64,000 nucleotides of DNA from a phage, in the sequence record OZ346212.1. One strand, 5' to 3'. The notes beneath the pieces were generated by a model that searched no databases, had not been told where the DNA came from, and worked only from the letters and a program-made list of their open reading frames with translations. Below, one piece after another: positions 1 through 64,000 of the stretch; within the stretch, counting starts at the first letter, position 1; each line of letters starts with the position of its first letter. The position numbers were made by a program, and so were the translations under genes.

Positions 1-20
1 CCCTTTAAGGAGAACTGTAT

Positions 21-2444
21 ATGAGCATGTGGTCGTTCGACTTTGAGTCATCCGGTTTGCTGGAAGACCCAGATCTTTATTATCACTGCGGCCTGTTTAA
101 AGAGCTGAATAAGAACCGTTTTATGCTGTTCCTTCCTCTAAATGACCGCACACACTACTCCGAGGAGGATATAGAAAAGGCTAAGAACTTCATTCTGGCA
201 AAGAAAACTCTTTATAAAGATTTTGAAGTTCGCATAGCAGATTTTTCAGAGTTGGAAGGTTGGCTTACAGGAAATTCTGACTGGTCACCAACAGCTTTGA
301 ACTGCCATAACTGCTACAGTTATGACTTTATGCTGATGGAAAGATTATCTGGTATTCATTTTGATATGTTCCGTGATCCTAAGTGTATGGGGACTATCAA
401 CGATCACCAGGTTAACCTGTTTGATACGTTGGCGATGAGCCGAATCTTGTGGCCTGATCGCCCTTTACCAAAAGGTTGTCCGGACTCTGTATTCAACCCG
501 GTTACTAAGAAAATGCAGCCTGTTGGTCCTCACGGCCTTATGGCATGGGGCTACGCCCTTGGTAACCAGAAAGTTCAAATTGATGACTGGCGCGATCTTC
601 CGTTATGGAAGTATGTGGATCGTGTATTTGAGGACGTTATCATCCAGGAGCTGCTCTGGAAAGAGCTGGTAGCGGAATCAAAAGGTGTATTCTACGGCAA
701 ATCTGACATGCAGAACTTTATGTACGATCCTGCCAAAGAGAAGCCGAAAGGGTTCAAGAAGATCACCTGGAAGAACGCATTACGTCGAGGCATGTTGCAG
801 CACTTCCTGATGGAGCTGCAGGCCCGTCAGGGTGTATACTTCGACATAGATGGGGCTATTGCTTTACGTGACCGCTGCGATGCGTGGATGAAAGAGATCG
901 CTGATCGTGTTGAACCACAACTGCCTTTAAAAGAGCTGTCAATGTCTCAGCGGCCCAAGTTCCCTGAAAAGCCGTTTAACCAAGATGGGACAATCTCTAA
1001 TAATGGTTGGAAATGGTTAAAAGATAAGCTTGGCTATCCTGTGGACATGAGTGCTTTAGAGTTCAAAGCCCCACCTAAGCGAGCATTTACCTCTACAGGA
1101 GATGTCAGTAAGATGGGGATAAAATGGTGTGAAGAGATGGGCTGCAAAGACCACGATAAGATGGCTGATTTCTTGAGAGGTTATATTAAGGGCACCTCCA
1201 CACCACAACCTTTACCTAAAGAGCTGATGGATCAGGCAATAAGCGATCTGCAACAGAAGCGAATGCCTGACTGCAAGATACCTATGAAAATCAGCAATCA
1301 GGACGACATTAAGCGATACCTGATCAGTGCTGGTTGGCTTCCGACAATGTGGAGAACTAAGGATGTAACTAAGGACAGCAAGAAGAAAGCTCTACCTGAT
1401 GCAGATGTTGATGCACGAGTATATGCATACATGGACGAGCTTTTAGAGTCAGAGTATTGTGACCTAATTATCAACTTCTGGAACAAAACTGATGCTAAGT
1501 TTCAGACAACAGTGCACAAGTTCCGAAGCTTTCCTAACTCCGAAAGGATTAAAAAGGAAGTGTTCGGGAAAATACGCAGAAAAGCCAGGGCACTTATTAC
1601 TTCTCCGCAACTGAAAGATACGTTTGGACACCTATGTCCGAATCTTGAAAAATTGAACGGAGAGATGGCTAAAGATATCGTCTTGTGGTTATCATTGCGA
1701 AACCGCAGATCGGTCCTTGATCCAATCAAGGAGGATAAGGTTGATACTGGTCTTCTTAATCACCCACGTTTGAAGATTGACCATAAGCTTCCTGCTAAAA
1801 GCTCTGGATTAACAAACACTTCCCGACAGAAACACAGTATTTGTGCAAACATGCCTAAACCATCTCCTAAAGTGGTTATGGGTAAAGAGATGCGTAGCTT
1901 GTGGGGTGTTCCTCCTGGATACTTTGAGATCGGTATTGACGGGTCCAACTTAGAGCAGCTTATCGGGGCTTGGGGTGCCTTTGAGTTCGACAACGGCTTG
2001 TACTATGATGTTGTAAGTAACGGGGACGCACACCAAAACAATGCTGAGGCATATACAAAAGTAGCAGGCAGAGAGGTGTCTCGTAACGACGGTAAACCTA
2101 TCACGTATGGGGTTATGTACGGGGCACAAAAAGATAAAGTTGCAGATATGCTGGATATCTCCCCAGAGTTGGGGCAAAGGGTGATCGATGCACTTTGGGA
2201 TGCCAACCCAGGTCTTAAGGGGCGCAAAGAGGATCTGGAGAAATTCTGGGAAGCAACAGGTAAGAAGTTTATCTACTCTTTTGATGGTCATGCTATCTGG
2301 ACCCGATCTAAACACTCTTTACTTAATGCATACCAACAAAATGGCGGCGCATCGTTGTGTGACTTAGTTGGGATACTCATGCACCATCAAATGGTGAAGC
2401 GTGGGTGGTACGATGAAGGTGTTCGTCGTATTATCTATTACCAT
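21..2444 (+). CDS. DNA polymerase, family A (T7 gp5-like), exon 1: 3'-5' exonuclease domain plus polymerase motifs A and B
   Basis: AAGGAG SD then ATG 21; N-terminus SFDFESSGLL...YHCGLF resembles T7 DNAP Exo I; motif A-like IDGSNLEQL and motif B-like RNDGKPITYGVMYG; frame closes one codon after ...RRIIYYH, exactly where motif C (HDE) is expected. Confidence 0.8.
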
Positions 2445-3286
2445 AAATAACATTGTGGCTTCGTGCAGTGATGCACGTCGAAAACCTCTTTAATTGACGG
2501 GAAGGCTAAGTTGACTTTTACACCTAAACATGGTAAAAGCTCAATATGCTAATCCGCAGCGAAGACTAAAGGGGTGTAGTTAAAATGGCTAGATCAGTTG
2601 AGTATCACGGATATACCGTGTTTGATGATGGAACAATACCTTTATCGAAACGTGATCATACAACAATGTTTTGTTTTGATAATGGTCGAGGTTACCTTTG
2701 CGTAACCATGTTCATCGAGGGGAAGCAGTGCACAAAAGGTGTCCACCACTTGGTTGCTGAATGCTTTGTATCAAACCCTGATCCTGAAAGGCTCACATGG
2801 GTGAACCATAAGGACGGAAACAAATACAACAATGCATACTGGAACCTTGAATGGACCACCCCTGGTGGAAATATCAAACACGCTTATGATAATGACCTCA
2901 GAGTAAGGCCAGTCGGTGAGTATAATGCCAACGCTGTACTGACCGAGGATGAGGTAACGGAGATTTGCGAACTGTTACAAAGTGGTTTACGACAATGCGA
3001 GATTAGGGATCTTGGGTATCCTTATGAGACGGTCAGAGCCATAAAGCAAAGAAGACAGTGGAAACATATCTCTAAAAACTACACCTGGTAGTAACGTTCA
3101 GAGACTATCGAAAGCATAGCGCCAACATAAATTGGTGCGAAGAAGCGAGTAGAGTAGACCAGCAAGTGCGGTCGAAATGGGAGGTGCCTTGGTAACAAGG
3201 TAGTGAGATAGTCCGATCCATACAGGAAACTGTATGGCTGTGCACGTAATGGTGCGGGGTAGCTTAACGACCTACCTGAACTATTG
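2445..3286 (+). mobile_element. putative group I self-splicing intron in the DNA polymerase gene (boundaries approximate)
   Basis: Last exon-1 nt is U, last insert nt is G; joining 2444|3287 restores ...YYH|DEYQLQV (motif C); insert carries a free-standing HNH ORF flanked by 140 nt and 195 nt of non-coding sequence. Confidence 0.55.
2585..3091 (+). CDS. HNH homing endonuclease (intron-encoded)
   Basis: HNH signature HHLVAECF...VNHKDGNKYNNAYWNLEW; complete ORF lying inside the interrupted polymerase gene. Confidence 0.8.
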   Translation: MARSVEYHGYTVFDDGTIPLSKRDHTTMFCFDNGRGYLCVTMFIEGKQCTKGVHHLVAECFVSNPDPERLTWVNHKDGNKYNNAYWNLEWTTPGGNIKHAYDNDLRVRPVGEYNANAVLTEDEVTEICELLQSGLRQCEIRDLGYPYETVRAIKQRRQWKHISKNYTW

Positions 3287-3640
3287 GATGAGTACCAACT
3301 TCAAGTCCCTGACACACCGAAGTATAAGACTGTGTACACCTTCGACACAATCGAAGAACTGGAAGCATTTAAGGCAGAGCAGGAGGCCAAACTTCATGTG
3401 TTCGACGGTCATAAGTACAAAAAGGCACGCAAGGATGAGGACGGAAACGAAGTGGTTGACAGAGACGGAAACACGGTGTACGATCCTATCCTGAACGATG
3501 ACGGAAAGCTTGAACTTATCTGGAGCCCTGTGGGTGAAATGGTGGTGCATTGCTTCTGGCAAGCTTCTAAAATGATGGGCGTCCCGTTCCAGATCACGGG
3601 TGAATACCTGTGTGGTCGTAATTGGGGTGATTGTCACTAA
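3287..3640 (+). CDS. DNA polymerase exon 2 (motif C to C-terminus)
   Basis: Frame reads DEYQLQV... supplying the missing HDE; C-terminus ...GEYLCGRNWGDCH parallels the T7 DNAP C-terminus ...GKMGPNWAICH. Confidence 0.7.
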   Translation, partial: DEYQLQVPDTPKYKTVYTFDTIEELEAFKAEQEAKLHVFDGHKYKKARKDEDGNEVVDRDGNTVYDPILNDDGKLELIWSPVGEMVVHCFWQASKMMGVPFQITGEYLCGRNWGDCH

Positions 3641-3689
3641 TGTAAACTATCAACACATGGAAGTGTTGTTGAGCAAAGAGGAGACTTTT

Positions 3690-3974
3690 ATGGTAGTAGA
3701 ACCAACAAAAACATTTACATCCATGACTATCCCTGTTATTATGCAGGTGGAGTGTGTTCAGGTATCTCAAGTGTGGCCTGGCACCAAAATCCCGACAGGG
3801 CCTGATTTCTTTCAGGTTGGCAAAGTGTACAATGTCTGGAAGGCACCAGATTGTTACCCTTTCATCAAAGATGACCGTGGGATGCTGTGGTATCTTGGAA
3901 ATGATTTGACACTGCACCTTGGGAATGCTATTATTGCAGTATTCAGACTTAACAAGAAGGAGACTGATCAATGA
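3690..3974 (+). CDS. hypothetical protein
   Basis: ATG 3690 preceded by AAGAGGAG; longer track ORF (from 3600) would overlap the polymerase 3' end. Confidence 0.5.
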   Translation: MVVEPTKTFTSMTIPVIMQVECVQVSQVWPGTKIPTGPDFFQVGKVYNVWKAPDCYPFIKDDRGMLWYLGNDLTLHLGNAIIAVFRLNKKETDQ

Positions 3975-4198
3975 CGACTTTGGTTAAAGCTACCTTTGTA
4001 GAAGAAAAGATGACAGACCTGTCATTCTTTAAAGAAGGAAAGACCTACGAGGTTTATTACGATAAAGCTCGTGCAAATAAAATGATTAAAGACGAGGAAG
4101 GGGTTGCCTGGTTTATCTCCCATCTGGCAAACGGTGAGTATCATATCTACGGAACCACCCTGCTTGCCAAGTTTGTAGCTGTTGAAGAGGACCTATGA
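3971..4198 (+). CDS. hypothetical protein (75 aa)
   Basis: Track ORF, start overlaps upstream stop (ATGA), co-directional compact packing. Confidence 0.55.
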   Translation: MTTLVKATFVEEKMTDLSFFKEGKTYEVYYDKARANKMIKDEEGVAWFISHLANGEYHIYGTTLLAKFVAVEEDL

Positions 4199-4389
4199 AA
4201 GTAAAGTATCTGGCTGAGGGTATGAGTAGGTATTTCACCCTTGGTGAAGAATATTGGCCATTTACAAGCAACGGCGATGTCTACGTGAAAGATAATTTCG
4301 GCACGCCATGGTTTTTGCACCCTAACGGGTTAGGGTATTCTATTTATCGCAGTGCAATGAGCGACACAACCCTTGCAGAGTTTGTATAG
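4195..4389 (+). CDS. hypothetical protein (64 aa)
   Basis: Track ORF, ATGA overlap with upstream gene. Confidence 0.5.
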   Translation: MKVKYLAEGMSRYFTLGEEYWPFTSNGDVYVKDNFGTPWFLHPNGLGYSIYRSAMSDTTLAEFV

Positions 4390-4399
4390 AGGAGGTAGA

Positions 4400-4771
4400 A
4401 TGTTAGTAAAAGGTACTCACACAGTCAAACAACGTATCGAAGTTGAGATCGATGACTGCGAGCTGAAGCATATTTTACGGTCATGTTCCAACGTTTTGCT
4501 CCTTAGTATTCTCCAGGAGCGAGCGGAGAACGAGTTCTTAAATGCACTGGCAGGCCGCCCTGGTGATTTCTGTGTGCGTAAGCGTGGTGACAACAAGTCA
4601 TGGCTGTGGGAGATAGACGCAGAATGGGATTACCATAAAAATGAGGGTATAGATGAACCTATTCGTGAATTGACGGACAACGAGGTTCAGATGTACAATG
4701 AAGTTTGTCAGTGGGCAAAAAGTCAACAAACTTATCTTGATCCTTGGTGGATGATCGAAAATAGTCGTTGA
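4400..4771 (+). CDS. hypothetical protein
   Basis: Internal ATG 4400 preceded by GAGGAGG; track ORF starts 4373. Confidence 0.55.
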   Translation: MLVKGTHTVKQRIEVEIDDCELKHILRSCSNVLLLSILQERAENEFLNALAGRPGDFCVRKRGDNKSWLWEIDAEWDYHKNEGIDEPIRELTDNEVQMYNEVCQWAKSQQTYLDPWWMIENSR

Positions 4772-4847
4772 CAGGAAGTAAGATTAGATATAAGATGCTT
4801 CACACAAACAGAGCGTTGATTGTTTAACACTTAAGGAGACCGCTAAG

Positions 4848-5102
4848 ATGAAAATTACTCTGAAGCCAGAATGCGTTGAAAATGACCGAGCTTTTAAAGA
4901 TTGCACAATCGGTGCAATTTATGAAGCAGAGTTTTGTGAGAACCCTTTGGTAAAAGCCCTTCTGGAAGAAGGAGCTCCTCTATCACAGGAAGAGCTTGAT
5001 GAGTTGGAAAACTCAGCACAGTGCCTTACCTTTAAAGATGATGAAGGAGACTCTGTCTGGTGCACTGTTAATGAAGTAGTTTTTGTAAAACCTGAACATT
5101 AA
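4848..5102 (+). CDS. hypothetical protein, paralog of 5166-5438
   Basis: SD AAGGAG; shares AF(K/R)DCT...KDD(E/Q)GD...C(T/C)T motifs with the next gene. Confidence 0.6.
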   Translation: MKITLKPECVENDRAFKDCTIGAIYEAEFCENPLVKALLEEGAPLSQEELDELENSAQCLTFKDDEGDSVWCTVNEVVFVKPEH

Positions 5103-5105
5103 TGC

Positions 5106-5134
5106 TTGACAACAGTCATAGGGCCTACTATAAT
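5106..5134 (+). promoter_or_regulatory. sigma70-type promoter (TTGACA-17-TATAAT)
   Basis: Perfect -35 and -10 hexamers with 17-nt spacer upstream of gene 5166. Confidence 0.6.
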
Positions 5135-5165
5135 GGCCCTATCAAAACGAAAGGGGACCACAGCA

Positions 5166-5438
5166 ATGACCAAACAATATCAACGAATTAAAGCCAAGGT
5201 TAAGCCAGACTATCTGGAGAAGGACTCTGCTTTTCGGGACTGCACAGCTGACAAAGTTTACACAGGGGCCGTCCTGTTGAACGATGAACTTGAAGTAGAT
5301 ATTCTGGGTAAAGAGGCCACTATTAAGGACGACCAAGGCGATTATGTTTGCTGCACCACACGTGAGCTAGAAATCTTAGAATACTTCGGTGAAATCTTCA
5401 CCTCTCTTGATGATTACTTAGATGATGAGGAAGCGTGA
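5166..5438 (+). CDS. hypothetical protein, paralog of 4848-5102
   Basis: ATG 5166 downstream of consensus promoter; track ORF start at 5106 is the -35 hexamer itself (TTG). Confidence 0.6.
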   Translation: MTKQYQRIKAKVKPDYLEKDSAFRDCTADKVYTGAVLLNDELEVDILGKEATIKDDQGDYVCCTTRELEILEYFGEIFTSLDDYLDDEEA

Positions 5439-5827
5439 TGAAAAATATTTGGGATATCGATATCTTTGAAGCCTCTAAGCTTGATGGTGCTGATGGAGTG
5501 ATTATGGTGTCTGATGGCAAAGCAACACTAACTTCCGGAGATATCATCTATGCCTTGGACGAGCTGGCGCTTCTGAAATCTACCGGTAACACTTTAGAGG
5601 AGCGTCTTCAAGGCTTCGCCTTCAAAGAAGGCACAAATACCGCCATGATGTGCACCACACGGACAGTTCAAGTTGGTAACGGTGTCTATATGATCATTGC
5701 TGTGTGTCCTAAATTCAGCAACGTCAACAAAGATGATGCTGACGCTGTCAACGATGTGGTTGTTCTCTTCGTGGGTGACGCTATGGCAGATCTGATGAAT
5801 GCAGGAGAAGCAGCAAATGAAGACTGA
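5435..5827 (+). CDS. hypothetical protein (130 aa)
   Basis: Track ORF, ATGA overlap with upstream gene. Confidence 0.55.
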   Translation: MMKNIWDIDIFEASKLDGADGVIMVSDGKATLTSGDIIYALDELALLKSTGNTLEERLQGFAFKEGTNTAMMCTTRTVQVGNGVYMIIAVCPKFSNVNKDDADAVNDVVVLFVGDAMADLMNAGEAANED

Positions 5828-6119
5828 AAACATCACCCCCGCAGGGTTCTTAAAAGTATACCGTGAACTGCTATATACTACAGAGGACAGTGTTCTAGAG
5901 TATCCAGAATATCTTTTGCTGTATAAGTATCTGCAGGAGGCTGGTGAAAATCTGCCAGTTAGTGCAGAAGGTGGTCCGAACTGGATATACAGCGCATGGA
6001 GAAAGGTTGACATTCTCCCAGATCCGGGTAAAGATATGGTAGTTTGGCAGCTTATCAACAACATCGGGATTCCAATCTTTGATGAAGCTGTTAAAATCTA
6101 TTTTGAACTTGACGATTAA
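5817..6119 (+). CDS. hypothetical protein
   Basis: Internal ATG 5817 after AGGAGAAG; avoids overlap with previous gene. Confidence 0.5.
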   Translation: MKTENITPAGFLKVYRELLYTTEDSVLEYPEYLLLYKYLQEAGENLPVSAEGGPNWIYSAWRKVDILPDPGKDMVVWQLINNIGIPIFDEAVKIYFELDD

Positions 6120-6136
6120 TATCAGGAGACCTTAAG

Positions 6137-6382
6137 ATGGCTGAAGTAGTTGCTCGCGCAGGACAGAAAGTACGTTGTGTGGAAGTAGGTTTTGGTGGCA
6201 AAGGGTGTCAAAACTTGACTCAAGGTAAGGAATACGCTGTTATTTCTGGTGGTGGCGACGAGAGTATTGTGTTCGAGGGCCACATCCTGGATGCTGAAAA
6301 CTTTGAAATCTTTGACGACGATGGAGATCCGATCACCTGCCTGCTGGACGGGAATTGGGGAACTTTCGAAGTGATTGGCTAA
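6137..6382 (+). CDS. hypothetical protein (81 aa)
   Basis: SD AGGAGA upstream; Gly-rich small protein. Confidence 0.55.
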   Translation: MAEVVARAGQKVRCVEVGFGGKGCQNLTQGKEYAVISGGGDESIVFEGHILDAENFEIFDDDGDPITCLLDGNWGTFEVIG

Positions 6383-6465
6383 CAAATACCTATTGTAATT
6401 TACAGAAGGGGATGCTAAAATAGTGTCTCCTTCTATGTTGTTCAAATAAAATCGGAGATTCCATA

Positions 6466-6831
6466 ATGGAACAAATGAACGATCAAGCGTCGGTTGCGAT
6501 GAACGAGCAAGAACAACCTCAAGAATTTTTCTTAGGGTTAAGTAAAGATCAAGTGTCTCTTCTGCTAGTGCTTTCTTCTTTCATGGGAAGACTTCAGGAG
6601 CTCACACAACAGCCAGAGGCTGAACAATTATTCCAAGCTTTGCGTGAAGAAGAAAAATATCGTCGTTTGGACTATGCCTTAGGTTGGGTAGCTCAACAAC
6701 GAGATATGCTGATGGCCCTCTCTGGGACCACAAGTTTTGCAATGGGGCTGTTGGCTCAAGTTCAGGACAAATTAATTCAAGCAGGGTTTGCACACACGGC
6801 AAACACTAACGAAGAACAAGGAGACAAATAA
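6466..6831 (+). CDS. hypothetical protein (121 aa)
   Basis: Track ORF with SD-like GGAGA upstream. Confidence 0.55.
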   Translation: MEQMNDQASVAMNEQEQPQEFFLGLSKDQVSLLLVLSSFMGRLQELTQQPEAEQLFQALREEEKYRRLDYALGWVAQQRDMLMALSGTTSFAMGLLAQVQDKLIQAGFAHTANTNEEQGDK

Positions 6832-8057
6832 TGAGCGTTATTCAACAATTCGCTAACCCGATGAATCCGCGTGAAACTGTTTTACTGGCTCACGGCATGA
6901 TTAAACGTGTCAGCATCAAGCCTATCAAAGGTGCTGATCCTACAACAGGTATTAAAACCACTGTGTGGCAAGGTAAGAAAATTGAATCCAGCCACACCAT
7001 CTCTTTACTGATTTCTGAACTGGATTCCTCTGATAACCTGCTTCAAGGTGGTGAAGAAGTTTGGATCAGCATGGGTGATAAGCTGCTTAAACCTGGTCAT
7101 CAAGACTCTGTCTCTGTTAAAATTGATGACAAGTGGGAAACCGTAACGCCGGGATGGATCGTAAATATTCCTTTGAAGGCAAACGAGCATAACGGTAAGA
7201 CCTATTACAAAGGCTCACTGGCTAAGATGGTCAAGCTGGGTGCAGGAGAGGCTCCAGCAGCGACTCAGCAGCAAAAACAGCAACAAGGTGCACAATCACA
7301 AGGCCAGAAGCAGAAACCTCAGCAGAATGCCAATCAGGACGTTTTACGCATCTATGGTGATGTGACTCAGATTGTTGGCAACGTGGTTACTGTTAATGAC
7401 CACAAGATTGGCGAAGGTGCTATGGTTGTAACTGATGAGCAGCTTAAAGACCTGGTGGTAGGTGGTCGTGTTGCAGCCATTGTTGACAAAGACACCGGAA
7501 ACATTATCAGTGGTTTCAAGGCCTATCCTCCTAAGGCAGAGAACGGCACTCAAGGCTCTGGTGGCAAGCGTAAATCCTCTTACGACCCTATCGGTGTGGA
7601 AACGGGGCATAGCATCAATGCGTTGCAGATCATCCTGGATCGCGGGTTTAAGGTAGACGACCCACTGGGCGTGGCTAAAACACTGCACGTAGTCACCATT
7701 GAGCTTAAGAAAGAGTATGCTCAAGCCACCAACCGAGCTGAAGATGAAGTAGGTGCCAGTGTCGGTAATGCGGTGTTGAACGCTTGTCGCCGTATTGACA
7801 AGAAAACGAAAGTTGATGATTTTGCAGTGGCAATTACTGCAGAAGCAAAAGATGTCTTGACTAATCTAGCTGAGCCGTTGTACGATTGGATCAAGAACGG
7901 TGCTGAGTCCACTGACCATCAAGAACCTCAGGCTGCCAAACAGGAAGCAGCTCCACAGCAAAACACTGTAGACGCTCCTCCTGTAAATGATGCGGAAGAT
8001 GACCCAATGGATCAGAATCCAGCACAGTACGTCTTTGATGATGACATCCCATTTTAA
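6831..8057 (+). CDS. putative ssDNA-binding-like protein with SSB-type C-terminal tip
   Basis: Ends ...YVFDDDIPF*, identical to the E. coli SSB interaction tip; internal Q-rich low-complexity linker (QQQKQQQGAQSQGQKQKPQQ). Confidence 0.45.
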   Translation: MSVIQQFANPMNPRETVLLAHGMIKRVSIKPIKGADPTTGIKTTVWQGKKIESSHTISLLISELDSSDNLLQGGEEVWISMGDKLLKPGHQDSVSVKIDDKWETVTPGWIVNIPLKANEHNGKTYYKGSLAKMVKLGAGEAPAATQQQKQQQGAQSQGQKQKPQQNANQDVLRIYGDVTQIVGNVVTVNDHKIGEGAMVVTDEQLKDLVVGGRVAAIVDKDTGNIISGFKAYPPKAENGTQGSGGKRKSSYDPIGVETGHSINALQIILDRGFKVDDPLGVAKTLHVVTIELKKEYAQATNRAEDEVGASVGNAVLNACRRIDKKTKVDDFAVAITAEAKDVLTNLAEPLYDWIKNGAESTDHQEPQAAKQEAAPQQNTVDAPPVNDAEDDPMDQNPAQYVFDDDIPF

Positions 8058-8119
8058 CATTTAGTTAACATAGCCCTGCCAGAAAGGGTGGGGTATTTTT
8101 GTATAAGGAGATCTAAAAA

Positions 8120-8536
8120 ATGACATTAGAAGATATCATTGTTAAACCTGAGAACTATGACCAATACAACCTGTCAACTCAATCTGTAGACCTTGGATGC
8201 GCCACGGTCAGTGCGTGGCTGGTTAACGGAAAAGAGCTGGATAAATGCTTAGAAGCTCACATGTCTATTAACAAGTTTCTGGATGAAAATACTCACTGGC
8301 TTGAGGGTGCAGGAGTATATGCTTCATGGTTGGAAAGTATGGGATTCGACTACCAATCTGAAGAAGGGTGGTGGAGCTATTTAGCTATCTGCCCAGAGAC
8401 GCTGCAATGCTTCATGAAATATTCTGAAGATTTGGAGTACCGGGCGGTGGTTGATAGTGCTATTGCCCGTTATAGCCGTAAACCTTTTTCCCACGACATT
8501 AAAACTGTGGAAGAGTTTGTTGAAGTTTTCTGTTGA
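8120..8536 (+). CDS. hypothetical protein (138 aa)
   Basis: SD AAGGAG upstream of ATG. Confidence 0.55.
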   Translation: MTLEDIIVKPENYDQYNLSTQSVDLGCATVSAWLVNGKELDKCLEAHMSINKFLDENTHWLEGAGVYASWLESMGFDYQSEEGWWSYLAICPETLQCFMKYSEDLEYRAVVDSAIARYSRKPFSHDIKTVEEFVEVFC

Positions 8537-8632
8537 CACAGGTGGAAAGGTGTGCAATTATAACTTCATAGAACGGGAGGACGTGATGAACGAAGAAAAC
8601 TGGGATGTATAACTAACAGGAGGCCACTGCCC

Positions 8633-8830
8633 ATGATTTATCGAATCCGTGTAAGAGAAGATGCACCAGGCTGTTACTTTGACTGGCGTGGGTGGTGGTT
8701 TCTCCACCCAATGGATGGACTCACAGATAGAATGCTGGATGCTGCCCTTTATACAGATACCGACATAGAATATAATCTCTATCTGAAGGACGGTATAGAT
8801 AACGGCCTGTTTGAAGCAATTCCTGTGTAA
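8633..8830 (+). CDS. hypothetical protein (65 aa)
   Basis: SD AGGAGG upstream; preceded by TTGACA promoter-like hexamer at about 8546. Confidence 0.5.
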   Translation: MIYRIRVREDAPGCYFDWRGWWFLHPMDGLTDRMLDAALYTDTDIEYNLYLKDGIDNGLFEAIPV

Positions 8831-8898
8831 GAGACTGTAATAGCTATGTTTTATGATCTTCCTGTAGCACCACCACCTGTTGAACCCGGAGAACTAAG

Positions 8899-9324
8899 AT
8901 GATCTATGAAATGCCAAAACTGATTCGTGACGATGCCCAAAACGCCCACACCTTTATCATGGGCAAGCGCATGGATATTATTTGTCATAAAGATTTCTGG
9001 GAAGGTAGTTACTTCACAGAATATTTTGGTAAACTGGATAATGGTCTGCTGATCCAGTTCTACACCGATGCGGAAAACAATATCTGCTGGGAGTTCGAAA
9101 CTGAAGATATCCATAAACTTTTCACCTTCCTAGGTATTAAGGTTGAGGCCAAGTTTGAAGAAGGCGAGTGCGACGATTGTGGATTCTACGAGGTAACAGA
9201 TTTCTATCTCCCAAGTGGTGAGAACCTTTACTATGAAAGCCACTTCGGCAACTCAAATATGCCACAAGGTTGGGATGAGTTTTTTGAAATTGCGGAAGAG
9301 GAGCTGACATACCGTGATTATTGA
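8899..9324 (+). CDS. hypothetical protein (141 aa)
   Basis: Track ORF, SD-like GGAG upstream. Confidence 0.55.
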   Translation: MIYEMPKLIRDDAQNAHTFIMGKRMDIICHKDFWEGSYFTEYFGKLDNGLLIQFYTDAENNICWEFETEDIHKLFTFLGIKVEAKFEEGECDDCGFYEVTDFYLPSGENLYYESHFGNSNMPQGWDEFFEIAEEELTYRDY

Positions 9325-9772
9325 TACTGTAGCGGGAGATTTAATCTCCCTTTTTAAGAGCGGTGCTGGTCACCTGATCCACGGTTGTAACTGCTTTCAT
9401 ACAATGGGTGCAGGCATAGCGAAAGATATTGCCCGTGAGTTCCCTCAAGCACTGGCAGCCGACAAAGAGACTGCCTATGGTAATCTGGACAAGCTGGGTA
9501 TGTTTTCTTGTTGGGAGCATTTTGCCAAGAACAGGGTCGTATATGGAATCAACCTGTATACCCAGTTCTACCCAGGGCCCAATGCTGAATACTTCTCAAT
9601 AATGAAAGGTTTTGAGCGAGTCAACGAGGTATTCAAAGGTGTGTCATTGCCGTTCTACATTCCTAAAATTGGATGCGGTATTGGCGGTCTAAAGTGGGAA
9701 CATGTAGAAGATGTAATTAATCTTGCAACCACAGATATTGATGTGGTTGTAGTAGAGTACAAAAAGTGTTGA
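9314..9772 (+). CDS. macrodomain protein, TARG1/OARD1-like (putative ADP-ribose hydrolase)
   Basis: GDLISLF...HGCNCFHTMGAGIA and IPKIGCGIGGLKWEHV align with human TARG1 GDLF...HCISEDCRMGAGIA and MPRIGCGLDRLQWENV. Confidence 0.7.
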   Translation: MIIDTVAGDLISLFKSGAGHLIHGCNCFHTMGAGIAKDIAREFPQALAADKETAYGNLDKLGMFSCWEHFAKNRVVYGINLYTQFYPGPNAEYFSIMKGFERVNEVFKGVSLPFYIPKIGCGIGGLKWEHVEDVINLATTDIDVVVVEYKKC

Positions 9773-9826
9773 CGACCATCTTCTGAGGTGATATAGTTTC
9801 CACAACAACTAAGAGAGGAGAGCACT

Positions 9827-9997
9827 GTGGAGACTAAAATCTTAATTCTTGCTGTGGTAGATACAACCGAAGGAGCTATATTCGAATCTGCAGGGGGGTA
9901 TTTCTACCTACCATACGGAAAAAGAACTTCCGAGCCAAGTAAAGATTCAATCCTCAAGGTGTTCCCGTGTGCTTTCTGGCTGGAGATTTTGGTATAA
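9827..9997 (+). CDS. hypothetical small protein (56 aa, GTG start)
   Basis: Strong SD AGAGAGGAGAG 6 nt before GTG; below track size cut-off. Confidence 0.35.
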   Translation: METKILILAVVDTTEGAIFESAGGYFYLPYGKRTSEPSKDSILKVFPCAFWLEILV

Positions 9998-10023
9998 GAT
10001 TGCAGAGGATTTGGGAGAGAATT

Positions 10024-10218
10024 ATGAGAAACAAGAAAGAGCTTTACTCTGGTGAGTGGATCAACGATCAACAGGTGGGAGAGGTAACCTGCTTCCGATG
10101 TTTTACCAGGTACAATCTTAAAACTGCACCAAAAAGTGTTCCAAAGACTGACGGTTATTACATAAAAGAACCTCATTGCCCAAAATGTAAATGCCGATTA
10201 TACTGGAGTAACCTGTAA
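10024..10218 (+). CDS. small zinc-ribbon protein
   Basis: ATG 10024 after GGGAGAGA; CFRC...CPKCKC cysteine pairs. Confidence 0.5.
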   Translation: MRNKKELYSGEWINDQQVGEVTCFRCFTRYNLKTAPKSVPKTDGYYIKEPHCPKCKCRLYWSNL

Positions 10219-10222
10219 AAGA

Positions 10223-10250
10223 TTGACATCTGAAAACTGCAGTGTATAAT
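10223..10250 (+). promoter_or_regulatory. sigma70-type promoter (TTGACA-16-TATAAT)
   Basis: Consensus hexamers 59 nt upstream of ATG 10282. Confidence 0.6.
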
Positions 10251-10281
10251 ATATGCATAAACTAACAGAGAGTGATGTATT

Positions 10282-10473
10282 ATGGTAATTTTTAACCGGG
10301 ATGGTATCATAGTTAGACAGCACCCGTTCCTTGAATACTATCAAATTGAGCAATGGTGCTACGGGGATTGCAGTCACTCCTATGGGCAAAGTTGGGGATA
10401 TCGTACAGTTTTTGAATCCACAGACCTTGACAAAGTAAAACAGAAAGTTTTAGAACTTCTTAACAACAAGTGA
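10282..10473 (+). CDS. hypothetical protein (63 aa)
   Basis: Track ORF downstream of consensus promoter. Confidence 0.5.
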   Translation: MVIFNRDGIIVRQHPFLEYYQIEQWCYGDCSHSYGQSWGYRTVFESTDLDKVKQKVLELLNNK

Positions 10474-10483
10474 GTATCGTGCC

Positions 10484-10816
10484 ATGGTAACATTGGAAAG
10501 ACGTAAAGCTATTGCCGCCACACTGGCAGACATCTTTTGGGATTGTAATTTAAAATCTACCCGAAATTGTGGTGCATCTGTAGATGTATTATTCCCACGG
10601 CCTACTATTGTTGCAATGGGCAACCTGCTCGATGTGGTATATGGAGCATGGGACAAGGAAGGTGGATTCTATATCTGGCAACCTGACTACGGGACTTGGA
10701 AAGAGGTTAGTGGTTCTTCGGACTTCACTCCTGCAGTGGCTAAAATGGATGGCTGGAAAATCTATGTCGGTAACGACATGGAACTGAAAGGCGAAATTGT
10801 TTACTGGTTACCTTAA
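10484..10816 (+). CDS. hypothetical protein (110 aa)
   Basis: Track ORF, co-directional. Confidence 0.55.
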   Translation: MVTLERRKAIAATLADIFWDCNLKSTRNCGASVDVLFPRPTIVAMGNLLDVVYGAWDKEGGFYIWQPDYGTWKEVSGSSDFTPAVAKMDGWKIYVGNDMELKGEIVYWLP

Positions 10817-10837
10817 GAAAGTCCAGGAGATAAAGTT

Positions 10838-11083
10838 ATGAACAAAGGGTGGACATTTGTAGACGGCGTTAAAAACATGCCTCTAGGAAAGTATATTGTA
10901 GCCATGGCAGATGAGAATGGCAAGGTTGATTTCGGAGTTTGCGAGGTTGTTCTTGCAGGATCTGGTGACTATGCTCACAAAACTGGGATAATTAACGGTC
11001 ATTTCTACTTTGATTACAACCCTGTTGTGGCGTATATGGCTATGCCAGAGTTCGAGCTCCCAAAGGAAGGTGCAGATGTTTAA
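10838..11083 (+). CDS. hypothetical protein (81 aa)
   Basis: SD AGGAGA upstream. Confidence 0.55.
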   Translation: MNKGWTFVDGVKNMPLGKYIVAMADENGKVDFGVCEVVLAGSGDYAHKTGIINGHFYFDYNPVVAYMAMPEFELPKEGADV

Positions 11084-11273
11084 GCTTAAATCTGCATGGA
11101 ACATCGCTGTGGGGGACGAGATCCGTATCCCAGGTGGAAAGACCATTATGAAAATATCTCGTATCGAGTACGAAGGTGATCGTGTATTTCATATCTTTGC
11201 AGAAGATGGTCGAGAGATTTATATACAGGTAGGATCTCACATCTATATTCGTAAGAAAGGGGAGGACAAATGA
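11076..11273 (+). CDS. hypothetical protein
   Basis: Internal ATG 11076 after AAGGAAGG; track ORF starts 11010. Confidence 0.5.
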   Translation: MFKLKSAWNIAVGDEIRIPGGKTIMKISRIEYEGDRVFHIFAEDGREIYIQVGSHIYIRKKGEDK

Positions 11274-11599
11274 CAGAGATCATCATTTCAACTGCAGGGT
11301 ATGTATTCCTGACAATCATTGCACTGGCTATTTTGGTGACAGTGTATGGGTTTGTTATCCTTCCTATCCTTGAGACATTTAGTTTGTGTCGGTGTTGGAG
11401 AAAAGCTTACGGTCCACAACCATGGAAGGACTGGCCCCACCTGGTGCGCTTAGCGTTCTCTTATGCTTACGATCACTCCAGTAGTGCATGCATAACCGGA
11501 TACCACGCCCACAACTGGAGCTGGGAAGGGTTGAGGAAATGGAATGTTACAAAGACCATACCTCTGCGCATGTACAAACCTAAAAACAAAGACAACTGA
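11270..11599 (+). CDS. hypothetical membrane protein
   Basis: N-terminal hydrophobic segment (IISTAGYVFLTIIALAILVTVYGFVILPIL); ATGA overlap. Confidence 0.5.
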   Translation: MTEIIISTAGYVFLTIIALAILVTVYGFVILPILETFSLCRCWRKAYGPQPWKDWPHLVRLAFSYAYDHSSSACITGYHAHNWSWEGLRKWNVTKTIPLRMYKPKNKDN

Positions 11600-12780
11600 T
11601 ACTTGAAAATTCCTGGCATATCAAGTATAAGGGGGATTTCTAAAATGGATTTCCTCCTTTTGATATTTCACCGGGCTGGATATTTTAAAATTCTTAGAAA
11701 ATCAGAAAATGGATCGAAAACTAAAATGGATTTTTCAGAGTAGGCGCGACAAGCTGAATAACTCATCCTATCGTTTGCACCATATTCCAGGCCACCATTA
11801 TAGATTTCCCACACATGCTAACCTCTCCCTACTAGAACTTCCTCCACTTACCCTTGACCTTCTATGGTAACAATCTAACCGCTATCTTGAAGTTGCGGTG
11901 CAGCTTTCCAGGTACTCGATCTACTTTTCATTTCAGGGCTTGGATTTTCTGAAAATTTTTCTCGATAAATTTCTCAGTACTCGATCTGTTTTTCGTTTTC
12001 TGAATCGGATTTTCTGGAAATCGTTCCGGCTCTCAACCTGAAATTTTTGGGGACGAAATCGATTTTTCGTTTTCAGAAATGGATTTTTAAAATTTCTATA
12101 TGGGAATATTTTAGTGGATACTGTTTTATAGGAAATTGTTACGGAGGGTAATTAGCATGCTAATTAAATTTATTAAATGCGAGGAGTTCTCATTTAGAAT
12201 TTTGAATGATAATCATTCTCGTTTGCAGAATAACGGGCAGGCCCGGTGATTGTCTCCCGGCCCCTGTTGCCCCGGCTTGTTATTATAGTATCACACAGGA
12301 CAAAGAAAGCAAGGACTTTTTGCATAAATTTTTAAATGATAATGATAACCGTTCTCATTTTATGCAGCGCCCATCCCCGGTGGTTGTCTCCCCCGTCACC
12401 GGTGCCTGCCGTCCTTTCGATATGTATATTGTGCCACCTGGCGGGGCCGCTGTCAACACTTTTCAAAAAATTTTTCTAACCTGGTGCGCTAACCGTTGCA
12501 ACCTGGCGGGGCCAGCCTGGCAGGACCTAACTGACCAGGTAGGGGAGAATGAAGGCTTGTAAACCTGGTGGGCCTATGCTACAGGATAGGTAACAATTGA
12601 AGAGGAGGTACAAAAATGATATGATCCCCCTGGAAAATGTAGCTATTAATGACTCTGAGGCTATCGCCCTGGTTGAAAAGGCTATGGCGGGAGCGTTGGA
12701 ACATAAAGAAGAGTACGAAAATGGTGGTTAACCTGGCGGGGGCGGCAGGTGGATTCTATCATAAAAATAATTTAAAATAG
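11600..12780. other. non-coding repeat-rich island
   Basis: About 1.2 kb without a convincing ORF; degenerate GGATTTTCTGRAAA / TACTCGATCT repeats, two tandem units with Fur-box-like GATAATGATAA sites, repeated CCTGGCGGGGC motif. Confidence 0.6.
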
Positions 12781-12861
12781 TAGTTGACAACAAGGTTAAT
12801 CATGGTATTATTACCCTACAAGGTGAACAACACCGCACTAACCAGTAAAGAGGATAAATTT

Positions 12862-13059
12862 ATGAACGCATACGGGATCAAAGTACGTCGCAACACTCGC
12901 CAGGTGGTCACCAATCAAGTGATTTGCCGGGTGGATGTAACCATCAACAACGGGCAAGGCCTTTATAAATTTCGTCGCGGTCATAGCTATACCCTGCAAC
13001 AGCTTAATCGTTGCGCCCTGACAAAAGGTCAGATCAACCACTGGTTTAATAAAAAATAA
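12862..13059 (+). CDS. hypothetical protein (65 aa)
   Basis: ATG 12862 after AAGAGGA; track ORF start 12784 is the promoter -35 TTG. Confidence 0.5.
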   Translation: MNAYGIKVRRNTRQVVTNQVICRVDVTINNGQGLYKFRRGHSYTLQQLNRCALTKGQINHWFNKK

Positions 13060-13062
13060 GTA

Positions 13063-13091
13063 TTGACATACAGTCAGACACCAAATACACT
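13063..13091 (+). promoter_or_regulatory. sigma70-type promoter (TTGACA-17-TACACT)
   Basis: -35/-10 hexamers 61 nt upstream of ATG 13124. Confidence 0.5.
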
Positions 13092-13123
13092 AAAAGCACA
13101 AAAGACACTAAGAGGATAAAATC

Positions 13124-13309
13124 ATGAAAACCACTACCTTTAATTTTGATAATGCAGACTTTTCTTTTTCTGATGTCAAGAACTGCCGCCGTGATCGTGG
13201 ATTTTACAAGGCTTATAATCTGGTGGGCCTGGACGATGACAATAATTTGCACGAAGTAGCTGAGATCCAGCTTGACAGATTGGACGGGAAAGTACTAAAA
13301 ACTTATTGA
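13124..13309 (+). CDS. hypothetical protein (61 aa)
   Basis: SD AAGAGGA then ATG. Confidence 0.55.
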   Translation: MKTTTFNFDNADFSFSDVKNCRRDRGFYKAYNLVGLDDDNNLHEVAEIQLDRLDGKVLKTY

Positions 13310-13310
13310 G

Positions 13311-13357
13311 TTTATTTTTAGATGGCCTTGACACCAGGGCCATCAATAAAGTAAACT
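13311..13357 (+). repeat. intergenic palindromic element, copy 1 (GATGGCC-TTGACACCA-GGCCATC)
   Basis: TTATTTTTAGATGGCCTTGACACCAGGGCCATCAATAAAGTAAAC; near-identical copies at 13933 and 17650, degenerate copy at 14266. Confidence 0.7.
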
Positions 13358-13509
13358 AACCACAGTTGAGCGGAAAAGGAGGCTTAAAGATGAGCACTAC
13401 ACGCCAGCACACAAAGGTAACCATCATCGTTTGCATCATTGGGTACATCCTGGCGCAAATGTTGATGGGTAGCGCCAACGGTGTCGCAAAATTTTTCTTA
13501 AACTTTTAA

Positions 13510-13537
13510 TTGACAAGCTAACTTAAATCGATATAAT
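13510..13537 (+). promoter_or_regulatory. sigma70-type promoter (TTGACA-16-TATAAT)
   Basis: Consensus hexamers about 79 nt upstream of ATG 13589. Confidence 0.6.
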
Positions 13538-13588
13538 AAGCACATAAACGGGAAAACTTCCCAGAACACACAAAAGGAGAAAAACACC

Positions 13589-13930
13589 ATGACTACTATG
13601 ACCGCCTCAGAAAAAGCTATGCAGATCGCTGAACTGAAAAAACAGATCGCAGACCTTGAGAATAAGATCGATAACTTTGAAATCGACGAGGACAAGTACG
13701 ACGAAAACTATGATGAATGGTTAGACGAGATCTACGGCGAAATTATGATCGGAAACATTTCTTTTCTTCCGTCGCGTATCCTCAAGGAGCTAGATCCTAT
13801 CGCTTACCGCTGCGGATTTAGCGACTACATCGACAGCCTGGATATTGAGGACGATGAAGAATACCAGGAATTACAGACAGAGTTAGAAGAAGCAAAAGAA
13901 GAGCTTGCGGAGCTGGAAGAAAACGAGTAA
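13589..13930 (+). CDS. hypothetical acidic coiled-coil protein (113 aa)
   Basis: SD AAGGAGA; D/E-rich with heptad-like N-terminus. Confidence 0.55.
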   Translation: MTTMTASEKAMQIAELKKQIADLENKIDNFEIDEDKYDENYDEWLDEIYGEIMIGNISFLPSRILKELDPIAYRCGFSDYIDSLDIEDDEEYQELQTELEEAKEELAELEENE

Positions 13931-13932
13931 GC

Positions 13933-13978
13933 TTATTTTTAGATGGCCTTGACACCAGGGCCATCAATAAAGTAAACT
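13933..13978 (+). repeat. intergenic palindromic element, copy 2
   Basis: Identical core to copy 1, directly after stop of 13589-13930. Confidence 0.7.
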
Positions 13979-14019
13979 TTATACTGTTAACACTGAACTA
14001 ATGCATAGGAGTTAAAACC

Positions 14020-14265
14020 ATGGCAGCACTAATCACCAAATATTATGCCCCTACCAACACCAAAAGCGCCCGTATCATGGTAAAAGGCTTCGGACGTAAA
14101 AAGGTGTACACCTGGGATTATGCCTTAGACACGGAAGACAACTACACCAACGCAATGACCGATTTTATTAATGAACTAAATAAGCAGATCTTGACAAGTT
14201 ATAAAGTGACCGATATTGCTTATATAGGTGAAGGCGGGATCTGTTTTGTAGGCATTGTGAAATAG
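14020..14265 (+). CDS. hypothetical protein (81 aa)
   Basis: SD TAGGAG then ATG. Confidence 0.55.
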   Translation: MAALITKYYAPTNTKSARIMVKGFGRKKVYTWDYALDTEDNYTNAMTDFINELNKQILTSYKVTDIAYIGEGGICFVGIVK

Positions 14266-14339
14266 TTATTTTTTCGGTGGTCCTGGTTGCAGGGCCATCT
14301 ATAAAGATAATTTATTAACACCATGAAAGGAGAAAGTAC

Positions 14340-14693
14340 ATGATCAGCGGGGCAAGTTTTATTATTGGCGCTATTGCTACGGCTTTAATTGTAAATAAGA
14401 TCCAGGATAAAAAGGAAAGAGGAAGTACCGCCCTTGCAGAATATCCATTTTGGGCATTCAACGATAACGAAGATTATATTATAAAGTATAAAAATAAAGA
14501 AGGTGACCAAGTAACACCGCGACCGATCCCGGCTTACAAAATGCAGGAAACACTATACCGCCTGGAGGCGGGTGGCGCAAAAATTGTAGACTTTTGGGGA
14601 TACGACCACACAGATCAGGAAGTTATAAAGCGCCGTATCCGGGCTATTCAGGCCAATATTGAAGTTAGCAAGGGGGGAATATATGAAAATTAA
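14340..14693 (+). CDS. hypothetical protein with N-terminal transmembrane segment
   Basis: SD AAAGGAGAAAG; hydrophobic N-terminus SFIIGAIATALIV. Confidence 0.55.
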   Translation: MISGASFIIGAIATALIVNKIQDKKERGSTALAEYPFWAFNDNEDYIIKYKNKEGDQVTPRPIPAYKMQETLYRLEAGGAKIVDFWGYDHTDQEVIKRRIRAIQANIEVSKGGIYEN

Positions 14694-14880
14694 TTTCGAG
14701 AAAATTGTAAAGCGCCCTCATGATTCCGAAGAGCTGCCAGAACGCCGCCAGCGTAACAATAAACTGAATAAGCCAAAAAGGTTTGGGAAGATCTGGCGTA
14801 ATCATTATGATCGTAAATTGCCCGGCCTACTTTTGGAACGTGAACGACAGGCAGAACGATACCGCCATAAAGACAAATAA
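14683..14880 (+). CDS. hypothetical basic protein
   Basis: Internal ATG 14683 after AAGGGGGG; R/K-rich. Confidence 0.45.
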   Translation: MKINFEKIVKRPHDSEELPERRQRNNKLNKPKRFGKIWRNHYDRKLPGLLLERERQAERYRHKDK

Positions 14881-14888
14881 CAACCAAC

Positions 14889-14917
14889 GCCCCGCCATTG
14901 TGCGGGGCTTTTTATTT
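14889..14917 (+). terminator. rho-independent terminator
   Basis: GCCCCGC-cattgt-GCGGGGC followed by TTTTTATTT. Confidence 0.7.
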
Positions 14918-15037
14918 CTATCCTACGAATAGCGCCCCTGGTTGGCCCTGTAAGCGCCAAAAAGGCCCCCACCTATGCAATCGCCCCTTTAACCTGAAAA
15001 CATCGCCCAGGGCCGTTTCATGGCGTTAAAAATATCA

Positions 15038-15065
15038 TTGACATCGTCAACAGGTTAGCTATACT
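15038..15065 (+). promoter_or_regulatory. sigma70-type promoter (TTGACA-16-TATACT)
   Basis: Hexamers 60 nt upstream of ATG 15098. Confidence 0.6.
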
Positions 15066-15097
15066 AACCACATCAAAGAGAGAAAGGAGTAAACGCC

Positions 15098-15358
15098 ATG
15101 CGTAAATTAAAAAATTTTGATAAAGTTGATGTTATCCTGAATAATTTTTACTACTGCAACAACAAGGCTATTTGGTGGCGTGATAGTTCCACCGATAAAG
15201 TCAGGGCGCGCTTTCTTCAGGGGCACTGGCAAGGCCGCCCAGTGATTAAAATCATGGGGCAATCGGTAGCGTTTAAAAATTGCCGCCGTGTTGATGACGT
15301 TGAGGAGATTTTAAACATTTTGCGCCACAATAATTTAAAAAATAGTGTTGACAAGTAA
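15098..15358 (+). CDS. hypothetical protein (86 aa)
   Basis: SD AAAGGAG then ATG. Confidence 0.55.
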   Translation: MRKLKNFDKVDVILNNFYYCNNKAIWWRDSSTDKVRARFLQGHWQGRPVIKIMGQSVAFKNCRRVDDVEEILNILRHNNLKNSVDK

Positions 15359-15375
15359 GCCTCAATAAGTATACT
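15348..15375 (+). promoter_or_regulatory. sigma70-type promoter (TTGACA-16-TATACT)
   Basis: Overlaps last codons of upstream gene; followed by leader hairpin GGCGGGAA-aac-TTCCCGCC. Confidence 0.6.
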
Positions 15376-15432
15376 TAAACACACAGGCGGGAAAACTTCC
15401 CGCCACTAACAAAGAAAATAGGAGAAAATATC

Positions 15433-16056
15433 ATGACCACCGTTAACATTACCGCAGGTTACAATTTATCTTTCGACGTGCTGACCGACGAACAAAAAGA
15501 AAAAGCCGTTGAAATGGTCCGCGAAAGAGAAGAACACAGCGGGGATAACTTTTTTGCAGAAAGTGTAATTGAATACTATAAAGAATATGTTTTTCCAGAG
15601 TATGGCCTTGAAGATACCGAAGTACATTGGTCAGGCTTTTGGTGCCAGGGTGACGGCGCGTCAATCAGTGCTGAAAACGTGGATTTAGAAAAATTTTTAC
15701 GTAAAGTAAAGGCCCTGACCAAGTTCCGATCAATTCGTCACTTGTTCGGCACAATGCACGATGGCGAGTTATCAGCCAGTGTTGAACGCGACAAGTACAG
15801 CCATTACAGCCATGAAAACACTGTAAGCGGGTACATTGATACCACTTGGCTAGATCTGACCGCCAAACAAGAAAACAAAGTGGAAGACCTGGAAGAACTG
15901 ATCACCGAGACGGTACGGGAGCTATCCCGCAAGGTTTACGTAGACCTGGAGGAGGCCTATCTAGAACAGTTCACCGCAGAAAACCTGATCGGCCTTATCG
16001 AGGCCAATGATTGGCGGTTTGATGTCGATGAATATGGTGAGATGACTTTTTCATAA
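15433..16056 (+). CDS. hypothetical acidic protein (207 aa)
   Basis: SD TAGGAGA; strongly D/E-rich. Confidence 0.6.
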   Translation: MTTVNITAGYNLSFDVLTDEQKEKAVEMVREREEHSGDNFFAESVIEYYKEYVFPEYGLEDTEVHWSGFWCQGDGASISAENVDLEKFLRKVKALTKFRSIRHLFGTMHDGELSASVERDKYSHYSHENTVSGYIDTTWLDLTAKQENKVEDLEELITETVRELSRKVYVDLEEAYLEQFTAENLIGLIEANDWRFDVDEYGEMTFS

Positions 16057-16146
16057 ATAAAGTGTTGCAATAACCTAAAAACCTGCTATATTAAAACTCA
16101 AGGGGGCAAGACGTTTGCCCCAACACAAAACAAAGAGGATAACATC

Positions 16147-16527
16147 ATGAAAAACACTACCAAGGCTATTGACACCGTTATGTTTAACCTGGTTACATTC
16201 CGTGAAGATATGAAAGATCTTCCTCGTGAAACAGTGTGCGACCATATCGAAAACTATCGCAAACTAATCAAAGAGTTGCCTTTAAAACGTGATCAATATG
16301 CGGCTAACGCCATGCTTAATGCCATGATCAAAAAGATGATCCAGTGTGATTTAACCCTGGCCTATGATTATGCAGGCGGTCGTTTTGCAGTATACAATCA
16401 GCCCGTGCCCGGTATGAGCACCACCGAAGAATTGCACGCGCTCAATCTAAAACAAGACGTGTGGGATAGTATGCCTCGCGTGGTGGTATGGGTAGAAAGC
16501 GGAAAGATTTACGGCGATAATTTTTAA
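16147..16527 (+). CDS. hypothetical protein (126 aa)
   Basis: SD AAGAGGA then ATG. Confidence 0.55.
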   Translation: MKNTTKAIDTVMFNLVTFREDMKDLPRETVCDHIENYRKLIKELPLKRDQYAANAMLNAMIKKMIQCDLTLAYDYAGGRFAVYNQPVPGMSTTEELHALNLKQDVWDSMPRVVVWVESGKIYGDNF

Positions 16528-16536
16528 TCAGGTAGC

Positions 16537-16563
16537 AGGCGGCATATTTGCCGCCTTATTGTT
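16537..16563 (+). terminator. rho-independent terminator
   Basis: AGGCGGCA-tatt-TGCCGCCT followed by TATTGTT. Confidence 0.6.
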
Positions 16564-16591
16564 AATCAGAACTGTAAAAGAGGTACATAGA

Positions 16592-16963
16592 ATGGAATTT
16601 ATTATTTTGGCTGTATTGGTTGCCTTGTTTAACGCCTGGATCGCTGGCAAGATGGGAAGATCCGCCTTTTTATGGTTTATTATATCTATTTTCCTGGGGG
16701 TGGTTGCAACTATTGTATTGGTTATCCTTGCAATTGTTGACAAGGGGAATAATAGAAAGGGTAAAGTATTTTCAGACCTGTACGACGCTCAAACGTTTGT
16801 CAACGCCTATTATAGTGATCTTCCAGTCTCCCTACGTTGCAGCCTTGCACAACAGGTTTTCGATGAAGCTAAAACCAGAGATCACGCCCATGAGATTTGT
16901 TTAACTGAGGCGGATCGCCTATTTGAGAGGAATAGAAAATATGTGGACCAGCCGTTTAAATAA
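16592..16963 (+). CDS. hypothetical membrane protein (two predicted TM helices)
   Basis: ATG 16592 after AAAGAGG; IILAVLVALFNAWIAG and FLWFIISIFLGVVATIVLVILAIV hydrophobic stretches. Confidence 0.55.
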   Translation: MEFIILAVLVALFNAWIAGKMGRSAFLWFIISIFLGVVATIVLVILAIVDKGNNRKGKVFSDLYDAQTFVNAYYSDLPVSLRCSLAQQVFDEAKTRDHAHEICLTEADRLFERNRKYVDQPFK

Positions 16964-17306
16964 TGCCACGTTAATTAACCCCTTTAGTAAAGATTTGAAG
17001 CCAGCCGCCTGGCGGGATGGATTCAATAACGAACGCTTTATTTTCAGGCCTGATCTTGAGGAATTTTATAACAATGGATCGAACAACAGCGGAGATAATT
17101 TTTCTTGTGGTGTGTGTCGTGATAGGACTCCTGGGGGCCATTGTAGATCGCGTCACTACTACCAGAAGGAAAGGGGGAGACGATGACAACCAAGGATAAG
17201 CCCCGCACCGATAAGGTGCGCCGTGTTATGGTATGGCTTGAGATCATCGCCCTTGAAATATTGTTAGGCGTAGGGATGTATTTTATCTCTGTAAGTAACT
17301 GATAAC

Positions 17307-17338
17307 GGCCCCCGATCCCTGGGGGGCCTAACTTTTTT
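17307..17338 (+). terminator. rho-independent terminator
   Basis: GGCCCCC-gatccct-GGGGGGCC followed by TAACTTTTTTC. Confidence 0.65.
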
Positions 17339-17445
17339 CAAAAAATTTTTCTTCCGGGGTGTTGCAATCCGGTCCTGAATATGGATAATAACAATCAACG
17401 GGGAAACATCCCCACCAACACAAAAACCAGAAAGGAGAAACAAAA

Positions 17446-17646
17446 ATGAGCAACAATATCCGCGTTATTAACTTCAAAAAAGAAGAAAAAATTGCCGTGC
17501 TGATTGACGGTCAAGAAATCTTCAAGGGCGACTATGAAGATCATCAAACGGCGATTAGTATCACTCGCGTGATTGGTTACCATAATTTTTACCCCCAAGG
17601 CGCTGAGGCGGCGGTTAAACGAATCAAAGAGATTGTAGGCCTGTAA
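17446..17646 (+). CDS. hypothetical protein (66 aa)
   Basis: TTGCAA/GATAAT promoter, leader hairpin, SD AAAGGAGA. Confidence 0.55.
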   Translation: MSNNIRVINFKKEEKIAVLIDGQEIFKGDYEDHQTAISITRVIGYHNFYPQGAEAAVKRIKEIVGL

Positions 17647-17649
17647 AAT

Positions 17650-17695
17650 TTATTTTTAGATGGCCTTGACTCTAGGGCCATCAATAAAGTAAATT
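17650..17695 (+). repeat. intergenic palindromic element, copy 3 (TTGACT variant)
   Basis: TTATTTTTAGATGGCCTTGACTCTAGGGCCATCAATAAAGTAAAT. Confidence 0.7.
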
Positions 17696-17739
17696 TAAAC
17701 CCTGTTAAAATACCACGCAGTTAACAAGGAGTAATGATC

Positions 17740-18039
17740 ATGTTTATCCAGGCTAATAATCTTTATTTCTTTGATGGTCAGATCGTAGATGGTGTGGAAG
17801 TGGAGATCACTGGGTGCCCTGGTGGTCAGGCTATGACTTTTCGGAATAATGCCTTTGATGATTCTCATATCGTTATGAGAATGGAAGTTACAAAGCTGGA
17901 CGACAAGAAAACGCTCATTGACTATTCCGTGAAAGATCATCCAGACTACCACATGATCTATGGTGATTTGTGCATTGTTGACCGTGACAAGGTGGGCGGC
18001 ATTGTGATCGCTATTGTGAACGATGTTTTCTCTGTATAG
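17740..18039 (+). CDS. hypothetical protein
   Basis: Second ATG (17740) has better spacing from SD AAGGAG than track start 17734. Confidence 0.55.
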   Translation: MFIQANNLYFFDGQIVDGVEVEITGCPGGQAMTFRNNAFDDSHIVMRMEVTKLDDKKTLIDYSVKDHPDYHMIYGDLCIVDRDKVGGIVIAIVNDVFSV

Positions 18040-18097
18040 TTCCGGCAAATGATGCAAAATAAGGCCCCTAGCAGGGCCTACAGCGATATAATCACAT

Positions 18098-18130
18098 AAA
18101 GGCCATGCAACCGCATGGCCTTTATTATTT
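18098..18130 (+). terminator. rho-independent terminator
   Basis: AAGGCCATGC-aacc-GCATGGCCTT followed by TATTATTTT. Confidence 0.7.
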
Positions 18131-18217
18131 TGGCGTTACAGCGGCCCCAAGGCGCTTAAAAATTTTTTAAAGAAGTACTTGCATCAAGCCCTACAATATG
18201 GATAATAGGACGTGTCA

Positions 18218-18231
18218 GGGGGGGGGGGGGG
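18218..18231 (+). repeat. homopolymeric G tract (14 nt) in a 5' leader
   Basis: G14 between the TTGCAT/GATAAT promoter and the SD of gene 18271. Confidence 0.8.
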
Positions 18232-18270
18232 AGGCCCCAATCATTAACCGGATAGATAGGAGTTAAAACC

Positions 18271-18555
18271 ATGGCTATTGTTACCGCTGGCGATGTAGTA
18301 GAAATGGAAGCAAAATACTTAAAAGCGGGTATGCATATCCTACGCAACGATCTTGAACTGGTCCTGACAATGGTTGACTATAACCCAGGGCAAGATTATC
18401 CAAGTGTTGACTACTTTTTTGAGTATGTTGATGAAGAGTTGAAAGAGGATGAGGCCTATTGCGGTGAGTTCTGCAACTTCTTTTGTCCTGATGAGGTTGT
18501 AAAGGTTATCTATCAACCTGGCGTAGCTTTCCCGCTGCACGCTATCAATAAATAA
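18271..18555 (+). CDS. hypothetical protein (94 aa)
   Basis: SD TAGGAG then ATG. Confidence 0.55.
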   Translation: MAIVTAGDVVEMEAKYLKAGMHILRNDLELVLTMVDYNPGQDYPSVDYFFEYVDEELKEDEAYCGEFCNFFCPDEVVKVIYQPGVAFPLHAINK

Positions 18556-18559
18556 ACCT

Positions 18560-18590
18560 GGCGGGGCCGAAAAGGCCCCCGCCTGAAATT
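18560..18590 (+). terminator. terminator-like hairpin
   Basis: GGCGGGGCC-gaaaa-GGCCCCCGCC directly after stop; weak U-tract. Confidence 0.45.
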
Positions 18591-18617
18591 ATGAAAAATA
18601 AAAAGAGGCAAACTATC

Positions 18618-18851
18618 ATGATGGAACAAATTAAACGCGCTGAGGCTATTAATGGCAATGTAATCTATTTTGTCAGCAAAAACGAAAAAGGCGTACCCTA
18701 TGCGGCGGTAATAGTACAGCCTGACGGCGATTATTGGTGCACTGTGTACGGCGCTTATTCTTTTGGGCGTCCAGTGCATGATAAAATTTTGAAAGTAGCG
18801 AACCCTACCGGGAAAAATATTACAGCAGAAAAATTTTTTGAAAAAAGTTGA
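18618..18851 (+). CDS. hypothetical protein
   Basis: ATG 18618 after AAGAGG; track ORF starts 18591. Confidence 0.5.
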   Translation: MMEQIKRAEAINGNVIYFVSKNEKGVPYAAVIVQPDGDYWCTVYGAYSFGRPVHDKILKVANPTGKNITAEKFFEKS

Positions 18852-18927
18852 CATGACCATATAAAACTGTAGTATATAAATCAAAGGGGGCAACAAGCCC
18901 CACCAACCACAAAGAGGATAAAAAATC

Positions 18928-19107
18928 ATGGCTATTATTGCAAAGACCGAGATCGTAGGCTTAGATTCTATTCTCCTCGCATATGAGGAAGCTATAGAAA
19001 TGTATGTGGTTTCCTATGGTGAGTATATCCGTGAATATGAATCTATTGATCTAGCTTTTGAATGTTATATTCGCCAGGTTAATAAAGCGTACGATGATTA
19101 TCGTTAA
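18928..19107 (+). CDS. hypothetical small protein (59 aa)
   Basis: TTGACA promoter, leader hairpin, SD AAGAGGA, ATG 18928; just below track size cut-off. Confidence 0.45.
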   Translation: MAIIAKTEIVGLDSILLAYEEAIEMYVVSYGEYIREYESIDLAFECYIRQVNKAYDDYR

Positions 19108-19198
19108 AATAGTTTGACAACAAACAACCATCTAACAAAGCATAATACATAAGGTGGTAGAATGATCCGCCACCCGGAACAAAGAAGAGGTAAACACC

Positions 19199-19444
19199 AT
19201 GAAAAGCAATAAAGGTTATAACGGTTACAAAAACAAAACTCATTGGAATGTAAGCCTTTGGATTAATAACGATGAGTCATTGTACCGGTTGGCCCAAGGA
19301 TTTATTAACGCTAATGCTAATCGTAATGATGCGGCGCGGGATATGATGCTTTTTCTGGAGCTAACCGGACAAGATAAGACCCCGGACGGCTTCAAGTACA
19401 GCACTACGGCGATCCGTGCCGCGATGGTTGGAATGAAACACTAA
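19199..19444 (+). CDS. hypothetical protein (81 aa)
   Basis: TTGACA promoter at about 19117, SD AAGAGG. Confidence 0.55.
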   Translation: MKSNKGYNGYKNKTHWNVSLWINNDESLYRLAQGFINANANRNDAARDMMLFLELTGQDKTPDGFKYSTTAIRAAMVGMKH

Positions 19445-20436
19445 AAGCACATAGCCGCCAGATCTCAGAATTTACGTACGCTCACCAGTCTATAGCCTGC
19501 TAAGTATTTATTCCAACCATAGAATAACGGAATAGTCAATACCTGCATAAAATAATTATTCGTGTAAACTGCATAACATAAATCGGCTAGGATGTCAACA
19601 TTTTTCGTAAACAGCTCGAAATTATAACGGTGAGTTATAATAAACAGAGAAATCTTTAGTCGTCTAATGTTTACTGTACATTACTATACTGACTGGAATC
19701 ATTAGATGACTAAGAGAAAGATAAGAAATCATTAACAATGCAATTGTTTTATTCGTAACAATAAGGCAACTATGCAAACGGATGGCATGGCGCGACGGAG
19801 TCGCGACATAATATAAAAGCAGTAACCATCACCCCCGTGATAGTTTGTCTGCAAACTATTAATCAGATCATAGTTGCCTTGTATTTAGTTAATCATGACA
19901 TAACAAGCAAGGCAACTATAGATCTGCTAATAGTTGCCCTGCTTTTATATTATGTCATAGATTATTAGCCTGTTAATTGTTAGTCAGTCAAATCAACAAC
20001 GTTATCATTTCAGTCTTTATTGTTGTTGATCGTTATTGTTATCATGCAAACGAATGGCATGGCTTATCATTTTTGAGTAAACAATCTATACGTGAACAGT
20101 GAGGCAAGTTAGCAGCCGATAGATTAGATATTAACCTGCAGACTTCTGACCGTCTAGACGTCTAAACGCCCACACAACAAGGATTATACATACAATACTG
20201 AATGTAAACAGGGCCGCAAAAATGCTACCATACCACAGATTGTAAATTTTTCATGCAGCACTTGACAAAGAGGAGAACTTAATTTTATCAGGATAGGCAA
20301 GAATGTCAAGGCATGACTGCTCACTAAACAAGCAAACAGTCATGTGTGGGAGGTAAGTGATTGTGGTGGTAGGAAATTTAGTTGAAAGATGTGTTATAGG
20401 TGCTTCCAGCACTTTAGCCGGGCAGCTAATTGTGTG
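19445..20436. other. convergent-transcription junction, AT-rich with hairpins and direct repeats
   Basis: No ORF; palindromes ATAGTTGCCTTG...CAAGGCAACTAT, CGCGAC-gga-GTCGCG, ATAGTTTG-tctg-CAAACTAT; direct repeat ATGCAAACG(G/A)ATGGCATGGC twice. Confidence 0.5.
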
Positions 20437-20652
20437 TCAGTCCAGCGGTTCATCCTCTACTTCACTGAAATCAATGTTCATGGTCTCTTCCCAACCATCG
20501 ATCTCAGCACAAGAGTGGAGTTCTTTAGGGTTTACTCCTAAAGCCTCAGCAACAGAGTCTATATTTAACACCTCTGGCAGGTATGATTCATCAAATTCAA
20601 GGTAAATCAGGCCACGAGTGTTGTCAGCTCCACCAAATATTTCTATCTTCAT
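20437..20652 (-). CDS. hypothetical acidic protein (71 aa)
   Basis: Track ORF; last gene of the minus-strand block. Confidence 0.5.
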   Translation of the reverse strand: MKIEIFGGADNTRGLIYLEFDESYLPEVLNIDSVAEALGVNPKELHSCAEIDGWEETMNIDFSEVEDEPLD

Positions 20653-20773
20653 AAAATCTCCTCTGGAAATGAGAGTGTGAACAGGGTTTTATACGTCCCA
20701 ATGCACAGGAATTATGCACGTTTTCCTCTTCAGGCCATGCTTTAGCATGAGGAACCTGTGTGGGCTCGGTGCT

Positions 20774-20986
20774 TCATAGTCTACCACCTCTGAACTCTTC
20801 GTGCTCAGGCATAATAGAGAACCAGATATCTACGATGTCCTCCCACGTCAGGTCATCAGCCTCAGGATCTGTCTGGGACGAAGATGAAGAGTCCTCAGAA
20901 TCTAAGTTTTCCTCTTTAACTGGCTCATCCAAGGGACATATGGTCACTCCTTCGGATGTCTCTTCAGATGCATGTGTGTTGATCAT
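20774..20986 (-). CDS. hypothetical acidic protein (70 aa)
   Basis: Track ORF; D/E/S-rich. Confidence 0.5.
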   Translation of the reverse strand: MINTHASEETSEGVTICPLDEPVKEENLDSEDSSSSSQTDPEADDLTWEDIVDIWFSIMPEHEEFRGGRL

Positions 20987-21346
20987 GTTCCACCCGTGAG
21001 TATTCCGGCAACAGCTGCTATGGACGTAATGATCATCAGGATCACCACTAAAACTTCGGACAATGTTCTCATTGTGTACTCCATATTCTACAAACTATGT
21101 GTGGATACTATCACTGGATCGGTAATGTGTCAACAGAAACGCCGCGAGGGTTTGGTTAAAATCCGAGCGTATGGTGATTTGGGTCAAAACGGACGTGCGT
21201 TCTCGCTACGCTCGAAAGAGAGATTTGTTTGTAGGAAGCTCTTAAACGCTCTGTAATGAGATTATCTGTCCAAGGTATGCAATCGTGCACCAGATAAAGA
21301 AAAGGACGCCACAGAGCGTCCTAGGTGTCTTAAATTTGATATTTTG

Positions 21347-21658
21347 CTATACCCATGAGGGCTTATCAAGGTTGGAGTAGCTGAAAGGTGTCAAAAGGTG
21401 ACTGTCAAAATCTCTCAAACTATCTAAATCTTTTTCCTCGTCCTGACACCATCTGTGCCTACATTTATTGTTGTAGTGCATAGAATGCATAGCGTTCTGC
21501 AACTTAACAGGTACAAGTGATTCAGGAGTAGATAGTATTGTTGGGTATGCCAGAATCACCTCAAACAGTGGAAACACATCGAAACTAAAGTCTACCTCTG
21601 CAGAGGTTGATGGCATATAGGAGTATTTAGCCGCCTTTGTAGACATAATCCACCTCAC
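21347..21658 (-). CDS. hypothetical protein (103 aa)
   Basis: Track ORF; ATGA overlap with upstream gene. Confidence 0.5.
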   Translation of the reverse strand: MRWIMSTKAAKYSYMPSTSAEVDFSFDVFPLFEVILAYPTILSTPESLVPVKLQNAMHSMHYNNKCRHRWCQDEEKDLDSLRDFDSHLLTPFSYSNLDKPSWV

Positions 21659-21981
21659 ACAGGTTTGATAATACCTTTACCGAATAATTCTTCGTATCTA
21701 ATCTTATCCGGATCCCACTCTTGGATAATTTCGAAGACAATATCCAACCCAGGGATAATCACTTCTCCAGTGTCAAGTTTGGCAAGAACAAAACCAGAAG
21801 GCTGAATGGTTTCCCAGTTGCGCCGATTGGAATAGAAGACCTCGAAAATATCGCCGACCTTTATCTGTTGATCAAGATGTTCAAGATTCTCTTTCATATA
21901 GACGCAGCGGATTTTTCGTGCAGGCCATAGACCACCTGCATCACGTTCATTTAGCTCTTTTACAGTAATCGGTATACCCAT
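21655..21981 (-). CDS. hypothetical protein (108 aa)
   Basis: Track ORF. Confidence 0.55.
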   Translation of the reverse strand: MGIPITVKELNERDAGGLWPARKIRCVYMKENLEHLDQQIKVGDIFEVFYSNRRNWETIQPSGFVLAKLDTGEVIIPGLDIVFEIIQEWDPDKIRYEELFGKGIIKPV

Positions 21982-22034
21982 CTCAAATCTCCTTCATAGA
22001 TAGTAAAGAGGGGCCCAAGCCCCCCTCTTTGTCA

Positions 22035-22340
22035 TCATTCTACAGAGCGTTTGAACAGAATGTCTGCCTCAGACATGTGCTCAACCTCTTCTTCGATTTT
22101 AGCGCGACGTTTTTCAGCCTCATAGCGAATATCGAACTCGGTAGCCACCAGAGATTTGATGAATTTAGGAGAATACAGGTGATCCTGCTTCTCAACGAGA
22201 ATGATATCCTTAATGGCATCTTTCAGATCTTTAATCTGAAGTTGGAGTTCTACCAGTTCTTCGATTGTTTTGCGAAGGCGATCACGCTCTGCAGTGTCAG
22301 AAGGAAGAGAGGTGAACAGTTCAACTTTAGATTTAGCCAT
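22035..22340 (-). CDS. hypothetical coiled-coil protein (101 aa)
   Basis: Track ORF; charged heptad-like sequence. Confidence 0.55.
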   Translation of the reverse strand: MAKSKVELFTSLPSDTAERDRLRKTIEELVELQLQIKDLKDAIKDIILVEKQDHLYSPKFIKSLVATEFDIRYEAEKRRAKIEEEVEHMSEADILFKRSVE

Positions 22341-22368
22341 AGTAAGAGTCTCCTTATGTTGTTTTAAA

Positions 22369-22623
22369 TTAACGTTCTACAAAAATACCGTTCAGTTCAA
22401 TAACCAGGAATTTCTGGTCTTCACTATCGTCTCGTGCCAGCACCTCACAGACGTATCGGTCATCCCCATCATCATCGCAGTCAAATACAAGACTGAGGAC
22501 TTTATCATGGTAAACCTTCGCCACTACCGCCTCGTAAGTATTGCCGATTGTGAATCCAAGATAATCTCCGATGCATTTGACAACAACATGGTCTCCAGCA
22601 TTTAAGTCAATCTTCGTCATTAC
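22369..22623 (-). CDS. hypothetical protein
   Basis: Internal Met (MTKIDLNAGDH) avoids overlap; track ORF extends to 22686. Confidence 0.5.
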   Translation of the reverse strand, partial: VMTKIDLNAGDHVVVKCIGDYLGFTIGNTYEAVVAKVYHDKVLSLVFDCDDDGDDRYVCEVLARDDSEDQKFLVIELNGIFVER

Positions 22624-22775
22624 TGCGCTCCTTGGGTAATAATACTGTATGTAAAACTTTAACCAGAGATGTGAATAACGCCCCAAAACACACCGATAGC
22701 GCTAAAACAGACAAGGCCATCATTAAAGCTTCAGTAAAATCAGTCATTCCTCACCTCTTGTTAGCCACTATACTA

Positions 22776-23039
22776 TCATTTATCCTTTTCGTCAAGAACT
22801 TTTTTAAATCTTTCAGGGATATCTCCCGTTCTTAGATAGTTCATGACCTCGCAAGGTTCCCACTTGAATTTCTTACAGAGCAGGGCGGCTGAGATTGTTT
22901 CATTGCGAAAAGAAAGGATATTAATATCCCACTCTGAGAACCCCAACTTCCGAAGGGTAGCTACAGAAATCCTCACCGCAACCCAGCAGCAAAAACATGC
23001 AACAAACGCCACTGCTACAACCCACATCAGGATGTTCAT
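22776..23039 (-). CDS. hypothetical membrane protein (87 aa)
   Basis: N-terminal hydrophobic helix ILMWVVAVAFVACFCCWVAV. Confidence 0.5.
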   Translation of the reverse strand: MNILMWVVAVAFVACFCCWVAVRISVATLRKLGFSEWDINILSFRNETISAALLCKKFKWEPCEVMNYLRTGDIPERFKKVLDEKDK

Positions 23040-23128
23040 ATAAGCACCTTACTGAAATACAAGACACAGTGTTAAGGTTACTGACCAGCAAATAATTAGC
23101 AGGACCATTGCAACCTTGGCAAGATTTA

Positions 23129-23416
23129 TCATAGTGCCTCTAAGATTTCATATCCTTCAGGTCGAAATACAAGCCACTCCGTGGCTCCGTTTGGTCGATA
23201 CGCTTTATACAGAACAACCTGATCTCGGCACATGCACATGGCTACATAGTTTTCATCCACACCTGCAGCCTGCATTGCATCTTCTTCTCCGGCAACTGCT
23301 TTGCTTACAACTTCCTTGGTAGGTAGGTGTGCGATCAGCTCGTCACCATCATTAATTCCAAAATGACTGAGTTCTCCATTGGTATCTTTAATCTTAATCT
23401 TAACCAGATCTTTCAT
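23129..23416 (-). CDS. hypothetical protein, possible distant member of MKVK...EIVE family
   Basis: Ends ...EGYEILEAL; tandem with family members. Confidence 0.5.
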   Translation of the reverse strand: MKDLVKIKIKDTNGELSHFGINDGDELIAHLPTKEVVSKAVAGEEDAMQAAGVDENYVAMCMCRDQVVLYKAYRPNGATEWLVFRPEGYEILEAL

Positions 23417-23745
23417 TAGTCTTTCTCCAGGTTCAAAGGTCCTAAGATTTCATATGCCAGATTAGAAGTTACCAGAGGGTCTTCTGCATCTTTAGTATTG
23501 TACCACCCGTGAATAACCAGAGTCCCACTTTGTTTCATATCCAACTGGAACTGTTCTGCAGTTTCCTCATCCAGCTCCAAGATTTCCATAAGGTATTTGA
23601 TGTTAGGAAGGTATGCAGCTGTTACAGTTCCCTCCACCAAACCTTCGGGCCAACCTACATCCGGATGACAAGTAGGAACCAGGTTGGTCAACTTAATGGT
23701 GTACGCTTTTTCTGCACGAGCCTTCAGTAACGGGTCAATCTTCAT
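23416..23745 (-). CDS. hypothetical protein (109 aa)
   Basis: Track ORF; ATGA overlap. Confidence 0.5.
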   Translation of the reverse strand: MKIDPLLKARAEKAYTIKLTNLVPTCHPDVGWPEGLVEGTVTAAYLPNIKYLMEILELDEETAEQFQLDMKQSGTLVIHGWYNTKDAEDPLVTSNLAYEILGPLNLEKD

Positions 23746-24095
23746 TATTCGTCCTCCTCTTCGGTGCCTGCTTCCAGTAATAAGTTAAGAATATCTTCTG
23801 CACAAGGCTCATAGAACTCTTGGCCTTCATTATCGATGATTTTGTAGTCATCTCCACGAATAATCAGGGGATCACTCTCAAAATTATCGAGACCTTTAAC
23901 AACGACAACACGATCGATTGCCATCATTGTAAGAACTTTATCGACATCTTCCTCTGCTACACCATACTGCAGCAGAATGTCTTTGGTAGGAGGAACAGCA
24001 TCCACCACAACGCCGTTACCAAAACCTTCTGGAAGTTTAGCTAAAATATCTTCCGGAACCACATTCACATCAAAACCGGTAATTTCTACTTTCAT
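23745..24095 (-). CDS. small acidic protein, MKVK...EIVE paralog family
   Basis: MKVEITGFD... N-terminus, acidic C-terminus; tandem array. Confidence 0.6.
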   Translation of the reverse strand: MKVEITGFDVNVVPEDILAKLPEGFGNGVVVDAVPPTKDILLQYGVAEEDVDKVLTMMAIDRVVVVKGLDNFESDPLIIRGDDYKIIDNEGQEFYEPCAEDILNLLLEAGTEEEDE

Positions 24096-24356
24096 TTACA
24101 GCACCTCTTCGTCAACTACTTCATAAAAATGGCCTGGGATTGCAATAGCGTTCTCACCTTCACCTGCAAACACAGTTCCGTCAAGAATCAACATCATAAG
24201 AATTTCTGTAATATCCTCTTCCGGAACGTTGCCAAAACCTTTAATCAGCTCGTAGGTTGGAATATTTACATCTAAGATGTCACCATCTTTAGAACGGAAA
24301 TCAACACCGTCCTGAATCTCTGCCGTTTCAAGGTTTTTCAATTTAATCTTCATCAA
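24096..24356 (-). CDS. small acidic protein, MKVK...EIVE paralog family
   Basis: MMKIKLKNLE... and C-terminal FYEVVDEEVL. Confidence 0.6.
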   Translation of the reverse strand: MMKIKLKNLETAEIQDGVDFRSKDGDILDVNIPTYELIKGFGNVPEEDITEILMMLILDGTVFAGEGENAIAIPGHFYEVVDEEVL

Positions 24357-24432
24357 TCGGTCTCCTGTCTTGTTAAGATGAAGGTATTATTTCACACAGG
24401 GTTGGCGTTGTCAACACCTGTGTGCAAGAAAA

Positions 24433-24828
24433 TTACTGAAACAGTGCGGATAAATTACCTTCTGGTGGGAACTTATCTGCCAAAAACGGTGTTAGCACAG
24501 TAGCCTTCTGAAGATCTGGGGTCCACTCGTTGTTCAGAACATCCCAGTAGTACGCAATGTTGCTGTGTGGGTGCCGCATTACGAACTTTTTCCCTTCGTA
24601 GTCGTCTGAAACCTCTACAGAAGAAATAACAACAGAATCTTCAAGGGTTTCTTCATAGAAAGATCCCCCTTCAAATTTCCAACGAGATGCAAGAGCCCCT
24701 GCCTTGAACGCTGCAGATAACGGACTGTCGGCAAGAACATACATTTCTTGCACTCTGTCGCTGCGATCTTTGCTTCTTACGTTGTATACAGTATCTGAGC
24801 TATACTCAACACGGTATAGGCTTACCAT
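24433..24828 (-). CDS. hypothetical protein, paralog of 26640-27038
   Basis: Shared YYWxxxxxxWTP...ATxLTPF segment. Confidence 0.55.
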   Translation of the reverse strand: MVSLYRVEYSSDTVYNVRSKDRSDRVQEMYVLADSPLSAAFKAGALASRWKFEGGSFYEETLEDSVVISSVEVSDDYEGKKFVMRHPHSNIAYYWDVLNNEWTPDLQKATVLTPFLADKFPPEGNLSALFQ

Positions 24829-25160
24829 TACCGCACCTCCTCAATAACTTCCACATCTGAACCTACCACAAATGCAAAAGGACAGGTTTCATGAAAGACA
24901 TCTGGATCGCCGCCAAGCTTGCTAACAATCTCTCCACCACTAATAAACACAAGCTCACCGATATTCATCAGATTGCTGAAATAGTAACCATAATGATTAA
25001 AGAATGCAGCAGGGTCAGGTAGACTGGTAGCCTCAAGCACTACATCGGTTGAGGTTACTTTCTTATCATAACCTCTCGCCTTTTGAGATGCAAGATCTGC
25101 AGAATCCTCAGGAGACCGGAGATGCACAGGAATTGTTTCACCAATAAAGCGTACTTTCAT
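24828..25160 (-). CDS. small acidic protein, MKVK...EIVE paralog family
   Basis: Internal start MKVRFIGE...; C-terminal AFVVGSDVEVIEEVR matches family; track ORF extends to 25187. Confidence 0.55.
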   Translation of the reverse strand: MKVRFIGETIPVHLRSPEDSADLASQKARGYDKKVTSTDVVLEATSLPDPAAFFNHYGYYFSNLMNIGELVFISGGEIVSKLGGDPDVFHETCPFAFVVGSDVEVIEEVR

Positions 25161-25164
25161 ATTA

Positions 25165-25428
25165 TCACCCAACAACCATAGCTTCAAAAGGAGTCATGAA
25201 CGAATAAACGGCATCATCATCTGCTTCAGGGAATGCTCCCAAAGACTTCATATCTGAACCCTTGACAAATACAAGGTTTTGATCAAAGGCTTCTTGGGGG
25301 TCAATCCGATACATATTTCGTAGAATATCGCTTACCTCCTCATCAAGAGGTGAGTATGCTGTGCACGTTTTTCCGATCAAGCTTTGAGAATCAGGGTATC
25401 CACCTGAAGTTTTAAAATAAACAATCAT
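25165..25428 (-). CDS. small acidic protein, MKVK...EIVE-related
   Basis: VFVKGSDMKSLGA matches family core VLVKGKDLLAAGA. Confidence 0.55.
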   Translation of the reverse strand: MIVYFKTSGGYPDSQSLIGKTCTAYSPLDEEVSDILRNMYRIDPQEAFDQNLVFVKGSDMKSLGAFPEADDDAVYSFMTPFEAMVVG

Positions 25429-25519
25429 ATAGTATCACCTCTGGTAAGAGATTGGGATTCCTTTCCCACAAATAATTACAAATCTTCCTTATCGAGGAAG
25501 TATGCTAATCCAAGCAGGA

Positions 25520-25789
25520 TTATTCCTCTACAATCTCATACACATCAGGAGTTACAATCAACTCTTCTCCGTTACCCGGTGCAACAAACACCACCAAACC
25601 TTCAGGTGTGTGCTTTTTAGCCATCTCGATAACATCTTCTCGCAGAGCTGGCTCCATCAGATCAAAACCTTCACCCAGGGCATCACGAACCACCTTCATA
25701 TAGTCAACTGGTTGTGCTTCAACAATCATGCCTTCAACCAGTCCACAGTTTTTGTCTGCCAGCTCAGTTTTGAATAATTTAATTTTCAT
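25520..25789 (-). CDS. small acidic protein, MKVK...EIVE paralog family
   Basis: MKIKLFKTE... and C-terminal TPDVYEIVEE. Confidence 0.6.
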   Translation of the reverse strand: MKIKLFKTELADKNCGLVEGMIVEAQPVDYMKVVRDALGEGFDLMEPALREDVIEMAKKHTPEGLVVFVAPGNGEELIVTPDVYEIVEE

Positions 25790-25926
25790 TTAGAGGTCTC
25801 CTCAATTATTTGATATTAATAGCCGTAACCTAACACATTAACTACAACTGCGATTGCAAACATAATTTCAAAGCATGCAATCTCTACATTTGGGACTAAT
25901 TTCTTAATCACACCCATTGTAGCACC

Positions 25927-26247
25927 TCATTCTCCAAAGTCAATCTTTACTTTGCCTTTCCCCTTACCTTTCTTTCCACCGCATTTAGCCAGCTGACGTG
26001 CTGCAACATCTACCATACGGTCAGTTGCCTCGTAAGCATCACTGCCTTTAGCCTTGGCAATAACTTCTTTTCCAGAATTGTCAAAAATGAACGCCATAAC
26101 TTCCTGGTGATCATTTTCAACTTTTACACTTACACGTGCATAGTTAACAGAGGGATGTAAACGCTCCAGCTTGGACATTTTGCGGGAAATAAAAGATACC
26201 ATACCTTCTGTGATTTCTACATTGTTGCCAGTGATTTCAATTTGCAT
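25927..26247 (-). CDS. hpf: ribosome hibernation promoting factor / RaiA-family protein
   Basis: MQIEITGNNVEITEGM...KLERL...VKVE...GKEVIAKAKGSDAYEATDRMVDVAARQL aligns along its length with E. coli HPF MQLNITGNNVEITEAL... Confidence 0.8.
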   Translation of the reverse strand: MQIEITGNNVEITEGMVSFISRKMSKLERLHPSVNYARVSVKVENDHQEVMAFIFDNSGKEVIAKAKGSDAYEATDRMVDVAARQLAKCGGKKGKGKGKVKIDFGE

Positions 26248-26331
26248 AACGTGTTCCTTTTAAGGAAGAGGGAATAACTATCTCTCTTTGAAAACAATGA
26301 TACTAAATCTGAAGCGTTGTGTCAACAGTTT

Positions 26332-26622
26332 TTACAGCTTGTTGTCGATAGTTTTTAAAATATCCACAGCAAGATCTGCCATTTTTCGAACATACTCTGC
26401 AAACTCAACAGGATCCTTGATCAAAGAATTCACAGGGTCGTACCCTAGAGCGTTTAAAATGGCTGCAGCATCTACAACCTTCTCATCATTTGCGAAGATC
26501 TCTCCGTCAAACTTGTAGGTCTATTTTGAGTCAACCTTAGCAGAGCAGGGTTTGTCCATGCTTGTTACACCATCGTCTTTAAACTCTCCTGCGTTATCAA
26601 TATTTAGAATTAAATCCATCAT
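26332..26622 (-). pseudogene. small ORF interrupted by an in-frame TAG (amber) after codon 33
   Basis: GAGGTG SD then ATG ATG (26622); TAG at 26521-26523; same frame stays open for 62 further protein-like codons (TYKFDGEIFANDEKVVDAAAILNALGYDPV...) without any start codon. Confidence 0.4.
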
Positions 26623-26639
26623 GGTGACACCTCACTGTT

Positions 26640-27038
26640 TCAGTTTAGCTTTTCTTCAACAACCCCATAACTTGGGGCAGAGTCAAGAGCTTTCTGGTTT
26701 AAAAGTGGCGTAGCAGAATCTGCAAACGGTGTCCAAGTTTTTGTTCTGGAATTCCAGTAATGCTTCACTCTGGAATCTGGATGCACTATAACAAAAACTT
26801 TTTCACTTGTCAACACATTAATTTCTTCTACACCCTTGCTGATAATTTCTCCGTCATAGCCCCCAGTCTGGTATCCTTCGTACCAGGTTCTTGCATAGGC
26901 ATAGCCAGCCTGCCAGCATGCAGCCTCCTCCGAGGTGGAGACTACGTAGAAGTCTTTCTCAAATTCCGGAATACGCCCTTGCTTTACGCTCCAAGCTCCG
27001 CGAATTTTCATTGTTACTTTGAAAAGCTTGTTCTTCAT
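26640..27038 (-). CDS. hypothetical protein, paralog of 24433-24828
   Basis: Shared HYWNSRTKTWTPFADSATPLL segment. Confidence 0.55.
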   Translation of the reverse strand: MKNKLFKVTMKIRGAWSVKQGRIPEFEKDFYVVSTSEEAACWQAGYAYARTWYEGYQTGGYDGEIISKGVEEINVLTSEKVFVIVHPDSRVKHYWNSRTKTWTPFADSATPLLNQKALDSAPSYGVVEEKLN

Positions 27039-27039
27039 A

Positions 27040-27294
27040 CTACCGCTCTACAATCTCTACGTCTGTTCCTACACCGAAGGCATAGTAATGTTCTTCCCCA
27101 AAGTAATACTTGGGGACACCCGCTTTGATCAGATCTAACCCGCGAATAAATACCACACCGTGTGATACAGTGGAATGCTTCTGACGCACAGGATCGTTGT
27201 CAGGCAACCATTCAAAGTACACCGCAGGTACAACCTTTCCCTTCAGGAAGGATTGTCCCAAGTAGACGTTAGAATCAAGAATTTTAACCTTCAT
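27040..27294 (-). CDS. small protein, MKVK...EIVE paralog family
   Basis: MKVKILDSNVYLGQ...GLDLIKAG...YYAFGVGTDVEIVER. Confidence 0.65.
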   Translation of the reverse strand: MKVKILDSNVYLGQSFLKGKVVPAVYFEWLPDNDPVRQKHSTVSHGVVFIRGLDLIKAGVPKYYFGEEHYYAFGVGTDVEIVER

Positions 27295-27511
27295 TCTCGT
27301 CCTCCACTATCTCTGCATCCTCACCAAGGGCAAAGTTGTAGGTCCACTGGCTGTCAAAGCAGTCCTGAGATGCACCAGCGGCAATAAGATCTGCACCTTT
27401 TATTTTTAAAAGGTCAGGATAATCTTCGTTAGGGATAGCGGTAAACACTTTCCCCACTAAGGGCTCCTGACCAATATAGAAGCTTGAATCTAAAACTTTA
27501 ACTTTCATCAA
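27284..27511 (-). CDS. small acidic protein, MKVK...EIVE paralog family
   Basis: MMKVKVLDSSFYIGQ...GADLIAAG...FALGEDAEIVEDE; closest paralog of 27040-27294. Confidence 0.65.
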   Translation of the reverse strand: MMKVKVLDSSFYIGQEPLVGKVFTAIPNEDYPDLLKIKGADLIAAGASQDCFDSQWTYNFALGEDAEIVEDENEG

Positions 27512-27795
27512 CGGTCTCCCTCAGGCGGTTGTGGGACGTAAACACTGTTACGAATATCGTCAGCAGTGTAGTAATAAGTGGTTCCAACCCTATCTCGGGC
27601 TGCAATGTACTCTGCTATACCAACAAGTGCCATTGATTTGGTGGCGTATCTTCCCCACTCGTTAGCTCCCCAGTAGAATTTAGACCAGTAGGGAATAAGA
27701 CCGAACAAATATACCTTTTGACGAACTTCCCAGTAAGTGCCTTTTCCGACAAGTTTAAACTCTACTTCACTACTGTTAATCTTTTTCATTATCAA
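27508..27795 (-). CDS. hypothetical protein (95 aa)
   Basis: Track ORF; W/Y-rich. Confidence 0.5.
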   Translation of the reverse strand: MIMKKINSSEVEFKLVGKGTYWEVRQKVYLFGLIPYWSKFYWGANEWGRYATKSMALVGIAEYIAARDRVGTTYYYTADDIRNSVYVPQPPEGDR

Positions 27796-28088
27796 TCTCC
27801 CTCTACCGTGGTCGGATTGTCAGTAAGAAATTGAGCATTGGCTGGAGGCACGCCTGACATTTTCCACACAACCATAAGTTTATAACCAGGCACTCTATTA
27901 AGTGCAGATCGAGTAGAGTTTGTGCACGTATACTTTCGCTTTCCAAACCCGTTCTCCATCATAATCCAGTACCCAGTATCTTTGTCACCAGGTATCGGTA
28001 GACCACCTTCATCAACCCACTGAATTGACCACGGCACGATGGCTACAGCTTTATATTTAAACTTTTTAAACCACTCAAAAAGTTTCAT
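27792..28088 (-). CDS. hypothetical protein (98 aa)
   Basis: Track ORF; ATGA overlap. Confidence 0.5.
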   Translation of the reverse strand: MKLFEWFKKFKYKAVAIVPWSIQWVDEGGLPIPGDKDTGYWIMMENGFGKRKYTCTNSTRSALNRVPGYKLMVVWKMSGVPPANAQFLTDNPTTVEGD

Positions 28089-28388
28089 AATTCAGCCCCG
28101 CATAGACATAATCACTATAAATAGGCAAACAATGAATCCGAATGCCACGCCACCCATAAACGTTAATATTGATGCAATCATAGTCAATCAGCCTCGCCTG
28201 GCAACTCTTCTACCTTAACATGCCGAAAAGTGTTACCGTAATGGTTGATCCATGACATCAGCTCACTTTCTTGCTCTTCCTCTGGGATGAACTCTCGAAT
28301 ACTGACAAGTTTTAAGAAAACCTAATCACAATCTGCACCCATTCTACCAGACAGACAATAGTGCTTCATAAAAACCCTCCCGCCCGGT

Positions 28389-28583
28389 TTAGAATATTGC
28401 TTCTTCCATTGCGCCTGAGAGCAACAAAGAGGTGATCTGGCTAACATTCATCTCAGACTCTACTTCCTCCCCTTTGAAAGGTTCGCGGCAGAATAGGACT
28501 GTTTCAGGACTTTTACTTCGAACAATATAATACAAATCATTCAATGTGTTGTAGTAATAAGTGTTAAAACGTAAGTTTTTCAT
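28389..28583 (-). CDS. hypothetical protein (64 aa)
   Basis: Track ORF. Confidence 0.45.
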   Translation of the reverse strand: MKNLRFNTYYYNTLNDLYYIVRSKSPETVLFCREPFKGEEVESEMNVSQITSLLLSGAMEEAIF

Positions 28584-28867
28584 TTTCTAGTCCTCTTCTT
28601 AGATTTTTGGGGAGAAACGCTTTCTGCAATACGAGACAGACGTTCTTCTGAAGCCTTACCTACTCCAGGTTTTTTGAGTGGATTATCTTTATGACCACAA
28701 TCCAACTGGATATTGGATACCTCTCCAACTTTGTAAGTCAATTCTAGCAAAAGGTTGTCGTCCTTGTCAAATGTTTTTACGATAAATTTTTTATCGTTCT
28801 CCTGAACTTCATATCTGGTACCTGCAGTATACAGCATGGTGCCATCAGCATAGGATATCCAGATCAT
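28580..28867 (-). CDS. hypothetical protein (95 aa)
   Basis: Track ORF; basic C-terminus. Confidence 0.5.
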   Translation of the reverse strand: MIWISYADGTMLYTAGTRYEVQENDKKFIVKTFDKDDNLLLELTYKVGEVSNIQLDCGHKDNPLKKPGVGKASEERLSRIAESVSPQKSKKRTRK

Positions 28868-29211
28868 TGAGCCTCCTTTTGCTGCAACAGCATTAACTCT
28901 TTGTTAGAGATCTTTACTGCTGTTTTTATTGTTCCATCTTCACGAAACCACGACCAGAACTCTACAGTGTCACCACTATCAAGTAAAGCATGCCCATGGT
29001 AAAAATCTTTGTCCTTAGACAGTTTCTCATCTATATCTGCATCAACACATTCGTGATCCAGAGCATTTTGCCTGAACGCATCGGTTATGCCAATGCACGC
29101 CTTGCTCTCAAGACTGGTATATCCGATATCTTTTAATTCAGTTTCCCAAGTCCAGTACCCTATAAAAGCTAAAACAGCTACCCACAGTAATAACGTTTTA
29201 ATCTTTGGCAT
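28864..29211 (-). CDS. hypothetical protein with N-terminal signal/TM segment
   Basis: MPKIKTLLLWVAVLAFIGYWTW hydrophobic N-terminus. Confidence 0.5.
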   Translation of the reverse strand: MPKIKTLLLWVAVLAFIGYWTWETELKDIGYTSLESKACIGITDAFRQNALDHECVDADIDEKLSKDKDFYHGHALLDSGDTVEFWSWFREDGTIKTAVKISNKELMLLQQKEAQ

Positions 29212-29273
29212 TCTCTCTACCTCTTTCTTAGTTTATTTCACTATGGCACATCCTTTGTGCCATATCTCAACTA

Positions 29274-29744
29274 CTACTTAAATAGTAGTTCAAAATAGTG
29301 CAAAATTAACAGAAGTTGAACTACACCTAGTGCAACGGCGAGTATGTTAATCTTAGAATCGAAAAACTTCTTAACTTTTACTCTAAAAGGTTCCTTAATG
29401 TCCTTTACGATCCTATCTATAGATGACCTCATATCTCTGATTACCATCCTGAACATTAAAGACGGATGCTCCCCCATCTCCGTAACGGAATCGAAAACAT
29501 ACTCTCTTCGGTCATAAGGGCCGCCAGCTCTGCGTATTAACCTCTCCACAGAGACCTCGAACGTCACACCTGTAACGTAATCATCTATAACAAGTCGTGA
29601 CGGGTCTTTACCTTTACTATCAAGAGGTATCAAAGTTATCTTTCCAGATTTTGTTAAAATTTCCCCTTTTTCAAGCAAGGTGTACCAATGCTCTCTGCCA
29701 AGACTGTTGAGGCACGTTTTTACATATTTAACAAACATCGTCAC
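29274..29744 (-). CDS. hypothetical protein with C-terminal TM helix (156 aa)
   Basis: C-terminal ILAVALGVVQLLLILHYF. Confidence 0.5.
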   Translation of the reverse strand: MTMFVKYVKTCLNSLGREHWYTLLEKGEILTKSGKITLIPLDSKGKDPSRLVIDDYVTGVTFEVSVERLIRRAGGPYDRREYVFDSVTEMGEHPSLMFRMVIRDMRSSIDRIVKDIKEPFRVKVKKFFDSKINILAVALGVVQLLLILHYFELLFK

Positions 29745-29944
29745 CCCTCATCGCACGTCTGATATAACCACTCTATAAAATCTTGATACCATTCGCCCTC
29801 TGAGCGCTCCGTAGGCCAATAATCTTCACCCTCTCGTGCATTAAAATCTGAGTATTCAACTTTCCACTCCTTTACCAGCTCGTGGAGAAGGTTTTCAGCC
29901 TGCTCTAAAGATTTATTTTTTACCATTGCTGTCTCCTTTTTCAA
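29741..29944 (-). CDS. hypothetical protein (67 aa)
   Basis: Track ORF. Confidence 0.45.
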   Translation of the reverse strand: MKKETAMVKNKSLEQAENLLHELVKEWKVEYSDFNAREGEDYWPTERSEGEWYQDFIEWLYQTCDEG

Positions 29945-30145
29945 GATAGTTATACATCAGAACTGCACCACCTAAGATGGCTACCAGTAACAATATCCCA
30001 GATAGCATCTCAATAAACATGGCTTGAAACACTGGAAGGTCTCCCTAAATTAACGCACCATTTTAAATACATGCTCTTTTCCCATAAAGGTGCCTGGCTA
30101 AGATCTGCGTAGAACGCAATCTCTTTAAGAACAGTATAGATAGTT

Positions 30146-30373
30146 TTAGGTGCGGTCTCCATCCCTACTCTCCTTCCTGATATTCTTGTAGTAATCAACT
30201 AGGCACATTATTACGATGAAGATAACAACAGGCCAAAAAGGTGCAGCAGTGATGATGGTGATAAAATCATCAAACTTCACCCTTCGTCTGGACACGATGC
30301 ATACACCTGTCAAGAATACCGCTGTTATAACGGACATTACCAGGTAACCTATTAGCACAACATTTATACTCAT
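30146..30373 (-). CDS. small membrane protein with two TM helices and charged C-terminus (holin-like topology)
   Basis: VVLIGYLVMSVITAVFLTGVCIV and ITIITAAPFWPVVIFIVIMCLV followed by KNIRKESRDGDRT. Confidence 0.45.
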   Translation of the reverse strand: MSINVVLIGYLVMSVITAVFLTGVCIVSRRRVKFDDFITIITAAPFWPVVIFIVIMCLVDYYKNIRKESRDGDRT

Positions 30374-30403
30374 TGGTCCTCCCTTTGTAGGTTAAATTGT
30401 ATA

Positions 30404-30937
30404 CTACAAATGGTCGCTGAGGGTGTCAAGAAAATTATCCCGTTCTTTCTCAGAGTTTTCATGTGTGTAGCTGAAAAACATATCGAGAATAACCTTATTG
30501 ATATATTCCAGCTCCTCTGTGTTCAGATGCTTAGCAGGATCTACAATGACATCCCAAATATCATACAGACCGCACTCATGATACCCATAACGCCACTCAA
30601 TTGTCAAGCTGAGCGGCAAATCTTTACCTTCACAAACAACCTTCCATCTACATATGTTGGTATCTGGTCGTACCTGTGCACGGTACACCTGCACAAAATC
30701 CAATTTGAATTTGAGGTACTCGTCATACAATTTAAGCACAAAGCTCTCGATTTGTGGAGACACTTTTGCAGCAAACTGTGCGTATTCGTACTTGCACTGG
30801 ATGATCTTTCTGCGTTTTGCAGTTAAATTTTTTGCCGCCAGTTGTTCTTCAGTGTATCTCCACCTACGATCAACAAACGCAACAGGGTCTTTGTCCCCAT
30901 AGAGGTCTTCCCAGTTAATCAGAAGCATACCTGTCAC
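30404..30937 (-). CDS. hypothetical protein (177 aa)
   Basis: Track ORF. Confidence 0.55.
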   Translation of the reverse strand: MTGMLLINWEDLYGDKDPVAFVDRRWRYTEEQLAAKNLTAKRRKIIQCKYEYAQFAAKVSPQIESFVLKLYDEYLKFKLDFVQVYRAQVRPDTNICRWKVVCEGKDLPLSLTIEWRYGYHECGLYDIWDVIVDPAKHLNTEELEYINKVILDMFFSYTHENSEKERDNFLDTLSDHL

Positions 30938-31167
30938 TCCTCCACAACTTCAAGGCCTTTACCGCCTCGCTCTGGCAGATTACTTAAAGATAGGTAATAC
31001 ATATAATCAGGAGAGATCCTGCCAGACTCTGCACCTGCAGCTAGTAAATCCTTCCCTTTAACCAGGACAACATTCTCGTTTGCAGATAGCCGTTTTGCTT
31101 CCACAATTTTACCAACACAGTCAACCAAGGAAGGGTACCCTAAATCTGTAAGAAATTTAACTTTCAT
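30934..31167 (-). CDS. small protein, MKVK...EIVE paralog family
   Basis: MKVKFLTDLGYP...VKGKDLLAAGA...LEVVEE. Confidence 0.6.
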   Translation of the reverse strand: MKVKFLTDLGYPSLVDCVGKIVEAKRLSANENVVLVKGKDLLAAGAESGRISPDYMYYLSLSNLPERGGKGLEVVEE

Positions 31168-31204
31168 GCTACCTCCTACCTACCGTCCCTGGTAAGATAA
31201 ATTA

Positions 31205-31603
31205 TTACTGAACAGAGCGCGGTGCTGGGAAGGATAACTCTTCTAAAGAGAAGATTTCATTTCCTACCACCCAAGTTGCTGGGTCATCTGGATCAACAGG
31301 TTGGATAATCATTACCTCATCCGCCTCGCACACACGTTTCCCACCCATAGTAGCGTCAGCCACTAACATACGCGGCTCTTCAGAAATGCACAGGTAGCCA
31401 CCTCGGCCCACTGTTCCTTCCACGGGATCCTGCCCTTTGACCACAATGAATACCTTCTCTCCTGTGGCGATATTACTTTTCACACTAACAGTTTGACCAA
31501 CTTTAGATGTACCGATCTTGGTGGCTTCAAACATTAAATCCCGAATTACTGTTGCATAGTTGCCGGACACTTTCTTACCTTCTTTAGTAATCTCAATCTT
31601 CAT
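31205..31603 (-). CDS. hypothetical protein, possible distant family member (132 aa)
   Basis: MKIEITKEGKKV...; track ORF. Confidence 0.5.
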   Translation of the reverse strand: MKIEITKEGKKVSGNYATVIRDLMFEATKIGTSKVGQTVSVKSNIATGEKVFIVVKGQDPVEGTVGRGGYLCISEEPRMLVADATMGGKRVCEADEVMIIQPVDPDDPATWVVGNEIFSLEELSFPAPRSVQ

Positions 31604-31872
31604 AACCTAGGCTCCTTAAATGAATCTATGTAATCAATTAAATCCCAAGCATCGCGATGGGCTGTCAGAGGGTATACTTCTCCGAGAGGGATCATAGCAA
31701 TAAGTCTATCAAAAACCCAGTCTGGACGCAACATTTTATGGTGATATTCCCACTCACCTTCCACAGATTTTTTCTGAGTGATCAGGATCTCTGTGTAGTG
31801 TTTCGCCTGTCTTGAGTAGATTGAAAATGACTTGTACATAAAGACCCCCTCTTGTTGAAAACAACAATACAC
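31600..31872 (-). CDS. hypothetical protein (90 aa)
   Basis: Track ORF. Confidence 0.5.
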   Translation of the reverse strand: MYCCFQQEGVFMYKSFSIYSRQAKHYTEILITQKKSVEGEWEYHHKMLRPDWVFDRLIAMIPLGEVYPLTAHRDAWDLIDYIDSFKEPRL

Positions 31873-31874
31873 AA

Positions 31875-32159
31875 CTACCAGGTTACTGTCAAGTAGGCAA
31901 CCGTATTATTTTTCTCTGGGGAGATGCCAACAACATCTACCTGCAGACCTCCTGCCCTTAAATCTCCAACAATGTGCGGGAAGTAATCTGAGAGATGCGA
32001 GGGTAGATTTATCGAAAATCCGCACCCCAGAAAGCCTGCTAACGCTTTATTTTGTATCTCCCCTACAATCGCATCATAAATGGAGTTAAGCTCGTCAGGG
32101 AGCGTTACAGGACGTTTTAGCGCTAACTGGTGTAATTTGTCCTTAGCACTCATTTTCAT
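31875..32159 (-). CDS. hypothetical protein
   Basis: Internal Met (MKMSAKDK) gives 4-nt overlap with upstream gene; track ORF extends to 32189. Confidence 0.5.
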   Translation of the reverse strand: MKMSAKDKLHQLALKRPVTLPDELNSIYDAIVGEIQNKALAGFLGCGFSINLPSHLSDYFPHIVGDLRAGGLQVDVVGISPEKNNTVAYLTVTW

Positions 32160-32689
32160 TTCAGGTCTACCTCTGGTGGTGCCAACCACATAAATGGCGG
32201 CAAGCCTAAACGGTTTTTCTTATCCCACACAAAATATGCATATGCTTGCCCGTCAGTTCTGCCATTTGATTGAAAAGATGGACGCTTAGATATTGTGATC
32301 ACAGTGGTAGGTGCATTATCAAGCCACCATTCAAATCTGGCTTTGCTTTCCAGAAAATTAAGACGCAAAAGCATAATAACTACGTCAGCATCTTTCAACG
32401 CCTTGTCTACAAACTCACGAGCCAAACTGTATGGTGGGTTGGTGATAATACAGTCAACATGGTTGTATTCTGTATTCAGATAGTCAACACCTTCTTGGAT
32501 TTCTCCCCATGCAGATCCTAACGGCATACGGGAGTAGAACACACCTGAGGCACTATTCCTGCAAGGCTCTAAGTAGGTCCAGTCTTCTGGGAACGGAATA
32601 AGGTCATACAGCCCTTCTGCACACCACTCCGGTGTCACATACTCATCGTAGGCGTTACGTTGTTCATCAGGTTTTCGAGCACAAGTCAT
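32156..32689 (-). CDS. putative N6-adenine methyltransferase (NPPY motif)
   Basis: CIITNPPYSLAREF catalytic motif IV. Confidence 0.45.
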   Translation of the reverse strand: MTCARKPDEQRNAYDEYVTPEWCAEGLYDLIPFPEDWTYLEPCRNSASGVFYSRMPLGSAWGEIQEGVDYLNTEYNHVDCIITNPPYSLAREFVDKALKDADVVIMLLRLNFLESKARFEWWLDNAPTTVITISKRPSFQSNGRTDGQAYAYFVWDKKNRLGLPPFMWLAPPEVDLK

Positions 32690-32740
32690 GCAAATCTCCA
32701 GATCATAAAAGCCCTCCGAAGAGGGCTTTAGAATTAATGT

Positions 32741-33790
32741 TTAAGCTTCTTCGACAATTCCTGCACCCAGGATTTTTTCATTGAGCTCTTTTGCTGTTTT
32801 AATAATATTGTCCACCAGACGCTTGCGAGTCTTATCTTTTACCTTAACCTCTTCACCGCCGTTCAGGGTTGTCTTCAATTGGGACAGAATGTCTTGAAGT
32901 TCAACGACAGAGAATCGCTGCAGATCTTCTGAGGTAATCTCGCCTAAGGCAATCTTAACGGTCTCACCACTTTCCATCTGCAGGTTCAGGAACACAGTGT
33001 GAACATCACCTTTCGAACCACCCGCTTTTGCAGATTCAACAGCATGAACTAGCTCATCTAAAGAGGTGCACTGGTGAATCTCCGGAAGACCTGCTTCACC
33101 TAGCACACCTTCTTCATCACCTTTTGCCAAAAGCTTTTTAGGTTTTTGTCCGTTCTGGATGCGTTGTATGTTGCCTTCATCCAGAATGATAGCTCCAGTT
33201 CGAGCTGCCAGCTCCTCTCCGTCCAACCACACTTCGCCACCCGCTGTGATGGATGCGATCTCATCTTCTGTCAGCACCCAACCGTAGTATTTTTCGATCA
33301 GGCGTTCGAAACGTTTTTTCCAGTAGCTGACCTGAGTATTCATGTTCACACCATTGCCATAAGTGCCGCCTTGATAGTAGTGGAACATAAACTCTGTGTC
33401 CGGAGCCACAGTGCGTTCTTTGCAACCCAGCCATAGGATTGTTCCAGCAGAGCAGCACATCCCTTCAGCATGTGCAACAACGCTTGCCTGAGACTCGCGG
33501 AATGCCTGTAGATAAGCCATTGCAATGTGCACGCAACCCCCAGGGCTATTGATGATCACACGAATGCTTTCTTCCGGCTGAGCCATACGGATCGTCTGCA
33601 GACGAGACATATGATCCTGCAGGTCCTCCAAATCGTCGATATAAAGAACGTGGTCAACAACAGGTGTTGGGTAGCTGTATGTTTCCATAATACCACCCGG
33701 CATACCAAACATTTTATTACTCATAGGTTCGAAACCGTTCTGTTTTTCTTTCATGCCGTGTACCATGGTTCTGCGAGGTGTTAAATTCAT
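32741..33790 (-). CDS. ClpP/S14-family serine peptidase-like protein with C-terminal extension
   Basis: INSPGGCVHIAMAYLQAF...GMCCSAGTILWLGC resembles ClpP core around the catalytic Ser. Confidence 0.6.
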   Translation of the reverse strand: MNLTPRRTMVHGMKEKQNGFEPMSNKMFGMPGGIMETYSYPTPVVDHVLYIDDLEDLQDHMSRLQTIRMAQPEESIRVIINSPGGCVHIAMAYLQAFRESQASVVAHAEGMCCSAGTILWLGCKERTVAPDTEFMFHYYQGGTYGNGVNMNTQVSYWKKRFERLIEKYYGWVLTEDEIASITAGGEVWLDGEELAARTGAIILDEGNIQRIQNGQKPKKLLAKGDEEGVLGEAGLPEIHQCTSLDELVHAVESAKAGGSKGDVHTVFLNLQMESGETVKIALGEITSEDLQRFSVVELQDILSQLKTTLNGGEEVKVKDKTRKRLVDNIIKTAKELNEKILGAGIVEEA

Positions 33791-33850
33791 GAGAAATCCT
33801 TAATATTGGAAGTTGAAAGCTATTTATTTAAACCTGATTCACATTTACCT

Positions 33851-34162
33851 TTATTTAGCAATCACTATGGAATACTTACGATTGTCAGAAGCATCACAAC
33901 TCAATGATTGCCAGTCTACCACATACCACGTATCATTGTCAACAATTACTTTATCGCCTGTTCTGTAGCAAGTGCTGCTTTCAATAATTCGAGACTCGAT
34001 AAAGAATCTGTGTCGGCGCTCACGTAGCAACGCTAAGTTAATTATATTACCACCGCTGTCCTTGGTCCACACATTCTTGGATCCCTTATTTGCCAAAATT
34101 GTCTCGCCGTTATAGACAAACAGGCAGTATATTTTATTCAGTTTCTCTTGTATTGTAGCCAT
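33851..34162 (-). CDS. hypothetical protein (103 aa)
   Basis: Track ORF. Confidence 0.5.
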   Translation of the reverse strand: MATIQEKLNKIYCLFVYNGETILANKGSKNVWTKDSGGNIINLALLRERRHRFFIESRIIESSTCYRTGDKVIVDNDTWYVVDWQSLSCDASDNRKYSIVIAK

Positions 34163-34263
34163 ACTGTCCTTCTCTCTGTTTTGTCCGATAATAATATCTA
34201 AAGCTTACCTATTTGTCAACAACTGTTTTAGATATTTAAGGGTGGAATAACCACCCTTCTGTA

Positions 34264-35052
34264 TTACTCGGAAACAGGGGTCCAAATATGATTTGCACGA
34301 TCCTCAATAAGATTGAGTGCGATCTGACGACCCAACCCAGAACGAACGACATCGTCTGGACTATCAAAGCTGATCATTCCAACCTCAGGATCTGGATGAC
34401 GAGTAAAGAAATCCGTCACCCATGCAAGGCCAGATTTACCAGGGATGTCACGTTGGCTATTATCACCCATAATTACAAGGGTGGCTTGATCAGAGATCCT
34501 TGTGATAATTGACAACATTTCTTCAGGGTTAGTTTGCTGTGCCTCGTCAATCAGGACAAAGCATCGCTCATCGAAACTACGACCACGAATGCTTTCAACT
34601 TCACAAATCTCGATACGGCTGTTCTGACCGTCTCCCAGCATTGCGGCAAAAGCACCTTTGCCAACACGACGACAAATCGTGTCCATCATGCTTCGAAGAT
34701 AGGGCCACAGTTTCTGCATTGCATTTCCAGGTTTAAATCCTGAAGTCTTTCCTGTCTGAACGTAAGGACGTGCAACAATAATCTTATCAATCTCGTTCTT
34801 ACGCAGAAGATCACCTGCATATGCAGATGCCATGAATGTCTTACCGGATCCAAACACACCGTTTACAATAATAATCTTACGTGACCCTAGATAATCAAGA
34901 TACTTTTGCTGCTTCTTATTCATTGGTCTGAGAGCTGGAGCGGTGTGCTCTCTTTCGTCAGCAAATTTCTCAGCAGCCTTACGCAGGCGATCAGATTTGC
35001 GAGCCTCTCTAGCTTCATCACGCATGCGTTTTGTTTCTTTAGCTCGACCCAT
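34264..35052 (-). CDS. phoH: PhoH-like ATPase
   Basis: Walker A GVFGSGKTFMA and PhoH-typical downstream motifs (VLIDEAQ...). Confidence 0.8.
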   Translation of the reverse strand: MGRAKETKRMRDEAREARKSDRLRKAAEKFADEREHTAPALRPMNKKQQKYLDYLGSRKIIIVNGVFGSGKTFMASAYAGDLLRKNEIDKIIVARPYVQTGKTSGFKPGNAMQKLWPYLRSMMDTICRRVGKGAFAAMLGDGQNSRIEICEVESIRGRSFDERCFVLIDEAQQTNPEEMLSIITRISDQATLVIMGDNSQRDIPGKSGLAWVTDFFTRHPDPEVGMISFDSPDDVVRSGLGRQIALNLIEDRANHIWTPVSE

Positions 35053-35090
35053 GTTGGGACTCCTTTCAGATTGAGATGTGCCAAGTACTT

Positions 35091-35441
35091 TTACTGCAAC
35101 AGTTTTTCAATAGCCGCTTCCATGCTGCTTGCAACAGCCTGAACTCGGATATTCATCTCTTCTTGGTGGATCAGCTCCTTAAGCTCTTTAATGGTAAATT
35201 CTTTAGAGAAACCTTCCACCATAATCTTGTGCAAGGCTTCTTGCGTGTCTACTTGCAAGAACTTTTCCAGTTTGTTGGCAGAGGCTTCTAAATCAGCCCG
35301 AATACGAGGGTCATCTGTGCGATTCAGCATTAGGCGTAAGCCATCAAGATTAGTAGAAATAGCATCTGCATGTTGAGTAACTAACCGTGGCAAAATGAGA
35401 TCTACAAACTTATTAGCCAAATCGATACGTTCTTGTGTCAC
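35091..35441 (-). CDS. hypothetical protein (116 aa, GTG start)
   Basis: Track ORF. Confidence 0.5.
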   Translation of the reverse strand: MTQERIDLANKFVDLILPRLVTQHADAISTNLDGLRLMLNRTDDPRIRADLEASANKLEKFLQVDTQEALHKIMVEGFSKEFTIKELKELIHQEEMNIRVQAVASSMEAAIEKLLQ

Positions 35442-35551
35442 TGTTGCACCCCCTCTTCATCTTCATGATGTTTCTTTTCACGCTTGTGTTTTTTCTTAAG
35501 CTCAAGCGCAATCTCTTTCTTGTACGCCTTCTTCAAGGCTTTTTTAGCCAT
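35438..35551 (-). CDS. small lysine-rich protein (37 aa)
   Basis: SD GGAGGTG then ATG; MAKKALKKAYKKEIALELKKKHKREKK...; below track cut-off. Confidence 0.35.
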   Translation of the reverse strand: MAKKALKKAYKKEIALELKKKHKREKKHHEDEEGVQQ

Positions 35552-35613
35552 TTGGCACCTCCTCTGCTTTCATTACGGCAATTATAACCAACTCAACAAA
35601 GCTTTGTCAACAA

Positions 35614-36087
35614 CTAGTCTACCTGAACCCAACCGCCTGATACTTTTTTAAACATTCTTTGGTTATCACTGCCTCGGAACGGTTTCTTGGTTGGTAAATC
35701 TTTTACATACTTACCGTCAATGATGATATCAGCCAGTTTAATAACATCACTAGAGATATGGTCAAATGTGAACCCAGTATATACAAGAATAGTTTTCTTG
35801 TCACCAAATTTTTCCTTAATTTTCTCCATCAGGCTAATAATATCTGGCTCATTATAGTATGCTAAGGGTTCTCCACCCAGTAGAGAGATACCGCACACAG
35901 ACGGGTTATCTAAATCTGACAAGATTTTTTGCAAGTCTTCTTCAGTGAACTTCCTCCCCTTATCTTTTGACCAAAATGCCTGATTAAAGCAACCAGGGCA
36001 AGCGTGTGGGCACCCAGATACCCACAAGGCAGTTCTAATACCTGGTCCTTCGGTGTAAGATATTTCTGTGTATCCAGCAATGTTCAT
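35614..36087 (-). CDS. nrdG: anaerobic ribonucleotide reductase activating protein (radical SAM)
   Basis: CxxxCxxC cluster VSGCPHACPGCFN. Confidence 0.8.
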   Translation of the reverse strand: MNIAGYTEISYTEGPGIRTALWVSGCPHACPGCFNQAFWSKDKGRKFTEEDLQKILSDLDNPSVCGISLLGGEPLAYYNEPDIISLMEKIKEKFGDKKTILVYTGFTFDHISSDVIKLADIIIDGKYVKDLPTKKPFRGSDNQRMFKKVSGGWVQVD

Positions 36088-36200
36088 AGATACTCCGCAT
36101 CACATTTAGGGCAATGCCAAATAAAATCGTCTAGTGCCTTGCACCAACGAAGATTACAACTACAGCCGCACTTGCAAATTTTATAAATACCTGATGACAT
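36084..36200 (-). CDS. small Cys-rich protein (38 aa)
   Basis: SD GGAGGTG then ATG; KICKCGCSCNLRWC...HCPKC; stop overlaps nrdG start. Confidence 0.35.
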   Translation of the reverse strand: MSSGIYKICKCGCSCNLRWCKALDDFIWHCPKCDAEYL

Positions 36201-36263
36201 ACTGCACCTCCTAGCTCACTGTGTGTCAATAATATGCCACATCCTTGTGGCTTTTGTCAAGAA

Positions 36264-37532
36264 TCAGCAACCACAACTTCCGTAGTGCTTAACTCGCTCG
36301 ATAACTTCCGCTTGCTTACCTTTATTGTAAGGACGGGAGTTAGGACTGGAAAGGTATCCAGACACACGTCGAATTACACTGATCGTTCCCTCTTCATGGT
36401 TTCCACACTCTGGGCATACAAAGCCTTTAGCTGTTGCACTGAACTCACCAGAGAAACCACACTTGAGACATTTATCCACAGGTTGGTTAATACCAAAATA
36501 CATAATGTGTTTATACCCGAAGTCAACAAGAGCCTCTAAAGCATCCAGGTTGTTTTTCAGGTTAGGTGTTTCTACGTATCCGATGTTGCCACCAGAGGAT
36601 ATCATAGCAAAACCTTCTTCATACTCCCACTTATCAAAAGGAGAGCTATTGATCCATACTGGCTGATGGAAACTGTTGGTGAGATATTCATGCTCGTGCT
36701 TCAACACTTCAGGATATTCACGATCCAGACAGGTTGCAGCTTTATAGCATAGACTCTCAGAAGGGGTGCCGTACAAACTAAACGCTAGTCTACTTTTCTT
36801 CTTGTATCGCTCACAAGCATCTCTCATGTGCTGAAGTATTCCAAGAGCTAAAGCCTTGTCACCCTCTCTGCCCAAAATCTGACAGGTTTCATACACACCA
36901 ATATACCCAATACTGATGGAAGCGTACCCGTCATAGAAGAGTTTATCAATACTCTCTTCAGGATCCAGGCGAGCAAGAGCGCCTTCACACCACATGATAG
37001 GGTTCTGCCCTGCCTTAGTGCCTTTCAGACGGTTAACCCTTACAAGGTGAGCTTCATATGCCAAATCCAGATACTCGTCAAGAACGGAAAAGAAATCAAC
37101 ACCTTCCGTCTTAGCTTTTGCCGCAATCATTGGCAGGTTAAGACTAACAACACCCAAGTTGAATCTGCCGAGGTATTTCTCCTCACCTGTTTCCAAGTCA
37201 TTGTATTTGCTAAGAAAACTCCGGCAACCCATGCTCGTTACTTTACCATCTGTCGAGCCTGTCACTTTACGATTTAGTGGAACAGAAACAAAGTCAGGAT
37301 AAATCCGCTCTGCAGAGCATTCCAGAGCTAATCGTTTCAAATCATAGTTAGGATCTCCAGGGTTCATGTTGACACCCTCTTCTAGGAAGAACAACACTTT
37401 AGGGAACACAGGTGTGATACGTTCTTCACCAAGACCCATTTTGTGGACTTTCAAGTAGTTTTTGGTAATCATTCTACCAAAGACTGAGGTGTCCAGACCT
37501 AAACTTAATGTGATGAATGGAGTCTGCTGTCT
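36264..37532 (-). CDS. nrdD: anaerobic ribonucleoside-triphosphate reductase, exon 2 (glycyl-radical half)
   Basis: In-frame upstream extension RQQTPFITLSLGLDTS...; MGCRSFL active-site Cys, RRVSGYL glycyl-radical motif, C-terminal CxxC...CxxC. Confidence 0.75.
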   Translation of the reverse strand, partial: RQQTPFITLSLGLDTSVFGRMITKNYLKVHKMGLGEERITPVFPKVLFFLEEGVNMNPGDPNYDLKRLALECSAERIYPDFVSVPLNRKVTGSTDGKVTSMGCRSFLSKYNDLETGEEKYLGRFNLGVVSLNLPMIAAKAKTEGVDFFSVLDEYLDLAYEAHLVRVNRLKGTKAGQNPIMWCEGALARLDPEESIDKLFYDGYASISIGYIGVYETCQILGREGDKALALGILQHMRDACERYKKKSRLAFSLYGTPSESLCYKAATCLDREYPEVLKHEHEYLTNSFHQPVWINSSPFDKWEYEEGFAMISSGGNIGYVETPNLKNNLDALEALVDFGYKHIMYFGINQPVDKCLKCGFSGEFSATAKGFVCPECGNHEEGTISVIRRVSGYLSSPNSRPYNKGKQAEVIERVKHYGSCGC

Positions 37533-38332
37533 CCTCCCTGTGTTTCCACAGGGCCAGACTATCTCTTACTCTACTTCAATAAGATAATAACCCTTTATTG
37601 TGAGATGCTTACCTTCGGCATTTCCTTCGATAGCCCTATGAACGTTACCTACGTTCAAATTTAAGGCTTTTGCACAGGCATAGAGTGAAGGATATTCACC
37701 CACCAAGGTTTTACCTTTGTATGCCTGCACTTTCCTATAGCACTTACCTGGACAAAGTCCTGTTCGGAAAGCATGTCTCTTATTATCTTCCGGCAAAACC
37801 CACTCTAGGTTAGACGGATGATCATTCAATGTATTGCCATCTTTATGATTCACTTCCCAGTTTTCAGGGTCTTCTGGGACATCCGGCAAACAATACAAGG
37901 CAACAATCCTTGAGGTTTGGATTCGAATCTTTTTACCTTTGTGGTTGAAAGAGTACATATAACGGCGTTTAACATGCTTGTTACCTTTTCCATAACCTCC
38001 CCACAATATTGGGTGTAGCATTCCACGTTTTCCGTATACGTTTCCAACCTCATCAATCACATAGTTTGATTCTTCACCATTAAGAATGATCTTTTTCATA
38101 GAGCCTCTCCATTTCGAAGTTAGTATTTCAACTAACCCCTACACTACTTGGTTCAGAAATGTTTGTCAAGCATTTCTGCCTTTCGTTAGTCGTTACAACC
38201 GTTCCAACTCCTGTAAGAACTAGTCACGGGATTGGCATAGCTTTCGCCTTAGCGTTCCCCGTTAGCCGGATTTACCGACCCCTCTTATGAGGTTAGGAGA
38301 GTTTTACAACGGCCAGTTTGTTAACCGTTGAC
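37533..38332 (-). mobile_element. putative group I intron (T4-like core) in nrdD, HNH ORF in 3' region (boundaries approximate)
   Basis: 5' portion contains CUAACGGGGAAC...CAAUCCCGUG, matching the T4 td intron core AAACGGGGAAC...CAAUCCCGUG; exon 1 ends in U, insert ends in G; splice restores INTLTS|RQQTPF. Confidence 0.6.
37566..38099 (-). CDS. HNH homing endonuclease (intron-encoded)
   Basis: WEVNHKDGNTLNDHPSNLEW HNH signature; lies between the two nrdD halves. Confidence 0.8.
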   Translation of the reverse strand: MKKIILNGEESNYVIDEVGNVYGKRGMLHPILWGGYGKGNKHVKRRYMYSFNHKGKKIRIQTSRIVALYCLPDVPEDPENWEVNHKDGNTLNDHPSNLEWVLPEDNKRHAFRTGLCPGKCYRKVQAYKGKTLVGEYPSLYACAKALNLNVGNVHRAIEGNAEGKHLTIKGYYLIEVE

Positions 38333-39184
38333 AGAAGTTAACGTGTTGATTTGATAGAGCAAAGTCTGCATGCTGTCAAATACGTCTTTATCTGTCATTT
38401 GCATTGCAACAGTTTCAGCATCCGGCAACCAATGTTCCTGGCAAAATTTAAGGTTCTTCTCATAGGTTGCTTCAGCATACTGTGCCAGATAATGATCAAT
38501 ATGGCTCATAGTCTGACCACCATATTGAGCACTAGCTACCGCACTAGAGATTTGGCTAAGGATTGTTGTTGCAACCCCTATTGACTTCGGCTTACTGACA
38601 TGGGCGTTACCAATGTTGAATCCGTTTTCCAACATATCTGGATAATTTACCAAACAACAGTTTGTTAACGGACTGATCAAGTAGTCAAGATCATGCACAT
38701 GGATGAATCCTTTATTGTGCTCTTCGGAGACACGGTCTGGCAGGATCTGTGTTGATGCAAGGTGTTTGCTAAGAATACCTGCAAGCAGGTCGCGATGAGT
38801 GTGTACATGATTAGTAGGCTTATTTGCGTTTTCTTTTGTAAATTCATCACAAGTTCGATCCAAGAAGCCACTAATATCTGCAAGCAGTTTTCCACCTGCC
38901 TCTCTGTTATTATCTCTTGTCTGTCTATACTGGATGTATTCTCTGGCTGCACATTTTAAACCCATATCCATAAGAGCATCTTCAACAAGGATATGGATAT
39001 TTTTTACAGAGATCGTGCACTGGTCGGTTGGTAGATTGTTAGCAACAACTTCATTAACCGCGCAGGCGATCCGGTAAGCTTCTTCTTCAGTATGTCCAGA
39101 CTCAAGTAAGGCGGACTCTGCCGCCTTGATCACCTTAATTCCGTTATAGAACTCTTCTCTACCGTCCCGTTTTACAACTTTCAC
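38333..39184 (-). CDS. nrdD: anaerobic ribonucleoside-triphosphate reductase, exon 1 (ATP-cone and N-terminal half)
   Basis: MKVVKRDGREEFYNGIKV ATP-cone start; ends ...LYQINTLTS just before the intron. Confidence 0.75.
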
Positions 39185-39459
39185 TTTTTCTCTCCAAAAC
39201 CATTCTTAACAAAAGAGATGAAATCGTCGGCACCGCCTATATGGACACTGTCAAGATCGCTTTCTAAGAAGATCTGCGGCAACGTTCTGGGGACAATTGG
39301 ACTGCACTTCTCAATAAGCTCTTCTTTTGTGTAGCCCTCGCCAAGTGTCTTATATACAAAAGGCAGACCTTTGCTGATTGCAAATTCTTTTGCTCTGACA
39401 CAATGTGGGCAGTTATCATTACCGTAAATGATGATGAAAAAAGATTTTTCGCAGCTCAT
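39181..39459 (-). CDS. glutaredoxin/NrdH-like redoxin
   Basis: CPHC active site in IIIYGNDNCPHCVRAKEF. Confidence 0.7.
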   Translation of the reverse strand: MSCEKSFFIIIYGNDNCPHCVRAKEFAISKGLPFVYKTLGEGYTKEELIEKCSPIVPRTLPQIFLESDLDSVHIGGADDFISFVKNGFGEKK

Positions 39460-39462
39460 ATA

Positions 39463-40551
39463 TTAAAACTCCCAAATTTCTTCTTCAGCGTCGTTAACAG
39501 TTGTGTTGACGCGGTAGTCAGTGTTCGACATTTCTTGGTTCGCCGTCTGTTGTAATGAAGGTTTCATCCACACCTGCATAAACGGTAGCGGGTCCTTTGT
39601 TGGCGGCACAAAGTCTTTGTCGATGTCGTAGTAATCATAAATCGGTGAGCAGTTATAGTCAACCCACTCTTTAAGCAACGGTGAGTTAAGACCTATAATC
39701 GCTCTTCCTTCGCTGAAAATATAGTCACTCCAACCGTACTCTTTGGTTCGTACTTCATCAAGAATCTCTTTTAACTCCCCCTTTATCTCAAGGAAGCTTT
39801 TCTCCCATGCGGGATCATTAAGCAAGATATCAATGATGGCAAAATCACCTTTCGAATGTAGCATTTCGTCAAGCATGATTTTTTGAACAAGCTGCGCCAC
39901 CTGAACAAAGATACCCTGTTCAGCTACTGCGAAAGTGCATGCAAAACTTGCAATAAACTCAATACTTTCCAGAGCTAAAAGTGCAAAAAGCGCTCTAAGA
40001 ATGCATTTCCGCACAACATCTTCTTCAACACTAGAAGGATCCAGTCGGTATTTTGCACCAATAACCTCAAGCTCTTGCATGTATTTGACAATAACGCCAG
40101 ATCTGCTCAGAACGTTTTGGTTTTCCTGAATCTCTTCTATAATCTCACGGGCATTGGGGAGGCATTGTCTAACAATCTCTGAGTAAGTTAGTGCGTGAAG
40201 AACTTCAATCTCTGACTGTTTCATCAATAGAGTGAAAAGCTCACTATTAGTGATGAATGGTGAAAAGAGGCAGATGATCGATCTTGCCGCAACGCTATCA
40301 GCCTCCCATTGCCACATCAAGGTCTGCACCATCACGTCATAAGTTGACTTTGAGCATGTTACAAAATCTGAAATAGATTGCGACAAATCCACTTCATCCT
40401 CTGCCCAATCTTGCTCTTTTTGTTTTTTGTATAGTTCAAACAGTTGTGGATATTTTTTGTTGATAGAGTCGTACATACCCATTTGCTGTCCCAGAAACAG
40501 CGGATAGTCACCAGTTTTATGAGCGGTGTTCTCAGCATTAAATACAGCCAT
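39463..40551 (-). CDS. nrdB: ribonucleotide reductase class Ia small subunit
   Basis: Internal Met after GAGGTAGAA SD; ferritin-like di-iron protein adjacent to nrdA; track ORF extends to 40611. Confidence 0.8.
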   Translation of the reverse strand: MAVFNAENTAHKTGDYPLFLGQQMGMYDSINKKYPQLFELYKKQKEQDWAEDEVDLSQSISDFVTCSKSTYDVMVQTLMWQWEADSVAARSIICLFSPFITNSELFTLLMKQSEIEVLHALTYSEIVRQCLPNAREIIEEIQENQNVLSRSGVIVKYMQELEVIGAKYRLDPSSVEEDVVRKCILRALFALLALESIEFIASFACTFAVAEQGIFVQVAQLVQKIMLDEMLHSKGDFAIIDILLNDPAWEKSFLEIKGELKEILDEVRTKEYGWSDYIFSEGRAIIGLNSPLLKEWVDYNCSPIYDYYDIDKDFVPPTKDPLPFMQVWMKPSLQQTANQEMSNTDYRVNTTVNDAEEEIWEF

Positions 40552-40589
40552 TATTCTACCTCTAAAATGGGGCCGAAGCCCCTTTAAAA

Positions 40590-42905
40590 TTATAGTGCAC
40601 AGCTTTCGCAATACGGATCTTCAACTGAACTATCTGCAATCAAAGGATAGTTCTTTCTGGTTTCATCTTCAGCCTGTTTCTTGGCATGGAGTTCCTCTGC
40701 CAAGGAGTCACCAGCACCAACCCTAGAGTTTAAATAATACCATGTCTTCATCCCGAATTTAGTGGCACGGATAAGGTACCCTAGCTGCTCCTTCATTGAA
40801 ATTTTACCATCTTTCAACTTGGTGTAGTCTATGTATAAATCCGCGCTGATTGCCTGACCTGTGAATTTTTGAATCACAGCATACATATCGATCATGTCGT
40901 TAGTATCAACGTCCCAAGCCGAAGTGTAATACTCTTTCAACTCATCGTATTCAGGAACGATAAACAGCACCTGCCCTTGTGGCGACTTTTTAAAGATAAT
41001 GTGCTCACGGACAGGATAAACCCCGTTAGTGGTGTTTGTTGCCAGCGAAGAGCTTTCATTAGGCATATATGCTTCAAGAACGCTATTACGTAGCCCACCA
41101 TTTTCAATGATTTCTTTACGTAACCCTTCCCAATCCTGTTTAAGAGAAGGATCTTTCACCACACTATCGACCTCTTTGTTATAAGTGTCGATTGGTAACC
41201 AACCTTCTGGATATTTTGTTTTATACATCCACTCGCAGACACCACGCTCTTTTGCCAACCGTAAACTTGCCTTATGCAAGCTGTAGCTGTGAAGTTCTGC
41301 AAGATCGTGAACAAGCTGTTTACTTTCAGGAGATCCGTAAGTAACCTTGTGGCTGGCAATAAAATGTGCAACATTGGTAAGGCCAACCCCGATGGATCTG
41401 CGTTTTTTAACAGTACTCTCCATGTTTTCATACGGATATGCCATGATTTCCATAACATTGTCAATCATAAGCACCGTGTAGTATGCAACATCCTCATACT
41501 CCTCTGGGGTAACCCTTCCAGCTACAAGAGATGACAGGAAGCACAATGCAACCTCACCATCATCAACATCGTACTTGAAGATATTACGCATATCTGAATA
41601 GCCTTTTGTCGGGAGGGCTATTTCTGCACACAGGTTGCTTGAATAGATCACATCTTTAAAAGGTGTATGTCTATTCATCTCATCTGTCCAGTATACGTAC
41701 AGCCTTCCCACCTCAGTACGCTGCGTGATCAGCTCAACAGCAAGATCTCTAGCCCGGATCCATGTCTTAGGAATACTGTCATCTTTAGCAATACGCTCAA
41801 CCTCTGCATCGAACTCCTCCATAGACATGGTGAAGATACCCTCATACAGTTGAGGAGCGTGCTTATAAGAAACAAGCATCCAATCTAAATTCTTAGCCAC
41901 ACGGTTGATAAACGACCTATTAATACCGATGGAGTAGTCCATGGTGTTGATTCTTTTTGAAGCAACAGTCATAGGGTTTCTCAAACGGATTAGCTCATCA
42001 ATCTGCGGGTCCAGTGCAAGGAATGATACTGTTGCAGAACCGCCACGTGATTGTTGTCTGTTCTCCTTAACACCAGCATCAATACCTCGATAATATGGAA
42101 TCTTACCCATGTGTTTAATAGTGTTACCGCGAACACCATCACCTGCAGATCTTGATGATAAATAGTAGCCGATACCTGCTTGGTTAACCGTCATTGTGTA
42201 CGCAACTTCACGTGCCACACCAATAGATTTTGCTGTATCGTCAGCTTTTATTACACAACAAGATGCATACCCTGTCTTACCTGTGCGCAGCCCGTTTAAG
42301 TACGGTGTCGGGGCATTGATCTTTAAGTCGGACAGATAAGTGTATAATTTTACAACATCGTTGATACGACGTTCTTTCGGCATATTCTTCATGACAGCCA
42401 TTGCTATCCCCATAAACATCATCTGGGGAGATTCAAACAAGGTGTCTTTAAGAGTATCCTTGATCCCGTATTTGTCGCGAAACTGTTTAAGGACTGCATA
42501 GCCATAGCCGAGATCTTTACTGTGGTCAATAACAGCGTCTAAAGTGTTTAGCTCGGTAAAGCTATATCCCATATCCTCCCAATACCCTTTCTCAACCATG
42601 TCGTTGTAAAATGATGGTAAGGAAGGGATCTTTGTAAACCCTCCAAAAGCCTCTTTATAAATCTGACCAATAAGAACACGACCAGCCATACGGGAATGTG
42701 CTTCGTCTTTACGGCTAACACAGGAGTCTATGATAGCTTGGTTAACTTCTTTGGTTGTACATCCATCATACAGTCGTTTGTATGCATCCAGTGCAATATG
42801 TGACCAATTGCCGTTACCGTCGTCACCGAAAATAGCTGCCTTATTTAAACGTTCTGGATCGAATGCCACTTCACATCCGTTGCTTTTAATTACCTTGGTG
42901 ATCAA
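40590..42905 (-). CDS. nrdA: ribonucleotide reductase class Ia large subunit
   Basis: 771 aa; N-terminal ATP-cone, catalytic SSNLCAEIALPT motif. Confidence 0.9.
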   Translation of the reverse strand: MITKVIKSNGCEVAFDPERLNKAAIFGDDGNGNWSHIALDAYKRLYDGCTTKEVNQAIIDSCVSRKDEAHSRMAGRVLIGQIYKEAFGGFTKIPSLPSFYNDMVEKGYWEDMGYSFTELNTLDAVIDHSKDLGYGYAVLKQFRDKYGIKDTLKDTLFESPQMMFMGIAMAVMKNMPKERRINDVVKLYTYLSDLKINAPTPYLNGLRTGKTGYASCCVIKADDTAKSIGVAREVAYTMTVNQAGIGYYLSSRSAGDGVRGNTIKHMGKIPYYRGIDAGVKENRQQSRGGSATVSFLALDPQIDELIRLRNPMTVASKRINTMDYSIGINRSFINRVAKNLDWMLVSYKHAPQLYEGIFTMSMEEFDAEVERIAKDDSIPKTWIRARDLAVELITQRTEVGRLYVYWTDEMNRHTPFKDVIYSSNLCAEIALPTKGYSDMRNIFKYDVDDGEVALCFLSSLVAGRVTPEEYEDVAYYTVLMIDNVMEIMAYPYENMESTVKKRRSIGVGLTNVAHFIASHKVTYGSPESKQLVHDLAELHSYSLHKASLRLAKERGVCEWMYKTKYPEGWLPIDTYNKEVDSVVKDPSLKQDWEGLRKEIIENGGLRNSVLEAYMPNESSSLATNTTNGVYPVREHIIFKKSPQGQVLFIVPEYDELKEYYTSAWDVDTNDMIDMYAVIQKFTGQAISADLYIDYTKLKDGKISMKEQLGYLIRATKFGMKTWYYLNSRVGAGDSLAEELHAKKQAEDETRKNYPLIADSSVEDPYCESCAL

Positions 42906-43132
42906 TTTGCTTCCTCCACTTCATCAACGTATTTATCAAGGCAGGTATCAGTATCTTGCTGGATAAAGGTATCCTCTTCTACAGAGATATTTATAATTTT
43001 GCCTGTATACTCGTCATAATAAACATCATCATACATTTTAATATCGTTTGTCAGGCCGTTGAACCAAAGCCAACCAACATACTCTGACCGACTTGCAAAA
43101 CCAAGATCCTTCCACTTGGAGTTATGACTCAT
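42902..43132 (-). CDS. hypothetical protein
   Basis: Internal Met (MSHNSKWKD) after GGTGGTGAAG; track ORF extends to 43210. Confidence 0.45.
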   Translation of the reverse strand: MSHNSKWKDLGFASRSEYVGWLWFNGLTNDIKMYDDVYYDEYTGKIINISVEEDTFIQQDTDTCLDKYVDEVEEAN

Positions 43133-43142
43133 CTTCACCACC

Positions 43143-43643
43143 TTAGCTTTCAATACCGAATAATTTTTCCAGGCGATGCAGATCTTCAAAATTGAAAGGT
43201 TCATCAACAATATGAATATCTTCAGCCTTTTCAGATTGTTTTGTATACTTTCTTACATTAACACGATCCTCTACAGGAATATCATACGGAAGATCTTGAA
43301 CAAGCATTGCCTCACCAGGTGCTTTATCCACATCTAAAATATCTACACCGTTATACATTTGCGGGTATCTAAAGTCTGCACGCATGACACCAGCAAATAC
43401 ATCTGCCTTTCGATAATGTGTTGGCTTATTTTTGCATCGAACGTTTTTTCCACGAAGAACATCAATACTTTTTAAATCAAACCCTACGGCAAAGAGTGCA
43501 GCTCGGAGACCGTTTCGTGTGCGAACGTTAAACCCGGGAACGGTAGATAGGAAATCCAAAGTAACTGAAATAAATGTCTTTTTAGGAATCATAACATTAC
43601 TCATATCTGTCTCCATTTCTGGCTCACCAACAAAGTGAGCCAT
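43143..43643 (-). CDS. hypothetical protein (166 aa)
   Basis: Track ORF between thyX and nrdA; no confident motif. Confidence 0.5.
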   Translation of the reverse strand: MAHFVGEPEMETDMSNVMIPKKTFISVTLDFLSTVPGFNVRTRNGLRAALFAVGFDLKSIDVLRGKNVRCKNKPTHYRKADVFAGVMRADFRYPQMYNGVDILDVDKAPGEAMLVQDLPYDIPVEDRVNVRKYTKQSEKAEDIHIVDEPFNFEDLHRLEKLFGIES

Positions 43644-43702
43644 TATTATAGATTATCTAATACTATTAGTCAACACAAAAGTTACCTATCGCTGTGATAG
43701 GA

Positions 43703-44686
43703 TTAACCTTTCACGAAGTGGTTATTAAGCAGTTGTCTGTGCTGAACCCACCCACAAAAGTTGGCAGACCAGAATTTACCATCACGGTCTTGATGGGTTA
43801 CACCTTCCTGCCAAGTACTGATGTCTTGTGTGATTTCACATGAAGACAGGTAGTAGTTTAAACGTTCCATTGCGTTATCGTGATCCATAGGTGTTGCCTG
43901 GTGCTCGTAAGGGCTTGCATGAATACGATCCCCACCAATCAATTTTTTAGCCACACTGTCTGCCTTTTCAAACGTGCTGTCAATATTTCGATAAGATACT
44001 TGTGCACAGCAACTAGCACTGATAGACAGAGCTTCTTTAGTATCGAGAATGCAGAGCTTTCCTTCTGTGTCACGTACAGCGTAGTTAAACTCCCCGTCCA
44101 AATAAACGTGCTCTACATATGGAGTGTGCCATTGACCCGGTTTAAGGATTTCAGGAGTGCTATTCACAAGAGCCTCCCACATACAATTAGCTAACATCTG
44201 AATCGTAGGATCCGCATCGTGCCAGCAACGGAGGTGGAAAAAATTATTCCACTCGGTGCTTGTTACAACTGTTTTCATGCGCTGAAAAGGCTCCACTAAG
44301 CGGTTACATACTTGCTTATGGTAACCAGCAAGGGCAAACTTCTCTGCATGCCAAGCGGCGTTTTTTGCAGCTTCTTTCCAAAACTCTTCCGGAGTTAGCT
44401 CCATATCAGTGTACTCTACACGGATCTTTTGATCGTGTTCCCCACCATCTTCCATTCCTCGCTTATTTACACCGAAGCGAACTGGCATTGCCGGATTCTC
44501 CACAATCTGTTGCAGCATCTTTCCGACAGGCACTGCACGGGAAGACATGGCGTTTCGGCTGAACACTCGGTGCGTCATAAGCTCTGAGTGAATAATTCGA
44601 GGATACTCTAGCTCAAAAGTGGTGATGCGCTTACCTTTCTCGGAAATGCTGTCAGCAATGATCTTTGCAGTGCACAGTTTTAGCAT
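43703..44686 (-). CDS. thyX: flavin-dependent thymidylate synthase
   Basis: ThyX signature region MTHRVFSRNAMSSRAVP (HR...S...SxR). Confidence 0.7.
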   Translation of the reverse strand: MLKLCTAKIIADSISEKGKRITTFELEYPRIIHSELMTHRVFSRNAMSSRAVPVGKMLQQIVENPAMPVRFGVNKRGMEDGGEHDQKIRVEYTDMELTPEEFWKEAAKNAAWHAEKFALAGYHKQVCNRLVEPFQRMKTVVTSTEWNNFFHLRCWHDADPTIQMLANCMWEALVNSTPEILKPGQWHTPYVEHVYLDGEFNYAVRDTEGKLCILDTKEALSISASCCAQVSYRNIDSTFEKADSVAKKLIGGDRIHASPYEHQATPMDHDNAMERLNYYLSSCEITQDISTWQEGVTHQDRDGKFWSANFCGWVQHRQLLNNHFVKG

Positions 44687-44886
44687 TATTTAGCTCTCCT
44701 TGTTTTAATTTTGGAAATTTCGTCTGGGTTTATGTTGGCCTTAAATGCAAGGTATCTGTTGAACATATCGGAGCACATGTCTTGGGTGATCCTGGAGGCA
44801 TACACCAGCTTACCTCCCAGATCATACACCTCTAGCCAGTCACCGTATCTGACTACAGGATCGCCACCTTTAGAACATCTGCCCAT
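44686..44886 (-). CDS. hypothetical protein (66 aa)
   Basis: Track ORF; ATGA overlap. Confidence 0.45.
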   Translation of the reverse strand: MGRCSKGGDPVVRYGDWLEVYDLGGKLVYASRITQDMCSDMFNRYLAFKANINPDEISKIKTRRAK

Positions 44887-44887
44887 T

Positions 44888-45481
44888 TCAAATACCTTCT
44901 AAAAACTTTCCTATTTTATACCAGCTATTAGCGGTATAGTCAACACTGACCTTTAACTCCTCAAATTGCTCATAAGGCGTATCTTTTAGGATTTTAATAA
45001 CTTCAGGGCGTGAAGCGAATTGGTTCAGGTATTCATGCCTGTCGTCAATTATAACATCTACAGCCACATTTCCCTTGAAATGCGTGGCGTAGAAGCCGTG
45101 ACCCTGGGTGTGATCGTCCAGATCCATAAAATCACTAGTCCAACGCTTTAAGAACCTTGATTTAGATGCAAGGTGACCTTTCTTGCATACCGAGATAAAT
45201 GCAAGCTTGTGACCACGAGCCACCAAATCTTTCATAACCTCAATAGCCCCCTCTTCAGGCTTAAGAAAGTCGTAGAGGAACGGGTCACTCCAGAAATCAA
45301 AAGGCCCTATGATGTTTTCTTTGGGGCGATCAGGCCAATACTTTGACAGATCGTAATACATTAACCCATTAGAAGGTTTAGTGACTGTCTTACTGGCTGG
45401 ACCATATAAACGCTCCAACCACTCCCACCATGCTGTTCCTGAATCTACCAGTGTCAAATCTACATCAATACCGATTAACAT
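44888..45481 (-). CDS. HAD-superfamily phosphatase (possible 5'-nucleotidase)
   Basis: N-terminal DxDxT motif in MLIGIDVDLTLVD. Confidence 0.45.
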   Translation of the reverse strand: MLIGIDVDLTLVDSGTAWWEWLERLYGPASKTVTKPSNGLMYYDLSKYWPDRPKENIIGPFDFWSDPFLYDFLKPEEGAIEVMKDLVARGHKLAFISVCKKGHLASKSRFLKRWTSDFMDLDDHTQGHGFYATHFKGNVAVDVIIDDRHEYLNQFASRPEVIKILKDTPYEQFEELKVSVDYTANSWYKIGKFLEGI

Positions 45482-46092
45482 TCTTCTTGGGCCTCTTTAG
45501 CATCAATATACTTGCACACAATCTCCGATGCACATTCCCAAGGTGCACCTTCAGGGTTTACAACATCGAACTCAATTCCTTTTATTCCGTTCTTTTCCAG
45601 ACTTAGATAGGTTCTGGAATCATTTCCCCAGTCATATCCGACACGGTGAATACGGAACAACAACAGATCTCCACCTGTGCTGTACGCGTACTCGCTAAGG
45701 CATGCCAGCTCCTCTTTGAATCCACCATCGGAGTAAACAACAACCCCTTTACCTTTAGGGAAATCTTTCTTCAAAGATGCGACTGCGGCTTTACCGAAAG
45801 CATCTTCACCAAAGATAGGTTTAATCAGATTTTCACTACAATGGATCATCCATTCTCGCGGAGAAACATGCTTGCCGTCTATCATTAAGAAAGGGCAAGG
45901 CTCTTCTTTGTAGTGGCGGTCATAAAGTGCATTCCAGAGTTGAGGAGTTACACCAGCTGCCTTAATTGCCACACTGAAGAGCATCTCCTTAACCTCACGG
46001 TGGTGTGAGTTAGGAATAGCTTCCAACAAGAGATCTGCAATGTGATCCTTACCACTGCTGGGTGGGGCGTTAAGAACAATAATATCCATCAA
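45475..46092 (-). CDS. putative deoxynucleoside monophosphate kinase
   Basis: P-loop-like NAPPSSGKDH resembles T4 gp1 SGVKRSGKDT; nucleotide-metabolism context. Confidence 0.4.
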   Translation of the reverse strand: MMDIIVLNAPPSSGKDHIADLLLEAIPNSHHREVKEMLFSVAIKAAGVTPQLWNALYDRHYKEEPCPFLMIDGKHVSPREWMIHCSENLIKPIFGEDAFGKAAVASLKKDFPKGKGVVVYSDGGFKEELACLSEYAYSTGGDLLLFRIHRVGYDWGNDSRTYLSLEKNGIKGIEFDVVNPEGAPWECASEIVCKYIDAKEAQEEC

Positions 46093-46292
46093 AAACCTCC
46101 GTGGTATTCTTCAACTGCATCAATAATACTTTTACACTTATCTACCAGCTCGTTAGCCACTACAGCATCGTCTTCCCAAACAGCTTCCTCGATCTGATCA
46201 AGCAATGATCGCATCTTACCCATCATTTCTGGGATAAAGTCTTCTGAAAAGCTGTCTGGAATTGTTAACTTTAGTGTCATTGCGTTCTCCAA
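46089..46292 (-). CDS. hypothetical protein (67 aa)
   Basis: Track ORF. Confidence 0.45.
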   Translation of the reverse strand: MENAMTLKLTIPDSFSEDFIPEMMGKMRSLLDQIEEAVWEDDAVVANELVDKCKSIIDAVEEYHGGF

Positions 46293-46307
46293 TCATACTA
46301 TGCGTTA

Positions 46308-46766
46308 TTAGAAGTTTGTTTTTACACGTCCCTTTTCATCAACCTCGTTGTTGGCTAGAAGCGTTACAAAGTCTGTGAAACGGACATGAAGAACTCTTTT
46401 CTTATCAAGGTATCCTAAAGCCACCCCTGAGAAATTTAGCATCAAAGGGGCTAAAGAAGCTCTGGCACTGAAATGCTGTTGTTCTACCCTTCCAACACCC
46501 TTAGTGTAGGATGGGTTAAGATTGTAAGTTCTGAATCCCAGTTTTGTTGGAGCTTTAGAATTAAAAACAACTTTATAGCGTTTCTTACTCAACTTATGCT
46601 CCAGGATAAGCATTCCCTTATCACCCTTGATAAGTTGAAAATCTGTAAAGTGCTCTTTTAATACGAAAGGTAGTGCCAGTCCCATCGCCTGCCCCCTTTG
46701 TACCGCTGTCTCACCAAAAGCTTTTGCATCAGTAAGTTCTTTGGTCAAGTCTATGCTTTTGATCAT
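46308..46766 (-). CDS. hypothetical protein (152 aa)
   Basis: Track ORF. Confidence 0.5.
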   Translation of the reverse strand: MIKSIDLTKELTDAKAFGETAVQRGQAMGLALPFVLKEHFTDFQLIKGDKGMLILEHKLSKKRYKVVFNSKAPTKLGFRTYNLNPSYTKGVGRVEQQHFSARASLAPLMLNFSGVALGYLDKKRVLHVRFTDFVTLLANNEVDEKGRVKTNF

Positions 46767-47577
46767 ACCTAGTCTCCAAAATGTATTGTAGTTCTTTCTT
46801 ACCTATACTCTTCATTCCGGCAGTCTTACCTGCTTCTTCTTGAAAAGAAGAATAGCATTCAGCAAACACTCTGTCAACACCGTCAACTAAAGATTTTATG
46901 AAATATGTTGATTCTTCAGATTTTGGGTCATCCTCCCCCAATACTTTTCCAGCATTATACCCAACACGTCTTACACAGAAGTCGTAGTCATCTGGAGTGC
47001 TAAAAGAAAATAACTTATTCTCCCCAATCTCTACAGGATCCCTGTTGCACGCCTTTTTCTCCCAAATTTGGAAAACACACGGCACGTCATAAGGTTTGCC
47101 ATTAAGTAGAAACGAGTTCTTAGGGCACCTTTCACTGTAGACAAGGTGCATCGACATGTCCAGTTTGTTTGCAAAAAATATTTTTTCAAATGTCCGTGGC
47201 AAGATGAAGGCTATAGCCCCTCCAAGCTCTAGCAATGATGCACAATGGTTAAAGAATTTGCAAGCTAAAGATGAATTCTTGCCAAATGGTGGGTTACCTA
47301 TGAAGACATCTGCCTTGGGATGCACCTCCAAGAAGTTTGCCTGAATGCACGGTGTTGGTCCTTCAAATTCAGGATCTGGTACTAGATCGTAAGACAGTAT
47401 CTCTGAAAATAGTTTTGAAAAAGAACCCCTTCCAGCAGAAGGCTCAACGTATGCACAATTTCCATACTTATCTTTTACTTTACCAACAAGATATTCTGCA
47501 TACTCAGGGTTTGTGTAATATTTGTCGTTGGACTCTTTCTTGCTCAAAGTGCCTCCAAAAGGAAAAGGGAGGCGCAA
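46729..47577 (-). CDS. putative adenine-specific DNA methyltransferase
   Basis: AdoMet-binding-like PSAGRGSFSKLF and catalytic DVFIGNPPFG. Confidence 0.5.
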   Translation of the reverse strand: MRLPFPFGGTLSKKESNDKYYTNPEYAEYLVGKVKDKYGNCAYVEPSAGRGSFSKLFSEILSYDLVPDPEFEGPTPCIQANFLEVHPKADVFIGNPPFGKNSSLACKFFNHCASLLELGGAIAFILPRTFEKIFFANKLDMSMHLVYSERCPKNSFLLNGKPYDVPCVFQIWEKKACNRDPVEIGENKLFSFSTPDDYDFCVRRVGYNAGKVLGEDDPKSEESTYFIKSLVDGVDRVFAECYSSFQEEAGKTAGMKSIGKKELQYILETRYDQKHRLDQRTY

Positions 47578-47593
47578 GCCTCCCTATACTTGA

Positions 47594-48583
47594 TTAGATT
47601 ATCTGAATCAGGGTGTTTTTCATTTCTTCTCTGGTACGGATGTTGTTACGGTCACGAACAACAGATCCACAACCTTCGCAGCGATATGTTTTAAATGCAC
47701 TCAGTTGAGTATACGCCAAAGCTTCTTCCTCGTGAAGGTGTTCTCCACCGCAGCGTGGGCAACGAACTTTTGGCTCCTCATCCTGGTAGTACAATGACAT
47801 ATTGGGGTGCTGCTTAGCAAACGGGCGTGCCAGCAAATACAGGCCTTCCAGAGATAGGATATCACCAACATTGTACTCCCGCATCTGTTTAAACGCCTCA
47901 AGATCACCATGAACACACTTGATCCACATTTCAAATGTGTGGTCAATCAGTTTCTGTCGGGCAAGTTGGAAGTATTTGCATGCATACTCCAAAGTGTTTG
48001 CATTCAAACGGAATGCCTTCTTGATCATTTTAAGGGTGTCAACCTCTTTGTATGGGCTTGTTGGAGGCAACCCGTGAAATGCAAATCGTTGGTTTGCCCA
48101 CCCACAGTCAAAACCTGAATTGTGGGCTACTGCGACATCACATTTATCCAGATAATACCACAAGTCCTGAATCAATTCGAGGTCATTGTGAATATCCTCA
48201 TCCCACATTTTGTAATCGGGAAGAGCGCAGTCAACCACACTAGGACTGTCTAACCACTTACCTGCGAAAGTTAGCATATAGGGCATAATTTCAATACCGC
48301 AGGTTTGAATGTTGGTCTTATAGTGCCCAAAGAACCAGCCGTTTGTTGGTGATGTTTCTGTATCATACACCCAAACTTTAGCTCCTTTGTGTTCTTCAAG
48401 GAAGCGCTCAGTTGCTTCTCCTACAATCTCTGACATATTCTCTTGTGCACGTTTAAGCTGTAGTCGGATCCAACTCTCACGTGACTCACGGCCTAAAAAT
48501 TCACGAGCAATTTGTCTATTAGTGTATCCCTGCTGCTTTAGTGTTAAAATTTGCTCAAGAGTTAACTTTGTCATCATCGTCAA
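47594..48583 (-). CDS. DnaQ-like 3'-5' exonuclease with N-terminal HTH and C-terminal zinc ribbon
   Basis: Exo motifs VWVYDTET and VAHNSGFD; CPRCGG...CEGCG. Confidence 0.5.
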   Translation of the reverse strand: MTMMTKLTLEQILTLKQQGYTNRQIAREFLGRESRESWIRLQLKRAQENMSEIVGEATERFLEEHKGAKVWVYDTETSPTNGWFFGHYKTNIQTCGIEIMPYMLTFAGKWLDSPSVVDCALPDYKMWDEDIHNDLELIQDLWYYLDKCDVAVAHNSGFDCGWANQRFAFHGLPPTSPYKEVDTLKMIKKAFRLNANTLEYACKYFQLARQKLIDHTFEMWIKCVHGDLEAFKQMREYNVGDILSLEGLYLLARPFAKQHPNMSLYYQDEEPKVRCPRCGGEHLHEEEALAYTQLSAFKTYRCEGCGSVVRDRNNIRTREEMKNTLIQII

Positions 48584-48589
48584 AATTCC

Positions 48590-48811
48590 TTAGTAAAACT
48601 GAAGAATGTCTTTTAAAGCGAAGTCACGATATTCGCCCTTGTCTACATCAAAGGCATGCATCAACCACTGCTCTTCTTTATGATACTCTGTAGAGCCAAA
48701 CCATAAATTAGGCTCAGTAACGCAGCGATCTGCAACAACACCTTTCCAGTTACGGTATTTCATCCTGATCAGGACTGAGTCGCAAGGATTGAATACCTTT
48801 TTCATCCCCAT
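48590..48811 (-). CDS. hypothetical protein (73 aa)
   Basis: Track ORF. Confidence 0.45.
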   Translation of the reverse strand: MGMKKVFNPCDSVLIRMKYRNWKGVVADRCVTEPNLWFGSTEYHKEEQWLMHAFDVDKGEYRDFALKDILQFY

Positions 48812-49355
48812 AGAAATCTCTCTCCTCAGTTTTCTTTATAAACTCCTGCATGTAGGACTCAATAGCCTCATGCTTGGTGCACTCTGGATTAATGACAAGA
48901 TTGAGATCTGATTCTGCTCGTGCAATAATCGTAGCTTTAGAGCATCTCCTCAAGAACTTTGTCATATCATCTCTGTAGTTTTTGTGGAGCGGGAAGTCGC
49001 TGTAGTCTTTCTCCAGATAGTCAGCCATCCGGCGCAACGCCTCTGATAAACTGCAATCTGTATACTCGTTACAGTATTTCATCCAGTATTTAAGCACATA
49101 CCCCTCAAAGGTATTAGTGCACTGAGACAAAACACCCCTGCAACGACCAGTCAGATGATCATGATCTAAACAAGGCTTACGAAGTGGCTCGCACAAGATC
49201 GGATCAAGACCATCCTGCTCCTCTGACAATTCTTTTCGAAAGTTGGCTATGTCCTTAGAATCTTTTAGCCACCCGCTATGAACGGGGGCTTTGACAGCTT
49301 TCTTTCTTATTTTACGCTTTGCGATAACCCCTCCAGATGCGCCCTGCCTATCCAA
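48750..49355 (-). CDS. endonuclease VII-like recombination endonuclease (T4 gp49-like)
   Basis: CLDHDHLTGRCRGVLSQCTNTFEG parallels T4 EndoVII NHLDHDHELNG...VRGLLCNLCNAAEG. Confidence 0.65.
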   Translation of the reverse strand: MDRQGASGGVIAKRKIRKKAVKAPVHSGWLKDSKDIANFRKELSEEQDGLDPILCEPLRKPCLDHDHLTGRCRGVLSQCTNTFEGYVLKYWMKYCNEYTDCSLSEALRRMADYLEKDYSDFPLHKNYRDDMTKFLRRCSKATIIARAESDLNLVINPECTKHEAIESYMQEFIKKTEERDFYGDEKGIQSLRLSPDQDEIP

Positions 49356-49936
49356 TAAGCATCTGCGAGATCGGCCTTACCTTGTACCAAATTGATCCCA
49401 TCTAGGAACCCAGGTTCAGATACTTCGCAGGCCTTAACCATCAACTTTTTATCCATCGTAACAGGTTTCTTCACAGTATGCTCTTTACCTGTCTTTTTGT
49501 CAAGCTTTTTCTTCTCCTCAAAAGCAAGTTCCTCAGGAAGATGACTACGAGCAAACTTTTTGGCAGTTGTTGGTGTCACAGTGTGGACCTTAAACAGGCC
49601 GTCATTTTCACAATCAGCTAAAGCATCCCAAAGCATAACTTCAAGACCGTAAAACAACCCAGCCAGTTCGCGTGTGGCATCCCCGCGTGATCCAAAGGAA
49701 AGCCCTTCCATAACCACGGTGTCAACGCCGTGCGTGTGGATGTAATATCTGACCTGTTTGCAGATCCAGTCAATACGCTCAGCAGCTGTTGCAAAAGAAA
49801 CCGTCCCTGGTTTCTTCTCTTTTGCAGATGAGCTTTGAGTTCGTAACACAACCTTATGAACAGGCTTTCCATCGTCCCATACAACGCAAGCTGTGTGTGT
49901 CAACGACTGGTCTATGGATAATAGACGCTCTCTCAT
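49307..49936 (-). CDS. putative RuvC-like (RNase H-fold) nuclease
   Basis: LLSIDQSLTHTACVVW, VVMEGLSFGSRGD and DLADAYWIG resemble RuvC-family catalytic segments. Confidence 0.4.
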   Translation of the reverse strand: MRERLLSIDQSLTHTACVVWDDGKPVHKVVLRTQSSSAKEKKPGTVSFATAAERIDWICKQVRYYIHTHGVDTVVMEGLSFGSRGDATRELAGLFYGLEVMLWDALADCENDGLFKVHTVTPTTAKKFARSHLPEELAFEEKKKLDKKTGKEHTVKKPVTMDKKLMVKACEVSEPGFLDGINLVQGKADLADAYWIGRAHLEGLSQSVK

Positions 49937-50265
49937 GCTTCCTCGTCCTCCTCTCCTTCATCAGGAGCATAAGCCTTATCTTTGAACAAGACGAGAGAGC
50001 AAAGCTTAACATCTGTTTCCACACTGGTGAACATGCATAACCGCTCGCCCTCAATCAGCTCACAATCCTCTTTTAAAACAGCAGACCATACACGGTCATC
50101 TGCGTAATCATCCGTGTACAGGATGTATGAAATGGTGTCATCTTCATACAACCGCCACATACCTGTGGCAACAACGAATGTATTTTTTGTTTTAAGTGTC
50201 CCTGTTGTGTGATCATCCTCAAAAACAGCTTCCATAATTGCGTTATCTACAGCATTTTTAGTCAT
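49933..50265 (-). CDS. hypothetical protein (110 aa)
   Basis: Track ORF. Confidence 0.5.
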   Translation of the reverse strand: MTKNAVDNAIMEAVFEDDHTTGTLKTKNTFVVATGMWRLYEDDTISYILYTDDYADDRVWSAVLKEDCELIEGERLCMFTSVETDVKLCSLVLFKDKAYAPDEGEEDEEA

Positions 50266-51404
50266 CAGATTGCTCCAACATTTCTAAGAACGTTAACAAG
50301 TTTTGTCTGGTCATTAAATGTCCGCTTCATATACAAACAGTCAAAAATTATACTCATCCATTGACCTACGGAAATTCTACGATCAATACCATTGAAGTCA
50401 GTATACTTAACAACACCTTTCGGGAACCACTTCTTGTACTGATCAATAATAGCCACCCACATCTCCTTTGGAGTGCTGCACTGAGACAGTAGGTAGAATG
50501 CTGAGGCATCCCCGAACTTACCCTTACCGATAAGTCCTTGATACGGCTTGATGTTGTCAGCAGAGTCACCACACAGCATTTGGTATCCGAAGAACAGCAT
50601 CCCGTAACCGCCAACCTCTCCATTGGGCTTCATGAAGATGTTCCCCATACCGTTATCGATCAGCATAGGGGTTTCCCTTACAAAATCTCCCTTATCGTTT
50701 CGCATGGGATCGAACACAAGCCCCGGTAGTGTTCTTTGGTCCTTATCAATAGAGATAATAAACTTGTTGAACTTACCTGTTTTTTGGTAGTGGTTCCAAC
50801 CTTCAAATTGCTGGATAGCTAACCAGTCGTCAGCCTCGATACCGTTGATCACTTGAGCATTATACTGCTTTTGGAGATACTGTCTTGCATCTCCAAGCAG
50901 CAGTGGTCGAAGAGTATTGTTACGGTTGGCTTTATATCTTTCCGGCATGGGAAGATCTAGTCTGAAATTACCTGTGCCTCCAAGTACCCCCACGCACCGA
51001 TCTTCCGGAATACCGAGATAATTAAGGACTGCATTAGCTTTACACTTAATTGTGTGCAAGCAGTTCTCTACAGGATCAGGGGTTTGGATATCCAAGACAT
51101 CGAAATCTTCTCGTGTCCACGGAATAAACTCCTTGCCAGCCTTTTTACATGCAGCTTCACGGTTGGTATTCTCAGCTTTTAACCAACCACCAACGGTGTT
51201 CTTCTGCCGCCCCCAGAACTCTGTTCGTGTTTTAAACATCTTCTTACGTCCGGAGGCTTTGTGTGTTACCTCAATTGTCCTTTTTTCACAACTTGCTGCA
51301 GCTTGATATGCAACCTGATCGAAGTCATAATAAACTATAGCGTCAGGTTCAAGAAGATCAGCCAGACAATCTATGGACTCAATAAGTGGATATTCTCTAC
51401 TCAA
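50265..51404 (-). CDS. 5'-3' exonuclease, T7 gp6-like (FEN family)
   Basis: YKANRNN, GIEADDWLA and IISIDKDQRTLP parallel T7 gp6 YKANRKA, EGDDVMG and IISCDKDFKTIP. Confidence 0.6.
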   Translation of the reverse strand: MSREYPLIESIDCLADLLEPDAIVYYDFDQVAYQAAASCEKRTIEVTHKASGRKKMFKTRTEFWGRQKNTVGGWLKAENTNREAACKKAGKEFIPWTREDFDVLDIQTPDPVENCLHTIKCKANAVLNYLGIPEDRCVGVLGGTGNFRLDLPMPERYKANRNNTLRPLLLGDARQYLQKQYNAQVINGIEADDWLAIQQFEGWNHYQKTGKFNKFIISIDKDQRTLPGLVFDPMRNDKGDFVRETPMLIDNGMGNIFMKPNGEVGGYGMLFFGYQMLCGDSADNIKPYQGLIGKGKFGDASAFYLLSQCSTPKEMWVAIIDQYKKWFPKGVVKYTDFNGIDRRISVGQWMSIIFDCLYMKRTFNDQTKLVNVLRNVGAI

Positions 51405-51705
51405 AGACCCTCCTGTTAGTTATTCTGCAAGATGGTTGGATGCTGTAATGGAATGCATCATCACTCTCTGCAATAAGTGACTCAACATCCCAATACTTTT
51501 CAAAAAGGAACGGATTAGACCCCCAGTGGTGGGTTATTTTCATCAAGGAGTCTGGTATCATATAACCACAGATCTTAATTACATCGCCAGGTTGAATTGT
51601 GTTTTCATGAAGGTTGCTTGCCTTCTTCAGAATCATACCTTTATGATTCTCGTTTGCATACAACTGGACAATATCTTTATCTTCAACAATAAAAATTTTA
51701 AGCAT
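51397..51705 (-). CDS. hypothetical protein (102 aa)
   Basis: Track ORF. Confidence 0.5.
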   Translation of the reverse strand: MLKIFIVEDKDIVQLYANENHKGMILKKASNLHENTIQPGDVIKICGYMIPDSLMKITHHWGSNPFLFEKYWDVESLIAESDDAFHYSIQPSCRITNRRVFE

Positions 51706-51764
51706 ATCTAGTTCTCCTAGTTTATAGATATCTGACCGATAATATCAGATTAATAACACTTTTG

Positions 51765-52058
51765 TCAAGACTTTTTAGTCTTTCTTGGAGAGCTTTTTGT
51801 TGATCTTTTCCTTTTGTGGTAGATTCCAAGTGCAGCGTTTTCTTGGGCGCACGTTTTAACAGTTCTCAGAGAAGAACTTTCAGCTTTAGGCAGGTTTAAC
51901 TCCCACCAACCGAGCCAGTAAAGTTCTGATTCCGACAGCTGCTCAGATTCAGCCTTCCGATACAATGATTGCATACCTCTAATGATGTCGTCCAGAGGTG
52001 TATCGAATACAAAAGCTGTCTTATCGAATTTCTCTTTTACAGGTCTCTTAGCCATCAA
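51765..52058 (-). CDS. hypothetical protein with basic C-terminus (97 aa)
   Basis: Track ORF; ...HKRKRSTKSSPRKTKKS. Confidence 0.5.
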   Translation of the reverse strand: MMAKRPVKEKFDKTAFVFDTPLDDIIRGMQSLYRKAESEQLSESELYWLGWWELNLPKAESSSLRTVKTCAQENAALGIYHKRKRSTKSSPRKTKKS

Positions 52059-52563
52059 GGTAACCCTCTATCCACGAAAAGTCAGTCTTCCATTCTGGAA
52101 CTTTACTAAGCTCACGCCACTCTGCAAAGCAGTCTCGGTAATACGCCTCTGCCATACTCTTGGTGATCTTATTCACCTTAGCCAACTGATTAACTGCCTG
52201 AGCATACTTTCCACGGATATTTGCTAACCCAGGATGCACCGATGTGTGACAATCCGGGCACAGTGCTATCAGTCCGACAAGCCGGATCACTCCCTCTTCG
52301 AAAGTGTAAAGTTCATGACACTCCACTGGGTGTTTGCTGCCTTTACCGCCGCACACCTCACAAGTGTAGTTGGCTTCTCTATAGCACTTCTTACGTATCT
52401 TATCCCACTCACTCTTCTTCACAGCGTTTCGGAGGTTATTATACCAAGCTGTTTCTGGGATCAGTTGCACAATAAGCCTGCGTTCAGACTTCATTAAACG
52501 TCCGTCTTCCACGTGTTCTCCCTCATTCAAAGAAATGGGTGCGAGGGCAGGAACCTGCCTCAC
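52048..52563 (-). CDS. HNH endonuclease (free-standing)
   Basis: CEVCGGKGS...HPVECHELY...CPDCH zinc/HNH motif pattern. Confidence 0.6.
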   Translation of the reverse strand: MRQVPALAPISLNEGEHVEDGRLMKSERRLIVQLIPETAWYNNLRNAVKKSEWDKIRKKCYREANYTCEVCGGKGSKHPVECHELYTFEEGVIRLVGLIALCPDCHTSVHPGLANIRGKYAQAVNQLAKVNKITKSMAEAYYRDCFAEWRELSKVPEWKTDFSWIEGYLDG

Positions 52564-52729
52564 CTTGTTTCACAAGCTCGTAGAGCTCACCTTGACTTGT
52601 CTCATAAAGGCAAATACGTTTACCATTGTCCCGATATACATCGACAAGATACGCTGTTTCACCTGCAAACACGACACCACAGGCCAGACATGCTACCATG
52701 AACAAAATTGCCAATAGAAAATCTTTCAT
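52523..52729 (-). CDS. small secreted or membrane protein (68 aa)
   Basis: N-terminal LLAILFMVACLACGVVFA signal-like segment, directly downstream of lysozyme. Confidence 0.45.
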   Translation of the reverse strand: MKDFLLAILFMVACLACGVVFAGETAYLVDVYRDNGKRICLYETSQGELYELVKQGEAGSCPRTHFFE

Positions 52730-52792
52730 GGTTAAGCCCTCCTAAACATTTTATGAGGTAACAATACCACGTCCGTGTGGTTATGTCAATGA

Positions 52793-53263
52793 TCAATCAA
52801 GGACAACACCGCCTGCCTTTTTAAACACCTCGATCAACTTCTCGATCTTCTGTTCATGCTGACCATATCCAGCACCAGGTAACGAAGCCCAGCGGGAACG
52901 GCATTTATGGATAGCCTCGTGGATACGCCCTTCGTCAATGTCGGCGAGAGCCTTGCACTCACGGATCAGTTGCAACGCAATCTTGTCCTGACTGGCGGGG
53001 CCAAAATCTGGCAATCCTAACTGTTCCATGTAGTGTTTAGCAAACTTCTCCAAAACCTGGTAACGACCAGCAGCGGAGGAGGTAAGTTTAGCATTTAGCT
53101 TAACGTACACACCTGGATGCTTGCTGTAATCGCTAAACAGCTTGCCACCAACTATGACATCGTATCCCCGATCCTTAGTGGGTTGCCTACCATTATCTGT
53201 GCCTTCCGAATATGCGATCATGTCCAAGAAAGCTTTTCGTTGAACATTTTTATCAAGTTTCAT
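52793..53263 (-). CDS. lysozyme / lytic transglycosylase, lambda R-like endolysin
   Basis: QRKAFLDMIAYSEGTDNGRQ...GYDVIVGG...WASLPGAGYGQHE collinear with lambda R QRKAFLDMLAWSEGTDNGRQ... Confidence 0.85.
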   Translation of the reverse strand: MKLDKNVQRKAFLDMIAYSEGTDNGRQPTKDRGYDVIVGGKLFSDYSKHPGVYVKLNAKLTSSAAGRYQVLEKFAKHYMEQLGLPDFGPASQDKIALQLIRECKALADIDEGRIHEAIHKCRSRWASLPGAGYGQHEQKIEKLIEVFKKAGGVVLD

Positions 53264-53386
53264 TTTTCATACTCTCCAGTTTACTCATAACTAACACGAT
53301 CAACAACACTACACAGTGTGGTTATGTAGGTGCCGATTGAAAACCATCATTCAATTGGCTACCGTTACCTACTGAACCTTCCTACA

Positions 53387-54670
53387 TCATTCAAGCACCT
53401 CCCAAGTGTCTGGGTTAACATTTCGGACGCAGATACCGACAGGGAATTGGTAATTGTTGTCTTCTGTCCTTGCTTGGTATTTGAAGGTGACAAACTTGCC
53501 GATCATTTCCTGCATCCTGTCATAGCTACGCTCCTCGTGCGTGCCTTTCATCTTCATTTTAACAACAACACCTTCCTTGTCAACACAGATAAGAACACCT
53601 TCATCATTCTTATCTTTCTCAACGTCAATAACTTTCACCTCTGCGTCGTTGAACTTTTTCCATTTCAATGCTTCAGATGTTCGCTGACCATACTCATATT
53701 TACCGCAGAAATTACGCATGATAGTACCTTCATATCCTTCGGACATGAATATACCAACAGATTCTTCGCAATGATCAACTGTGTACGCAAGCTCTGCGTC
53801 AACAACCTTGATATGATCAAGCATCAGAGTGGTAACGGTATCCTCTGCATCCATAAGATCCTTGCAGCGTCCAGACTCTGTTTCTGGATCCCACCACACC
53901 TTGTCGCTAGGAATATCAAAAATGTGATACTCCAGATCGTAGCTACAGTATCCACCGTAACGCAAATCATCACGAACAGGCTCAACATCGACAGGAATAT
54001 CTACCTTGTTGAAGTTTTTGTATGTTGATAAGCCTGCCTTAATTGCTGCATGACGGCGTTTTTTATCTGCCTCATAGTCTTTATCGATCTCGGCCTGAAT
54101 CTCTTCCTGTGTGCGCCACCGTTTAGCAAGAGACACTATTTTCTGCAAAGGAAGACCATGAATGTATAGTTCCCCATCAAGTTGTTTAATCCCAGTGGTA
54201 GAATGGAAAGAACGAAGTTGCTCTAAAAGCTTTCCTTGAATAGGGTAGGACTTATTACCACGGGAAATAAATTTAGGCTCACCATTTTGGAAAACAACAA
54301 GCAGACGAAGGCCATCTAACTTACGCAAGATCCAGCAAGGTAATTTAAGTGCCTTGCCACGCTTCAGGTAGTCATGCACCAGCATAGGTAAAAGATCAAC
54401 ACCCTGCTCGCAATCTTCCATGTTTTCAACATACCCCAGACGGACTTGTTTTTCCCACTTGCTGATAGCCTCAAGCTCGGCCTGTTGCTCAGCTGTAGTC
54501 TCGTTGGCACGACCTACGTTTTTAGGTGTACATACCGTCTCTTTGTACTGCAATTTACCGTCAAGCTTGCCAAACTCTACGATAACCTTTTCGCCATCAG
54601 TGAATACTTTCCACTGTTGGTAGCTGCCATCTTTGTTCAGTGCGTACAGTGTTGTTTTGATTTGATGCAT
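53387..54670 (-). CDS. ATP-dependent DNA ligase
   Basis: Adenylation motif I RKLDGLR (KxDGxR). Confidence 0.7.
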   Translation of the reverse strand: MHQIKTTLYALNKDGSYQQWKVFTDGEKVIVEFGKLDGKLQYKETVCTPKNVGRANETTAEQQAELEAISKWEKQVRLGYVENMEDCEQGVDLLPMLVHDYLKRGKALKLPCWILRKLDGLRLLVVFQNGEPKFISRGNKSYPIQGKLLEQLRSFHSTTGIKQLDGELYIHGLPLQKIVSLAKRWRTQEEIQAEIDKDYEADKKRRHAAIKAGLSTYKNFNKVDIPVDVEPVRDDLRYGGYCSYDLEYHIFDIPSDKVWWDPETESGRCKDLMDAEDTVTTLMLDHIKVVDAELAYTVDHCEESVGIFMSEGYEGTIMRNFCGKYEYGQRTSEALKWKKFNDAEVKVIDVEKDKNDEGVLICVDKEGVVVKMKMKGTHEERSYDRMQEMIGKFVTFKYQARTEDNNYQFPVGICVRNVNPDTWEVLE

Positions 54671-54939
54671 TACTCGGCCTCTTCCTTAAAAATTTTAAAC
54701 ATCTCTTCTTTACTCATTACCAACCAGTCTCCCATAAAGTCAACTAACCAATCTCCCTGGTACAAAACCAAGTTGCCAAACGGCTCAACAAGCTCACACA
54801 TGCGACGAATATCTCTGGTCCGAACAGGTGACGATGTAAACACACCTGTATCAATCCACCGTTGCAGATCAGATACTGATGAAGAGCTTCCATCAAACTG
54901 GTGTGCTTCTACAGGTTTAGCAAGATTAAATAACGGCAT
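54670..54939 (-). CDS. hypothetical protein (89 aa)
   Basis: Track ORF; ATGA overlap. Confidence 0.5.
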   Translation of the reverse strand: MPLFNLAKPVEAHQFDGSSSSVSDLQRWIDTGVFTSSPVRTRDIRRMCELVEPFGNLVLYQGDWLVDFMGDWLVMSKEEMFKIFKEEAE

Positions 54940-55234
54940 TGCAGTCCTCCTTCTGTAGTAGGTCTTTTATAGGATAAACAAGTAAGTGTGGATCGGAATA
55001 ACGTATAGTCCTATTCTGCCACACTATGAACTTTATTACAACCAAATTTACAATATCTTTATCACCATGTAGCCCAACACACACATTTGTCCATATTTTG
55101 TGGTTGAAGATCTTGCTATCGATGTAGATTTTAGTGTCAAACTTATCTTCCATTCTACCTATAAGTTTGATCAGCTCCTTCATCTGGTCGCCAAACACAG
55201 CATCTTTTTCAAGATCTCTGGAATGCTTGTACAT
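54926..55234 (-). CDS. hypothetical protein (102 aa)
   Basis: Track ORF. Confidence 0.5.
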   Translation of the reverse strand: MYKHSRDLEKDAVFGDQMKELIKLIGRMEDKFDTKIYIDSKIFNHKIWTNVCVGLHGDKDIVNLVVIKFIVWQNRTIRYSDPHLLVYPIKDLLQKEDCNAVI

Positions 55235-55296
55235 AACTAACTACCTCACTGCATACTTTCCATAATAAGTAAAGCCGGGTAATCCCGGCTATGTTG

Positions 55297-56010
55297 TTAA
55301 ATATACTCTGTTACATCCTTGAAGCTCGAAGGCTTCATAATCTTACCTTTACTGTCAAGGAATATAATAACTTTATTACCGTTGTAGAACTCCTCTTTAG
55401 CAACGAAACCTTCGTAGCGACCACCAAAACGACGCTCAAGATCTTCAATCTCTAACTCTATGAGCAATTCAGTAGACATATCTGCACTGGCACCGTGAGA
55501 ATATCGTAGATGGTTGATCCGTGCAAACTTGCTGTCATTAGATTTGAGAACCTTCCGCATCATCCCACACACATCGCCGCGAAGCTGGAACAGCAAAGCT
55601 GTTGACAACTCCGCTAAGCGGTAAGCTGACGCTCTTTGCTTGGATGTGTTTTTCGCAGCGATCAGTGTATCATAGAACTCACCGATCTTGAACTTAAGAC
55701 CTCGTGGATTATCAAACAGGTTTGACCACTTTTCGTGATTATCATTAACAAGATAAGCGGCATAACTTGTGACAACGTGAAGATCGCAGGCCTCTTTTAG
55801 CAGGTGATCTCCACCATCACCTTTCTCCAGCTCTTCCAAAACCTCATTGAACTCTTCCTCAATGAAGCTAAGCTGTAATTCGAATGGTGTGTATGATTTT
55901 TTCACTTTAGCTGCCACACGGTTCCAGTTTTCCACCCAGTTGGCAGACCAAAGGTAGTTTTCAGGCTGAGACAGTTTTTCCAGGTTGTCGATCAGTTTAG
56001 TATTCAGCAT
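55297..56010 (-). CDS. hypothetical protein, possibly MazG-like NTP pyrophosphohydrolase
   Basis: EEEFNEVLEELEKGD...LKEACDLHVV reminiscent of MazG EExxE...EA...D pattern; weak. Confidence 0.3.
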   Translation of the reverse strand: MLNTKLIDNLEKLSQPENYLWSANWVENWNRVAAKVKKSYTPFELQLSFIEEEFNEVLEELEKGDGGDHLLKEACDLHVVTSYAAYLVNDNHEKWSNLFDNPRGLKFKIGEFYDTLIAAKNTSKQRASAYRLAELSTALLFQLRGDVCGMMRKVLKSNDSKFARINHLRYSHGASADMSTELLIELEIEDLERRFGGRYEGFVAKEEFYNGNKVIIFLDSKGKIMKPSSFKDVTEYI

Positions 56011-56023
56011 TAAAGGTCTCCTT

Positions 56024-56785
56024 TTAAAGTTCCATAAAGTTTTCTACAGTTTCAATAAATGCTTTATCAGAGAAAGCGTCAACAGCACCGTTAAACCATA
56101 CAGGGATCCCGCGATCCTCATATTGATAAAGGTCGCTACGTGAAATGCCACTCCCATCTGCACTCTGCGAGTCATACTTGTTTACAATCAGCAGTTTTGT
56201 GCCTTTACAAGTAGCAGGAAACAATTCCCAGTTAAAATTAATAACTGTGTTAGAACAACCTACTAGGATCACCATATCATTGCTTGTGAGAGATGTCAAC
56301 AGGTCATACATGTCTGTATACTTAGGAGCAACCTCACCGAAGAACACTACATTGGGCTTAACCCAGGTATACTTGCCTGTATCTACCTCCGTGTATCCGA
56401 TATTTTTAATTACATCATTACCTTCAGCATCTTCGTAGGTGATTTCAGGCAAATACCCGTGGACATGTAAAATATCTTCATGTTTTACACCAGCACGCTC
56501 CAGCAAATCATCTACATTGGTGGTAAGGTTGATCACACGACCAGACCAGCGGGAATACCACTCAGCGATCCGAAGATGTGCAAGGTTAGGATCAACACTG
56601 CCCAGAGCTACACGACGTGCATTGTAAAAGTCATGCACCTTATAGTAGTTCTTGGCAAAGGTGTGGATGTTGCACACCTCATCGATGCTGAAATTCTCCC
56701 ACATTGCAGTGCTACCAGATCGGAAAGTGGGAATACCAGATTCAGCGCTCAAACCAGCACCGGAGATAATAATCAGTCGTCGCAT
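56024..56785 (-). CDS. Sir2-family (sirtuin-like) NAD-dependent protein lacking zinc-ribbon cysteines
   Basis: Rossmann signature IIISGAGLSAESGIPTFRS and catalytic-His region LHVHG; no CxxC...CxxC pairs. Confidence 0.75.
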   Translation of the reverse strand: MRRLIIISGAGLSAESGIPTFRSGSTAMWENFSIDEVCNIHTFAKNYYKVHDFYNARRVALGSVDPNLAHLRIAEWYSRWSGRVINLTTNVDDLLERAGVKHEDILHVHGYLPEITYEDAEGNDVIKNIGYTEVDTGKYTWVKPNVVFFGEVAPKYTDMYDLLTSLTSNDMVILVGCSNTVINFNWELFPATCKGTKLLIVNKYDSQSADGSGISRSDLYQYEDRGIPVWFNGAVDAFSDKAFIETVENFMEL

Positions 56786-56793
56786 AAGTGTCC

Positions 56794-57144
56794 TCAGTAG
56801 ATGTTTTGTTTAATCTCTATTCCAAACTTCTTGAATGAGTCAGCAGCAAGCATAAATTTACGAGCTGCCGATGGATTAGAAGTATGCACGAAAATAATCA
56901 CGTTGTCAATAAGTGGTGGCTTTCCGAATACAAGTTTCTCCTCTAGCGCAGAGAAGCAGTCGTACCCTTCAAGCACTTCACCTAGATCATTGTCAAAATA
57001 CCACTCAGATACGCGTCTGTAGAGCTTTCTCTTATCATTAAGAAAATCCATAAACTCAGAAGAATTCTTTAGCCACAGAGCGTCTGGGAGTCCATAATCT
57101 GACGGATCTCTAAAATCATCAAGCCACACAATCCACTTCTTCAT
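56794..57144 (-). CDS. hypothetical protein (116 aa)
   Basis: Track ORF between the sirtuin-like and ligase-like genes. Confidence 0.5.
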   Translation of the reverse strand: MKKWIVWLDDFRDPSDYGLPDALWLKNSSEFMDFLNDKRKLYRRVSEWYFDNDLGEVLEGYDCFSALEEKLVFGKPPLIDNVIIFVHTSNPSAARKFMLAADSFKKFGIEIKQNIY

Positions 57145-58076
57145 TGCATATAGTCCTCGTTGTGGAAATAGTAGTCCAGTATCTCACGACGCTCCTGCTC
57201 TAATAAGCAATTCCACACATCTTCTGTATAGTTGCTACGAATAAATTTTACCATACCGTAAAACTCTTCGTCAACACGTTTAAAGATATCATCATCCCAA
57301 ATCTTCCAAGCTTTACCCCTCATTACTGCCTTCCGTGCCAGATAGTATGGAGACTTGATCTTCAGCTGCAGATCATAAGGGTAGTAAGGCTTACGAATCA
57401 TATACCCTTCACCTCTTGTTTCTGCAGCTAATTCTTTTGCATAGCTGAACGGAATTTCACGCACAGTGTTAGGACGTTTTGCACCAAGGTATTTGGCAAT
57501 CCCATCTAAAGCTGCTTCTGGTAGCATTATTCCAGAATCATTATATCTGCAACCTATCAAATATGCGCCATGGTCTTCTTGAACAATATGCGGATCTGAA
57601 GGGTGACAAATTTCAAACATGAATGTCATGTTTTCATTGCCCATAACCTTCTTGATAAGATCTAAATTACCACATTGCTCTTGGATGGTTTCCTTTGCAA
57701 GGTTACAATATGGAGAATCAAGAGACCCGGTTGTTGAGAACAATAGGTCACCTTTATGAGATGATACCACACCAAGGAATCCGTTCTTTTTCTCTACCGC
57801 AGTCACAAGCTTATTGTCAGGCAGGTTGGTGGAGTTTTCTCCCAAGTTAAACACTTTTGTGAAGGGCCATGCCACAACATTTCCTTCATTACCTACAACA
57901 ATGCCTCGGCACTCCAGTAAACGAGGGGACAAATGCCATAAATTGTTGTAAAATACTTTTCTAGCATATTTATAGATCTTTAACCCGAGATCTGGGTAAT
58001 ACCTACTGGTTACAAGACCTTTGTCAACTAGGTCGTCTGCATTAAAATACTTCATTATATGTTCCTCATTTGTCAT
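57141..58076 (-). CDS. putative RNA ligase / nucleotidyltransferase (ligase superfamily)
   Basis: Candidate motif I VEKKNGF (KxNG); divergently paired with P-loop kinase and phosphoesterase next to tRNA genes. Confidence 0.4.
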   Translation of the reverse strand: MTNEEHIMKYFNADDLVDKGLVTSRYYPDLGLKIYKYARKVFYNNLWHLSPRLLECRGIVVGNEGNVVAWPFTKVFNLGENSTNLPDNKLVTAVEKKNGFLGVVSSHKGDLLFSTTGSLDSPYCNLAKETIQEQCGNLDLIKKVMGNENMTFMFEICHPSDPHIVQEDHGAYLIGCRYNDSGIMLPEAALDGIAKYLGAKRPNTVREIPFSYAKELAAETRGEGYMIRKPYYPYDLQLKIKSPYYLARKAVMRGKAWKIWDDDIFKRVDEEFYGMVKFIRSNYTEDVWNCLLEQERREILDYYFHNEDYMQ

Positions 58077-58176
58077 TTTGTCAGTCTATCCTGCCACACA
58101 AATAACCTAGTGTCAACACTTGAAATTAACAAAACAGTTAGGTATACTACCGTTGAAATTAAAACGGAGGGTCGCT

Positions 58177-58587
58177 ATGTCTAAAATGCTATATATCGTG
58201 CGTGGTCTACCAGGGTCTGGCAAATCAACACTGGCAAATGAGCTATCTTTAGAGGGTCTGTATCCACATTTTGAGAACGACATGTTCTGGTATGACGATG
58301 ACGGCAATTACAACTGGGATGCAAGTAAAGTAACACTCGCAGCAAAATGGTGCAAAGATAACGTAGAAGATATGATGCGTATGGGATACGACCGTATCGT
58401 GGTAAGTAATACGTTTACAAAAGAAAAACATGTGCAGGAATATGTTGACATGGCAATCACTCACGGGTATAGTTATACCGTGATCGTGGTTGAAAACCGC
58501 CACGGTAATAAAAGCATTCATGATGTTCCAGACAAGGTTGTGGATCGTATGGAACGCCAGCTTAAAAACTGCATTAAACTTAAATGA
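58177..58587 (+). CDS. P-loop polynucleotide-kinase-like protein
   Basis: ATG 58177 after GGAGGG; Walker A GLPGSGKST; track ORF start 58120 lies in promoter. Confidence 0.6.
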   Translation: MSKMLYIVRGLPGSGKSTLANELSLEGLYPHFENDMFWYDDDGNYNWDASKVTLAAKWCKDNVEDMMRMGYDRIVVSNTFTKEKHVQEYVDMAITHGYSYTVIVVENRHGNKSIHDVPDKVVDRMERQLKNCIKLK

Positions 58588-58594
58588 GGAATGT

Positions 58595-59149
58595 ATGAAA
58601 TACTTTGTAACAAGCGACACACACTTTCTCCACCAGCGGGTCATGGAGTTTGATTCATGTCAAAAACACAGATCTCAGTATGATCACAATCTTGACAGTA
58701 TGAATGCAGGAATCATCGCCGAGTGGAACTCTGTTGTGTCACCTGCAGACACTGTGTTCCACTTGGGAGATATTGCGTGCACTAATGATAAGAATATCAA
58801 CAACTTACTTCCAGATATTCTAAATATGTTGAACGGACATATTATTCTTGTTCGTGGCAACCATGACACAAGGACGACTGTCAGAATTATGAAAGAGTTC
58901 GGTCATGAGGTTGTAGATTATTACGAGCTTCGCCACAACAAGAATTTGATCTGTATGAGCCATTACCAGTTTGCAAAGTGGAACAGAAAGCCTCACGGAT
59001 CAGTCCAACTGTTCGGTCATGCTCACGGAACCACACAACAGTTGTTTGGCAGGCAGCTTGATGTCGGTTGGGATGTGTGGGGGAGACTCTTACCATTAGA
59101 AGAGGCATACCGTATTGCAATGAGTTTTGATATTGACAGCAGGGAGTAA
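58595..59149 (+). CDS. calcineurin-like metallophosphoesterase
   Basis: MPP motifs SDTHF, GDIAC, GNHD; ATG 58595 after GAGGA. Confidence 0.65.
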   Translation: MKYFVTSDTHFLHQRVMEFDSCQKHRSQYDHNLDSMNAGIIAEWNSVVSPADTVFHLGDIACTNDKNINNLLPDILNMLNGHIILVRGNHDTRTTVRIMKEFGHEVVDYYELRHNKNLICMSHYQFAKWNRKPHGSVQLFGHAHGTTQQLFGRQLDVGWDVWGRLLPLEEAYRIAMSFDIDSRE

Positions 59150-59196
59150 TCCCTGCTATTTTAAAGAAAATTGCCACACAAGGAGAATCAGGAGAT

Positions 59197-59547
59197 ATGA
59201 AAGATGGGGATAAGCTGCTATATCTTAAAGTCCCCCTTGAAATACTATCTATGTCAAAAGTTTTGAATGACACAACTGGGGAGGTTGTTGTTCTTGACTT
59301 GTATGACAAGATCGTATACTGCTACCTGCACAACTGGTATAAGCTTGGAGGAAATTCACGCTTCACACCAAGCACAAGGAAAATTGCAGCAGATGTTGGG
59401 ATAAAGAAAACAAAAGCAGCAGCGTGCGTTAAAACTTTAGAATGTGCAGGAGTGGTTGAAACATCCACACAAGGGAGAGGTAAAAGATGCACATTTTCCA
59501 AAGTTTTGCCACCAGAAGAAGTTATTCGGATGTCAACAACTGGTTAG
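59197..59547 (+). CDS. putative HTH DNA-binding protein
   Basis: Helix-turn-helix-like STRKIAADVGIKKTKAAACVKTLECAGVV; immediately upstream of iteron array. Confidence 0.5.
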   Translation: MKDGDKLLYLKVPLEILSMSKVLNDTTGEVVVLDLYDKIVYCYLHNWYKLGGNSRFTPSTRKIAADVGIKKTKAAACVKTLECAGVVETSTQGRGKRCTFSKVLPPEEVIRMSTTG

Positions 59548-59621
59548 ACCAGTAAAAACTTAAATATCTGTACTATAAGGATTCGTATGTTTTATGTTCG
59601 CCATGGAACGGATACTATTAA

Positions 59622-59704
59622 CTGTCCGTGATACGGACACTACTGTCCGTCACGCGGACACATCTGCCCGTAATACGGACACTAACTGTCCGTGATACGG
59701 ACAC
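59622..59704. repeat. four phased palindromic iterons (CTGTCCGTGATACGGACAC, 21-22 bp period)
   Basis: Copies at 59622, 59643, 59664, 59686; each an inverted repeat TGTCCGT-N3-ACGGACA; followed by AT-rich tract to about 59830. Confidence 0.85.
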
Positions 59705-59829
59705 ATAAAGAATATAACTAAAATAACTAAATAATAAAAAATAAAAGATCTAGTACTTATGGTACTAAGTACATATACTTAACTTATGTAGAATATACTA
59801 GATCCTAAGTACCATGTTTTAAATTTATT

Positions 59830-60100
59830 ACTTACTATGGGCAGTGTCGGCCCTTCATTGGCACTCGCCTACGAGGGGGCGAGATGCCGGGCCTCCTTGG
59901 CGCACACAATAACAGAAGTTCATACATGCAGGTCTGTTAACATGTGTGGGAGCGAAGCGATAGCGCAGGCCAAAGGCCGAGCACTGATGTGGACCACCGA
60001 CGAAAGCTTGCCAGCGCCGTAAGGAGTCGGTTGAGAGTCTCCCGCGCGAGCTTGGATGAAGTTTATGTGTGGAAACTGACAAGAAGGCCCCTAAATCGCT
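59830..60100. ncRNA. GC-rich structured non-coding segment (candidate ncRNA, identity unknown)
   Basis: Sharp GC jump in an AT-rich genome; nested hairpins e.g. GGCA-CTCGCC-tacgaggg-GGCGAG-a-TGCC; both-strand ORFs are not protein-like and lack SD. Confidence 0.3.
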
Positions 60101-60208
60101 CCACAGCTATATAAACTATACCAGGTAATGCAATCGCACCAGTTTGATAGAAAAGCTCGTTACAAAGCGATACAGTGAGTTTTTCTATAACTTGAAGAGG
60201 AGGCAGCT

Positions 60209-60787
60209 ATGGGTTCACGCAAAGATGACCGTGAAAAGATTGCAAAACGTTATCAGAATGAAGAACAGATGGAGAAAACTTTCAAGTGGAAGCCAGGTTT
60301 CCAGCGTAATCATTCTAACGCTCGTGATCGTAAGCATCCGGATAAGTGGCTAACACCGCCAAATGATGGCATGCAGGTTGGGGATGAGAAGGAGATGTCG
60401 CCTGGAAAAGATGGCAACTACATTCGCACTAAGGACGCTGGTCCAAAGGATGACAGCTATCTTGTAGATAAGGTTCTTGATGGTATCAATGTAGATGTTG
60501 ACACTGCACGAAACCTTTTTCTTGGGTGGTATCGCACAGGTTTTTTCGACATCAAGGCTATTCGTCGTGTTTGTGATATTAAAAAGTCTGCATATGATGA
60601 CGACTCGTTACATCGCACCCTGAGACAATATTCAGAAAGATATGGTCATCCGGTTATCACTCTTGACGATGTTAACGAAGTGATGTATCATGCAGAGGTT
60701 GTTGCAGGAAGATTCGGTGATGCATATCTTGATATCCTTTCTGCAAAGGATGAGGTAATGTTAAATAAGATTTACTATGAACGCTGA
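60209..60787 (+). CDS. hypothetical protein (192 aa)
   Basis: SD GAGGAGG then ATG. Confidence 0.6.
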   Translation: MGSRKDDREKIAKRYQNEEQMEKTFKWKPGFQRNHSNARDRKHPDKWLTPPNDGMQVGDEKEMSPGKDGNYIRTKDAGPKDDSYLVDKVLDGINVDVDTARNLFLGWYRTGFFDIKAIRRVCDIKKSAYDDDSLHRTLRQYSERYGHPVITLDDVNEVMYHAEVVAGRFGDAYLDILSAKDEVMLNKIYYER

Positions 60788-60797
60788 GGAGCGCTTA

Positions 60798-60986
60798 ATG
60801 AACAACCCGGTAGCAAAGAACTGTAATAAGTTCAACAAGTCTGCAATTCACACTGACAGGAAAAAGAGCTGGTCTCCTGACATTGACGAGGAGCTTGAGA
60901 GTTACTTTGAAGACCTGGTCACTAATGCAGATGAGGTTGCGATTAAAGAATACGCAGACAGGAAGGATAAGGCCGGAATCTGTTGA
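60798..60986 (+). CDS. hypothetical protein
   Basis: Internal ATG 60798 after GAGGAG; track ORF starts 60777. Confidence 0.45.
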   Translation: MNNPVAKNCNKFNKSAIHTDRKKSWSPDIDEELESYFEDLVTNADEVAIKEYADRKDKAGIC

Positions 60987-61062
60987 CAAAAATAGTGTTA
61001 CCTGATAAGATCTGCAATATGATGTGATGCAATTTTAACTTACGAGGTCTACAGGTAATGCT

Positions 61063-61305
61063 ATGTTTAAGGTTAAGCTCGTTTTTCGTTCCATGAATGA
61101 GGATTATTTAGAAGATGAAGGTGAATTTCGTGCACTGGATGATGCAATAGATTTTGCCAACGACTTAGCTTGTATGAATACGGGTTATGGGCTATGCTGT
61201 TGGGATGGTGGTGTTCAGATCGGTGATAGCAAGATCTTCTACTTCTACCCTGAGCCTGATAACAAACAAATTAAGTATGTTTTATTTATTTGTGCTTTAC
61301 AATGA
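61063..61305 (+). CDS. hypothetical protein (80 aa)
   Basis: Preceded by TTGACA promoter at about 60984. Confidence 0.5.
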   Translation: MFKVKLVFRSMNEDYLEDEGEFRALDDAIDFANDLACMNTGYGLCCWDGGVQIGDSKIFYFYPEPDNKQIKYVLFICALQ

Positions 61306-61329
61306 GGTTGTTTTCGTGTATCATGATGA

Positions 61330-61592
61330 ATATCCAATTTAAAGATGAATTTGATGGCTTTATCTCCGGATGCTTTGAAACAGGGTTCGGAGAAGGCTGA
61401 GTTCCCCTTAGAGGGCTTGATAGTGCACCACACTTAAAATGGTAGGGGCAGCCAGCACATGACGATGTGACCCCAGCCAACCTGTAATAAGGTCGAGCCA
61501 AAGTGCGGTAATGGGCTCTGGTAACCCACTTGTTGGGTCTTGCTGGTCCAGGACGCTGGACAAGTCGCAGGGAATACCACCCTGCGGCGAAC
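61330..61592. other. second GC-rich structured non-coding segment
   Basis: No protein-like ORF on either strand; hairpins TCCAG-gacg-CTGGA, GCAGGG-aatacca-CCCTGC. Confidence 0.3.
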
Positions 61593-61621
61593 TTGACAAT
61601 CAGTATTTGCTATGATAAAAT
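61593..61621 (+). promoter_or_regulatory. sigma70-type promoter (TTGACA-17-TAAAAT)
   Basis: Hexamers 57 nt upstream of ATG 61650. Confidence 0.55.
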
Positions 61622-61649
61622 CCACCTATCACGTGATAATGGAGGAAAC

Positions 61650-61988
61650 ATGGCGGATACAACTAAAAAGCGTCGCCGTAGAGGCAGACCTCTGAAAGAG
61701 GAGTCCAACGCCATTCAGCTAGAGAAGAACATCCTTGATATGAAGGAATCTTTTATAGCGATGGTTCCAGAAGCTCACAAAGTTTTAAGAGAGCTGATGT
61801 TGGACCCGAAAACCAAACAAAATATTCGTCAAAGCATTGCAGAGTATGTTCTTGATAAGGCAGACCGAATGCAGGAAGAATATGATGAGATGTTTGGTGA
61901 AGAGGAAGAGGTGGTAGTAGAAGAGGCTGAAAAACCAGCACCTTTTATGCCATTCACCACAGAAATACAGCCTGTTGGCAATAGTTAA
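61650..61988 (+). CDS. AT-hook-containing acidic protein
   Basis: ATG 61650 after GGAGGA; KKRRRRGRPLK AT-hook-like motif, acidic C-terminal half. Confidence 0.55.
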   Translation: MADTTKKRRRRGRPLKEESNAIQLEKNILDMKESFIAMVPEAHKVLRELMLDPKTKQNIRQSIAEYVLDKADRMQEEYDEMFGEEEEVVVEEAEKPAPFMPFTTEIQPVGNS

Positions 61989-61997
61989 AATATTTTC

Positions 61998-62026
61998 TTG
62001 ACAAACTTTGCTTAACAGTGTAATAT
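61998..62026 (+). promoter_or_regulatory. sigma70-type promoter driving tRNA cluster (TTGACA-17-TAATAT)
   Basis: Consensus hexamers about 60 nt upstream of first tRNA. Confidence 0.6.
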
Positions 62027-62084
62027 TGTAAACATGGTCTCCCACCTTTTCTGGCGGCTAAGGTGTAAAAGAAAGCCACCCAGT

Positions 62085-62159
62085 GCCCTGTTAGCTTAGT
62101 GGATAAAGCAGCGGCCTTCTAAGCCGTTGACACTGGTTCGAGTCCAGTACGGGGTGCCA
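62085..62159 (+). tRNA. tRNA-Arg (anticodon UCU)
   Basis: Hand-folded cloverleaf: acceptor GCCCTGT/ACGGGGT, anticodon loop CTTCTAA, T-loop TTCGAGT, encoded CCA. Confidence 0.8.
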
Positions 62160-62163
62160 AATT

Positions 62164-62250
62164 GGGGAGTTATCCCGTAGAGGTAGCGGTGTAGACTGTA
62201 AATCTATTGTCATTGCGACTCGGGTGGTTCGACTCCACCACTCCCCACCA
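62164..62250 (+). tRNA. tRNA-Tyr (anticodon GUA), long variable arm
   Basis: Acceptor GGGGAGT/ACTCCCC, anticodon loop CTGTAAA, T-loop TTCGACT, CCA; overall like E. coli tRNA-Tyr. Confidence 0.8.
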
Positions 62251-62364
62251 AATTTATATTTTTAGATGCATAAATAATACAGATAATGGCATTGATATTT
62301 ATCGTCGTTTATACTAGTCACTAACTGCTCGAAAATCAGTGTCATTATCAGTATTATTTATAAA

Positions 62365-62455
62365 GGAGGGTAGGGAGCAATGGTGCTCAATCGGTCTTGA
62401 AAACCGTCCCGTTGAGGATGACTCGATGATGGTTCGATTCCATTACTCTCCGCCA
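62365..62455 (+). tRNA. tRNA-Ser (anticodon UGA), long variable arm
   Basis: Acceptor GGAGGGT/ACTCTCC, anticodon loop CTTGAAA, 20-nt variable arm, T-loop TTCGATT, CCA. Confidence 0.75.
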
Positions 62456-62553
62456 CATTGTTGACCTTGTAATTAAGCGAAAGTCGGAAGCAGAACCGGA
62501 TTATCAAATGTTACAGTCGTCATCGCCGACTAGCAACATGGTCAACATACTGA

Positions 62554-62650
62554 GCTAGGTAAGCCCTTTGGCAAGGGCGAGGATTTTTAATCCTGAAAAT
62601 AGACGAGGTAGTCGTTGAATACATAGGTGGTTCGATTCCATCACCTAGCA
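62554..62650 (+). tRNA. atypical 97-nt tRNA-like gene (possibly Lys-UUU with about 29-nt variable region) or pseudo-tRNA
   Basis: Perfect acceptor GCTAGGT/ACCTAGC, D-arm GCCC...GGGC, hairpin with loop TTTTTAA, extra hairpin ACGA-ggtag-TCGT, T-arm GGTGG-TTCGATT-CCATC; no encoded CCA. Confidence 0.35.
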
Positions 62651-62657
62651 CCTTTTT

Positions 62658-62733
62658 GCTGATGTAGCACAATCGGTAGTGCAATTGATTTGTAATCAAT
62701 AGGTTGTAGGTTCAAGTCCTGCCATCAGCACCA
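62658..62733 (+). tRNA. tRNA-Thr (anticodon UGU)
   Basis: Acceptor GCTGATG/CATCAGC, anticodon stem ATTGA/TCAAT with loop TTTGTAA, T-loop TTCAAGT, CCA. Confidence 0.85.
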
Positions 62734-62734
62734 A

Positions 62735-62809
62735 GGCCCTGTAGCTGGAAGGTTCAAGCAAGCGACTCATAATCGCCAGACGGTGGTTCAATTCCACCCA
62801 GGGCCACCA
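62735..62809 (+). tRNA. tRNA-Met or Ile2 (anticodon CAU), elongator type
   Basis: Acceptor GGCCCTG/CAGGGCC fully paired (not initiator-like), anticodon loop CTCATAA, T-loop TTCAATT, CCA. Confidence 0.75.
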
Positions 62810-62820
62810 AATAGTAAATA

Positions 62821-62897
62821 CTCCGCGTAGCTCAGCTTGGTAGAGCGCCTGATTTGGGATCAGGAGGTCGAGTGTTCGAATCACTCCGTGGAGACCA
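62821..62897 (+). tRNA. tRNA-Pro (anticodon UGG)
   Basis: Acceptor CTCCGCG/CGTGGAG, D-arm GCTC...GAGC, anticodon stem CCTGA/TCAGG with loop TTTGGGA, T-loop TTCGAAT, CCA. Confidence 0.85.
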
Positions 62898-62943
62898 CTT
62901 TCAGTTATACTTTAAACATATATAAACAAAAGGAACCTTTAAA

Positions 62944-63213
62944 ATGTATACACTTAAAATTGTAGAGCGTGTAAATCCAACTCATACCGTAGATTTTCGT
63001 GACGATTTCAATCCTCTGGCTGTAAATCTTCGAGAGTCATATCATGAACTCAGCTGCGATGCAGTGGTGGTCTTTTTTGAAGACAACTCTGAAGGGGCGG
63101 TAGCTTGTGTTGTTGATAGTGAGCAGAAGTTTTATATTTACAGAGATGTAGATGCATACTTGATGAATGAAAACGCAGTTACTGTTAGAATCATCCACCG
63201 AGTGCCTCGATAA
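62944..63213 (+). CDS. hypothetical protein (89 aa)
   Basis: SD AAAAGGAA then ATG, followed by terminator. Confidence 0.55.
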   Translation: MYTLKIVERVNPTHTVDFRDDFNPLAVNLRESYHELSCDAVVVFFEDNSEGAVACVVDSEQKFYIYRDVDAYLMNENAVTVRIIHRVPR

Positions 63214-63269
63214 GTATTAGTCTCCTTTTAGTTAGTTTCGATCTATTTAGGTTACTCAATTTTAACCCG

Positions 63270-63300
63270 CCCCGTTAGCTGTATAGCTGCGGGGTTTTTT
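63270..63300 (+). terminator. rho-independent terminator
   Basis: CCCCG...CGGGG stem followed by TTTTTT. Confidence 0.7.
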
Positions 63301-63318
63301 CGTTTCTGGAGCCTTAAA

Positions 63319-63717
63319 ATGATTTCAGGTTTAACATGGCTGAGTAGGTATAGAGGGATCATAAAAGGTTTAGTTTTTGCAGCGGCTATAGGTACAGCTT
63401 ATCTTGGGGCCGTGTATTGGTTTAACTCTAAGCTTAATGAAGCCTACCAAGAAGGTGTGTTAGCAACAGAGTTGAAGTGGGAACGGATCCTTGATCAGCA
63501 ACAAAAGCAGGCCGACAAAATTAAAATGGGCCACGCAGAGGAGGTTAAAAACCTTGAAAAATCCCTTTCTGATCTACAGGATAAATTAAATATAGCTGAG
63601 AGGGCAGGTAGAGAAAAGCAGATTATCTACCTCCAATCACCTGAAGGTAAGAAGTCAACACTTCCTGATCAGCTTATAGATATTTATAATGAGAGTATCA
63701 ATCAGGAGGATCGATGA
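63319..63717 (+). CDS. putative i-spanin (Rz-like)
   Basis: N-terminal TM helix LVFAAAIGTAYLGAVYWF then charged coiled-coil-like periplasmic region; overlaps lipoprotein gene by ATGA. Confidence 0.5.
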   Translation: MISGLTWLSRYRGIIKGLVFAAAIGTAYLGAVYWFNSKLNEAYQEGVLATELKWERILDQQQKQADKIKMGHAEEVKNLEKSLSDLQDKLNIAERAGREKQIIYLQSPEGKKSTLPDQLIDIYNESINQEDR

Positions 63718-64000
63718 GAGTTGCCGCACTGTTTATTGCGTGCTTGTTATTATGTGGGTGTGCAACAAGCGTTGAGAGAGAATACAAGATTGACCCTCCG
63801 GATGTAGGAAGGTTGATTGTTAAACCCCCAGAAGGTGCCATGAAACCACCTGCTAAGGCTATGCCTTTGAAGAAAGGTGCGCCAGATGCAGTGAATTCTG
63901 GCATTATGAGGGATAATAATCTGTCTTGTAGCAATGATAGAGCTAAATTGATCATTTTGCAAGACTATATTAGAACACTGTTTCCAAAGGAGAGAGGTTA
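63714..64000 (+). CDS. putative o-spanin (Rz1-like lipoprotein), 3'-truncated by window end
   Basis: MRVAALFIACLLLCGCA lipoprotein signal with lipobox-like LCGC; proline-rich mature part (DPPDVGRLIVKPPEGAMKPPAKAMP). Confidence 0.55.
   Translation, partial: MRVAALFIACLLLCGCATSVEREYKIDPPDVGRLIVKPPEGAMKPPAKAMPLKKGAPDAVNSGIMRDNNLSCSNDRAKLIILQDYIRTLFPKERG

Follow-up and report, generated by a model that had tools for sequence, protein, structure and literature searches.

The window analyzed here, the whole stretch of 64,000 nucleotides from sequence record OZ346212.1, covers about 64 kb of a phage genome of about 137 kb. It matched 751 phage records, where the best matches were rV5-like phages with 99.2-99.7% identity, and by these matches the source is an rV5-like E. 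coli phage of the genus Vequintavirus. Between positions 52000 and 64000, the nucleotide identity to rV5 and its Vequintavirus relatives was 97-99.7%, with orthologous genes kept in order and spacing. This part of the window encodes an endolysin on the minus strand and a pair of spanins on the plus strand, which are 10,056 bp apart, and seven tRNA genes (62085-62897) were located between the two loci. An earlier sequence-only reading had described the lysis functions as dispersed, with an endolysin at 52793-53263 (-), a spanin pair 10 kb away on the plus strand, and no cassette, and this description was borne out.

The endolysin gene (52793..53263, minus strand) encodes a 156-aa protein that was assigned to the lambda R type of the GH104 lytic transglycosylase family through PDB, PHROG, and lambda R comparisons. 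Residues 4-154 aligned with the lambda lysozyme/transglycosylase R (PDB 1AM7) at E=3e-56, and the PHROG family phrog_90 (endolysin) was matched at 3e-56. Identity to lambda R extended over 94 of the 156 residues (60%), and the catalytic glutamate (Glu20) was kept in the motif YSEGT. No hydrophobic segment was found, as the maximum Kyte-Doolittle mean over 19 residues was 0.42, and therefore a signal peptide and a SAR domain are both absent. It is predicted to be soluble and cytoplasmic. Its orthologs include rV5 gp89 and LysECP26, and the same gene is annotated as an endolysin in Murica, MiataMamis, and WalterGehring. LysECP26, which has Glu20 and is 98% identical to the rV5 lysin, was purified and found experimentally to be muralytic. 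The window carries the type A allele of the gene, while a type B allele of 66% identity is present in VB-EcoM-WM. In its genomic context, the endolysin gene sits within a leftward DNA-metabolism block that includes ligase, exonuclease, and ribonucleotide reductase genes.

Only a small ORF with a signal peptide and an HNH gene had been reported to trail the lysozyme, and both were present where that reading placed them. The HNH gene (ORF at 52048-52563, gene assigned to 52048..52512, minus strand; rV5 gp91) encodes a homing-type endonuclease matching phrog_5200 (HNH endonuclease) at 3.5e-72, and it is annotated accordingly in Murica and WalterGehring. It was missing from this position in the diverged relatives L006 and L007, and it is probably a mobile insertion rather than part of the lysis system.

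The small ORF (52523..52729, minus strand; rV5 gp90) encodes a 68-aa protein of phrog_4641, a family without a functional label. Every genome examined has this gene right after that of the endolysin, and this holds even for relatives at 61% identity, in which the gene pair occupies a different genomic position. This constant adjacency, together with an N-terminal hydrophobic stretch, would be compatible with a holin or a membrane-anchored antiholin that forms a minimal cassette with the endolysin, but several features make such a role highly improbable. In alignment A1, residues 3-22 were variable, the N-terminal cysteines were not conserved, and an AxA-like site was retained, which points to a cleavable signal peptide, while residues 23-68 were nearly invariant, including C40 and C61. 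An AF2 model (pLDDT 82) placed an N-terminal helix next to a four-stranded sheet, for which a fold comparison returned no match. The alignment and the model thus suggest a cleavable Sec signal peptide followed by a periplasmic beta domain of about 46 aa with two conserved cysteines, likely joined by a disulfide. No transmembrane domain (TMD) would be left after cleavage, and the protein would therefore be unable to form holes; the TM predictors of the rV5 authors also called no TMD. Additionally, a predicted sigma-70-type promoter of its own (52761..52789, minus strand; TTGACA-17-TATTGT with TG) lies in the gap that separates the endolysin stop from the 68-aa gene. In a consensus scan it matched 10 of 12 positions with an extended -10, it corresponds to P090 in Table S4 of the rV5 paper, and a better match (TTGACA-17-TATACT) was found at the equivalent place in L006. 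The 68-aa protein also stays 97% identical where the endolysin allele is swapped for the 66% type, and hence shows no co-adaptation to the enzyme. It is a secreted mini-protein rather than a holin, and a small addition to the known layout, which may have a periplasmic regulatory role similar to that of T4 RI or Spackle.

On the plus strand, the i-spanin gene (63319..63717; rV5 gp67) encodes a 132-aa protein that matches phrog_4297 (Rz-like spanin) at 1e-47, and the annotations of Murica and WalterGehring call it i-spanin. A single TMD near the N-terminus (about residues 14-32) is followed by a helical periplasmic part in which 35% of the residues are charged, and the protein has no cysteine. 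The o-spanin gene (63714..64000; rV5 gp66), which is cut by the window end at the last base of its stop codon only, encodes a match to phrog_1267 (Rz-like spanin) at 2e-22. The product carries a lipoprotein signal with the lipobox LCG|C (Cys16), and its mature part of 80 aa contains 11% proline and one further cysteine (C72). A TMD and a lipobox, the two elements for which a prediction had been proposed, were thus both found. The Rz/Rz1-like overlapping pair noticed beyond the tRNAs is real, but the o-spanin start overlaps the i-spanin stop by only 4 nt (ATGA), in the "separated" architecture of T4 rather than an embedded one. A spanin census lists the rv5 family. In relatives such as Murica, the o-spanin stop in turn overlaps the start of the large terminase gene (TerL) in the sequence TAATG, and the two spanin genes open the rightward late packaging and morphogenesis block as its first cistrons.

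A strong intrinsic terminator (63270..63300, plus strand), composed of a 10-bp stem with one bulge, a GTAT loop, and T6, ends 18 nt before the i-spanin start codon, and the same terminator is annotated in Murica (14248-14272). No promoter was recognizable between the terminator and the i-spanin start, and this arrangement ahead of the spanin-led late block was counted against the layout model.

Across its coding strands, the window encodes about 15 small membrane proteins, so that holin-like ORFs are not limited to a single one, and searches of PHROGs, Pfam, and NCBIfam were negative for every holin candidate. The best holin-like candidate of the sequence-only reading is a 75-aa protein encoded at 30146..30373 (minus strand), about 22 kb from the endolysin, which is 88.5% identical to the product of V5 94058-94291, gp129, the putative holin of Kropinski et al. 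(2013). Its two TM segments and charged tail (K/R/D/E-rich) were verified, while its standing as best candidate is not secure, as it matches no holin family and other annotators differ; it is one of at least five holin candidates proposed in silico. A class-II-type holin is suggested by these features and by alignment A2, where TMD2 and the cytoplasmic loop RRVKFDDFITIITAAPFWPVV were strongly conserved across 26 clusters while TMD1 varied; furthermore, gp129 was the sole rV5 protein predicted by TMHMM as well as by Phobius to have two TMDs in the rV5 paper. Against this, the family (phrog_10061, without a functional label) was restricted to the genus and was the most variable among the candidates, with 116 phage-database records at 55-100% identity. 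The window copy lacks three C-terminal tail residues (KEK) found in most homologs. The gene lies in a long array of small uncharacterized genes away from lysis and late genes, no late-type motif immediately precedes it (the closest match, at 29916-29925, lies past its downstream end), and the "glycosidase" label of a neighboring gene was not reproduced. The positive-inside rule gave an ambiguous topology, and annotators of the Center for Phage Technology kept the protein hypothetical in records of the LL12/Murica type; no holin was named by the annotators of LL12 and Gotham. The gp129 ortholog is thus a possible holin, albeit an unlikely one.

It is no better supported than the candidate of the BASEL annotation, a 123-aa protein encoded at 16592..16963 (plus strand; rV5 gp183), which was identified from the WalterGehring annotation ("putative holin", bas51_0117) and a TM survey. 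In this protein, two strong TMDs at the N-terminus precede a juxtamembrane stretch rich in K/R, and the protein is well conserved in the genus, with 119 Vequintavirus records at 90% identity or above. The assignment is nevertheless quite doubtful: the protein falls in phrog_13090, which has no functional label, it matches no holin family, and its soluble, folded-looking C-terminal domain of about 70 aa is atypical of small holins. The gene is confined to the genus and located among small uncharacterized genes with sigma-70 promoters predicted by the rV5 authors, whose own label was only "membrane protein, 1-2 TMD".

Judged by conservation and by location in the late operon, the gp129 ortholog is less well supported than two proteins encoded in a tail-fiber cluster outside the window, either or both of which could tentatively be considered as the holin. 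These are an 88-aa membrane protein of phrog_1322 (WalterGehring bas51_0039) and a 104-aa protein of phrog_5345 (rV5 gp31) with a TMD and a coiled coil. Both genes are in the late structural operon, and no small membrane proteins other than their products were conserved outside the genus, with 375 phage records for phrog_1322, including phi92-like phages, and 224 for phrog_5345 across the Vequintavirinae. In Certrevirus and Seunavirus, they belong to a cluster of three membrane-protein genes directly behind the tail-fiber assembly gene, a position analogous to that of T4 t after gene 38, and a homolog is labeled "membrane protein-holin" in BME3. However, that label is purely in silico, neither protein matched a holin family, the hydrophobicity of the phrog_1322 protein was moderate and under the TM cutoff used, and proteins encoded in tail-fiber clusters may act in assembly or in superinfection exclusion instead. 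Both proteins are common to phages with different endolysins, which was regarded as neutral evidence.

Since the window is limited to about 64 of about 137 kb, and since relatives encode a second wall hydrolase, a canonical holin-endolysin-spanin cassette might be sought elsewhere in the genome, with the genes in the window being accessory. The second enzyme is SleB-like, Sec-exported, and encoded beside rIIA/rIIB outside the window. Such a cassette, which the earlier reading had named as evidence against its own proposal, was absent from the complete genome of the close relative WalterGehring, as judged by the full annotation and a genome-wide survey of membrane proteins, and the dispersed layout therefore stands. 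No membrane protein adjoins the SleB-like gene in that survey, where its neighbors encode a 126-aa soluble protein and rIIA, and cassette absence was also reported by several independent genome papers. A hidden cassette is thus extremely improbable.

The preferred interpretation is an ordinary three-step Gram-negative lysis, from holin to endolysin to spanin, with genes scattered as in T4, and it is very probably correct. Homology shows, and the biochemistry of the ortholog LysECP26 supports, a soluble muralytic enzyme of the lambda R type without an export signal, which would build up harmlessly in the cytoplasm. The spanins, which are evident from their sequence features, would wait in the envelope after being produced alongside virion proteins, as expected from the overlap with the TerL start. 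Since no signal peptide or SAR domain is present in the endolysin, we infer that a hole-forming holin must exist and set the time of lysis, although its gene adjoins neither locus. The SleB-like hydrolase of relatives, a second candidate wall-cutting enzyme, was counted against this model.

The sequence-only reading had also taken the non-cassette layout to imply unusual regulation, a conclusion that is not warranted. According to the established holin/endolysin/spanin model, the triggering of the holin determines when lysis occurs, so that a cytoplasmic endolysin and spanins can be made early and from any locus. Holin triggering would act as the clock, leaving the endolysin and spanin genes free to drift in position and promoter, and no special regulation is needed. 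The unlinked e, t, and pseT.2/pseT.3 genes of T4 are the textbook precedent, a comparison that the rV5 authors drew themselves. A search of the literature on the rV5-like group for expression-timing data found none.

The dispersed arrangement is not new, as it has been in print since 2013, and every lysis element of the window is already described in rV5-like phages. The rV5 paper named the lysin gp89 and a putative holin gp129 "separated from the lysin gene as in T4" (Kropinski et al., 2013). Later papers annotated the spanins beside the large terminase, with no cassette and no identifiable holin, and equivalent dispersed layouts were stated for Gotham (2020) and BME3 (2025). The same annotations, with an endolysin and an i-spanin and o-spanin followed by TerL, are found in rV5, Murica, LL12, and BASEL Bas48-57, and the window differs from rV5 and other Vequintavirus members in allelic detail alone, namely the KEK loss in gp129 and the type A endolysin.

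Among more distant systems, T4 encodes the endolysin e, the holin t, the spanins pseT.3/pseT.2, and the antiholins rI/rIII. Like T4, the window phage is a large virulent myovirus; its endolysin is soluble, its lysis genes are unlinked, its spanin genes form a separated pair with stop/start overlap, and its relatives have rIIA/rIIB homologs. In contrast to T4, its endolysin is of the lambda R type (62% identity for the ortholog LysECP26, versus 33% to T4 lysozyme), homologs of the T4 proteins T, RI, and RIII were not found, and its spanins head the packaging operon, while those of T4 are among early genes. Compared with the lambda SRRzRz1 cassette, the window shares a clear R homolog with the catalytic glutamate and two-component spanins predicted to be equivalent in function. 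It differs in that the endolysin gene has no S-like holin gene upstream, the genes are not contiguous, and the o-spanin gene lies outside the i-spanin gene apart from the 4-nt overlap. Lambda Rz has two cysteines, whereas the i-spanin of the window has none. Other Vequintavirinae and phi92-like phages encode different endolysins (M15 peptidase, modular gp146-type, or SleB-like) and lack the 68-aa endolysin-linked gene, including in the Kashira gene context; in CB7, a proposed holin gene overlaps the SleB-like gene. The Certrevirus phages CB7 and CR3, the Seunavirus PVP-SE1, and BME3 nevertheless resemble the window in having a spanin pair beside the large terminase, an endolysin gene that stands alone, and an uncertain holin, and they have the late-operon membrane proteins of phrog_5345 and phrog_1322 in common with the group to which the window phage belongs.

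Window positions 52000-64000 matched 751 phage records by megablast. The best matches were the rV5-like coliphages naswa, magaca, and isim, which aligned along all 12 kb at 99.2-99.7% identity; hence, the window belongs to a Vequintavirus genome with a size of about 137 kb. Near-identity to E. coli rV5-like phages was also noted for about 16-21 unannotated GenBank records under the name "Campylobacter phage" (MG0656xx, with C. jejuni as the host), which are probably mislabelled or derived from contaminating coliphages. The GC skew and ORF layout revealed three transcription blocks: a plus-strand block that extends to about 21 kb, a minus-strand block between 21 and 58.1 kb, and a second plus-strand block that takes up the remainder of the window. 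Within the minus-strand block, the product of the gene at 29274-29744 (156 aa, with a TMD at its C-terminus) matched phrog_7821 (virion structural protein). Its rV5 ortholog, gp133, has been seen in virions by mass spectrometry, even though the gene belongs to an array of small, functionally unassigned genes.

Seven tRNA genes were located at 62085-62897, and an Rfam scan of the window identified tRNAs only and no other RNA family. One 99-nt tRNA-like gene (62554-62652, plus strand) was assigned the 4-base anticodon atcc by ARAGORN and scored merely 35.5 bits as an Rfam tRNA. It is labelled "tRNA-OTHER Asp/Gly" in Murica and tRNA-Lys in WalterGehring, and MiataMamis leaves it unannotated; the gene may represent a tRNA that contains an intron, resembles a frameshift suppressor, or has degenerated.

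The minus-strand gene at 52793-53263, recognized as a lambda-R-like lysozyme by the sequence-only reading, was confirmed through PDB and PHROG homology as a 156-aa endolysin of the lambda R type (GH104 lytic transglycosylase). The lambda R structures 1AM7 and 3D3D were matched over residues 4-154 with E-values of about 3e-56 to 4e-56, the endolysin family phrog_90 was matched at 3e-56, and 94 of the 156 residues (60%) are identical to lambda R. A tblastn search with the endolysin matched proteins labelled "R/endolysin" in lambda, HK97, P2, and SfII. The catalytic glutamate was also kept, with AYSEGTDNG in the window and AWSEGTDNG in lambda (the S-E-G-T motif, Glu19 in lambda). By homology, the product is assigned as a muralytic enzyme of the transglycosylase family. 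Its 156-aa ortholog LysECP26, which is 98% identical to the rV5 lysin, was muralytic when purified and lysed permeabilised Gram-negative cells, and Glu20 was given as the catalytic residue in that study. The window's endolysin carries no hydrophobic segment, hydrophobic N-terminus, signal peptide, or SAR domain (maximum 19-residue Kyte-Doolittle mean of 0.42), and this complete lack of a hydrophobic segment indicates that the enzyme is soluble and dependent on a holin.

As the same reading had stated, the endolysin gene is followed only by a small signal-peptide protein, the 68-aa ORF at 52523-52729, and by an HNH endonuclease gene on the same strand (phrog_5200 at 3.5e-72). Two endolysin alleles of about 65% identity occur in the genus. 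The second, exemplified by positions 1788-2980 of the VB-EcoM-WM locus (L012) and by the RudolfGeigy hit H107, is accompanied by an additional homing endonuclease. The ORF of this endonuclease directly adjoins the start of the endolysin, suggesting an allele replacement driven by the endonuclease. Additionally, the 11-mer CATAACCACAC precedes the endolysin as well as the 68-aa gene (53330-53345 and 52773-52788, minus strand). The copy at 52773-52788 falls within a predicted promoter spacer, and the repeat could reflect either chance or a shared regulatory site.

The spanin genes were found on the plus strand. The i-spanin (63319-63717; phrog_4297 "Rz-like spanin", 1e-47) has one N-terminal TMD at residues 14-32 and a periplasmic part of 97 aa, which is 35% charged and includes two prolines. 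The o-spanin (63714-64000+; phrog_1267 at 2e-22) has a lipoprotein signal with the lipobox MRVAALFIACLLLCG/C (LCG/C) and a proline-rich mature part of 80 aa (11% Pro). By these sequence features, the region 63319-64000+ is assigned as a two-component spanin pair, and the rV5 spanins are listed as "rv5" families in a curated spanin census where membership is likewise based on sequence features. The census gives at least one homotypic disulfide as the general rule; the o-spanin has a single periplasmic cysteine (C72) and the i-spanin has none. The o-spanin alone might satisfy the rule. The description of an overlapping Rz/Rz1-like pair held for the TMD-bearing i-spanin, the lipoprotein o-spanin, and their ATGA stop/start overlap at 63714-63717, but it did not extend to the lambda gene arrangement: the lambda spanin genes are embedded, whereas those of the window merely share the ATGA. 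The same stop/start arrangement has been described for CB7/rV5 and T4.

Recognition of the spanins came after the 2013 rV5 genome paper; in Murica and the BASEL phages, the i-spanin and o-spanin are annotated upstream of TerL. The stop codon of the o-spanin overlaps the TerL start (TAATG) in relatives, indicating that the late packaging block opens with the spanin cistrons. A strong intrinsic terminator (63270-63300, plus strand) is separated by 18 nt from the i-spanin ATG, and no recognisable promoter was found between the two. As 18 nt leave no room for a promoter, expression of the spanins and TerL seems to require read-through or a promoter of an unrecognised type. The rV5 late-promoter motif TGGTAAAATA, with up to one mismatch allowed, had 15 matches against 6.6 expected, none of which was suitably placed ahead of the endolysin, the spanins, or a holin candidate. 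Similarly, a generic promoter and terminator scan around the lysis loci was not discriminating, with 38 promoter-like sites against 28 expected.

The endolysin and the spanins are not arranged as a contiguous lambda-type cassette. The spanin pair lies 10 kb away on the other strand and beyond the tRNAs, where the sequence-only reading had placed it. A canonical cassette elsewhere in the genome was also looked for: a coding-strand survey of membrane proteins found no holin-endolysin-spanin cassette anywhere in the complete annotated genome of the close relative WalterGehring (140.7 kb), so the dispersion is real. The observation was thus confirmed, and the interpretation given to it was supported in part. 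The finding itself is not new, as the dispersed layout, the spanins next to the terminase, and the same holin candidate have been published for rV5 and its relatives. In the "Lysis" section of the 2013 rV5 genome paper, gp89 was named as the lysin, no holin homolog was reported, and gp129 was proposed as the holin. Because it is in the rV5 literature, the dispersed layout as stated matters little. Outside the window, a SleB-like cell-wall hydrolase (PF07486, 2e-19) with a Sec signal was found directly upstream of rIIA/rIIB (WalterGehring 58990-62685, corresponding to 8990-12685 of the locus L004). This hydrolase, described by the CB7 authors as conserved across the Vequintavirinae, may represent a second lytic enzyme.

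The 68-aa ORF (phrog_4641; 52523-52729, minus strand) directly follows the endolysin. Among 5.8 billion proteins searched, its homologs formed 11 clusters, with identities down to 61%. The alignment of these clusters showed a variable hydrophobic N-terminus whose cysteines are not conserved, a retained AxA-type cleavage site, and nearly invariant residues 23-68, including two cysteines. The AF2 model consists of a signal helix and a four-stranded sheet (pLDDT 82), for which a Foldseek search of the PDB returned nothing below E=0.02 and just generic small beta-folds. A lipoprotein or a holin was considered and rejected, as conservation covers the soluble part but not Cys14, Cys17, or the hydrophobic stretch; the alignment and the model instead identify the product as a predicted secreted periplasmic mini-protein.

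The 68-aa gene is always the direct downstream neighbour of the endolysin, including in diverged relatives where the endolysin and exonuclease are 64% and 78% identical, respectively, and where the pair is placed differently relative to the exonuclease gene. A consensus sigma-70-type promoter was predicted between the two genes in both lineages (the 68-aa gene together with the promoter lies at 52523-52789 on the minus strand of the window, and at 3939-4204 of L006, a diverged relative). In VB-EcoM-WM, the usual endolysin was replaced by a 66% identical allele with an upstream homing endonuclease, and the 68-aa protein is still 97% identical; hence, it is not co-adapted to the endolysin. In the more distant Kashira phage, the same endolysin type is adjoined by neither the 68-aa gene nor any membrane protein.

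According to the coding-strand survey, about 20 small membrane proteins are encoded by the genome. None of the small membrane proteins encoded in the window or in the complete genome of a relative matched a holin family in PHROGs, Pfam, or NCBIfam, and a literature search found no transcriptome or holin genetics for the Vequintavirinae. The published in-silico calls disagree, with the holin assigned to gp129 (Kropinski), to gp183 ("putative holin" in BASEL), or to no gene (Center for Phage Technology genomes), and the LL12 and Gotham announcements stated that a holin could not be identified. The gp129 ortholog at 30146-30373 had been favored as the best holin candidate, and it is indeed small, with two hydrophobic segments (1-30 and 36-62) and the charged tail DYYKNIRKESRDGDRT. 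However, these traits equally fit many non-holin phage membrane proteins, the product matched phrog_10061 ("unknown function") alone and no Pfam or NCBIfam holin, and the gene is genetically unlinked to the endolysin (22 kb away) and to the spanins (33 kb away). The gp129 locus of V5 (94058-94291) is 88.5% identical to it, and the family is found in the genus only (55-100% identity), with a well conserved TMD2 and loop and a variable TMD1 and tail. It is thus unlikely that gp129 is the holin, and gp183 (16592-16963), also restricted to the genus, is a still weaker prospect. The window's gp129 ortholog has 75 aa, missing the KEK triplet of the charged C-terminal tail that is present in most homologs (78 aa). 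A "putative glycosidase" annotated upstream of gp129 in BASEL was considered as part of a hidden second endolysin-holin pair. The label was not reproduced, with no Pfam, PHROG-function, or PDB sequence match, only two homolog clusters, and a weak AF2 model (pLDDT 67) with no fold match, and the lead was dropped.

The remaining candidates are encoded outside the window. The 104-aa phrog_5345 protein, composed of a TMD and a coiled coil, occurs in 224 records across the Vequintavirinae, and the 88-aa phrog_1322 protein in 375 records, including phi92-like phages; one phrog_1322 homolog was labelled "membrane protein-holin" on in-silico grounds. In Certrevirus and Seunavirus, both are part of a cluster of three membrane-protein genes that immediately follows the tail-fibre assembly gene, a position that recalls T4 t after gene 38. 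Given this position and the wider conservation, a holin from the late operon was ranked slightly above gp129, which in turn was ranked above gp183, although such a holin is itself only a tentative proposition. A likeness of phrog_1322 to T7-type class II holins was considered, but no profile match supports it. Across the Vequintavirinae, the late tail-fibre clusters contain two or three small membrane-protein genes (phrog_5345, phrog_7451, and phrog_1322) after the tail-fibre assembly gene, for example at 2501-3581 of the CR3 locus (L013), 2501-3570 of the GEC_vB_MG locus (L014), and 38472-40197 of the locus L003.

Cocktails for phage therapy and biocontrol widely include rV5-like phages. Their holin, which sets the latent period and burst size, is so far assigned by contradictory in-silico annotations. 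The additions made here are modest, comprising the exclusion of the endolysin-adjoining 68-aa gene as a holin and the ranking of five candidates by conservation and operon position. Together, they make the holin question directly testable by complementation of a lambda S-amber mutant. For the 68-aa protein, a periplasmic role in regulation or exclusion is hypothesized. In T4, RI is an antiholin, and Spackle is a lysozyme inhibitor that acts in superinfection exclusion. A joint reading, which would combine a holin of an undescribed family (gp129-like, or phrog_1322/phrog_5345) with the secreted 68-aa protein, its likely disulfide, and its constant pairing with the endolysin from a promoter of its own as a new type of periplasmic lysis modulator, is improbable as a whole; the modulator could then act like RI or Spackle by analogy, while being related to neither.

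In the proposed lysis system, a cytoplasmic endolysin would be produced from the DNA-metabolism block, the spanins would be produced alongside the late structural proteins, and an unlinked holin would set the time of lysis. Lysis timing, in the established model, lies in the triggering of the holin; hence, the dispersal of the genes needs no unusual regulation, and the earlier suggestion that a non-cassette system implies it was not upheld. The lysis system of T4 works in the same way as the one proposed here.

Follow-up and report, generated by a model that had tools for sequence, protein, structure and literature searches.

The locus examined here raises the question of which reaction is catalyzed by a phage sirtuin that has lost the zinc site of its family, and of what its position among genes for RNA repair may say about that reaction. 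The window, i.e., the whole stretch of 64,000 nucleotides that was analyzed (record OZ346212.1), belongs to a Vequintavirus, an rV5-like E. coli phage, and encodes the sirtuin on the minus strand (56024..56785; 253 aa), with an ATG start and a GAGGA ribosome-binding site 6 nt 5' of it. A preliminary description of this DNA had recognized the NAD-binding signature, the HG catalytic region and the absence of the canonical zinc cysteines, and had proposed an ADP-ribosyltransferase, rather than a deacetylase, working with a macrodomain. A role in ADP-ribosyl transfer stays a live hypothesis, while the reasoning offered for it fails, and the gene context points to RNA end-repair and away from a SirTM-like protein-modification switch. 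Both the zinc loss and the place of the gene among RNA-repair genes are already known from published work, and the number of sequenced phage genomes with a zinc-free sirtuin of this kind exceeds 1,000.

The zinc-free sirtuin and its conserved motifs

The protein matches the Pfam profile SIR2 (PF02146) with an E value of 6.9e-28 and 98.2 bits (cut-off 24), its residues 9-181 corresponding to profile positions 1-178 of 180, and is assigned to PHROG 2162, 'Sir2' (E 1.5e-108). The best matches in a sequence search of the PDB are CobB (1s5p) and SIRT5 (E ~1e-21), and CobB structures (6rxq/1s5p) are also the top Foldseek results (TM 0.74-0.84) for an AlphaFold (AF2) model of the protein with a pLDDT of 90.4. 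By these comparisons and the motifs described below, the gene encodes a genuine and apparently active sirtuin derived from class III (CobB/SIRT5-like).

The NAD-binding and catalytic sites are intact. All motifs described here are encoded on the minus strand, and their invariance refers to a set of 56 relatives that are 50-93% identical to the window sirtuin. In the NAD-binding motif GAGLSAESGIPTFR (residues G9-R22; 56720..56761), G9, A10, G11, S16, F21 and R22 are invariant in this set, as are N90, D92, H109, the FFGE motif, G176/S178 and N202. The HVHG motif (residues 107-110; 56456..56467) provides H109, the catalytic general base equivalent to CobB H147; loss of this residue, which had been named in advance as a finding against an active enzyme, is not the case, since H109 and G110 are invariant and each representative whose alignment covers the position (148 of 149) has H109. 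In the substrate-loop motif FFGE (residues 148-151; 56333..56344), F148, F149 and E151 do not vary, and the same holds for V146, the counterpart of CobB V187. The canonical TQNID motif is replaced by TTNVD (56510..56524), in which N90 and D92 are kept and Gln has changed to Thr89. The presence of T, S or A at position 89 is associated with loss of the zinc cysteines (Fisher p 1.5e-16 in 146 representatives, with shared ancestry ignored), an association between sequences that is not put forward as proof of functional coupling.

Both features that define class III are found in the protein. The YNARR motif (56612..56626) contains Y-x-x-R as Y54/R57, which align with SIRT5 Y102/R105 and CobB Y92/R95, and Y54, R57 and R58 are invariant in the 56 relatives. 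The position of SIRT5 A86 is occupied by a small residue, C38 (56672..56674), at an acyl-pocket position that also corresponds to CobB A76; the residue is Ala in CobB and SIRT5 and Cys in 120 of 120 relatives. C38 was considered as a catalytic novelty of the clade and rejected, because it is found in most zinc-containing relatives as well and, thus, does not mark out the zinc-free sirtuins. The window sirtuin, CobB and SIRT5 have in common the motifs GAGxS, F/R, N-x-D, the catalytic His, FGE, GxS and Y-x-x-R, whereas CobB and SIRT5 differ from the window protein in their zinc cysteines, in the Gln of TQNID and in the Ala at the C38 position, and the window protein differs from them in being phage-encoded among RNA-repair genes.

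The segment between HG and FGE, which in canonical sirtuins forms the zinc ribbon, is reduced to the zinc-free remnant YLPEITYEDAEGNDVIKNIGYTEVDTGKYTWVKPNVV (residues 111-147; 56345..56455), in which no Cys or His is found. The whole protein contains three cysteines (C38, C177 and C193), and the zinc ligands of CobB (C155/C174/C176/C177) align with Y117 and a gap. Across 120 relatives no Cys is conserved in the zinc-ribbon segment, the sole recurrent one being at position 142, in 47 of the 120. The preliminary description had named a cryptic zinc-binding motif, visible on proper alignment, as evidence against its view; such a motif is excluded by the alignments with CobB and with the family, because the segment lacks Cys and His and no Cys is conserved across the relatives. 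DSSP assignment on the model places beta strands at residues 110-118, 124-128 and 142-146 of the remnant (pLDDT 94-95), so that in the predicted structure the small beta module is retained and the former zinc ribbon is now a zinc-free beta hairpin. The zinc-free clade is, in this respect, a natural test of whether sirtuins need the zinc ribbon to fold.

Gene neighbourhood and distribution

Immediately upstream of the sirtuin lies the gene of a cyclic-phosphate-processing receiver domain, cREC (56794..57144, minus strand; 116 aa; Pfam cREC_REC PF20274, 9.1e-14), whose stop codon falls within the ribosome-binding site of the sirtuin and whose start overlaps by 4 nt with the gene of a T4 Rnl1-type RNA ligase (57141..58076, minus strand; 311 aa; Pfam RNA_lig_T4_1, 1e-14; PHROG 562, 1.9e-65). 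This ligase and its counterpart in phage V5 share 98% identity. At the other end, 13 nt separate the sirtuin stop from the start of a gene for a MazG-like nucleotide pyrophosphohydrolase (55297..56010, minus strand; 237 aa), whose identity comes from PHROG 671 alone (5.7e-22), because neither Pfam nor a PDB sequence search gave a match. The sirtuin is most likely co-expressed with the RNA ligase, cREC and the MazG-like pyrophosphatase, as may be inferred from this arrangement. A terminator-like GC-rich hairpin on the minus strand, 3' of the MazG-like gene (55273..55290; 7 pairs, 6 of them G-C), was found by pattern matching in a scan of positions 52500-60000 in which promoter and terminator sites were no commoner than in shuffled sequence; it is a weak hint at a possible end of an Rnl-cREC-Sir2-MazG transcription unit.

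Divergently from the RNA ligase, on the plus strand, are encoded a P-loop polynucleotide-kinase-like protein (58177..58587; Pfam AAA_33, 5.9e-11; PHROG 505 'polynucleotide kinase'), whose counterpart in phage EmilHeitz is annotated as polynucleotide kinase, and a calcineurin-like metallophosphoesterase (58595..59149; Pfam Metallophos_2 and Metallophos; PHROG 547, 1.5e-51). An ATP-dependent DNA ligase (53387-54670) is a further neighbour, and an array of tRNA genes lies ~3 kb from the sirtuin. The ligase, RNA ligase and MazG-like genes that had been noted earlier as neighbours are thus all found at this locus.

This arrangement is the one described by Iyer, Burroughs, Anantharaman and Aravind (Iyer et al. 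2022, PMC9503650, section 3.7.3) as an RNA-repair sirtuin neighbourhood with Escherichia phage V5 as its prototype. The window gene belongs to that clade with no substantive difference, and the five families of the published neighbourhood, namely T4-like RNA ligase, cREC, kinase, MazG and calcineurin-like phosphoesterase, all lie beside it. Removal of RNA 2'-phosphates by the sirtuin, in the manner of Tpt1, was predicted in that work, the main text of which is silent on the missing zinc ligands. Sir2/CobB proteins without the zinc ligand site had been described in the Vibrio phages phiSt2, phiGrn1 and KVP40 by Skliros et al. (2016), who reported that the catalytic His is kept, as is the acyl-lysine tunnel, read the proteins as deacetylases and noted the same protein in T5 and other phages. 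The Vibrio phage records are ~45-50% identical to the window sirtuin over residues 1-200 and differ from it in belonging to other phage groups and in being associated with NAD+ salvage genes instead of the RNA-repair block of the window.

The sirtuin belongs to a large, mainly viral clade. The zinc-free family comprises 1,012 phage records, including T5-like, rV5-like, phi92-like, Mydo-like and KVP40-like phages. In 14 IMG/VR loci, the order Rnl-cREC-(PNK)-Sir2 is kept in rV5-type and Mydo-type phages, with MazG, DNA ligase and phosphoesterase nearby; since both types keep the block, the linkage of the sirtuin with RNA-repair genes survives rearrangement. A census of the families encoded by the five nearest ORFs at 30 diverse sirtuin loci counted RNA_lig_T4_1 five times, HAD_SAK_2 and AAA_33 three times each, and cREC twice. 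The T5-like phages, the largest sirtuin-carrying group, lack an RNA_lig_T4_1-type ligase and carry, one gene downstream of the sirtuin, HAD_SAK_2 (PF18143), which is an independent gene of the RNA-repair type. Many Pseudomonas phages, in turn, carry the RNA ligase without the sirtuin. Thus, the pairing of sirtuin and RNA ligase is not obligate. Other sirtuin loci adjoin NrdD/NrdG, NAMPT or housekeeping genes. A scan of cellular genomes by a single peptide pattern (TTN[VI]D...) gave at least 14 loci. On a Deefgea chromosome, a zinc-free homologue is found by itself, surrounded by housekeeping genes.

The macrodomain and SirTM-like sirtuins

The TARG1-like macrodomain reported in the preliminary description is real (9314..9769, plus strand; Pfam Macro, 1e-5), and its relatives in the PDB are DarG, Poa1p and TARG1. 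Three other ORFs considered as macrodomain candidates (29274-29744, 30404-30937 and 46308-46766) were rejected, as they have no Pfam match.

A TARG1/DarG/Poa1p-type macrodomain encoded by the same phage, together with the weak protein ADP-ribosyltransferase activity known in some sirtuins, would suit an enzyme like SirTM that mono-ADP-ribosylates proteins, with the macrodomain removing the modification. This is, however, a very improbable account of the window gene. The premise that zinc-less sirtuins are macrodomain-linked ADP-ribosyltransferases does not hold for SirTM itself (class M; Rack 2015, PMC4518038), whose zinc-coordinating domain is retained and whose catalytic His has given way to Gln (Q137 in SpySirTM), the reverse of the window protein with its invariant His109 and absent zinc ligands. 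Moreover, SirTM proteins have the macrodomain adjacent or fused and belong to a GcvH-L/LplA2 operon, whereas here neither GcvH-L nor LplA2 is adjacent to the sirtuin and the macrodomain gene is located 46 kb away on the opposite strand, with no physical linkage. Going by the published description of SirTM, the sirtuin fold and the use of NAD+ are common to both proteins, and its distinguishing features are all absent here. With 2,742 phage records, the macrodomain family also greatly outnumbers the sirtuin, which has 1,012; it occurs in T4-like phages without this sirtuin and is absent from the 25 commonest neighbour families in the census. A sirtuin directly followed by a macro gene does exist in Streptomyces phage Faust, a pair of the type that Iyer et al. 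(2022) described in actinophages; the Faust and window proteins are both phage-encoded and have the catalytic His, but TQNID and CxxC...CxxC are both present in the former, and the identity between the two proteins is only 27%. Therefore, with the SirTM pattern opposite, the macrodomain unlinked and widespread, and the macro-coupled Faust sirtuin retaining its zinc cysteines, the argument for a SirTM-like role fails.

RNA repair and protein deacylation as candidate roles

In sirtuin deacylation, as in the Tpt1 reaction, an oxygen nucleophile first attacks C1'' of NAD+, and the ribose 2''-OH attacks next. The leading, though tentative, reading is that the window sirtuin carries out an NAD+-consuming step in the repair of RNA, probably tRNA. 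In such a pathway, host nucleases would cut RNA, probably tRNA, and leave 2',3'-cyclic phosphate ends; the cyclic end would be opened to a 2'-phosphate, the break would be sealed by the RNA ligase, and ADP-ribose would be transferred by the sirtuin from NAD+ to the 2'-phosphate oxygen. With His109 as the base, the ribose 2''-OH would then attack the phosphate, which would release ADP-ribose 1'',2''-cyclic phosphate and leave a free 2'-OH, as in the reaction of Tpt1/KptA, and the former product would be cleared by cREC and possibly also by the macrodomain. We infer RNA as the substrate from the gene context, and the idea of a 2'-phosphate chemistry goes back to Iyer et al. (2022). The invariant active site, the tight packing of the block, the repeated proximity of RNA-repair genes, the nearby tRNA array and the Y-x-x-R motif, which binds anionic groups in SIRT5 and CobB, all count in favour of this reading.

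A bolder and more doubtful form of the RNA-repair reading is that the protein may be the first nucleic-acid-acting sirtuin, standing in for the non-orthologous Tpt1/KptA in a phage tRNA-repair operon, where it would take 2'-phosphates off RNA by NAD+-dependent ADP-ribosyl transfer. Phosphate would then occupy the anion-binding Y-x-x-R pocket, RNA would gain entry to a cleft opened by the remodelled small domain, now free of zinc, and the ADP-ribose cyclic phosphate would be cleared by cREC and the macrodomain. If RNA 2'-phosphates are the substrate, sirtuin chemistry would extend from proteins to nucleic acids, and an NAD+-dependent branch would be added to phage counter-defence against tRNA-cutting nucleases. 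Tpt1/KptA could be regarded as a functional analogue only, through its NAD+-dependent two-step chemistry and RNA-repair context: the fold found by Foldseek for the window protein is that of a sirtuin, not the Tpt1 fold with its R-H-R-R catalytic tetrad, and since the folds are unrelated, the window sirtuin is not a member of the Tpt1 family and any likeness would be one of mechanism. A less likely variant is the deacylation of an RNA-linked amide, e.g., the N-acetyl-aminoacyl-tRNA made by GNAT toxins.

Several observations weigh against a role in RNA repair. The pocket and substrate-loop residues are, as judged from alignment, those of ordinary lysine deacylases, and the clade has neither an added nucleic-acid-binding domain nor clade-specific basic residues. 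Unlike Tpt1, a basic protein with direct binding to RNA, the zinc-free sirtuin family is acidic (pI 4.6-6.05, median 5.1). In a repair of the T4 style, kinase, phosphoesterase and ligase would suffice and the 2'-phosphate step would be unneeded. For HAD_SAK_2 and cREC, too, a function in RNA repair is no more than a prediction, and the lack of the ligase in T5-like phages and the loci beside NrdD/NrdG, NAMPT or housekeeping genes point the same way. A literature search turned up no experiments on phage sirtuins. The principal alternative, nearly as likely as RNA repair, is an ordinary NAD+-dependent lysine deacylase (deacetylase, desuccinylase or similar, CobB/SIRT5-like) that resets the acylation of host or phage proteins, the RNA-repair neighbours reflecting a mere clustering of early nucleic-acid-metabolism genes. 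CobB and SIRT5 are the nearest proteins in sequence and fold, all residues required for deacylation are invariant, including H109, Y54/R57, FFGE and V146, and C38, Y54 and R57 also occur in the nearest zinc-containing relatives. An acidic pI is typical of cellular sirtuins, the Deefgea homologue is solitary, many loci place the sirtuin by NAMPT or NrdD instead of by RNA-repair genes, and deacetylation is the reading given by Skliros et al. (2016) to the Vibrio phage homologues, which are likewise zinc-free. Against a deacylase stand the repeated tight linkage to several RNA-end-processing genes in separate phage lineages, also seen by Iyer et al. (2022), the family-wide loss of zinc ligands combined with the change from Gln to Thr at an NAD-ribose contact, and the lack of a known target protein. 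In addition, the protein scores far under all cut-offs of the CobB equivalog models of NCBIfam (NF040867, NF001753, NF001755 and others), with CobB-type scores of 122.6 against 243, 104 against 320 and 93 against 318. If the enzyme is a plain deacylase, the zinc site of sirtuins is dispensable, and large lytic phages reset host protein acylation.

An improbable further explanation is an NAD+ glycohydrolase or small-molecule enzyme that lowers or reroutes host NAD+, or destroys or makes a nucleotide signal, possibly in counter-defence, with NAD-capped RNA among the conceivable substrates. Known NADase sirtuins are of the SIR2_2 defence type (PF13289; ThsA, DSR, SIR2-HerA), against which the window sirtuin reaches 13.2 bits, under the cut-off of 24.5, and the sole match among the PADLOC defence models is a marginal one to PDC-S65 (E 0.011, 13 bits), which is not meaningful. 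Retention of the substrate loop and of the Y-x-x-R pocket speaks for the binding of a co-substrate, and hydrolysis of NAD+ would make little sense for a phage that is itself dependent on it. This explanation is favoured, on the other side, by the nucleotide-acting MazG-like neighbour, by AAA_28-type kinases in 4 of the 30 sirtuin neighbourhoods of the census, and by some phages in which the sirtuin gene directly adjoins NAMPT.

Identity, active site and zinc ribbon of the sirtuin

The minus-strand ORF at 56024..56785 encodes a protein of 253 aa that matches Pfam SIR2 (E 6.9e-28; 98 bits against a cut-off of 24) and PHROG 2162 'Sir2' (1.5e-108), and the junction sequence contains a GAGGA ribosome-binding site 6 nt upstream of its ATG. 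Translation places the NAD-binding motif GAGLSAESGIPTFR at residues 9-22 and HVHG at residues 107-110, where a preliminary description of this DNA had located them; the observation of a sirtuin is correct and far above chance. Moreover, the gene is 100% identical at the DNA level to those of Escherichia phages naswa, magaca and EmilHeitz, and 119 phage records match it with 80-100% DNA identity under the annotation of Sir2-family NAD-dependent deacetylase. The window genome is that of a Vequintavirus (rV5-like). Over the sirtuin and RNA ligase genes (window 56024-58076), GenBank records labelled 'Campylobacter phage' (MG0656xx; C14, C15, D1, A141, A135 and others) share 96-100% identity with E. 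coli rV5-like phages; over the macro gene, records with that label reach 83%. Probably the host is mislabelled, or the records are contaminated.

The best PDB sequence matches of the sirtuin are E. coli CobB and human SIRT5 (E about 1e-21), and a confident AlphaFold2 model computed with 56 relatives as input (mean pLDDT 90.4, pTM 0.89) finds its best Foldseek matches in CobB (TM 0.74-0.84), Sir2-Af1 and SIRT5. Among 56 relatives that share 50-93% identity with the window protein, the invariant residues comprise G9/A10/G11, S16, F21, R22, C38, F53, Y54, R57, R58, T89, N90, V91, D92, H109, G110, K143, P144, F148, F149, E151, G176, S178 and N202. In the alignment to CobB and SIRT5, H109 corresponds to the catalytic base H147 of CobB, N90 and D92 to the Asn and Asp of QNxD in the NAD site, T89 to the Gln of TQNID that contacts the NAD ribose, Y54 and R57 to the class III anion-binding pair Y102 and R105 of SIRT5, and C38, in the acyl pocket, to A76 of CobB and A86 of SIRT5. 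Because key residues map onto these enzymes, the predicted NAD site and catalytic machinery look intact, and the invariant H109 excludes an inactive protein devoid of the catalytic His. All CobB-type NCBIfam models score far under their own cut-offs, which points to a divergent class III derivative and not to a CobB orthologue.

Canonical sirtuins carry two zinc-binding Cys pairs within the stretch between HG and FGE. The phage protein has three Cys residues in total (C38, C177 and C193), and inspection of the 37 residues between HVHG and FFGE, the zinc ribbon, reveals neither Cys nor His; upon alignment, C155/C174/C176/C177 of E. coli CobB correspond to Y117 and a gap. Moreover, no conserved Cys occurs in this stretch across an alignment of 120 relatives and, therefore, a cryptic zinc motif is excluded and the four zinc Cys are indeed missing, as had been proposed. 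In the AlphaFold2 model, a small beta module with strands 110-118, 124-128 and 142-146 (pLDDT 94-95) occupies the place of the ribbon, whose metal ligands are gone while the module itself appears not to be deleted. The zinc ligands were also compared with the residue at the TQNID site among representatives at 50% identity (P0097 and P0121-P0269), counting the 146 best with a complete core: Gln pairs with at least three ribbon Cys (79 vs 8), and Thr, Ser or Ala with two or fewer (43 vs 14), an association with a Fisher's p of 1.5e-16 that ignores shared ancestry. The pattern is a hint that the small domain and the NAD-ribose contact are structurally coupled.

Distribution and gene neighbourhood

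A search of a 90%-clustered protein database yielded 951 homologues at E <= 1e-5, the top 120 of which, save a single fragment of 144 aa, measure 240-300 aa each; the larger of their contigs have the size of phage genomes (up to about 150 kb). A homologue is present in 1,012 GenBank phage records, including T5-like, rV5-like, phi92-like, Mydo-like, Vibrio schizoT4-like and some jumbo phages, placing the zinc-free sirtuin in more than 1,000 phage genomes. A profile search over 1.84 billion representatives retrieved 166 proteins at E <= 1e-30, and a scan of genomes of 185,579 species, restricted to one peptide pattern, found at least 14 loci, part of them on phage-like contigs and part stand-alone chromosomal genes (Iodobacter, Deefgea, Chitinibacter). 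Thus, the zinc-free form is mainly, not only, viral. The copy in the Deefgea chitinilytica chromosome (locus L071, 7004-7705) is zinc-free with Thr at the TQNID site, and in Chitinibacteraceae genomes the gene stands solitary amid solute-binding and chitin-binding protein genes and, therefore, the form is not strictly viral.

In the window, the minus-strand order is a T4 Rnl1-type RNA ligase (Rnl; 57141-58076; Pfam 1e-14), a cyclic-phosphate-processing receiver domain (cREC; 56794-57144; Pfam 9.1e-14), the sirtuin and a MazG-like pyrophosphohydrolase (55297-56010; PHROG 671, 5.7e-22). The Rnl and cREC genes overlap by 4 nt, the ribosome-binding site of the sirtuin contains the cREC stop codon, and 13 nt separate the sirtuin stop from the MazG start. 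In the gap that separates the MazG-like gene from the following small ORF sits a perfect 7-bp GC-rich hairpin (55273-55290; palindromic, on both strands, identified by pattern match only), which may be the terminator ending the Rnl-cREC-Sir2-MazG unit. Farther downstream come two small uncharacterised ORFs and a DNA ligase of the ATP-dependent type, and a P-loop polynucleotide-kinase-like gene (58177-58587) and a calcineurin-like phosphoesterase (58595-59149) lie divergently on the plus strand. The Pfam and PHROG matches around the sirtuin bear out the ligase-, RNA-ligase- and MazG-like neighbours of the preliminary description.

About 3 kb off this RNA-repair block, seven tRNA genes (62085-62897, plus strand) form an array of Arg-TCT, Tyr-GTA, Ser-TGA, an odd member, Thr-TGT, Met/Ile-CAT and Pro-TGG; array and block together may be a response to host tRNA-cleaving defences. 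The odd tRNA (62554-62652, plus strand) has 99 nt, a four-base anticodon 'atcc' with no amino acid assigned by ARAGORN and an Rfam tRNA score of only 35.5 bits, and tRNA-Lys is annotated at the corresponding position of the EmilHeitz record. Candidate explanations are an intron- or insertion-bearing tRNA and a variant or decoy.

The context was surveyed in 64 IMG/VR loci with relatives, tracing the window neighbours by iterated profiles. RNA ligase, kinase and sirtuin, in part with cREC, are kept together in 14 loci of rV5 and Mydo types, with MazG, DNA ligase and phosphoesterase within a few genes, although gene order differs and sirtuin identity is only about 55%. T5-like phages are the most numerous carriers; there, NrdD (anaerobic ribonucleotide reductase) precedes the sirtuin, which is followed by one small gene and a HAD_SAK_2 'Swiss Army Knife RNA repair' phosphatase (1.8e-20). 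Other loci show the order NAMPT-Sir2-EndoVII-NrdD-NrdG, and the neighbours in phi92-like loci are uncharacterised. Among the five ORFs closest to the sirtuin in each of 30 diverse loci, a Pfam census counted NrdD 6 times, RNA_lig_T4_1, DNA ligase and DUF7415 5 times each, AAA_28 4, HAD_SAK_2 and AAA_33 3 each, and NAMPT and cREC 2 each; Macro is not among the 25 families listed. Therefore, the link to RNA-end-processing genes is recurrent in at least two separate phage lineages and not universal: the RNA ligase family occurs without the sirtuin (e.g., in 177 Pseudomonas phage records), and T5-like phages carry the sirtuin without an RNA ligase of the window type.

In the T5-like loci (L007, 9502-10329, and others), Sir2 and HAD_SAK_2 are always followed by two tandem paralogous DUF7415 genes, whose products of 142 and 130 aa have two DUF7415 repeats each. 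In a further phage group, seen in loci L063 (6057-8705) and L068 (5086-7720), the latter binned as a 'Bacilli' MAG with the appearance of a phage contig, the sirtuin lies directly 3' of nicotinamide phosphoribosyltransferase (NAMPT) and ahead of EndoVII, NrdD and NrdG, a pairing of nicotinamide recycler and nicotinamide releaser. The window NrdD (about 36264-39184, minus strand) is split, with a homing-endonuclease ORF inside (37566-38099), and is annotated as a two-piece joined CDS in the EmilHeitz record, which suggests an intron or intein-like insertion.

Candidate functions and the distant macrodomain

Annotation, zinc loss and a neighbourhood-based prediction are already known. Skliros et al. 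2016 (PMC5107563) modelled Sir2/CobB of Vibrio phages phiSt2 and phiGrn1, reported a missing zinc ligand site alongside a retained catalytic His and acyl-lysine tunnel, noted its conservation in T5 and other phages and interpreted it as a deacetylase, and Iyer et al. 2022 (PMC9503650), taking phage V5 as the prototype of this gene neighbourhood, reported no adjacent macro gene and proposed KptA-like 2'-phosphate removal, with zinc loss unmentioned in the main text. Our literature search yielded no paper in which a phage sirtuin had been studied experimentally. What the present analysis contributes is a map at residue level, the family-wide association of Thr89 with zinc loss, a comparison with a phage sirtuin that is truly coupled to a macro gene (Faust) and a census in which linkage to RNA repair recurs without being obligate.

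The neighbourhood and the intact site being established, the best-supported explanation, which we favour tentatively, is an NAD+-dependent step in RNA repair, whose substrate and chemistry we infer. Nucleases that cut tRNA produce 2',3'-cyclic phosphate and 5'-OH ends, which would be healed by kinase and phosphoesterase or cREC and sealed by RNA ligase; a 2'-phosphate left at the junction, if any, would then accept ADP-ribose from the sirtuin acting as a transferase, and His109 would activate the ribose 2''-OH to release ADP-ribose 1'',2''-cyclic phosphate. Such a reaction would resemble that of Tpt1 as well as the two opening steps of deacylation by sirtuins, both established chemistry. The main rival, an ordinary lysine deacylase, is quite possible and ranks second: pocket and substrate-loop residues match CobB and SIRT5, no RNA-binding feature has been added, the family is acidic (pI 4.6-6.05), a solitary zinc-free copy exists in a bacterial chromosome, and many phage contexts concern NAD+ salvage or nucleotide metabolism and not RNA repair. 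An NADase or small-molecule role is unlikely. A role other than deacetylation is a live hypothesis, on grounds different from those of the preliminary description.

That description had proposed a SirTM-like protein ADP-ribosyltransferase working with a macrodomain. A TARG1-like macrodomain does exist at 9314-9769 on the plus strand (Pfam Macro 1e-5; PDB relatives DarG, Poa1p and TARG1), in a family that PHROGs labels 'phosphatase'; yeast Poa1p, among its closest relatives of solved structure, is the ADP-ribose 1''-phosphate phosphatase of the tRNA-splicing pathway. It lies 46 kb from the sirtuin, on the opposite strand and in a separate gene block, and its family occurs in 2,742 phage records, including T4-like phages without a window-type sirtuin. 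Moreover, the SirTM primary paper (PMC4518038) contradicts the identification of zinc-free sirtuins with the macro-linked ADP-ribosyltransferases: SirTM keeps the zinc domain and has Gln for the catalytic His, whereas the phage protein shows the reverse combination. As a positive control for macro coupling, the sirtuin of Streptomyces phage Faust, annotated 'ADP-ribosyltransferase', abuts a gene with the C-terminal macro motif of the window macrodomain (E 2e-7); it keeps TQNID, HVHG and CxxC...CxxC, whereas the window protein, only 27% identical, is zinc-free with Thr at the TQNID site. The proposed partnership is hence unsupported, and a SirTM-like enzyme is very unlikely. Since macrodomains process O-acyl-ADP-ribose, ADP-ribose 1''-phosphate and ADP-ribosylated macromolecules, the distant macrodomain is compatible with every model. 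Its homologues in T4-like phages adjoin the valyl-tRNA synthetase modifier gene.

Follow-up and report, generated by a model that had tools for sequence, protein, structure and literature searches.

Gene content of the locus

The window analysed here, a 64,000-nucleotide stretch of phage DNA (record OZ346212.1), derives from a Vequintavirus (an rV5-like coliphage), and its cassette region is 100% identical to that of phage isim. The cassette is conserved across the genus, with 118 of 120 matching phage records covering at least 80% of the query. Six genes, encoding a ligase, a cyclic-phosphate-processing receiver-like protein (cREC), a kinase, a Sir2-type sirtuin, a MazG-like hydrolase and a binuclear metallophosphoesterase (MPP), could be recognised with Pfam and PHROGs between positions 55297 and 59149. 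The ligase gene is the first of a tightly packed minus-strand operon that continues with the cREC, Sir2 and MazG-like genes (55297-57144). A spacer of about 100-120 bp (58056/58077-58176) separates it from the divergently oriented kinase and MPP genes. This intergenic control region (58077-58176) contains a sigma-70-like consensus match directed toward the kinase (TTGAAA-17-TATACT at 58120-58148). Just past the MazG-like gene, a GC-rich 7-bp hairpin (55273-55290, AGCCGGG-ATTA-CCCGGCT) matches the terminator consensus and may mark the boundary of the minus-strand operon.

An earlier note on this DNA had placed an RNA repair cassette of ligase, kinase and MPP at 57141-59149. The three open reading frames were found there with the motifs described, and the profile searches suggested as a check returned RNA_lig_T4_1 (1e-14), AAA_33 (5.9e-11) and Metallophos_2 (1.2e-6). 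The reading of these genes as an RNA repair set is supported, but the limits of the cassette were too narrow: the cREC, Sir2 and MazG-like genes, which lie in the same orientation as the ligase, had been missed.

The system is already known, its genes being named in GenBank records and its neighbourhood published as a prediction, and does not represent a new kind. Iyer, Burroughs, Anantharaman and Aravind (Viruses 2022) predicted the V5-type neighbourhood to carry out NAD+-linked RNA repair (PMC9503650, section 3.7.3). Their type-2 sirtuin-centred neighbourhood, with Escherichia phage V5 and Proteus phage Mydo as prototypes, comprises a T4-like tRNA ligase, cREC, a nucleotide kinase, a sirtuin, a MazG pyrophosphatase and an 'occasional' calcineurin-like phosphoesterase (PMC9503650). 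The window has the same gene set, belongs to the same genus as V5 and is an instance of this neighbourhood, with no substantive difference. Searches of the literature yielded no experiments on RNA repair in Vequintavirus or on any of the six proteins.

The RNA ligase

The ligase is encoded by a 311-aa open reading frame (57141-58076, minus strand); translation probably begins at the ATG at 58055 (M8), with a GAGGA Shine-Dalgarno sequence 7 nt upstream. It belongs to phrog_562 and scores 55.4 bits against PF09511 in Pfam (cut-off 28.3), and is an ATP-dependent RNA ligase of the Rnl1/Trl1 neighbourhood. Motif I reads VEKKNGF, a KxNG signature with K96 as the nucleophile. The catalytic residues R57, K74/F76, K96 (motif I), E155 (III), E223-G224 (IV) and K239/K241 (V) are invariant in an alignment of 23 family members, as is the D161-P162-H163 sequence that follows motif III. 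Together with G99, they correspond to R54, K75/F77, K99, E159, E227-G228, K240/K242 and G102, respectively, of T4 Rnl1. The two proteins are only about 20% identical, and the positions of T4 Lys119 and Asp101 are occupied by Thr and Asn. In the MAFFT alignment, the part of T4 Rnl1 verified against PDB comprises residues 49-248.

T4 Rnl1 is the sole significant PDB match of the ligase family profile (2e-12; the alignment ends at T4 residue 249) and the nearest structural neighbour in a fold comparison. Family profiles were needed for such assignments, as neither the ligase nor the kinase gave anything significant against PDB as a single phmmer query. The concern that the protein might be a DNA ligase or a capping enzyme is settled by the PDB result, by the fold scores and by a separate ATP-dependent DNA ligase gene detected with Pfam at 53387-54670.

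The likeness to T4 Rnl1 is confined to the catalytic part. An AlphaFold2 model (pLDDT 89) shows a short domain of about 70 aa with four short helices past motif V, and the 120-aa C-terminal tRNA-specificity domain of T4 Rnl1 (T4 residues ~255-374) is absent. Against the RnlA equivalog TIGR02308 the ligase reaches 38.4 bits (cut-off 242), over profile positions 32-250 only. Since the ligase lacks a T4-type C-terminal domain and falls this far below the cut-off, tRNA specificity should not be assumed for it.

The kinase and the metallophosphoesterase

A predicted stand-alone polynucleotide 5'-hydroxyl kinase of 136 aa is encoded at 58177-58587 on the plus strand; the open reading frame begins at 58120, and a GGAGG site accompanies the ATG at 58177. 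The protein matches AAA_33 and phrog_505 (polynucleotide kinase) and displays the P-loop GLPGSGKST (G10-T18), an SNT motif and an ENRHG...IHxVP lid. Its invariant D35 aligns with the general base Asp35 of T4 Pnk and is the putative general base here. When the kinase profile was compared with PDB, T4 Pnk ranked first (1LY1/1LTQ, 5.5e-9, full length over residues 1-129), followed by Pnkp1, a Mucorales kinase, PSTK, CthPnk and mammalian PNKP, while adenylate, shikimate and gluconate kinases scored about 1e-3 or worse. This ranking, the match of D35 and the kinase-ligase fusions described below rule out the nucleoside monophosphate kinase reading, which the earlier note had named as a possible objection. 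The polypeptide consists of the kinase domain alone, with no HAD (DxDxT) phosphatase domain.

The MPP (58595-59149, plus strand; 184 aa) matches Metallophos_2, Metallophos and phrog_547, with Pfam scores above the cut-off. Its open reading frame begins at 58490 and the ATG at 58595 is preceded by GAGGA. The motifs by which calcineurin-like phosphoesterases bind two metals, SDTHF, GD, GNHD and GHAH, are present in addition to H123. In 23 sequences, D8, H10, G58-D59, G88-N89-H90, H123 and G141-H142-x-H144, which include the metal ligands, are invariant or almost invariant. The nearest solved relative is Aquifex aq_1665 (1XM7, 2.5e-23), itself uncharacterised, and comparison with PDB and NCBIfam profiles showed that the MPP is not of the lambda-phosphatase type proven in CthPnkp. 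Binuclear MPPs are proven 2',3'-cyclic phosphodiesterases and phosphomonoesterases in RNA repair (CthPnkp, lambda-Pase; PMC2190708). From its motifs and gene context, the MPP is presumed to be the 2',3'-cyclic phosphodiesterase and 3'-phosphatase for end healing.

Conserved linkage and natural fusions

The linkage of the genes was followed in 81 viral loci with a ligase homologue (36-89% identity), which form 60 clusters at 90%. Within 2.5 kb of the ligase, a kinase is found in 52 of the 60 clusters and an MPP likewise in 52, with both present in 46; the functional linkage is strong, and the ligase-kinase-MPP arrangement is not due to chance. They do not represent independent events, since related loci have common ancestry. 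The clustering may also partly mirror a general block of nucleic acid enzyme genes, because an ATP-dependent DNA ligase gene lies within the same distance in 26 of the 60 clusters. Adjacency holds down to 36% ligase identity and across different gene orders, namely MPP-LIG-KIN, KIN-LIG-MPP and the divergent form described here.

Some of these enzymes also occur as natural fusions. Kinase-ligase fusion proteins are encoded on phage contigs and in Cardiobacteriaceae, and Leptolyngbyaceae (cyanobacteria) possess a 712-aa AAA_33 - Metallophos - RNA_lig_T4_1 fusion. The N-terminal two-thirds of the latter match bacterial Pnkp TIGR04075 at 4e-53, with 181 bits (cut-off 750). These proteins back the earlier suggestion that Pnkp-type activities are split over separate polypeptides in this phage.

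The fusions also bear on the possibility that the three genes are functionally unrelated neighbours, the first encoding a tail-fibre attachment factor like gp63, the second a kinase of nucleotides and the third a generic phosphatase for nucleotide metabolism or protein dephosphorylation. Annotation might suggest this: the label of T4 gp63, 'RNA ligase and tail fiber attachment catalyst', has been taken over in many GenBank records, the kinase is labelled 'ATPase' or 'phosphoesterase', and the MPP family is biochemically uncharacterised. Yet the fusions exist, adjacency survives rearranged orders at low identity, the kinase profile places polynucleotide kinases well above NMP kinases and the ligase motifs are all intact. 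Such a set of unrelated genes is thus most improbable.

The conserved core is the ligase-kinase-MPP trio and does not include the sirtuin. In the neighbourhood of Iyer et al. the phosphoesterase was 'occasional'; here it is the MPP and the kinase that prove to be widely conserved beside the ligase, and the sirtuin, cREC and MazG that are lineage-restricted additions.

Accessory genes and a possible NAD+-dependent branch

The cREC gene (56794-57144, minus strand; 116 aa) matches PF20274 (9.1e-14, 52.3 bits, cut-off 27); its 4-bp overlap with the ligase stop points to translational coupling. Residues D9, D10, D51, D53, S89 and K96 are invariant in the alignment, and the ORF list and Pfam revealed no histidine kinase close by. 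The role of cREC is a predicted one, as in PMC9503650 and PMC7824862. Starting 8 bp further downstream, the Sir2-family NAD+-dependent enzyme (56024-56785, minus strand; 253 aa; PF02146, 6.9e-28; phrog_2162) has an invariant NAD site (GAGxSxxSGIxxFR), invariant N90, D92 and H109 and no zinc-binding cysteines, and scores under the cut-off of every NCBIfam deacylase model. The final operon gene (55297-56010, minus strand; 237 aa; phrog_671, 5.7e-22) encodes a MazG-like all-alpha NTP pyrophosphohydrolase with an invariant EExxE...D signature (E52, E53, E56, D76). In relatives with the order LIG-cREC-KIN-SIR2, cREC is located directly between ligase and kinase, and Sir2 adjoins the kinase. Most relatives carry the ligase-kinase-MPP trio alone, and the three proteins are therefore regarded as accessory. 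A NADAR identity of the 161-aa protein in the place of cREC in Hena1-like loci is unsupported (no Pfam match, only PHROGs families of unknown function), and a ~138-aa ORF that separates ligase and kinase in phages of 90-100 kb is not a divergent cREC, as it has no DD...D signature and looks helical.

The accessory genes raise the question of a sealing chemistry like that of Trl1. In this scheme cREC or the MPP would open the 2',3'-cyclic phosphate to 3'-OH/2'-PO4, the ligase would prefer or require the 2'-PO4 and the sirtuin would remove it afterwards. The 2'-phosphate is bound in Trl1 by a His-Arg-Arg triad (CthLIG H227, R334 and R337; PMC11404444). The family-invariant H163 of the phage ligase aligns with His227 (Sce His193), one of these three ligands, in hhalign (84% probability, E 7.5e-6) and also in MAFFT; it sits eight residues past the motif III Glu, at a place where T4 Rnl1 has no His. 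For Trl1, the verified sequences are those that PDB returned for a Saccharomyces Trl1 query. Also in favour are the KxNG motif I shared with Trl1, as opposed to KEDG, the intact N, D and H residues of the NAD+-using sirtuin of the same operon, and the NAD+ salvage genes inside the module of one related locus. A sirtuin role in a 2'-phosphate pathway is exactly what Iyer et al. proposed (PMC9503650). Past motif V, the invariant K249 and R253 lie roughly at the place of Arg334 and Arg337. However, no objective alignment supports this correspondence (hhalign ended at motif IV and MAFFT added gaps), and plant Trl1 lacks the Arg pair and still needs the 2'-phosphate, so both residues are weak predictors. 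Furthermore, the ligase sequence profile matches T4 Rnl1 and not Trl1, the cyanobacterial fusions, whose Pnkp-like MPP type gives 2'-OH/3'-OH ends, have an invariant DPH as well, and in most trio-bearing phages the 10 kb around it contain neither sirtuin nor cREC nor a recognisable Tpt1. To our knowledge, no sirtuin acts as an RNA 2'-phosphotransferase, and this counts against the scheme as well.

Taken with these points, Trl1-like sealing is unlikely. Slightly more doubtful still is the broader proposal that the ~300-aa phage ligase family, with its Trl1-type His past motif III, prefers 3'-OH/2'-PO4 ends and is a bacterial-virus counterpart of the fungal and plant Trl1, with the zinc-less sirtuin and cREC/MazG completing a yeast-style pathway. 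If true, the sirtuin would extend the NAD+-dependent removal of RNA 2'-phosphates beyond Tpt1 for the first time, and cREC and MazG would clear the ADP-ribose-cyclic-phosphate by-product in Vequintaviruses.

Relation to known repair systems

The predicted steps are those of T4 Pnkp and Rnl1, namely 5' phosphorylation, removal of 3' or cyclic phosphates and ATP-dependent sealing, and the T4 enzymes are the nearest relatives, the Pnk kinase domain of the kinase among solved structures and Rnl1 of the ligase in sequence and fold. The arrangement differs, as had been pointed out before: T4 has a kinase-HAD fusion, whereas here the kinase stands alone and 3' healing is assigned to the MPP.

Bacterial Pnkp/Hen1, exemplified by the kinase-MPP-ligase protein of Clostridium thermocellum, uses the same three enzyme classes with an MPP for 3' healing, and the cyanobacterial homologues of the ligase follow its domain order and share a Pnkp-like N-terminal part. 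In the phage, by contrast, three genes on two strands replace the single polypeptide, no protein of the window matches TIGR04075, the MPP resembles aq_1665 and not lambda phosphatase, and the ligase domain is not of the Pnkp type. The MPP type, the TIGR04075 result and the fold comparison rule out membership of this system. Pfam and PHROGs detected no Hen1 2'-O-methyltransferase among the ORFs between 52048 and 59547.

The third system for comparison is the fungal and plant Trl1 (LIG-KIN-CPD) with Tpt1/KptA, whose ligase fold is nearly as similar as that of T4 Rnl1. Common traits are KxNG, the aligned His227, a P-loop kinase of the same clade and an NAD+-dependent enzyme, which in the phage lies in the operon. 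In contrast to Trl1, the phage set has no 2H cyclic phosphodiesterase, no detected Tpt1 and a shorter C-terminal domain, and the Arg pair of the 2'-PO4 site is not demonstrably conserved in its ligase.

tRNA neighbourhood and proposed function

Seven tRNA genes (62085-62897, plus strand) are clustered 2.9 kb downstream of the cassette, in agreement with the earlier estimate of about 3 kb, and serve here as context only. They comprise Arg-UCU, Tyr, Ser-UGA, an atypical Lys-UUU-like tRNA of 97-99 nt, Thr, Met/Ile-CAU and Pro. Of 54 related loci, 38 have tRNA genes at most 10 kb away from the ligase homologue. The cluster tRNAs are possible substrates or a parallel countermeasure, and not a proven part of the cassette.

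All in all, the module probably serves phage-encoded RNA end healing and sealing. The identities of the genes, their intact catalytic residues, the conserved linkage and the natural fusions are shown by the analysis. We infer that its substrates are tRNAs cut by host defence nucleases and that its role is one of counter-defence. The T4 Pnkp/Rnl1 pair repairs tRNA against the anticodon nuclease PrrC, and tRNA-cleaving defences further include RloC, colicin-type nucleases and possibly newer tRNA-targeting systems. Alternatively, the module might serve the RNA metabolism of the phage itself, for example by rejoining phage or host RNAs cut by a phage endoribonuclease, maturing unusual tRNAs or in RNA quality control. 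Its place in the conserved genus core (118/120 records) and not in a variable accessory island, the atypical Lys-like tRNA nearby and cellular homologues in cyanobacteria and Cardiobacteriaceae without obvious phage context would fit such a role. Yet T4 Pnkp/Rnl1, the one precedent characterised in phages, acts in counter-defence (restated in PMC9503650), no phage transesterifying RNase was detected beside the module among the ORFs scanned with Pfam and PHROGs, and ARAGORN predicts no intron in the tRNAs. A function in own metabolism is therefore improbable.

For the preferred repair of cleaved tRNAs, the following sequence of events can be envisaged. The stand-alone kinase would transfer a phosphate from NTP bound by the P-loop to the 5'-OH, with Asp35 as general base. 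The MPP would open the cyclic phosphate and then take off the resulting monoester to yield a 3'-OH; the product of each healing step is a prediction. The ligase, adenylylated on Lys96, would convert the 5'-phosphate to AppRNA and join the ends. In Vequintavirinae, the ligase gene is co-transcribed with those of cREC, the sirtuin and the MazG-like hydrolase. These three proteins probably contribute an NAD+-dependent branch, either for cyclic or 2'-phosphate ends or for the by-product ADP-ribose-cyclic-phosphate.

Useful additions to the published prediction are the trio as the core, the Cardiobacteriaceae and Leptolyngbyaceae fusions and the Trl1-like His as a concrete mutational handle. The module is found in a widely used group of E. 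coli phages, including members of the BASEL collection, for which knock-outs and panels of defence systems are easily obtained. With the sirtuin/cREC/MazG branch, NAD+-dependent RNA repair is predicted for phages. Should the module function as proposed, it would be a second, differently built phage answer to tRNA-cleaving host immunity.

Gene content and boundaries of the cassette

The three open reading frames described in the earlier note, coding for a ligase, a kinase and a phosphoesterase, are present with all the motifs reported for them (KKNG, GLPGSGKST and DTHF/GD/GNHD), and the reading of the locus as an RNA repair cassette proved correct for what is a real feature. The ligase frame extends over 57141-58076 on the minus strand (311 aa). 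The mature protein probably comprises 304 aa, since the ATG at 58055 is preceded by a good GAGGA ribosome-binding site and agrees with the N-termini of homologues; residue numbers given below are those of the 311-aa frame. On the plus strand, the most likely start of the kinase is 58177, with GGAGG upstream, and that of the metallophosphoesterase (MPP) is 58595, with a GAGGA overlapping the kinase stop. A tRNA gene cluster, previously placed about 3 kb away, begins 2.9 kb downstream.

The limits first drawn around these genes were too narrow and missed three further minus-strand genes (55297-57144). The cREC gene (116 aa, PF20274, 9e-14) overlaps the ligase gene by 4 bp, a Sir2 protein (sirtuin) starts 8 bp past cREC and a MazG-like protein 13 bp past Sir2, and the unit ends in a hairpin at 55273-55290. 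All three proteins have intact catalytic residues, and the sirtuin is devoid of zinc-binding cysteines. On the other side, a 116-aa HTH protein (59197-59547, plus strand; DUF6945/HTH_36, phrog label 'replication initiation protein') is separated from the MPP gene by 47 bp, and a separate promoter-like site for it lies at 59133-59162. This gene probably does not belong to the module, because it adjoins it only in the closest relatives. Further away on the minus strand lie two genes, 52048-52563 and 52793-53263, whose orthologues are annotated as a homing endonuclease and an endolysin.

Assignment of the three enzymes

Profile searches placed the ligase in Pfam RNA_lig_T4_1 (1e-14) and in the T4 RnlA family of PHROGs (1.9e-65), and a database search returned 1679 relatives, nearly all of about 300 aa. 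Residues invariant in a 23-sequence alignment include R57, K74, F76, K96, N98, G99, E155, E223, G224, K239 and K241, which correspond in a profile-to-PDB alignment to R54, K75, F77, K99, D101, G102, E159, E227, G228, K240 and K242 of T4 Rnl1, the residues essential to that enzyme according to established mutational work. AlphaFold modelled the ligase with high confidence (pLDDT 89, pTM 0.86). The match is of Rnl1 type, and a separate ATP-dependent DNA ligase is encoded at 53387-54670, both of which argue against a DNA ligase or capping enzyme. Family matches, aligned T4 residues, structural model and the separate DNA ligase gene together identify the protein as an RNA ligase of the Rnl1/Trl1 neighbourhood. 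It differs from T4 Rnl1 in that D101 is replaced by Asn and K119 by Thr, and in lacking the C-terminal tRNA-specificity domain. As a strict T4 RnlA equivalog it was rejected, its score being 38 bits where the cut-off is 242. A distance of 2.5 kb separates the DNA ligase gene itself (minus strand, PF01068 and OB domain) from the RNA ligase gene, and 26 of 60 related clusters also have a DNA ligase homologue no more than 2.5 kb away.

The kinase is a 136-aa AAA_33 protein, and a profile built from 22 sequences matched T4 polynucleotide kinase best, over its full length (5.5e-9), followed by Pnkp1 of the Pnkp1-Rnl-Hen1 system, a Mucorales kinase, PSTK, CthPnk and mammalian PNKP. Matches to adenylate, gluconate and shikimate kinases were weaker by orders of magnitude, which speaks against a dNMP or adenylate kinase. 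The invariant D35 aligns with Asp35 of the T4 enzyme, the general base.

In the MPP, every binuclear-metal motif is invariant in the alignment. Precedent comes from MPPs such as CthPnkp and lambda phosphatase, which in RNA repair open 2',3'-cyclic phosphates and then hydrolyse the monoesters so formed (PMC2190708). Among solved structures the one close relative is aq_1665 of Aquifex (2.5e-23), itself uncharacterised, so that the substrate of the MPP in the cassette is a prediction from this precedent.

Linkage, fusions and accessory genes

Open reading frames of 80 viral contigs with ligase relatives (36-89% identity) were searched with iterated HMMs of the window proteins, and clustering of the ligases at 90% identity yielded 60 non-redundant clusters. 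The kinase lies within 2.5 kb of the ligase in 52 of the 60, the MPP likewise in 52, and both in 46. Partner genes are mostly adjacent and co-oriented, in the order MPP-ligase-kinase or kinase-ligase-MPP; the window departs from this by a local rearrangement that makes the genes divergent. A Pfam-confirmed kinase-ligase fusion occurs in 14 contigs from two clusters.

In a search of one genome per prokaryotic species, all cellular homologues fell into two groups, Cardiobacteriaceae and the cyanobacterial Leptolyngbyaceae. Cardiobacteriaceae MAGs (L083 5383-7513, L085, L087 and L111) encode a kinase-ligase fusion of about 490 aa and, directly after it, an MPP from the family of the one in the window. 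Leptolyngbyaceae carry a chromosomal protein of about 712 aa with the order AAA_33, Metallophos and RNA_lig_T4_1 (L093 4726-6864 in Leptolyngbya sp. PCC 7375 and about 20 other loci among L084-L110), whose N-terminal two-thirds, the kinase-MPP part, match bacterial Pnkp (TIGR04075, 4e-53). Judged from its domains, this trifunctional protein looks like a swap that joined a Pnkp-like N-terminus to a phage Rnl1-like ligase domain. Such fusions are the strongest evidence for joint action of the three activities.

No more than about 8-11 of the 60 clusters have cREC, the sirtuin and the MazG-like protein, which marks these as lineage-specific extras beside the core trio. More distant relatives of about 145 kb have a contiguous ligase-cREC-kinase-Sir2 arrangement. 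Other inserts were observed as well. In Erwinia phage Hena1-like loci (L007 11334-11819, L008 11349-11837 and L014 11337-11822), a conserved 161-aa protein (phrog_652, unknown function) without a Pfam match lies between kinase and sirtuin; no cREC was detectable in these loci, and the protein may be a non-homologous stand-in for it. Contigs of 90-100 kb (L011 10876-11292, L016 10909-11325, L018, L019, L026, L027, L030 and L032) encode a conserved, helical-looking protein of about 138 aa (MTIKMRLDT...), always between ligase and kinase, and a conserved 73-aa protein between MPP and ligase, both of which may be extra module components. Inspection by eye revealed NMN-adenylyltransferase/Nudix-like and nicotinamide phosphoribosyltransferase-like genes (NAD+ salvage) between kinase and ligase of the related locus L061 (5258-7772), and small frames with DxDxT/DxDG HAD-type motifs inside the modules of L038 (6535-6942; also L039 and L040) and L070 (5991-6602), suggesting putative alternative 3'-phosphatases.

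Mechanism

The best model, which we hold to be likely, is a T4-like healing and sealing pathway in which the MPP would replace the HAD phosphatase and to which an accessory NAD+-linked branch would be added. The main alternative to be weighed against it is a Trl1-like, 2'-phosphate-dependent route, since the family-invariant D161-P162-H163 of the ligase falls on the 2'-phosphate-binding His of Trl1 (hhalign, 84%). In T4 Rnl1, which does not join 2'-phosphate ends, this position is not a His, and motif I of the ligase reads KxNG, as in Trl1. This route is nevertheless unlikely: the cyanobacterial fusions, which carry a Pnkp-type MPP, have this His without exception, and most phages with the trio have no sirtuin nearby. 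The Arg pair of Trl1 could not be aligned to the ligase; plant Trl1 is without the pair, yet needs the 2'-phosphate.

Neighbouring tRNA genes and biological role

By analogy with T4, counter-defence against tRNA-cleaving nucleases would be the natural reading of the cassette. In line with it, tRNA genes are often close by: 38 of 54 related loci have them no further than 10 kb away, although these loci share ancestry.

An atypical tRNA of 97-99 nt is located at 62554-62652 on the plus strand and also at positions 270-367 of the related locus L002. Its Rfam score is only 35.5 bits, and ARAGORN cannot assign it (4-base 'anticodon'). The minimum free energy fold has a 7-bp acceptor stem, a 6-bp D stem, an anticodon loop UUUUUAA (UUU, Lys), an extra arm of about 30 nt that forms a hairpin of its own, and a T arm of normal shape; the orthologue is annotated as tRNA-Lys in GenBank. 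A tRNA-Lys(UUU) with a long variable arm is unusual. PrrC classically cleaves tRNA-Lys(UUU), so this tRNA could be a nuclease-resistant replacement.

In several marine or environmental phage contigs, ARAGORN predicted tmRNA-like genes (L051 16168-16570, L055 19157-19505, L056 15208-15610 and L067 18341-18663) and amber-reading tRNAs with a CUA anticodon (L055 17172-17247, L062, L063, L067 and L070) within 10 kb of the module, which hints at TAG recoding or suppression and a wider clustering of translation-rescue genes.

Relation to previous descriptions

Escherichia phage isim matches the segment 56700-59600 at 100% identity, and about 100 other rV5-like coliphages (genus Vequintavirus) share 97-99.9% identity with it. 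Orthologues in the BASEL phage CarlMeissner are already labelled 'RNA ligase', 'polynucleotide kinase', 'putative phosphoresterase' and 'sirtuin domain NAD-dependent deacetylase'. Iyer et al. predicted this neighbourhood to be an RNA-repair system and proposed that the sirtuin works like KptA/Tpt1 on RNA 2'-phosphates (PMC9503650), and the naming of the cREC domain and its tie to RNA ligases come from the 2021 jumbo-phage paper of the same group (PMC7824862). Literature searches found no experimental study of RNA repair in Vequintavirus, so that the cassette is an instance of a published computational prediction with genes already annotated. Its worth lies in providing a well-defined and easily testable system, and in three smaller points: the trio as core, the fusions found in nature and the His resembling that of Trl1.
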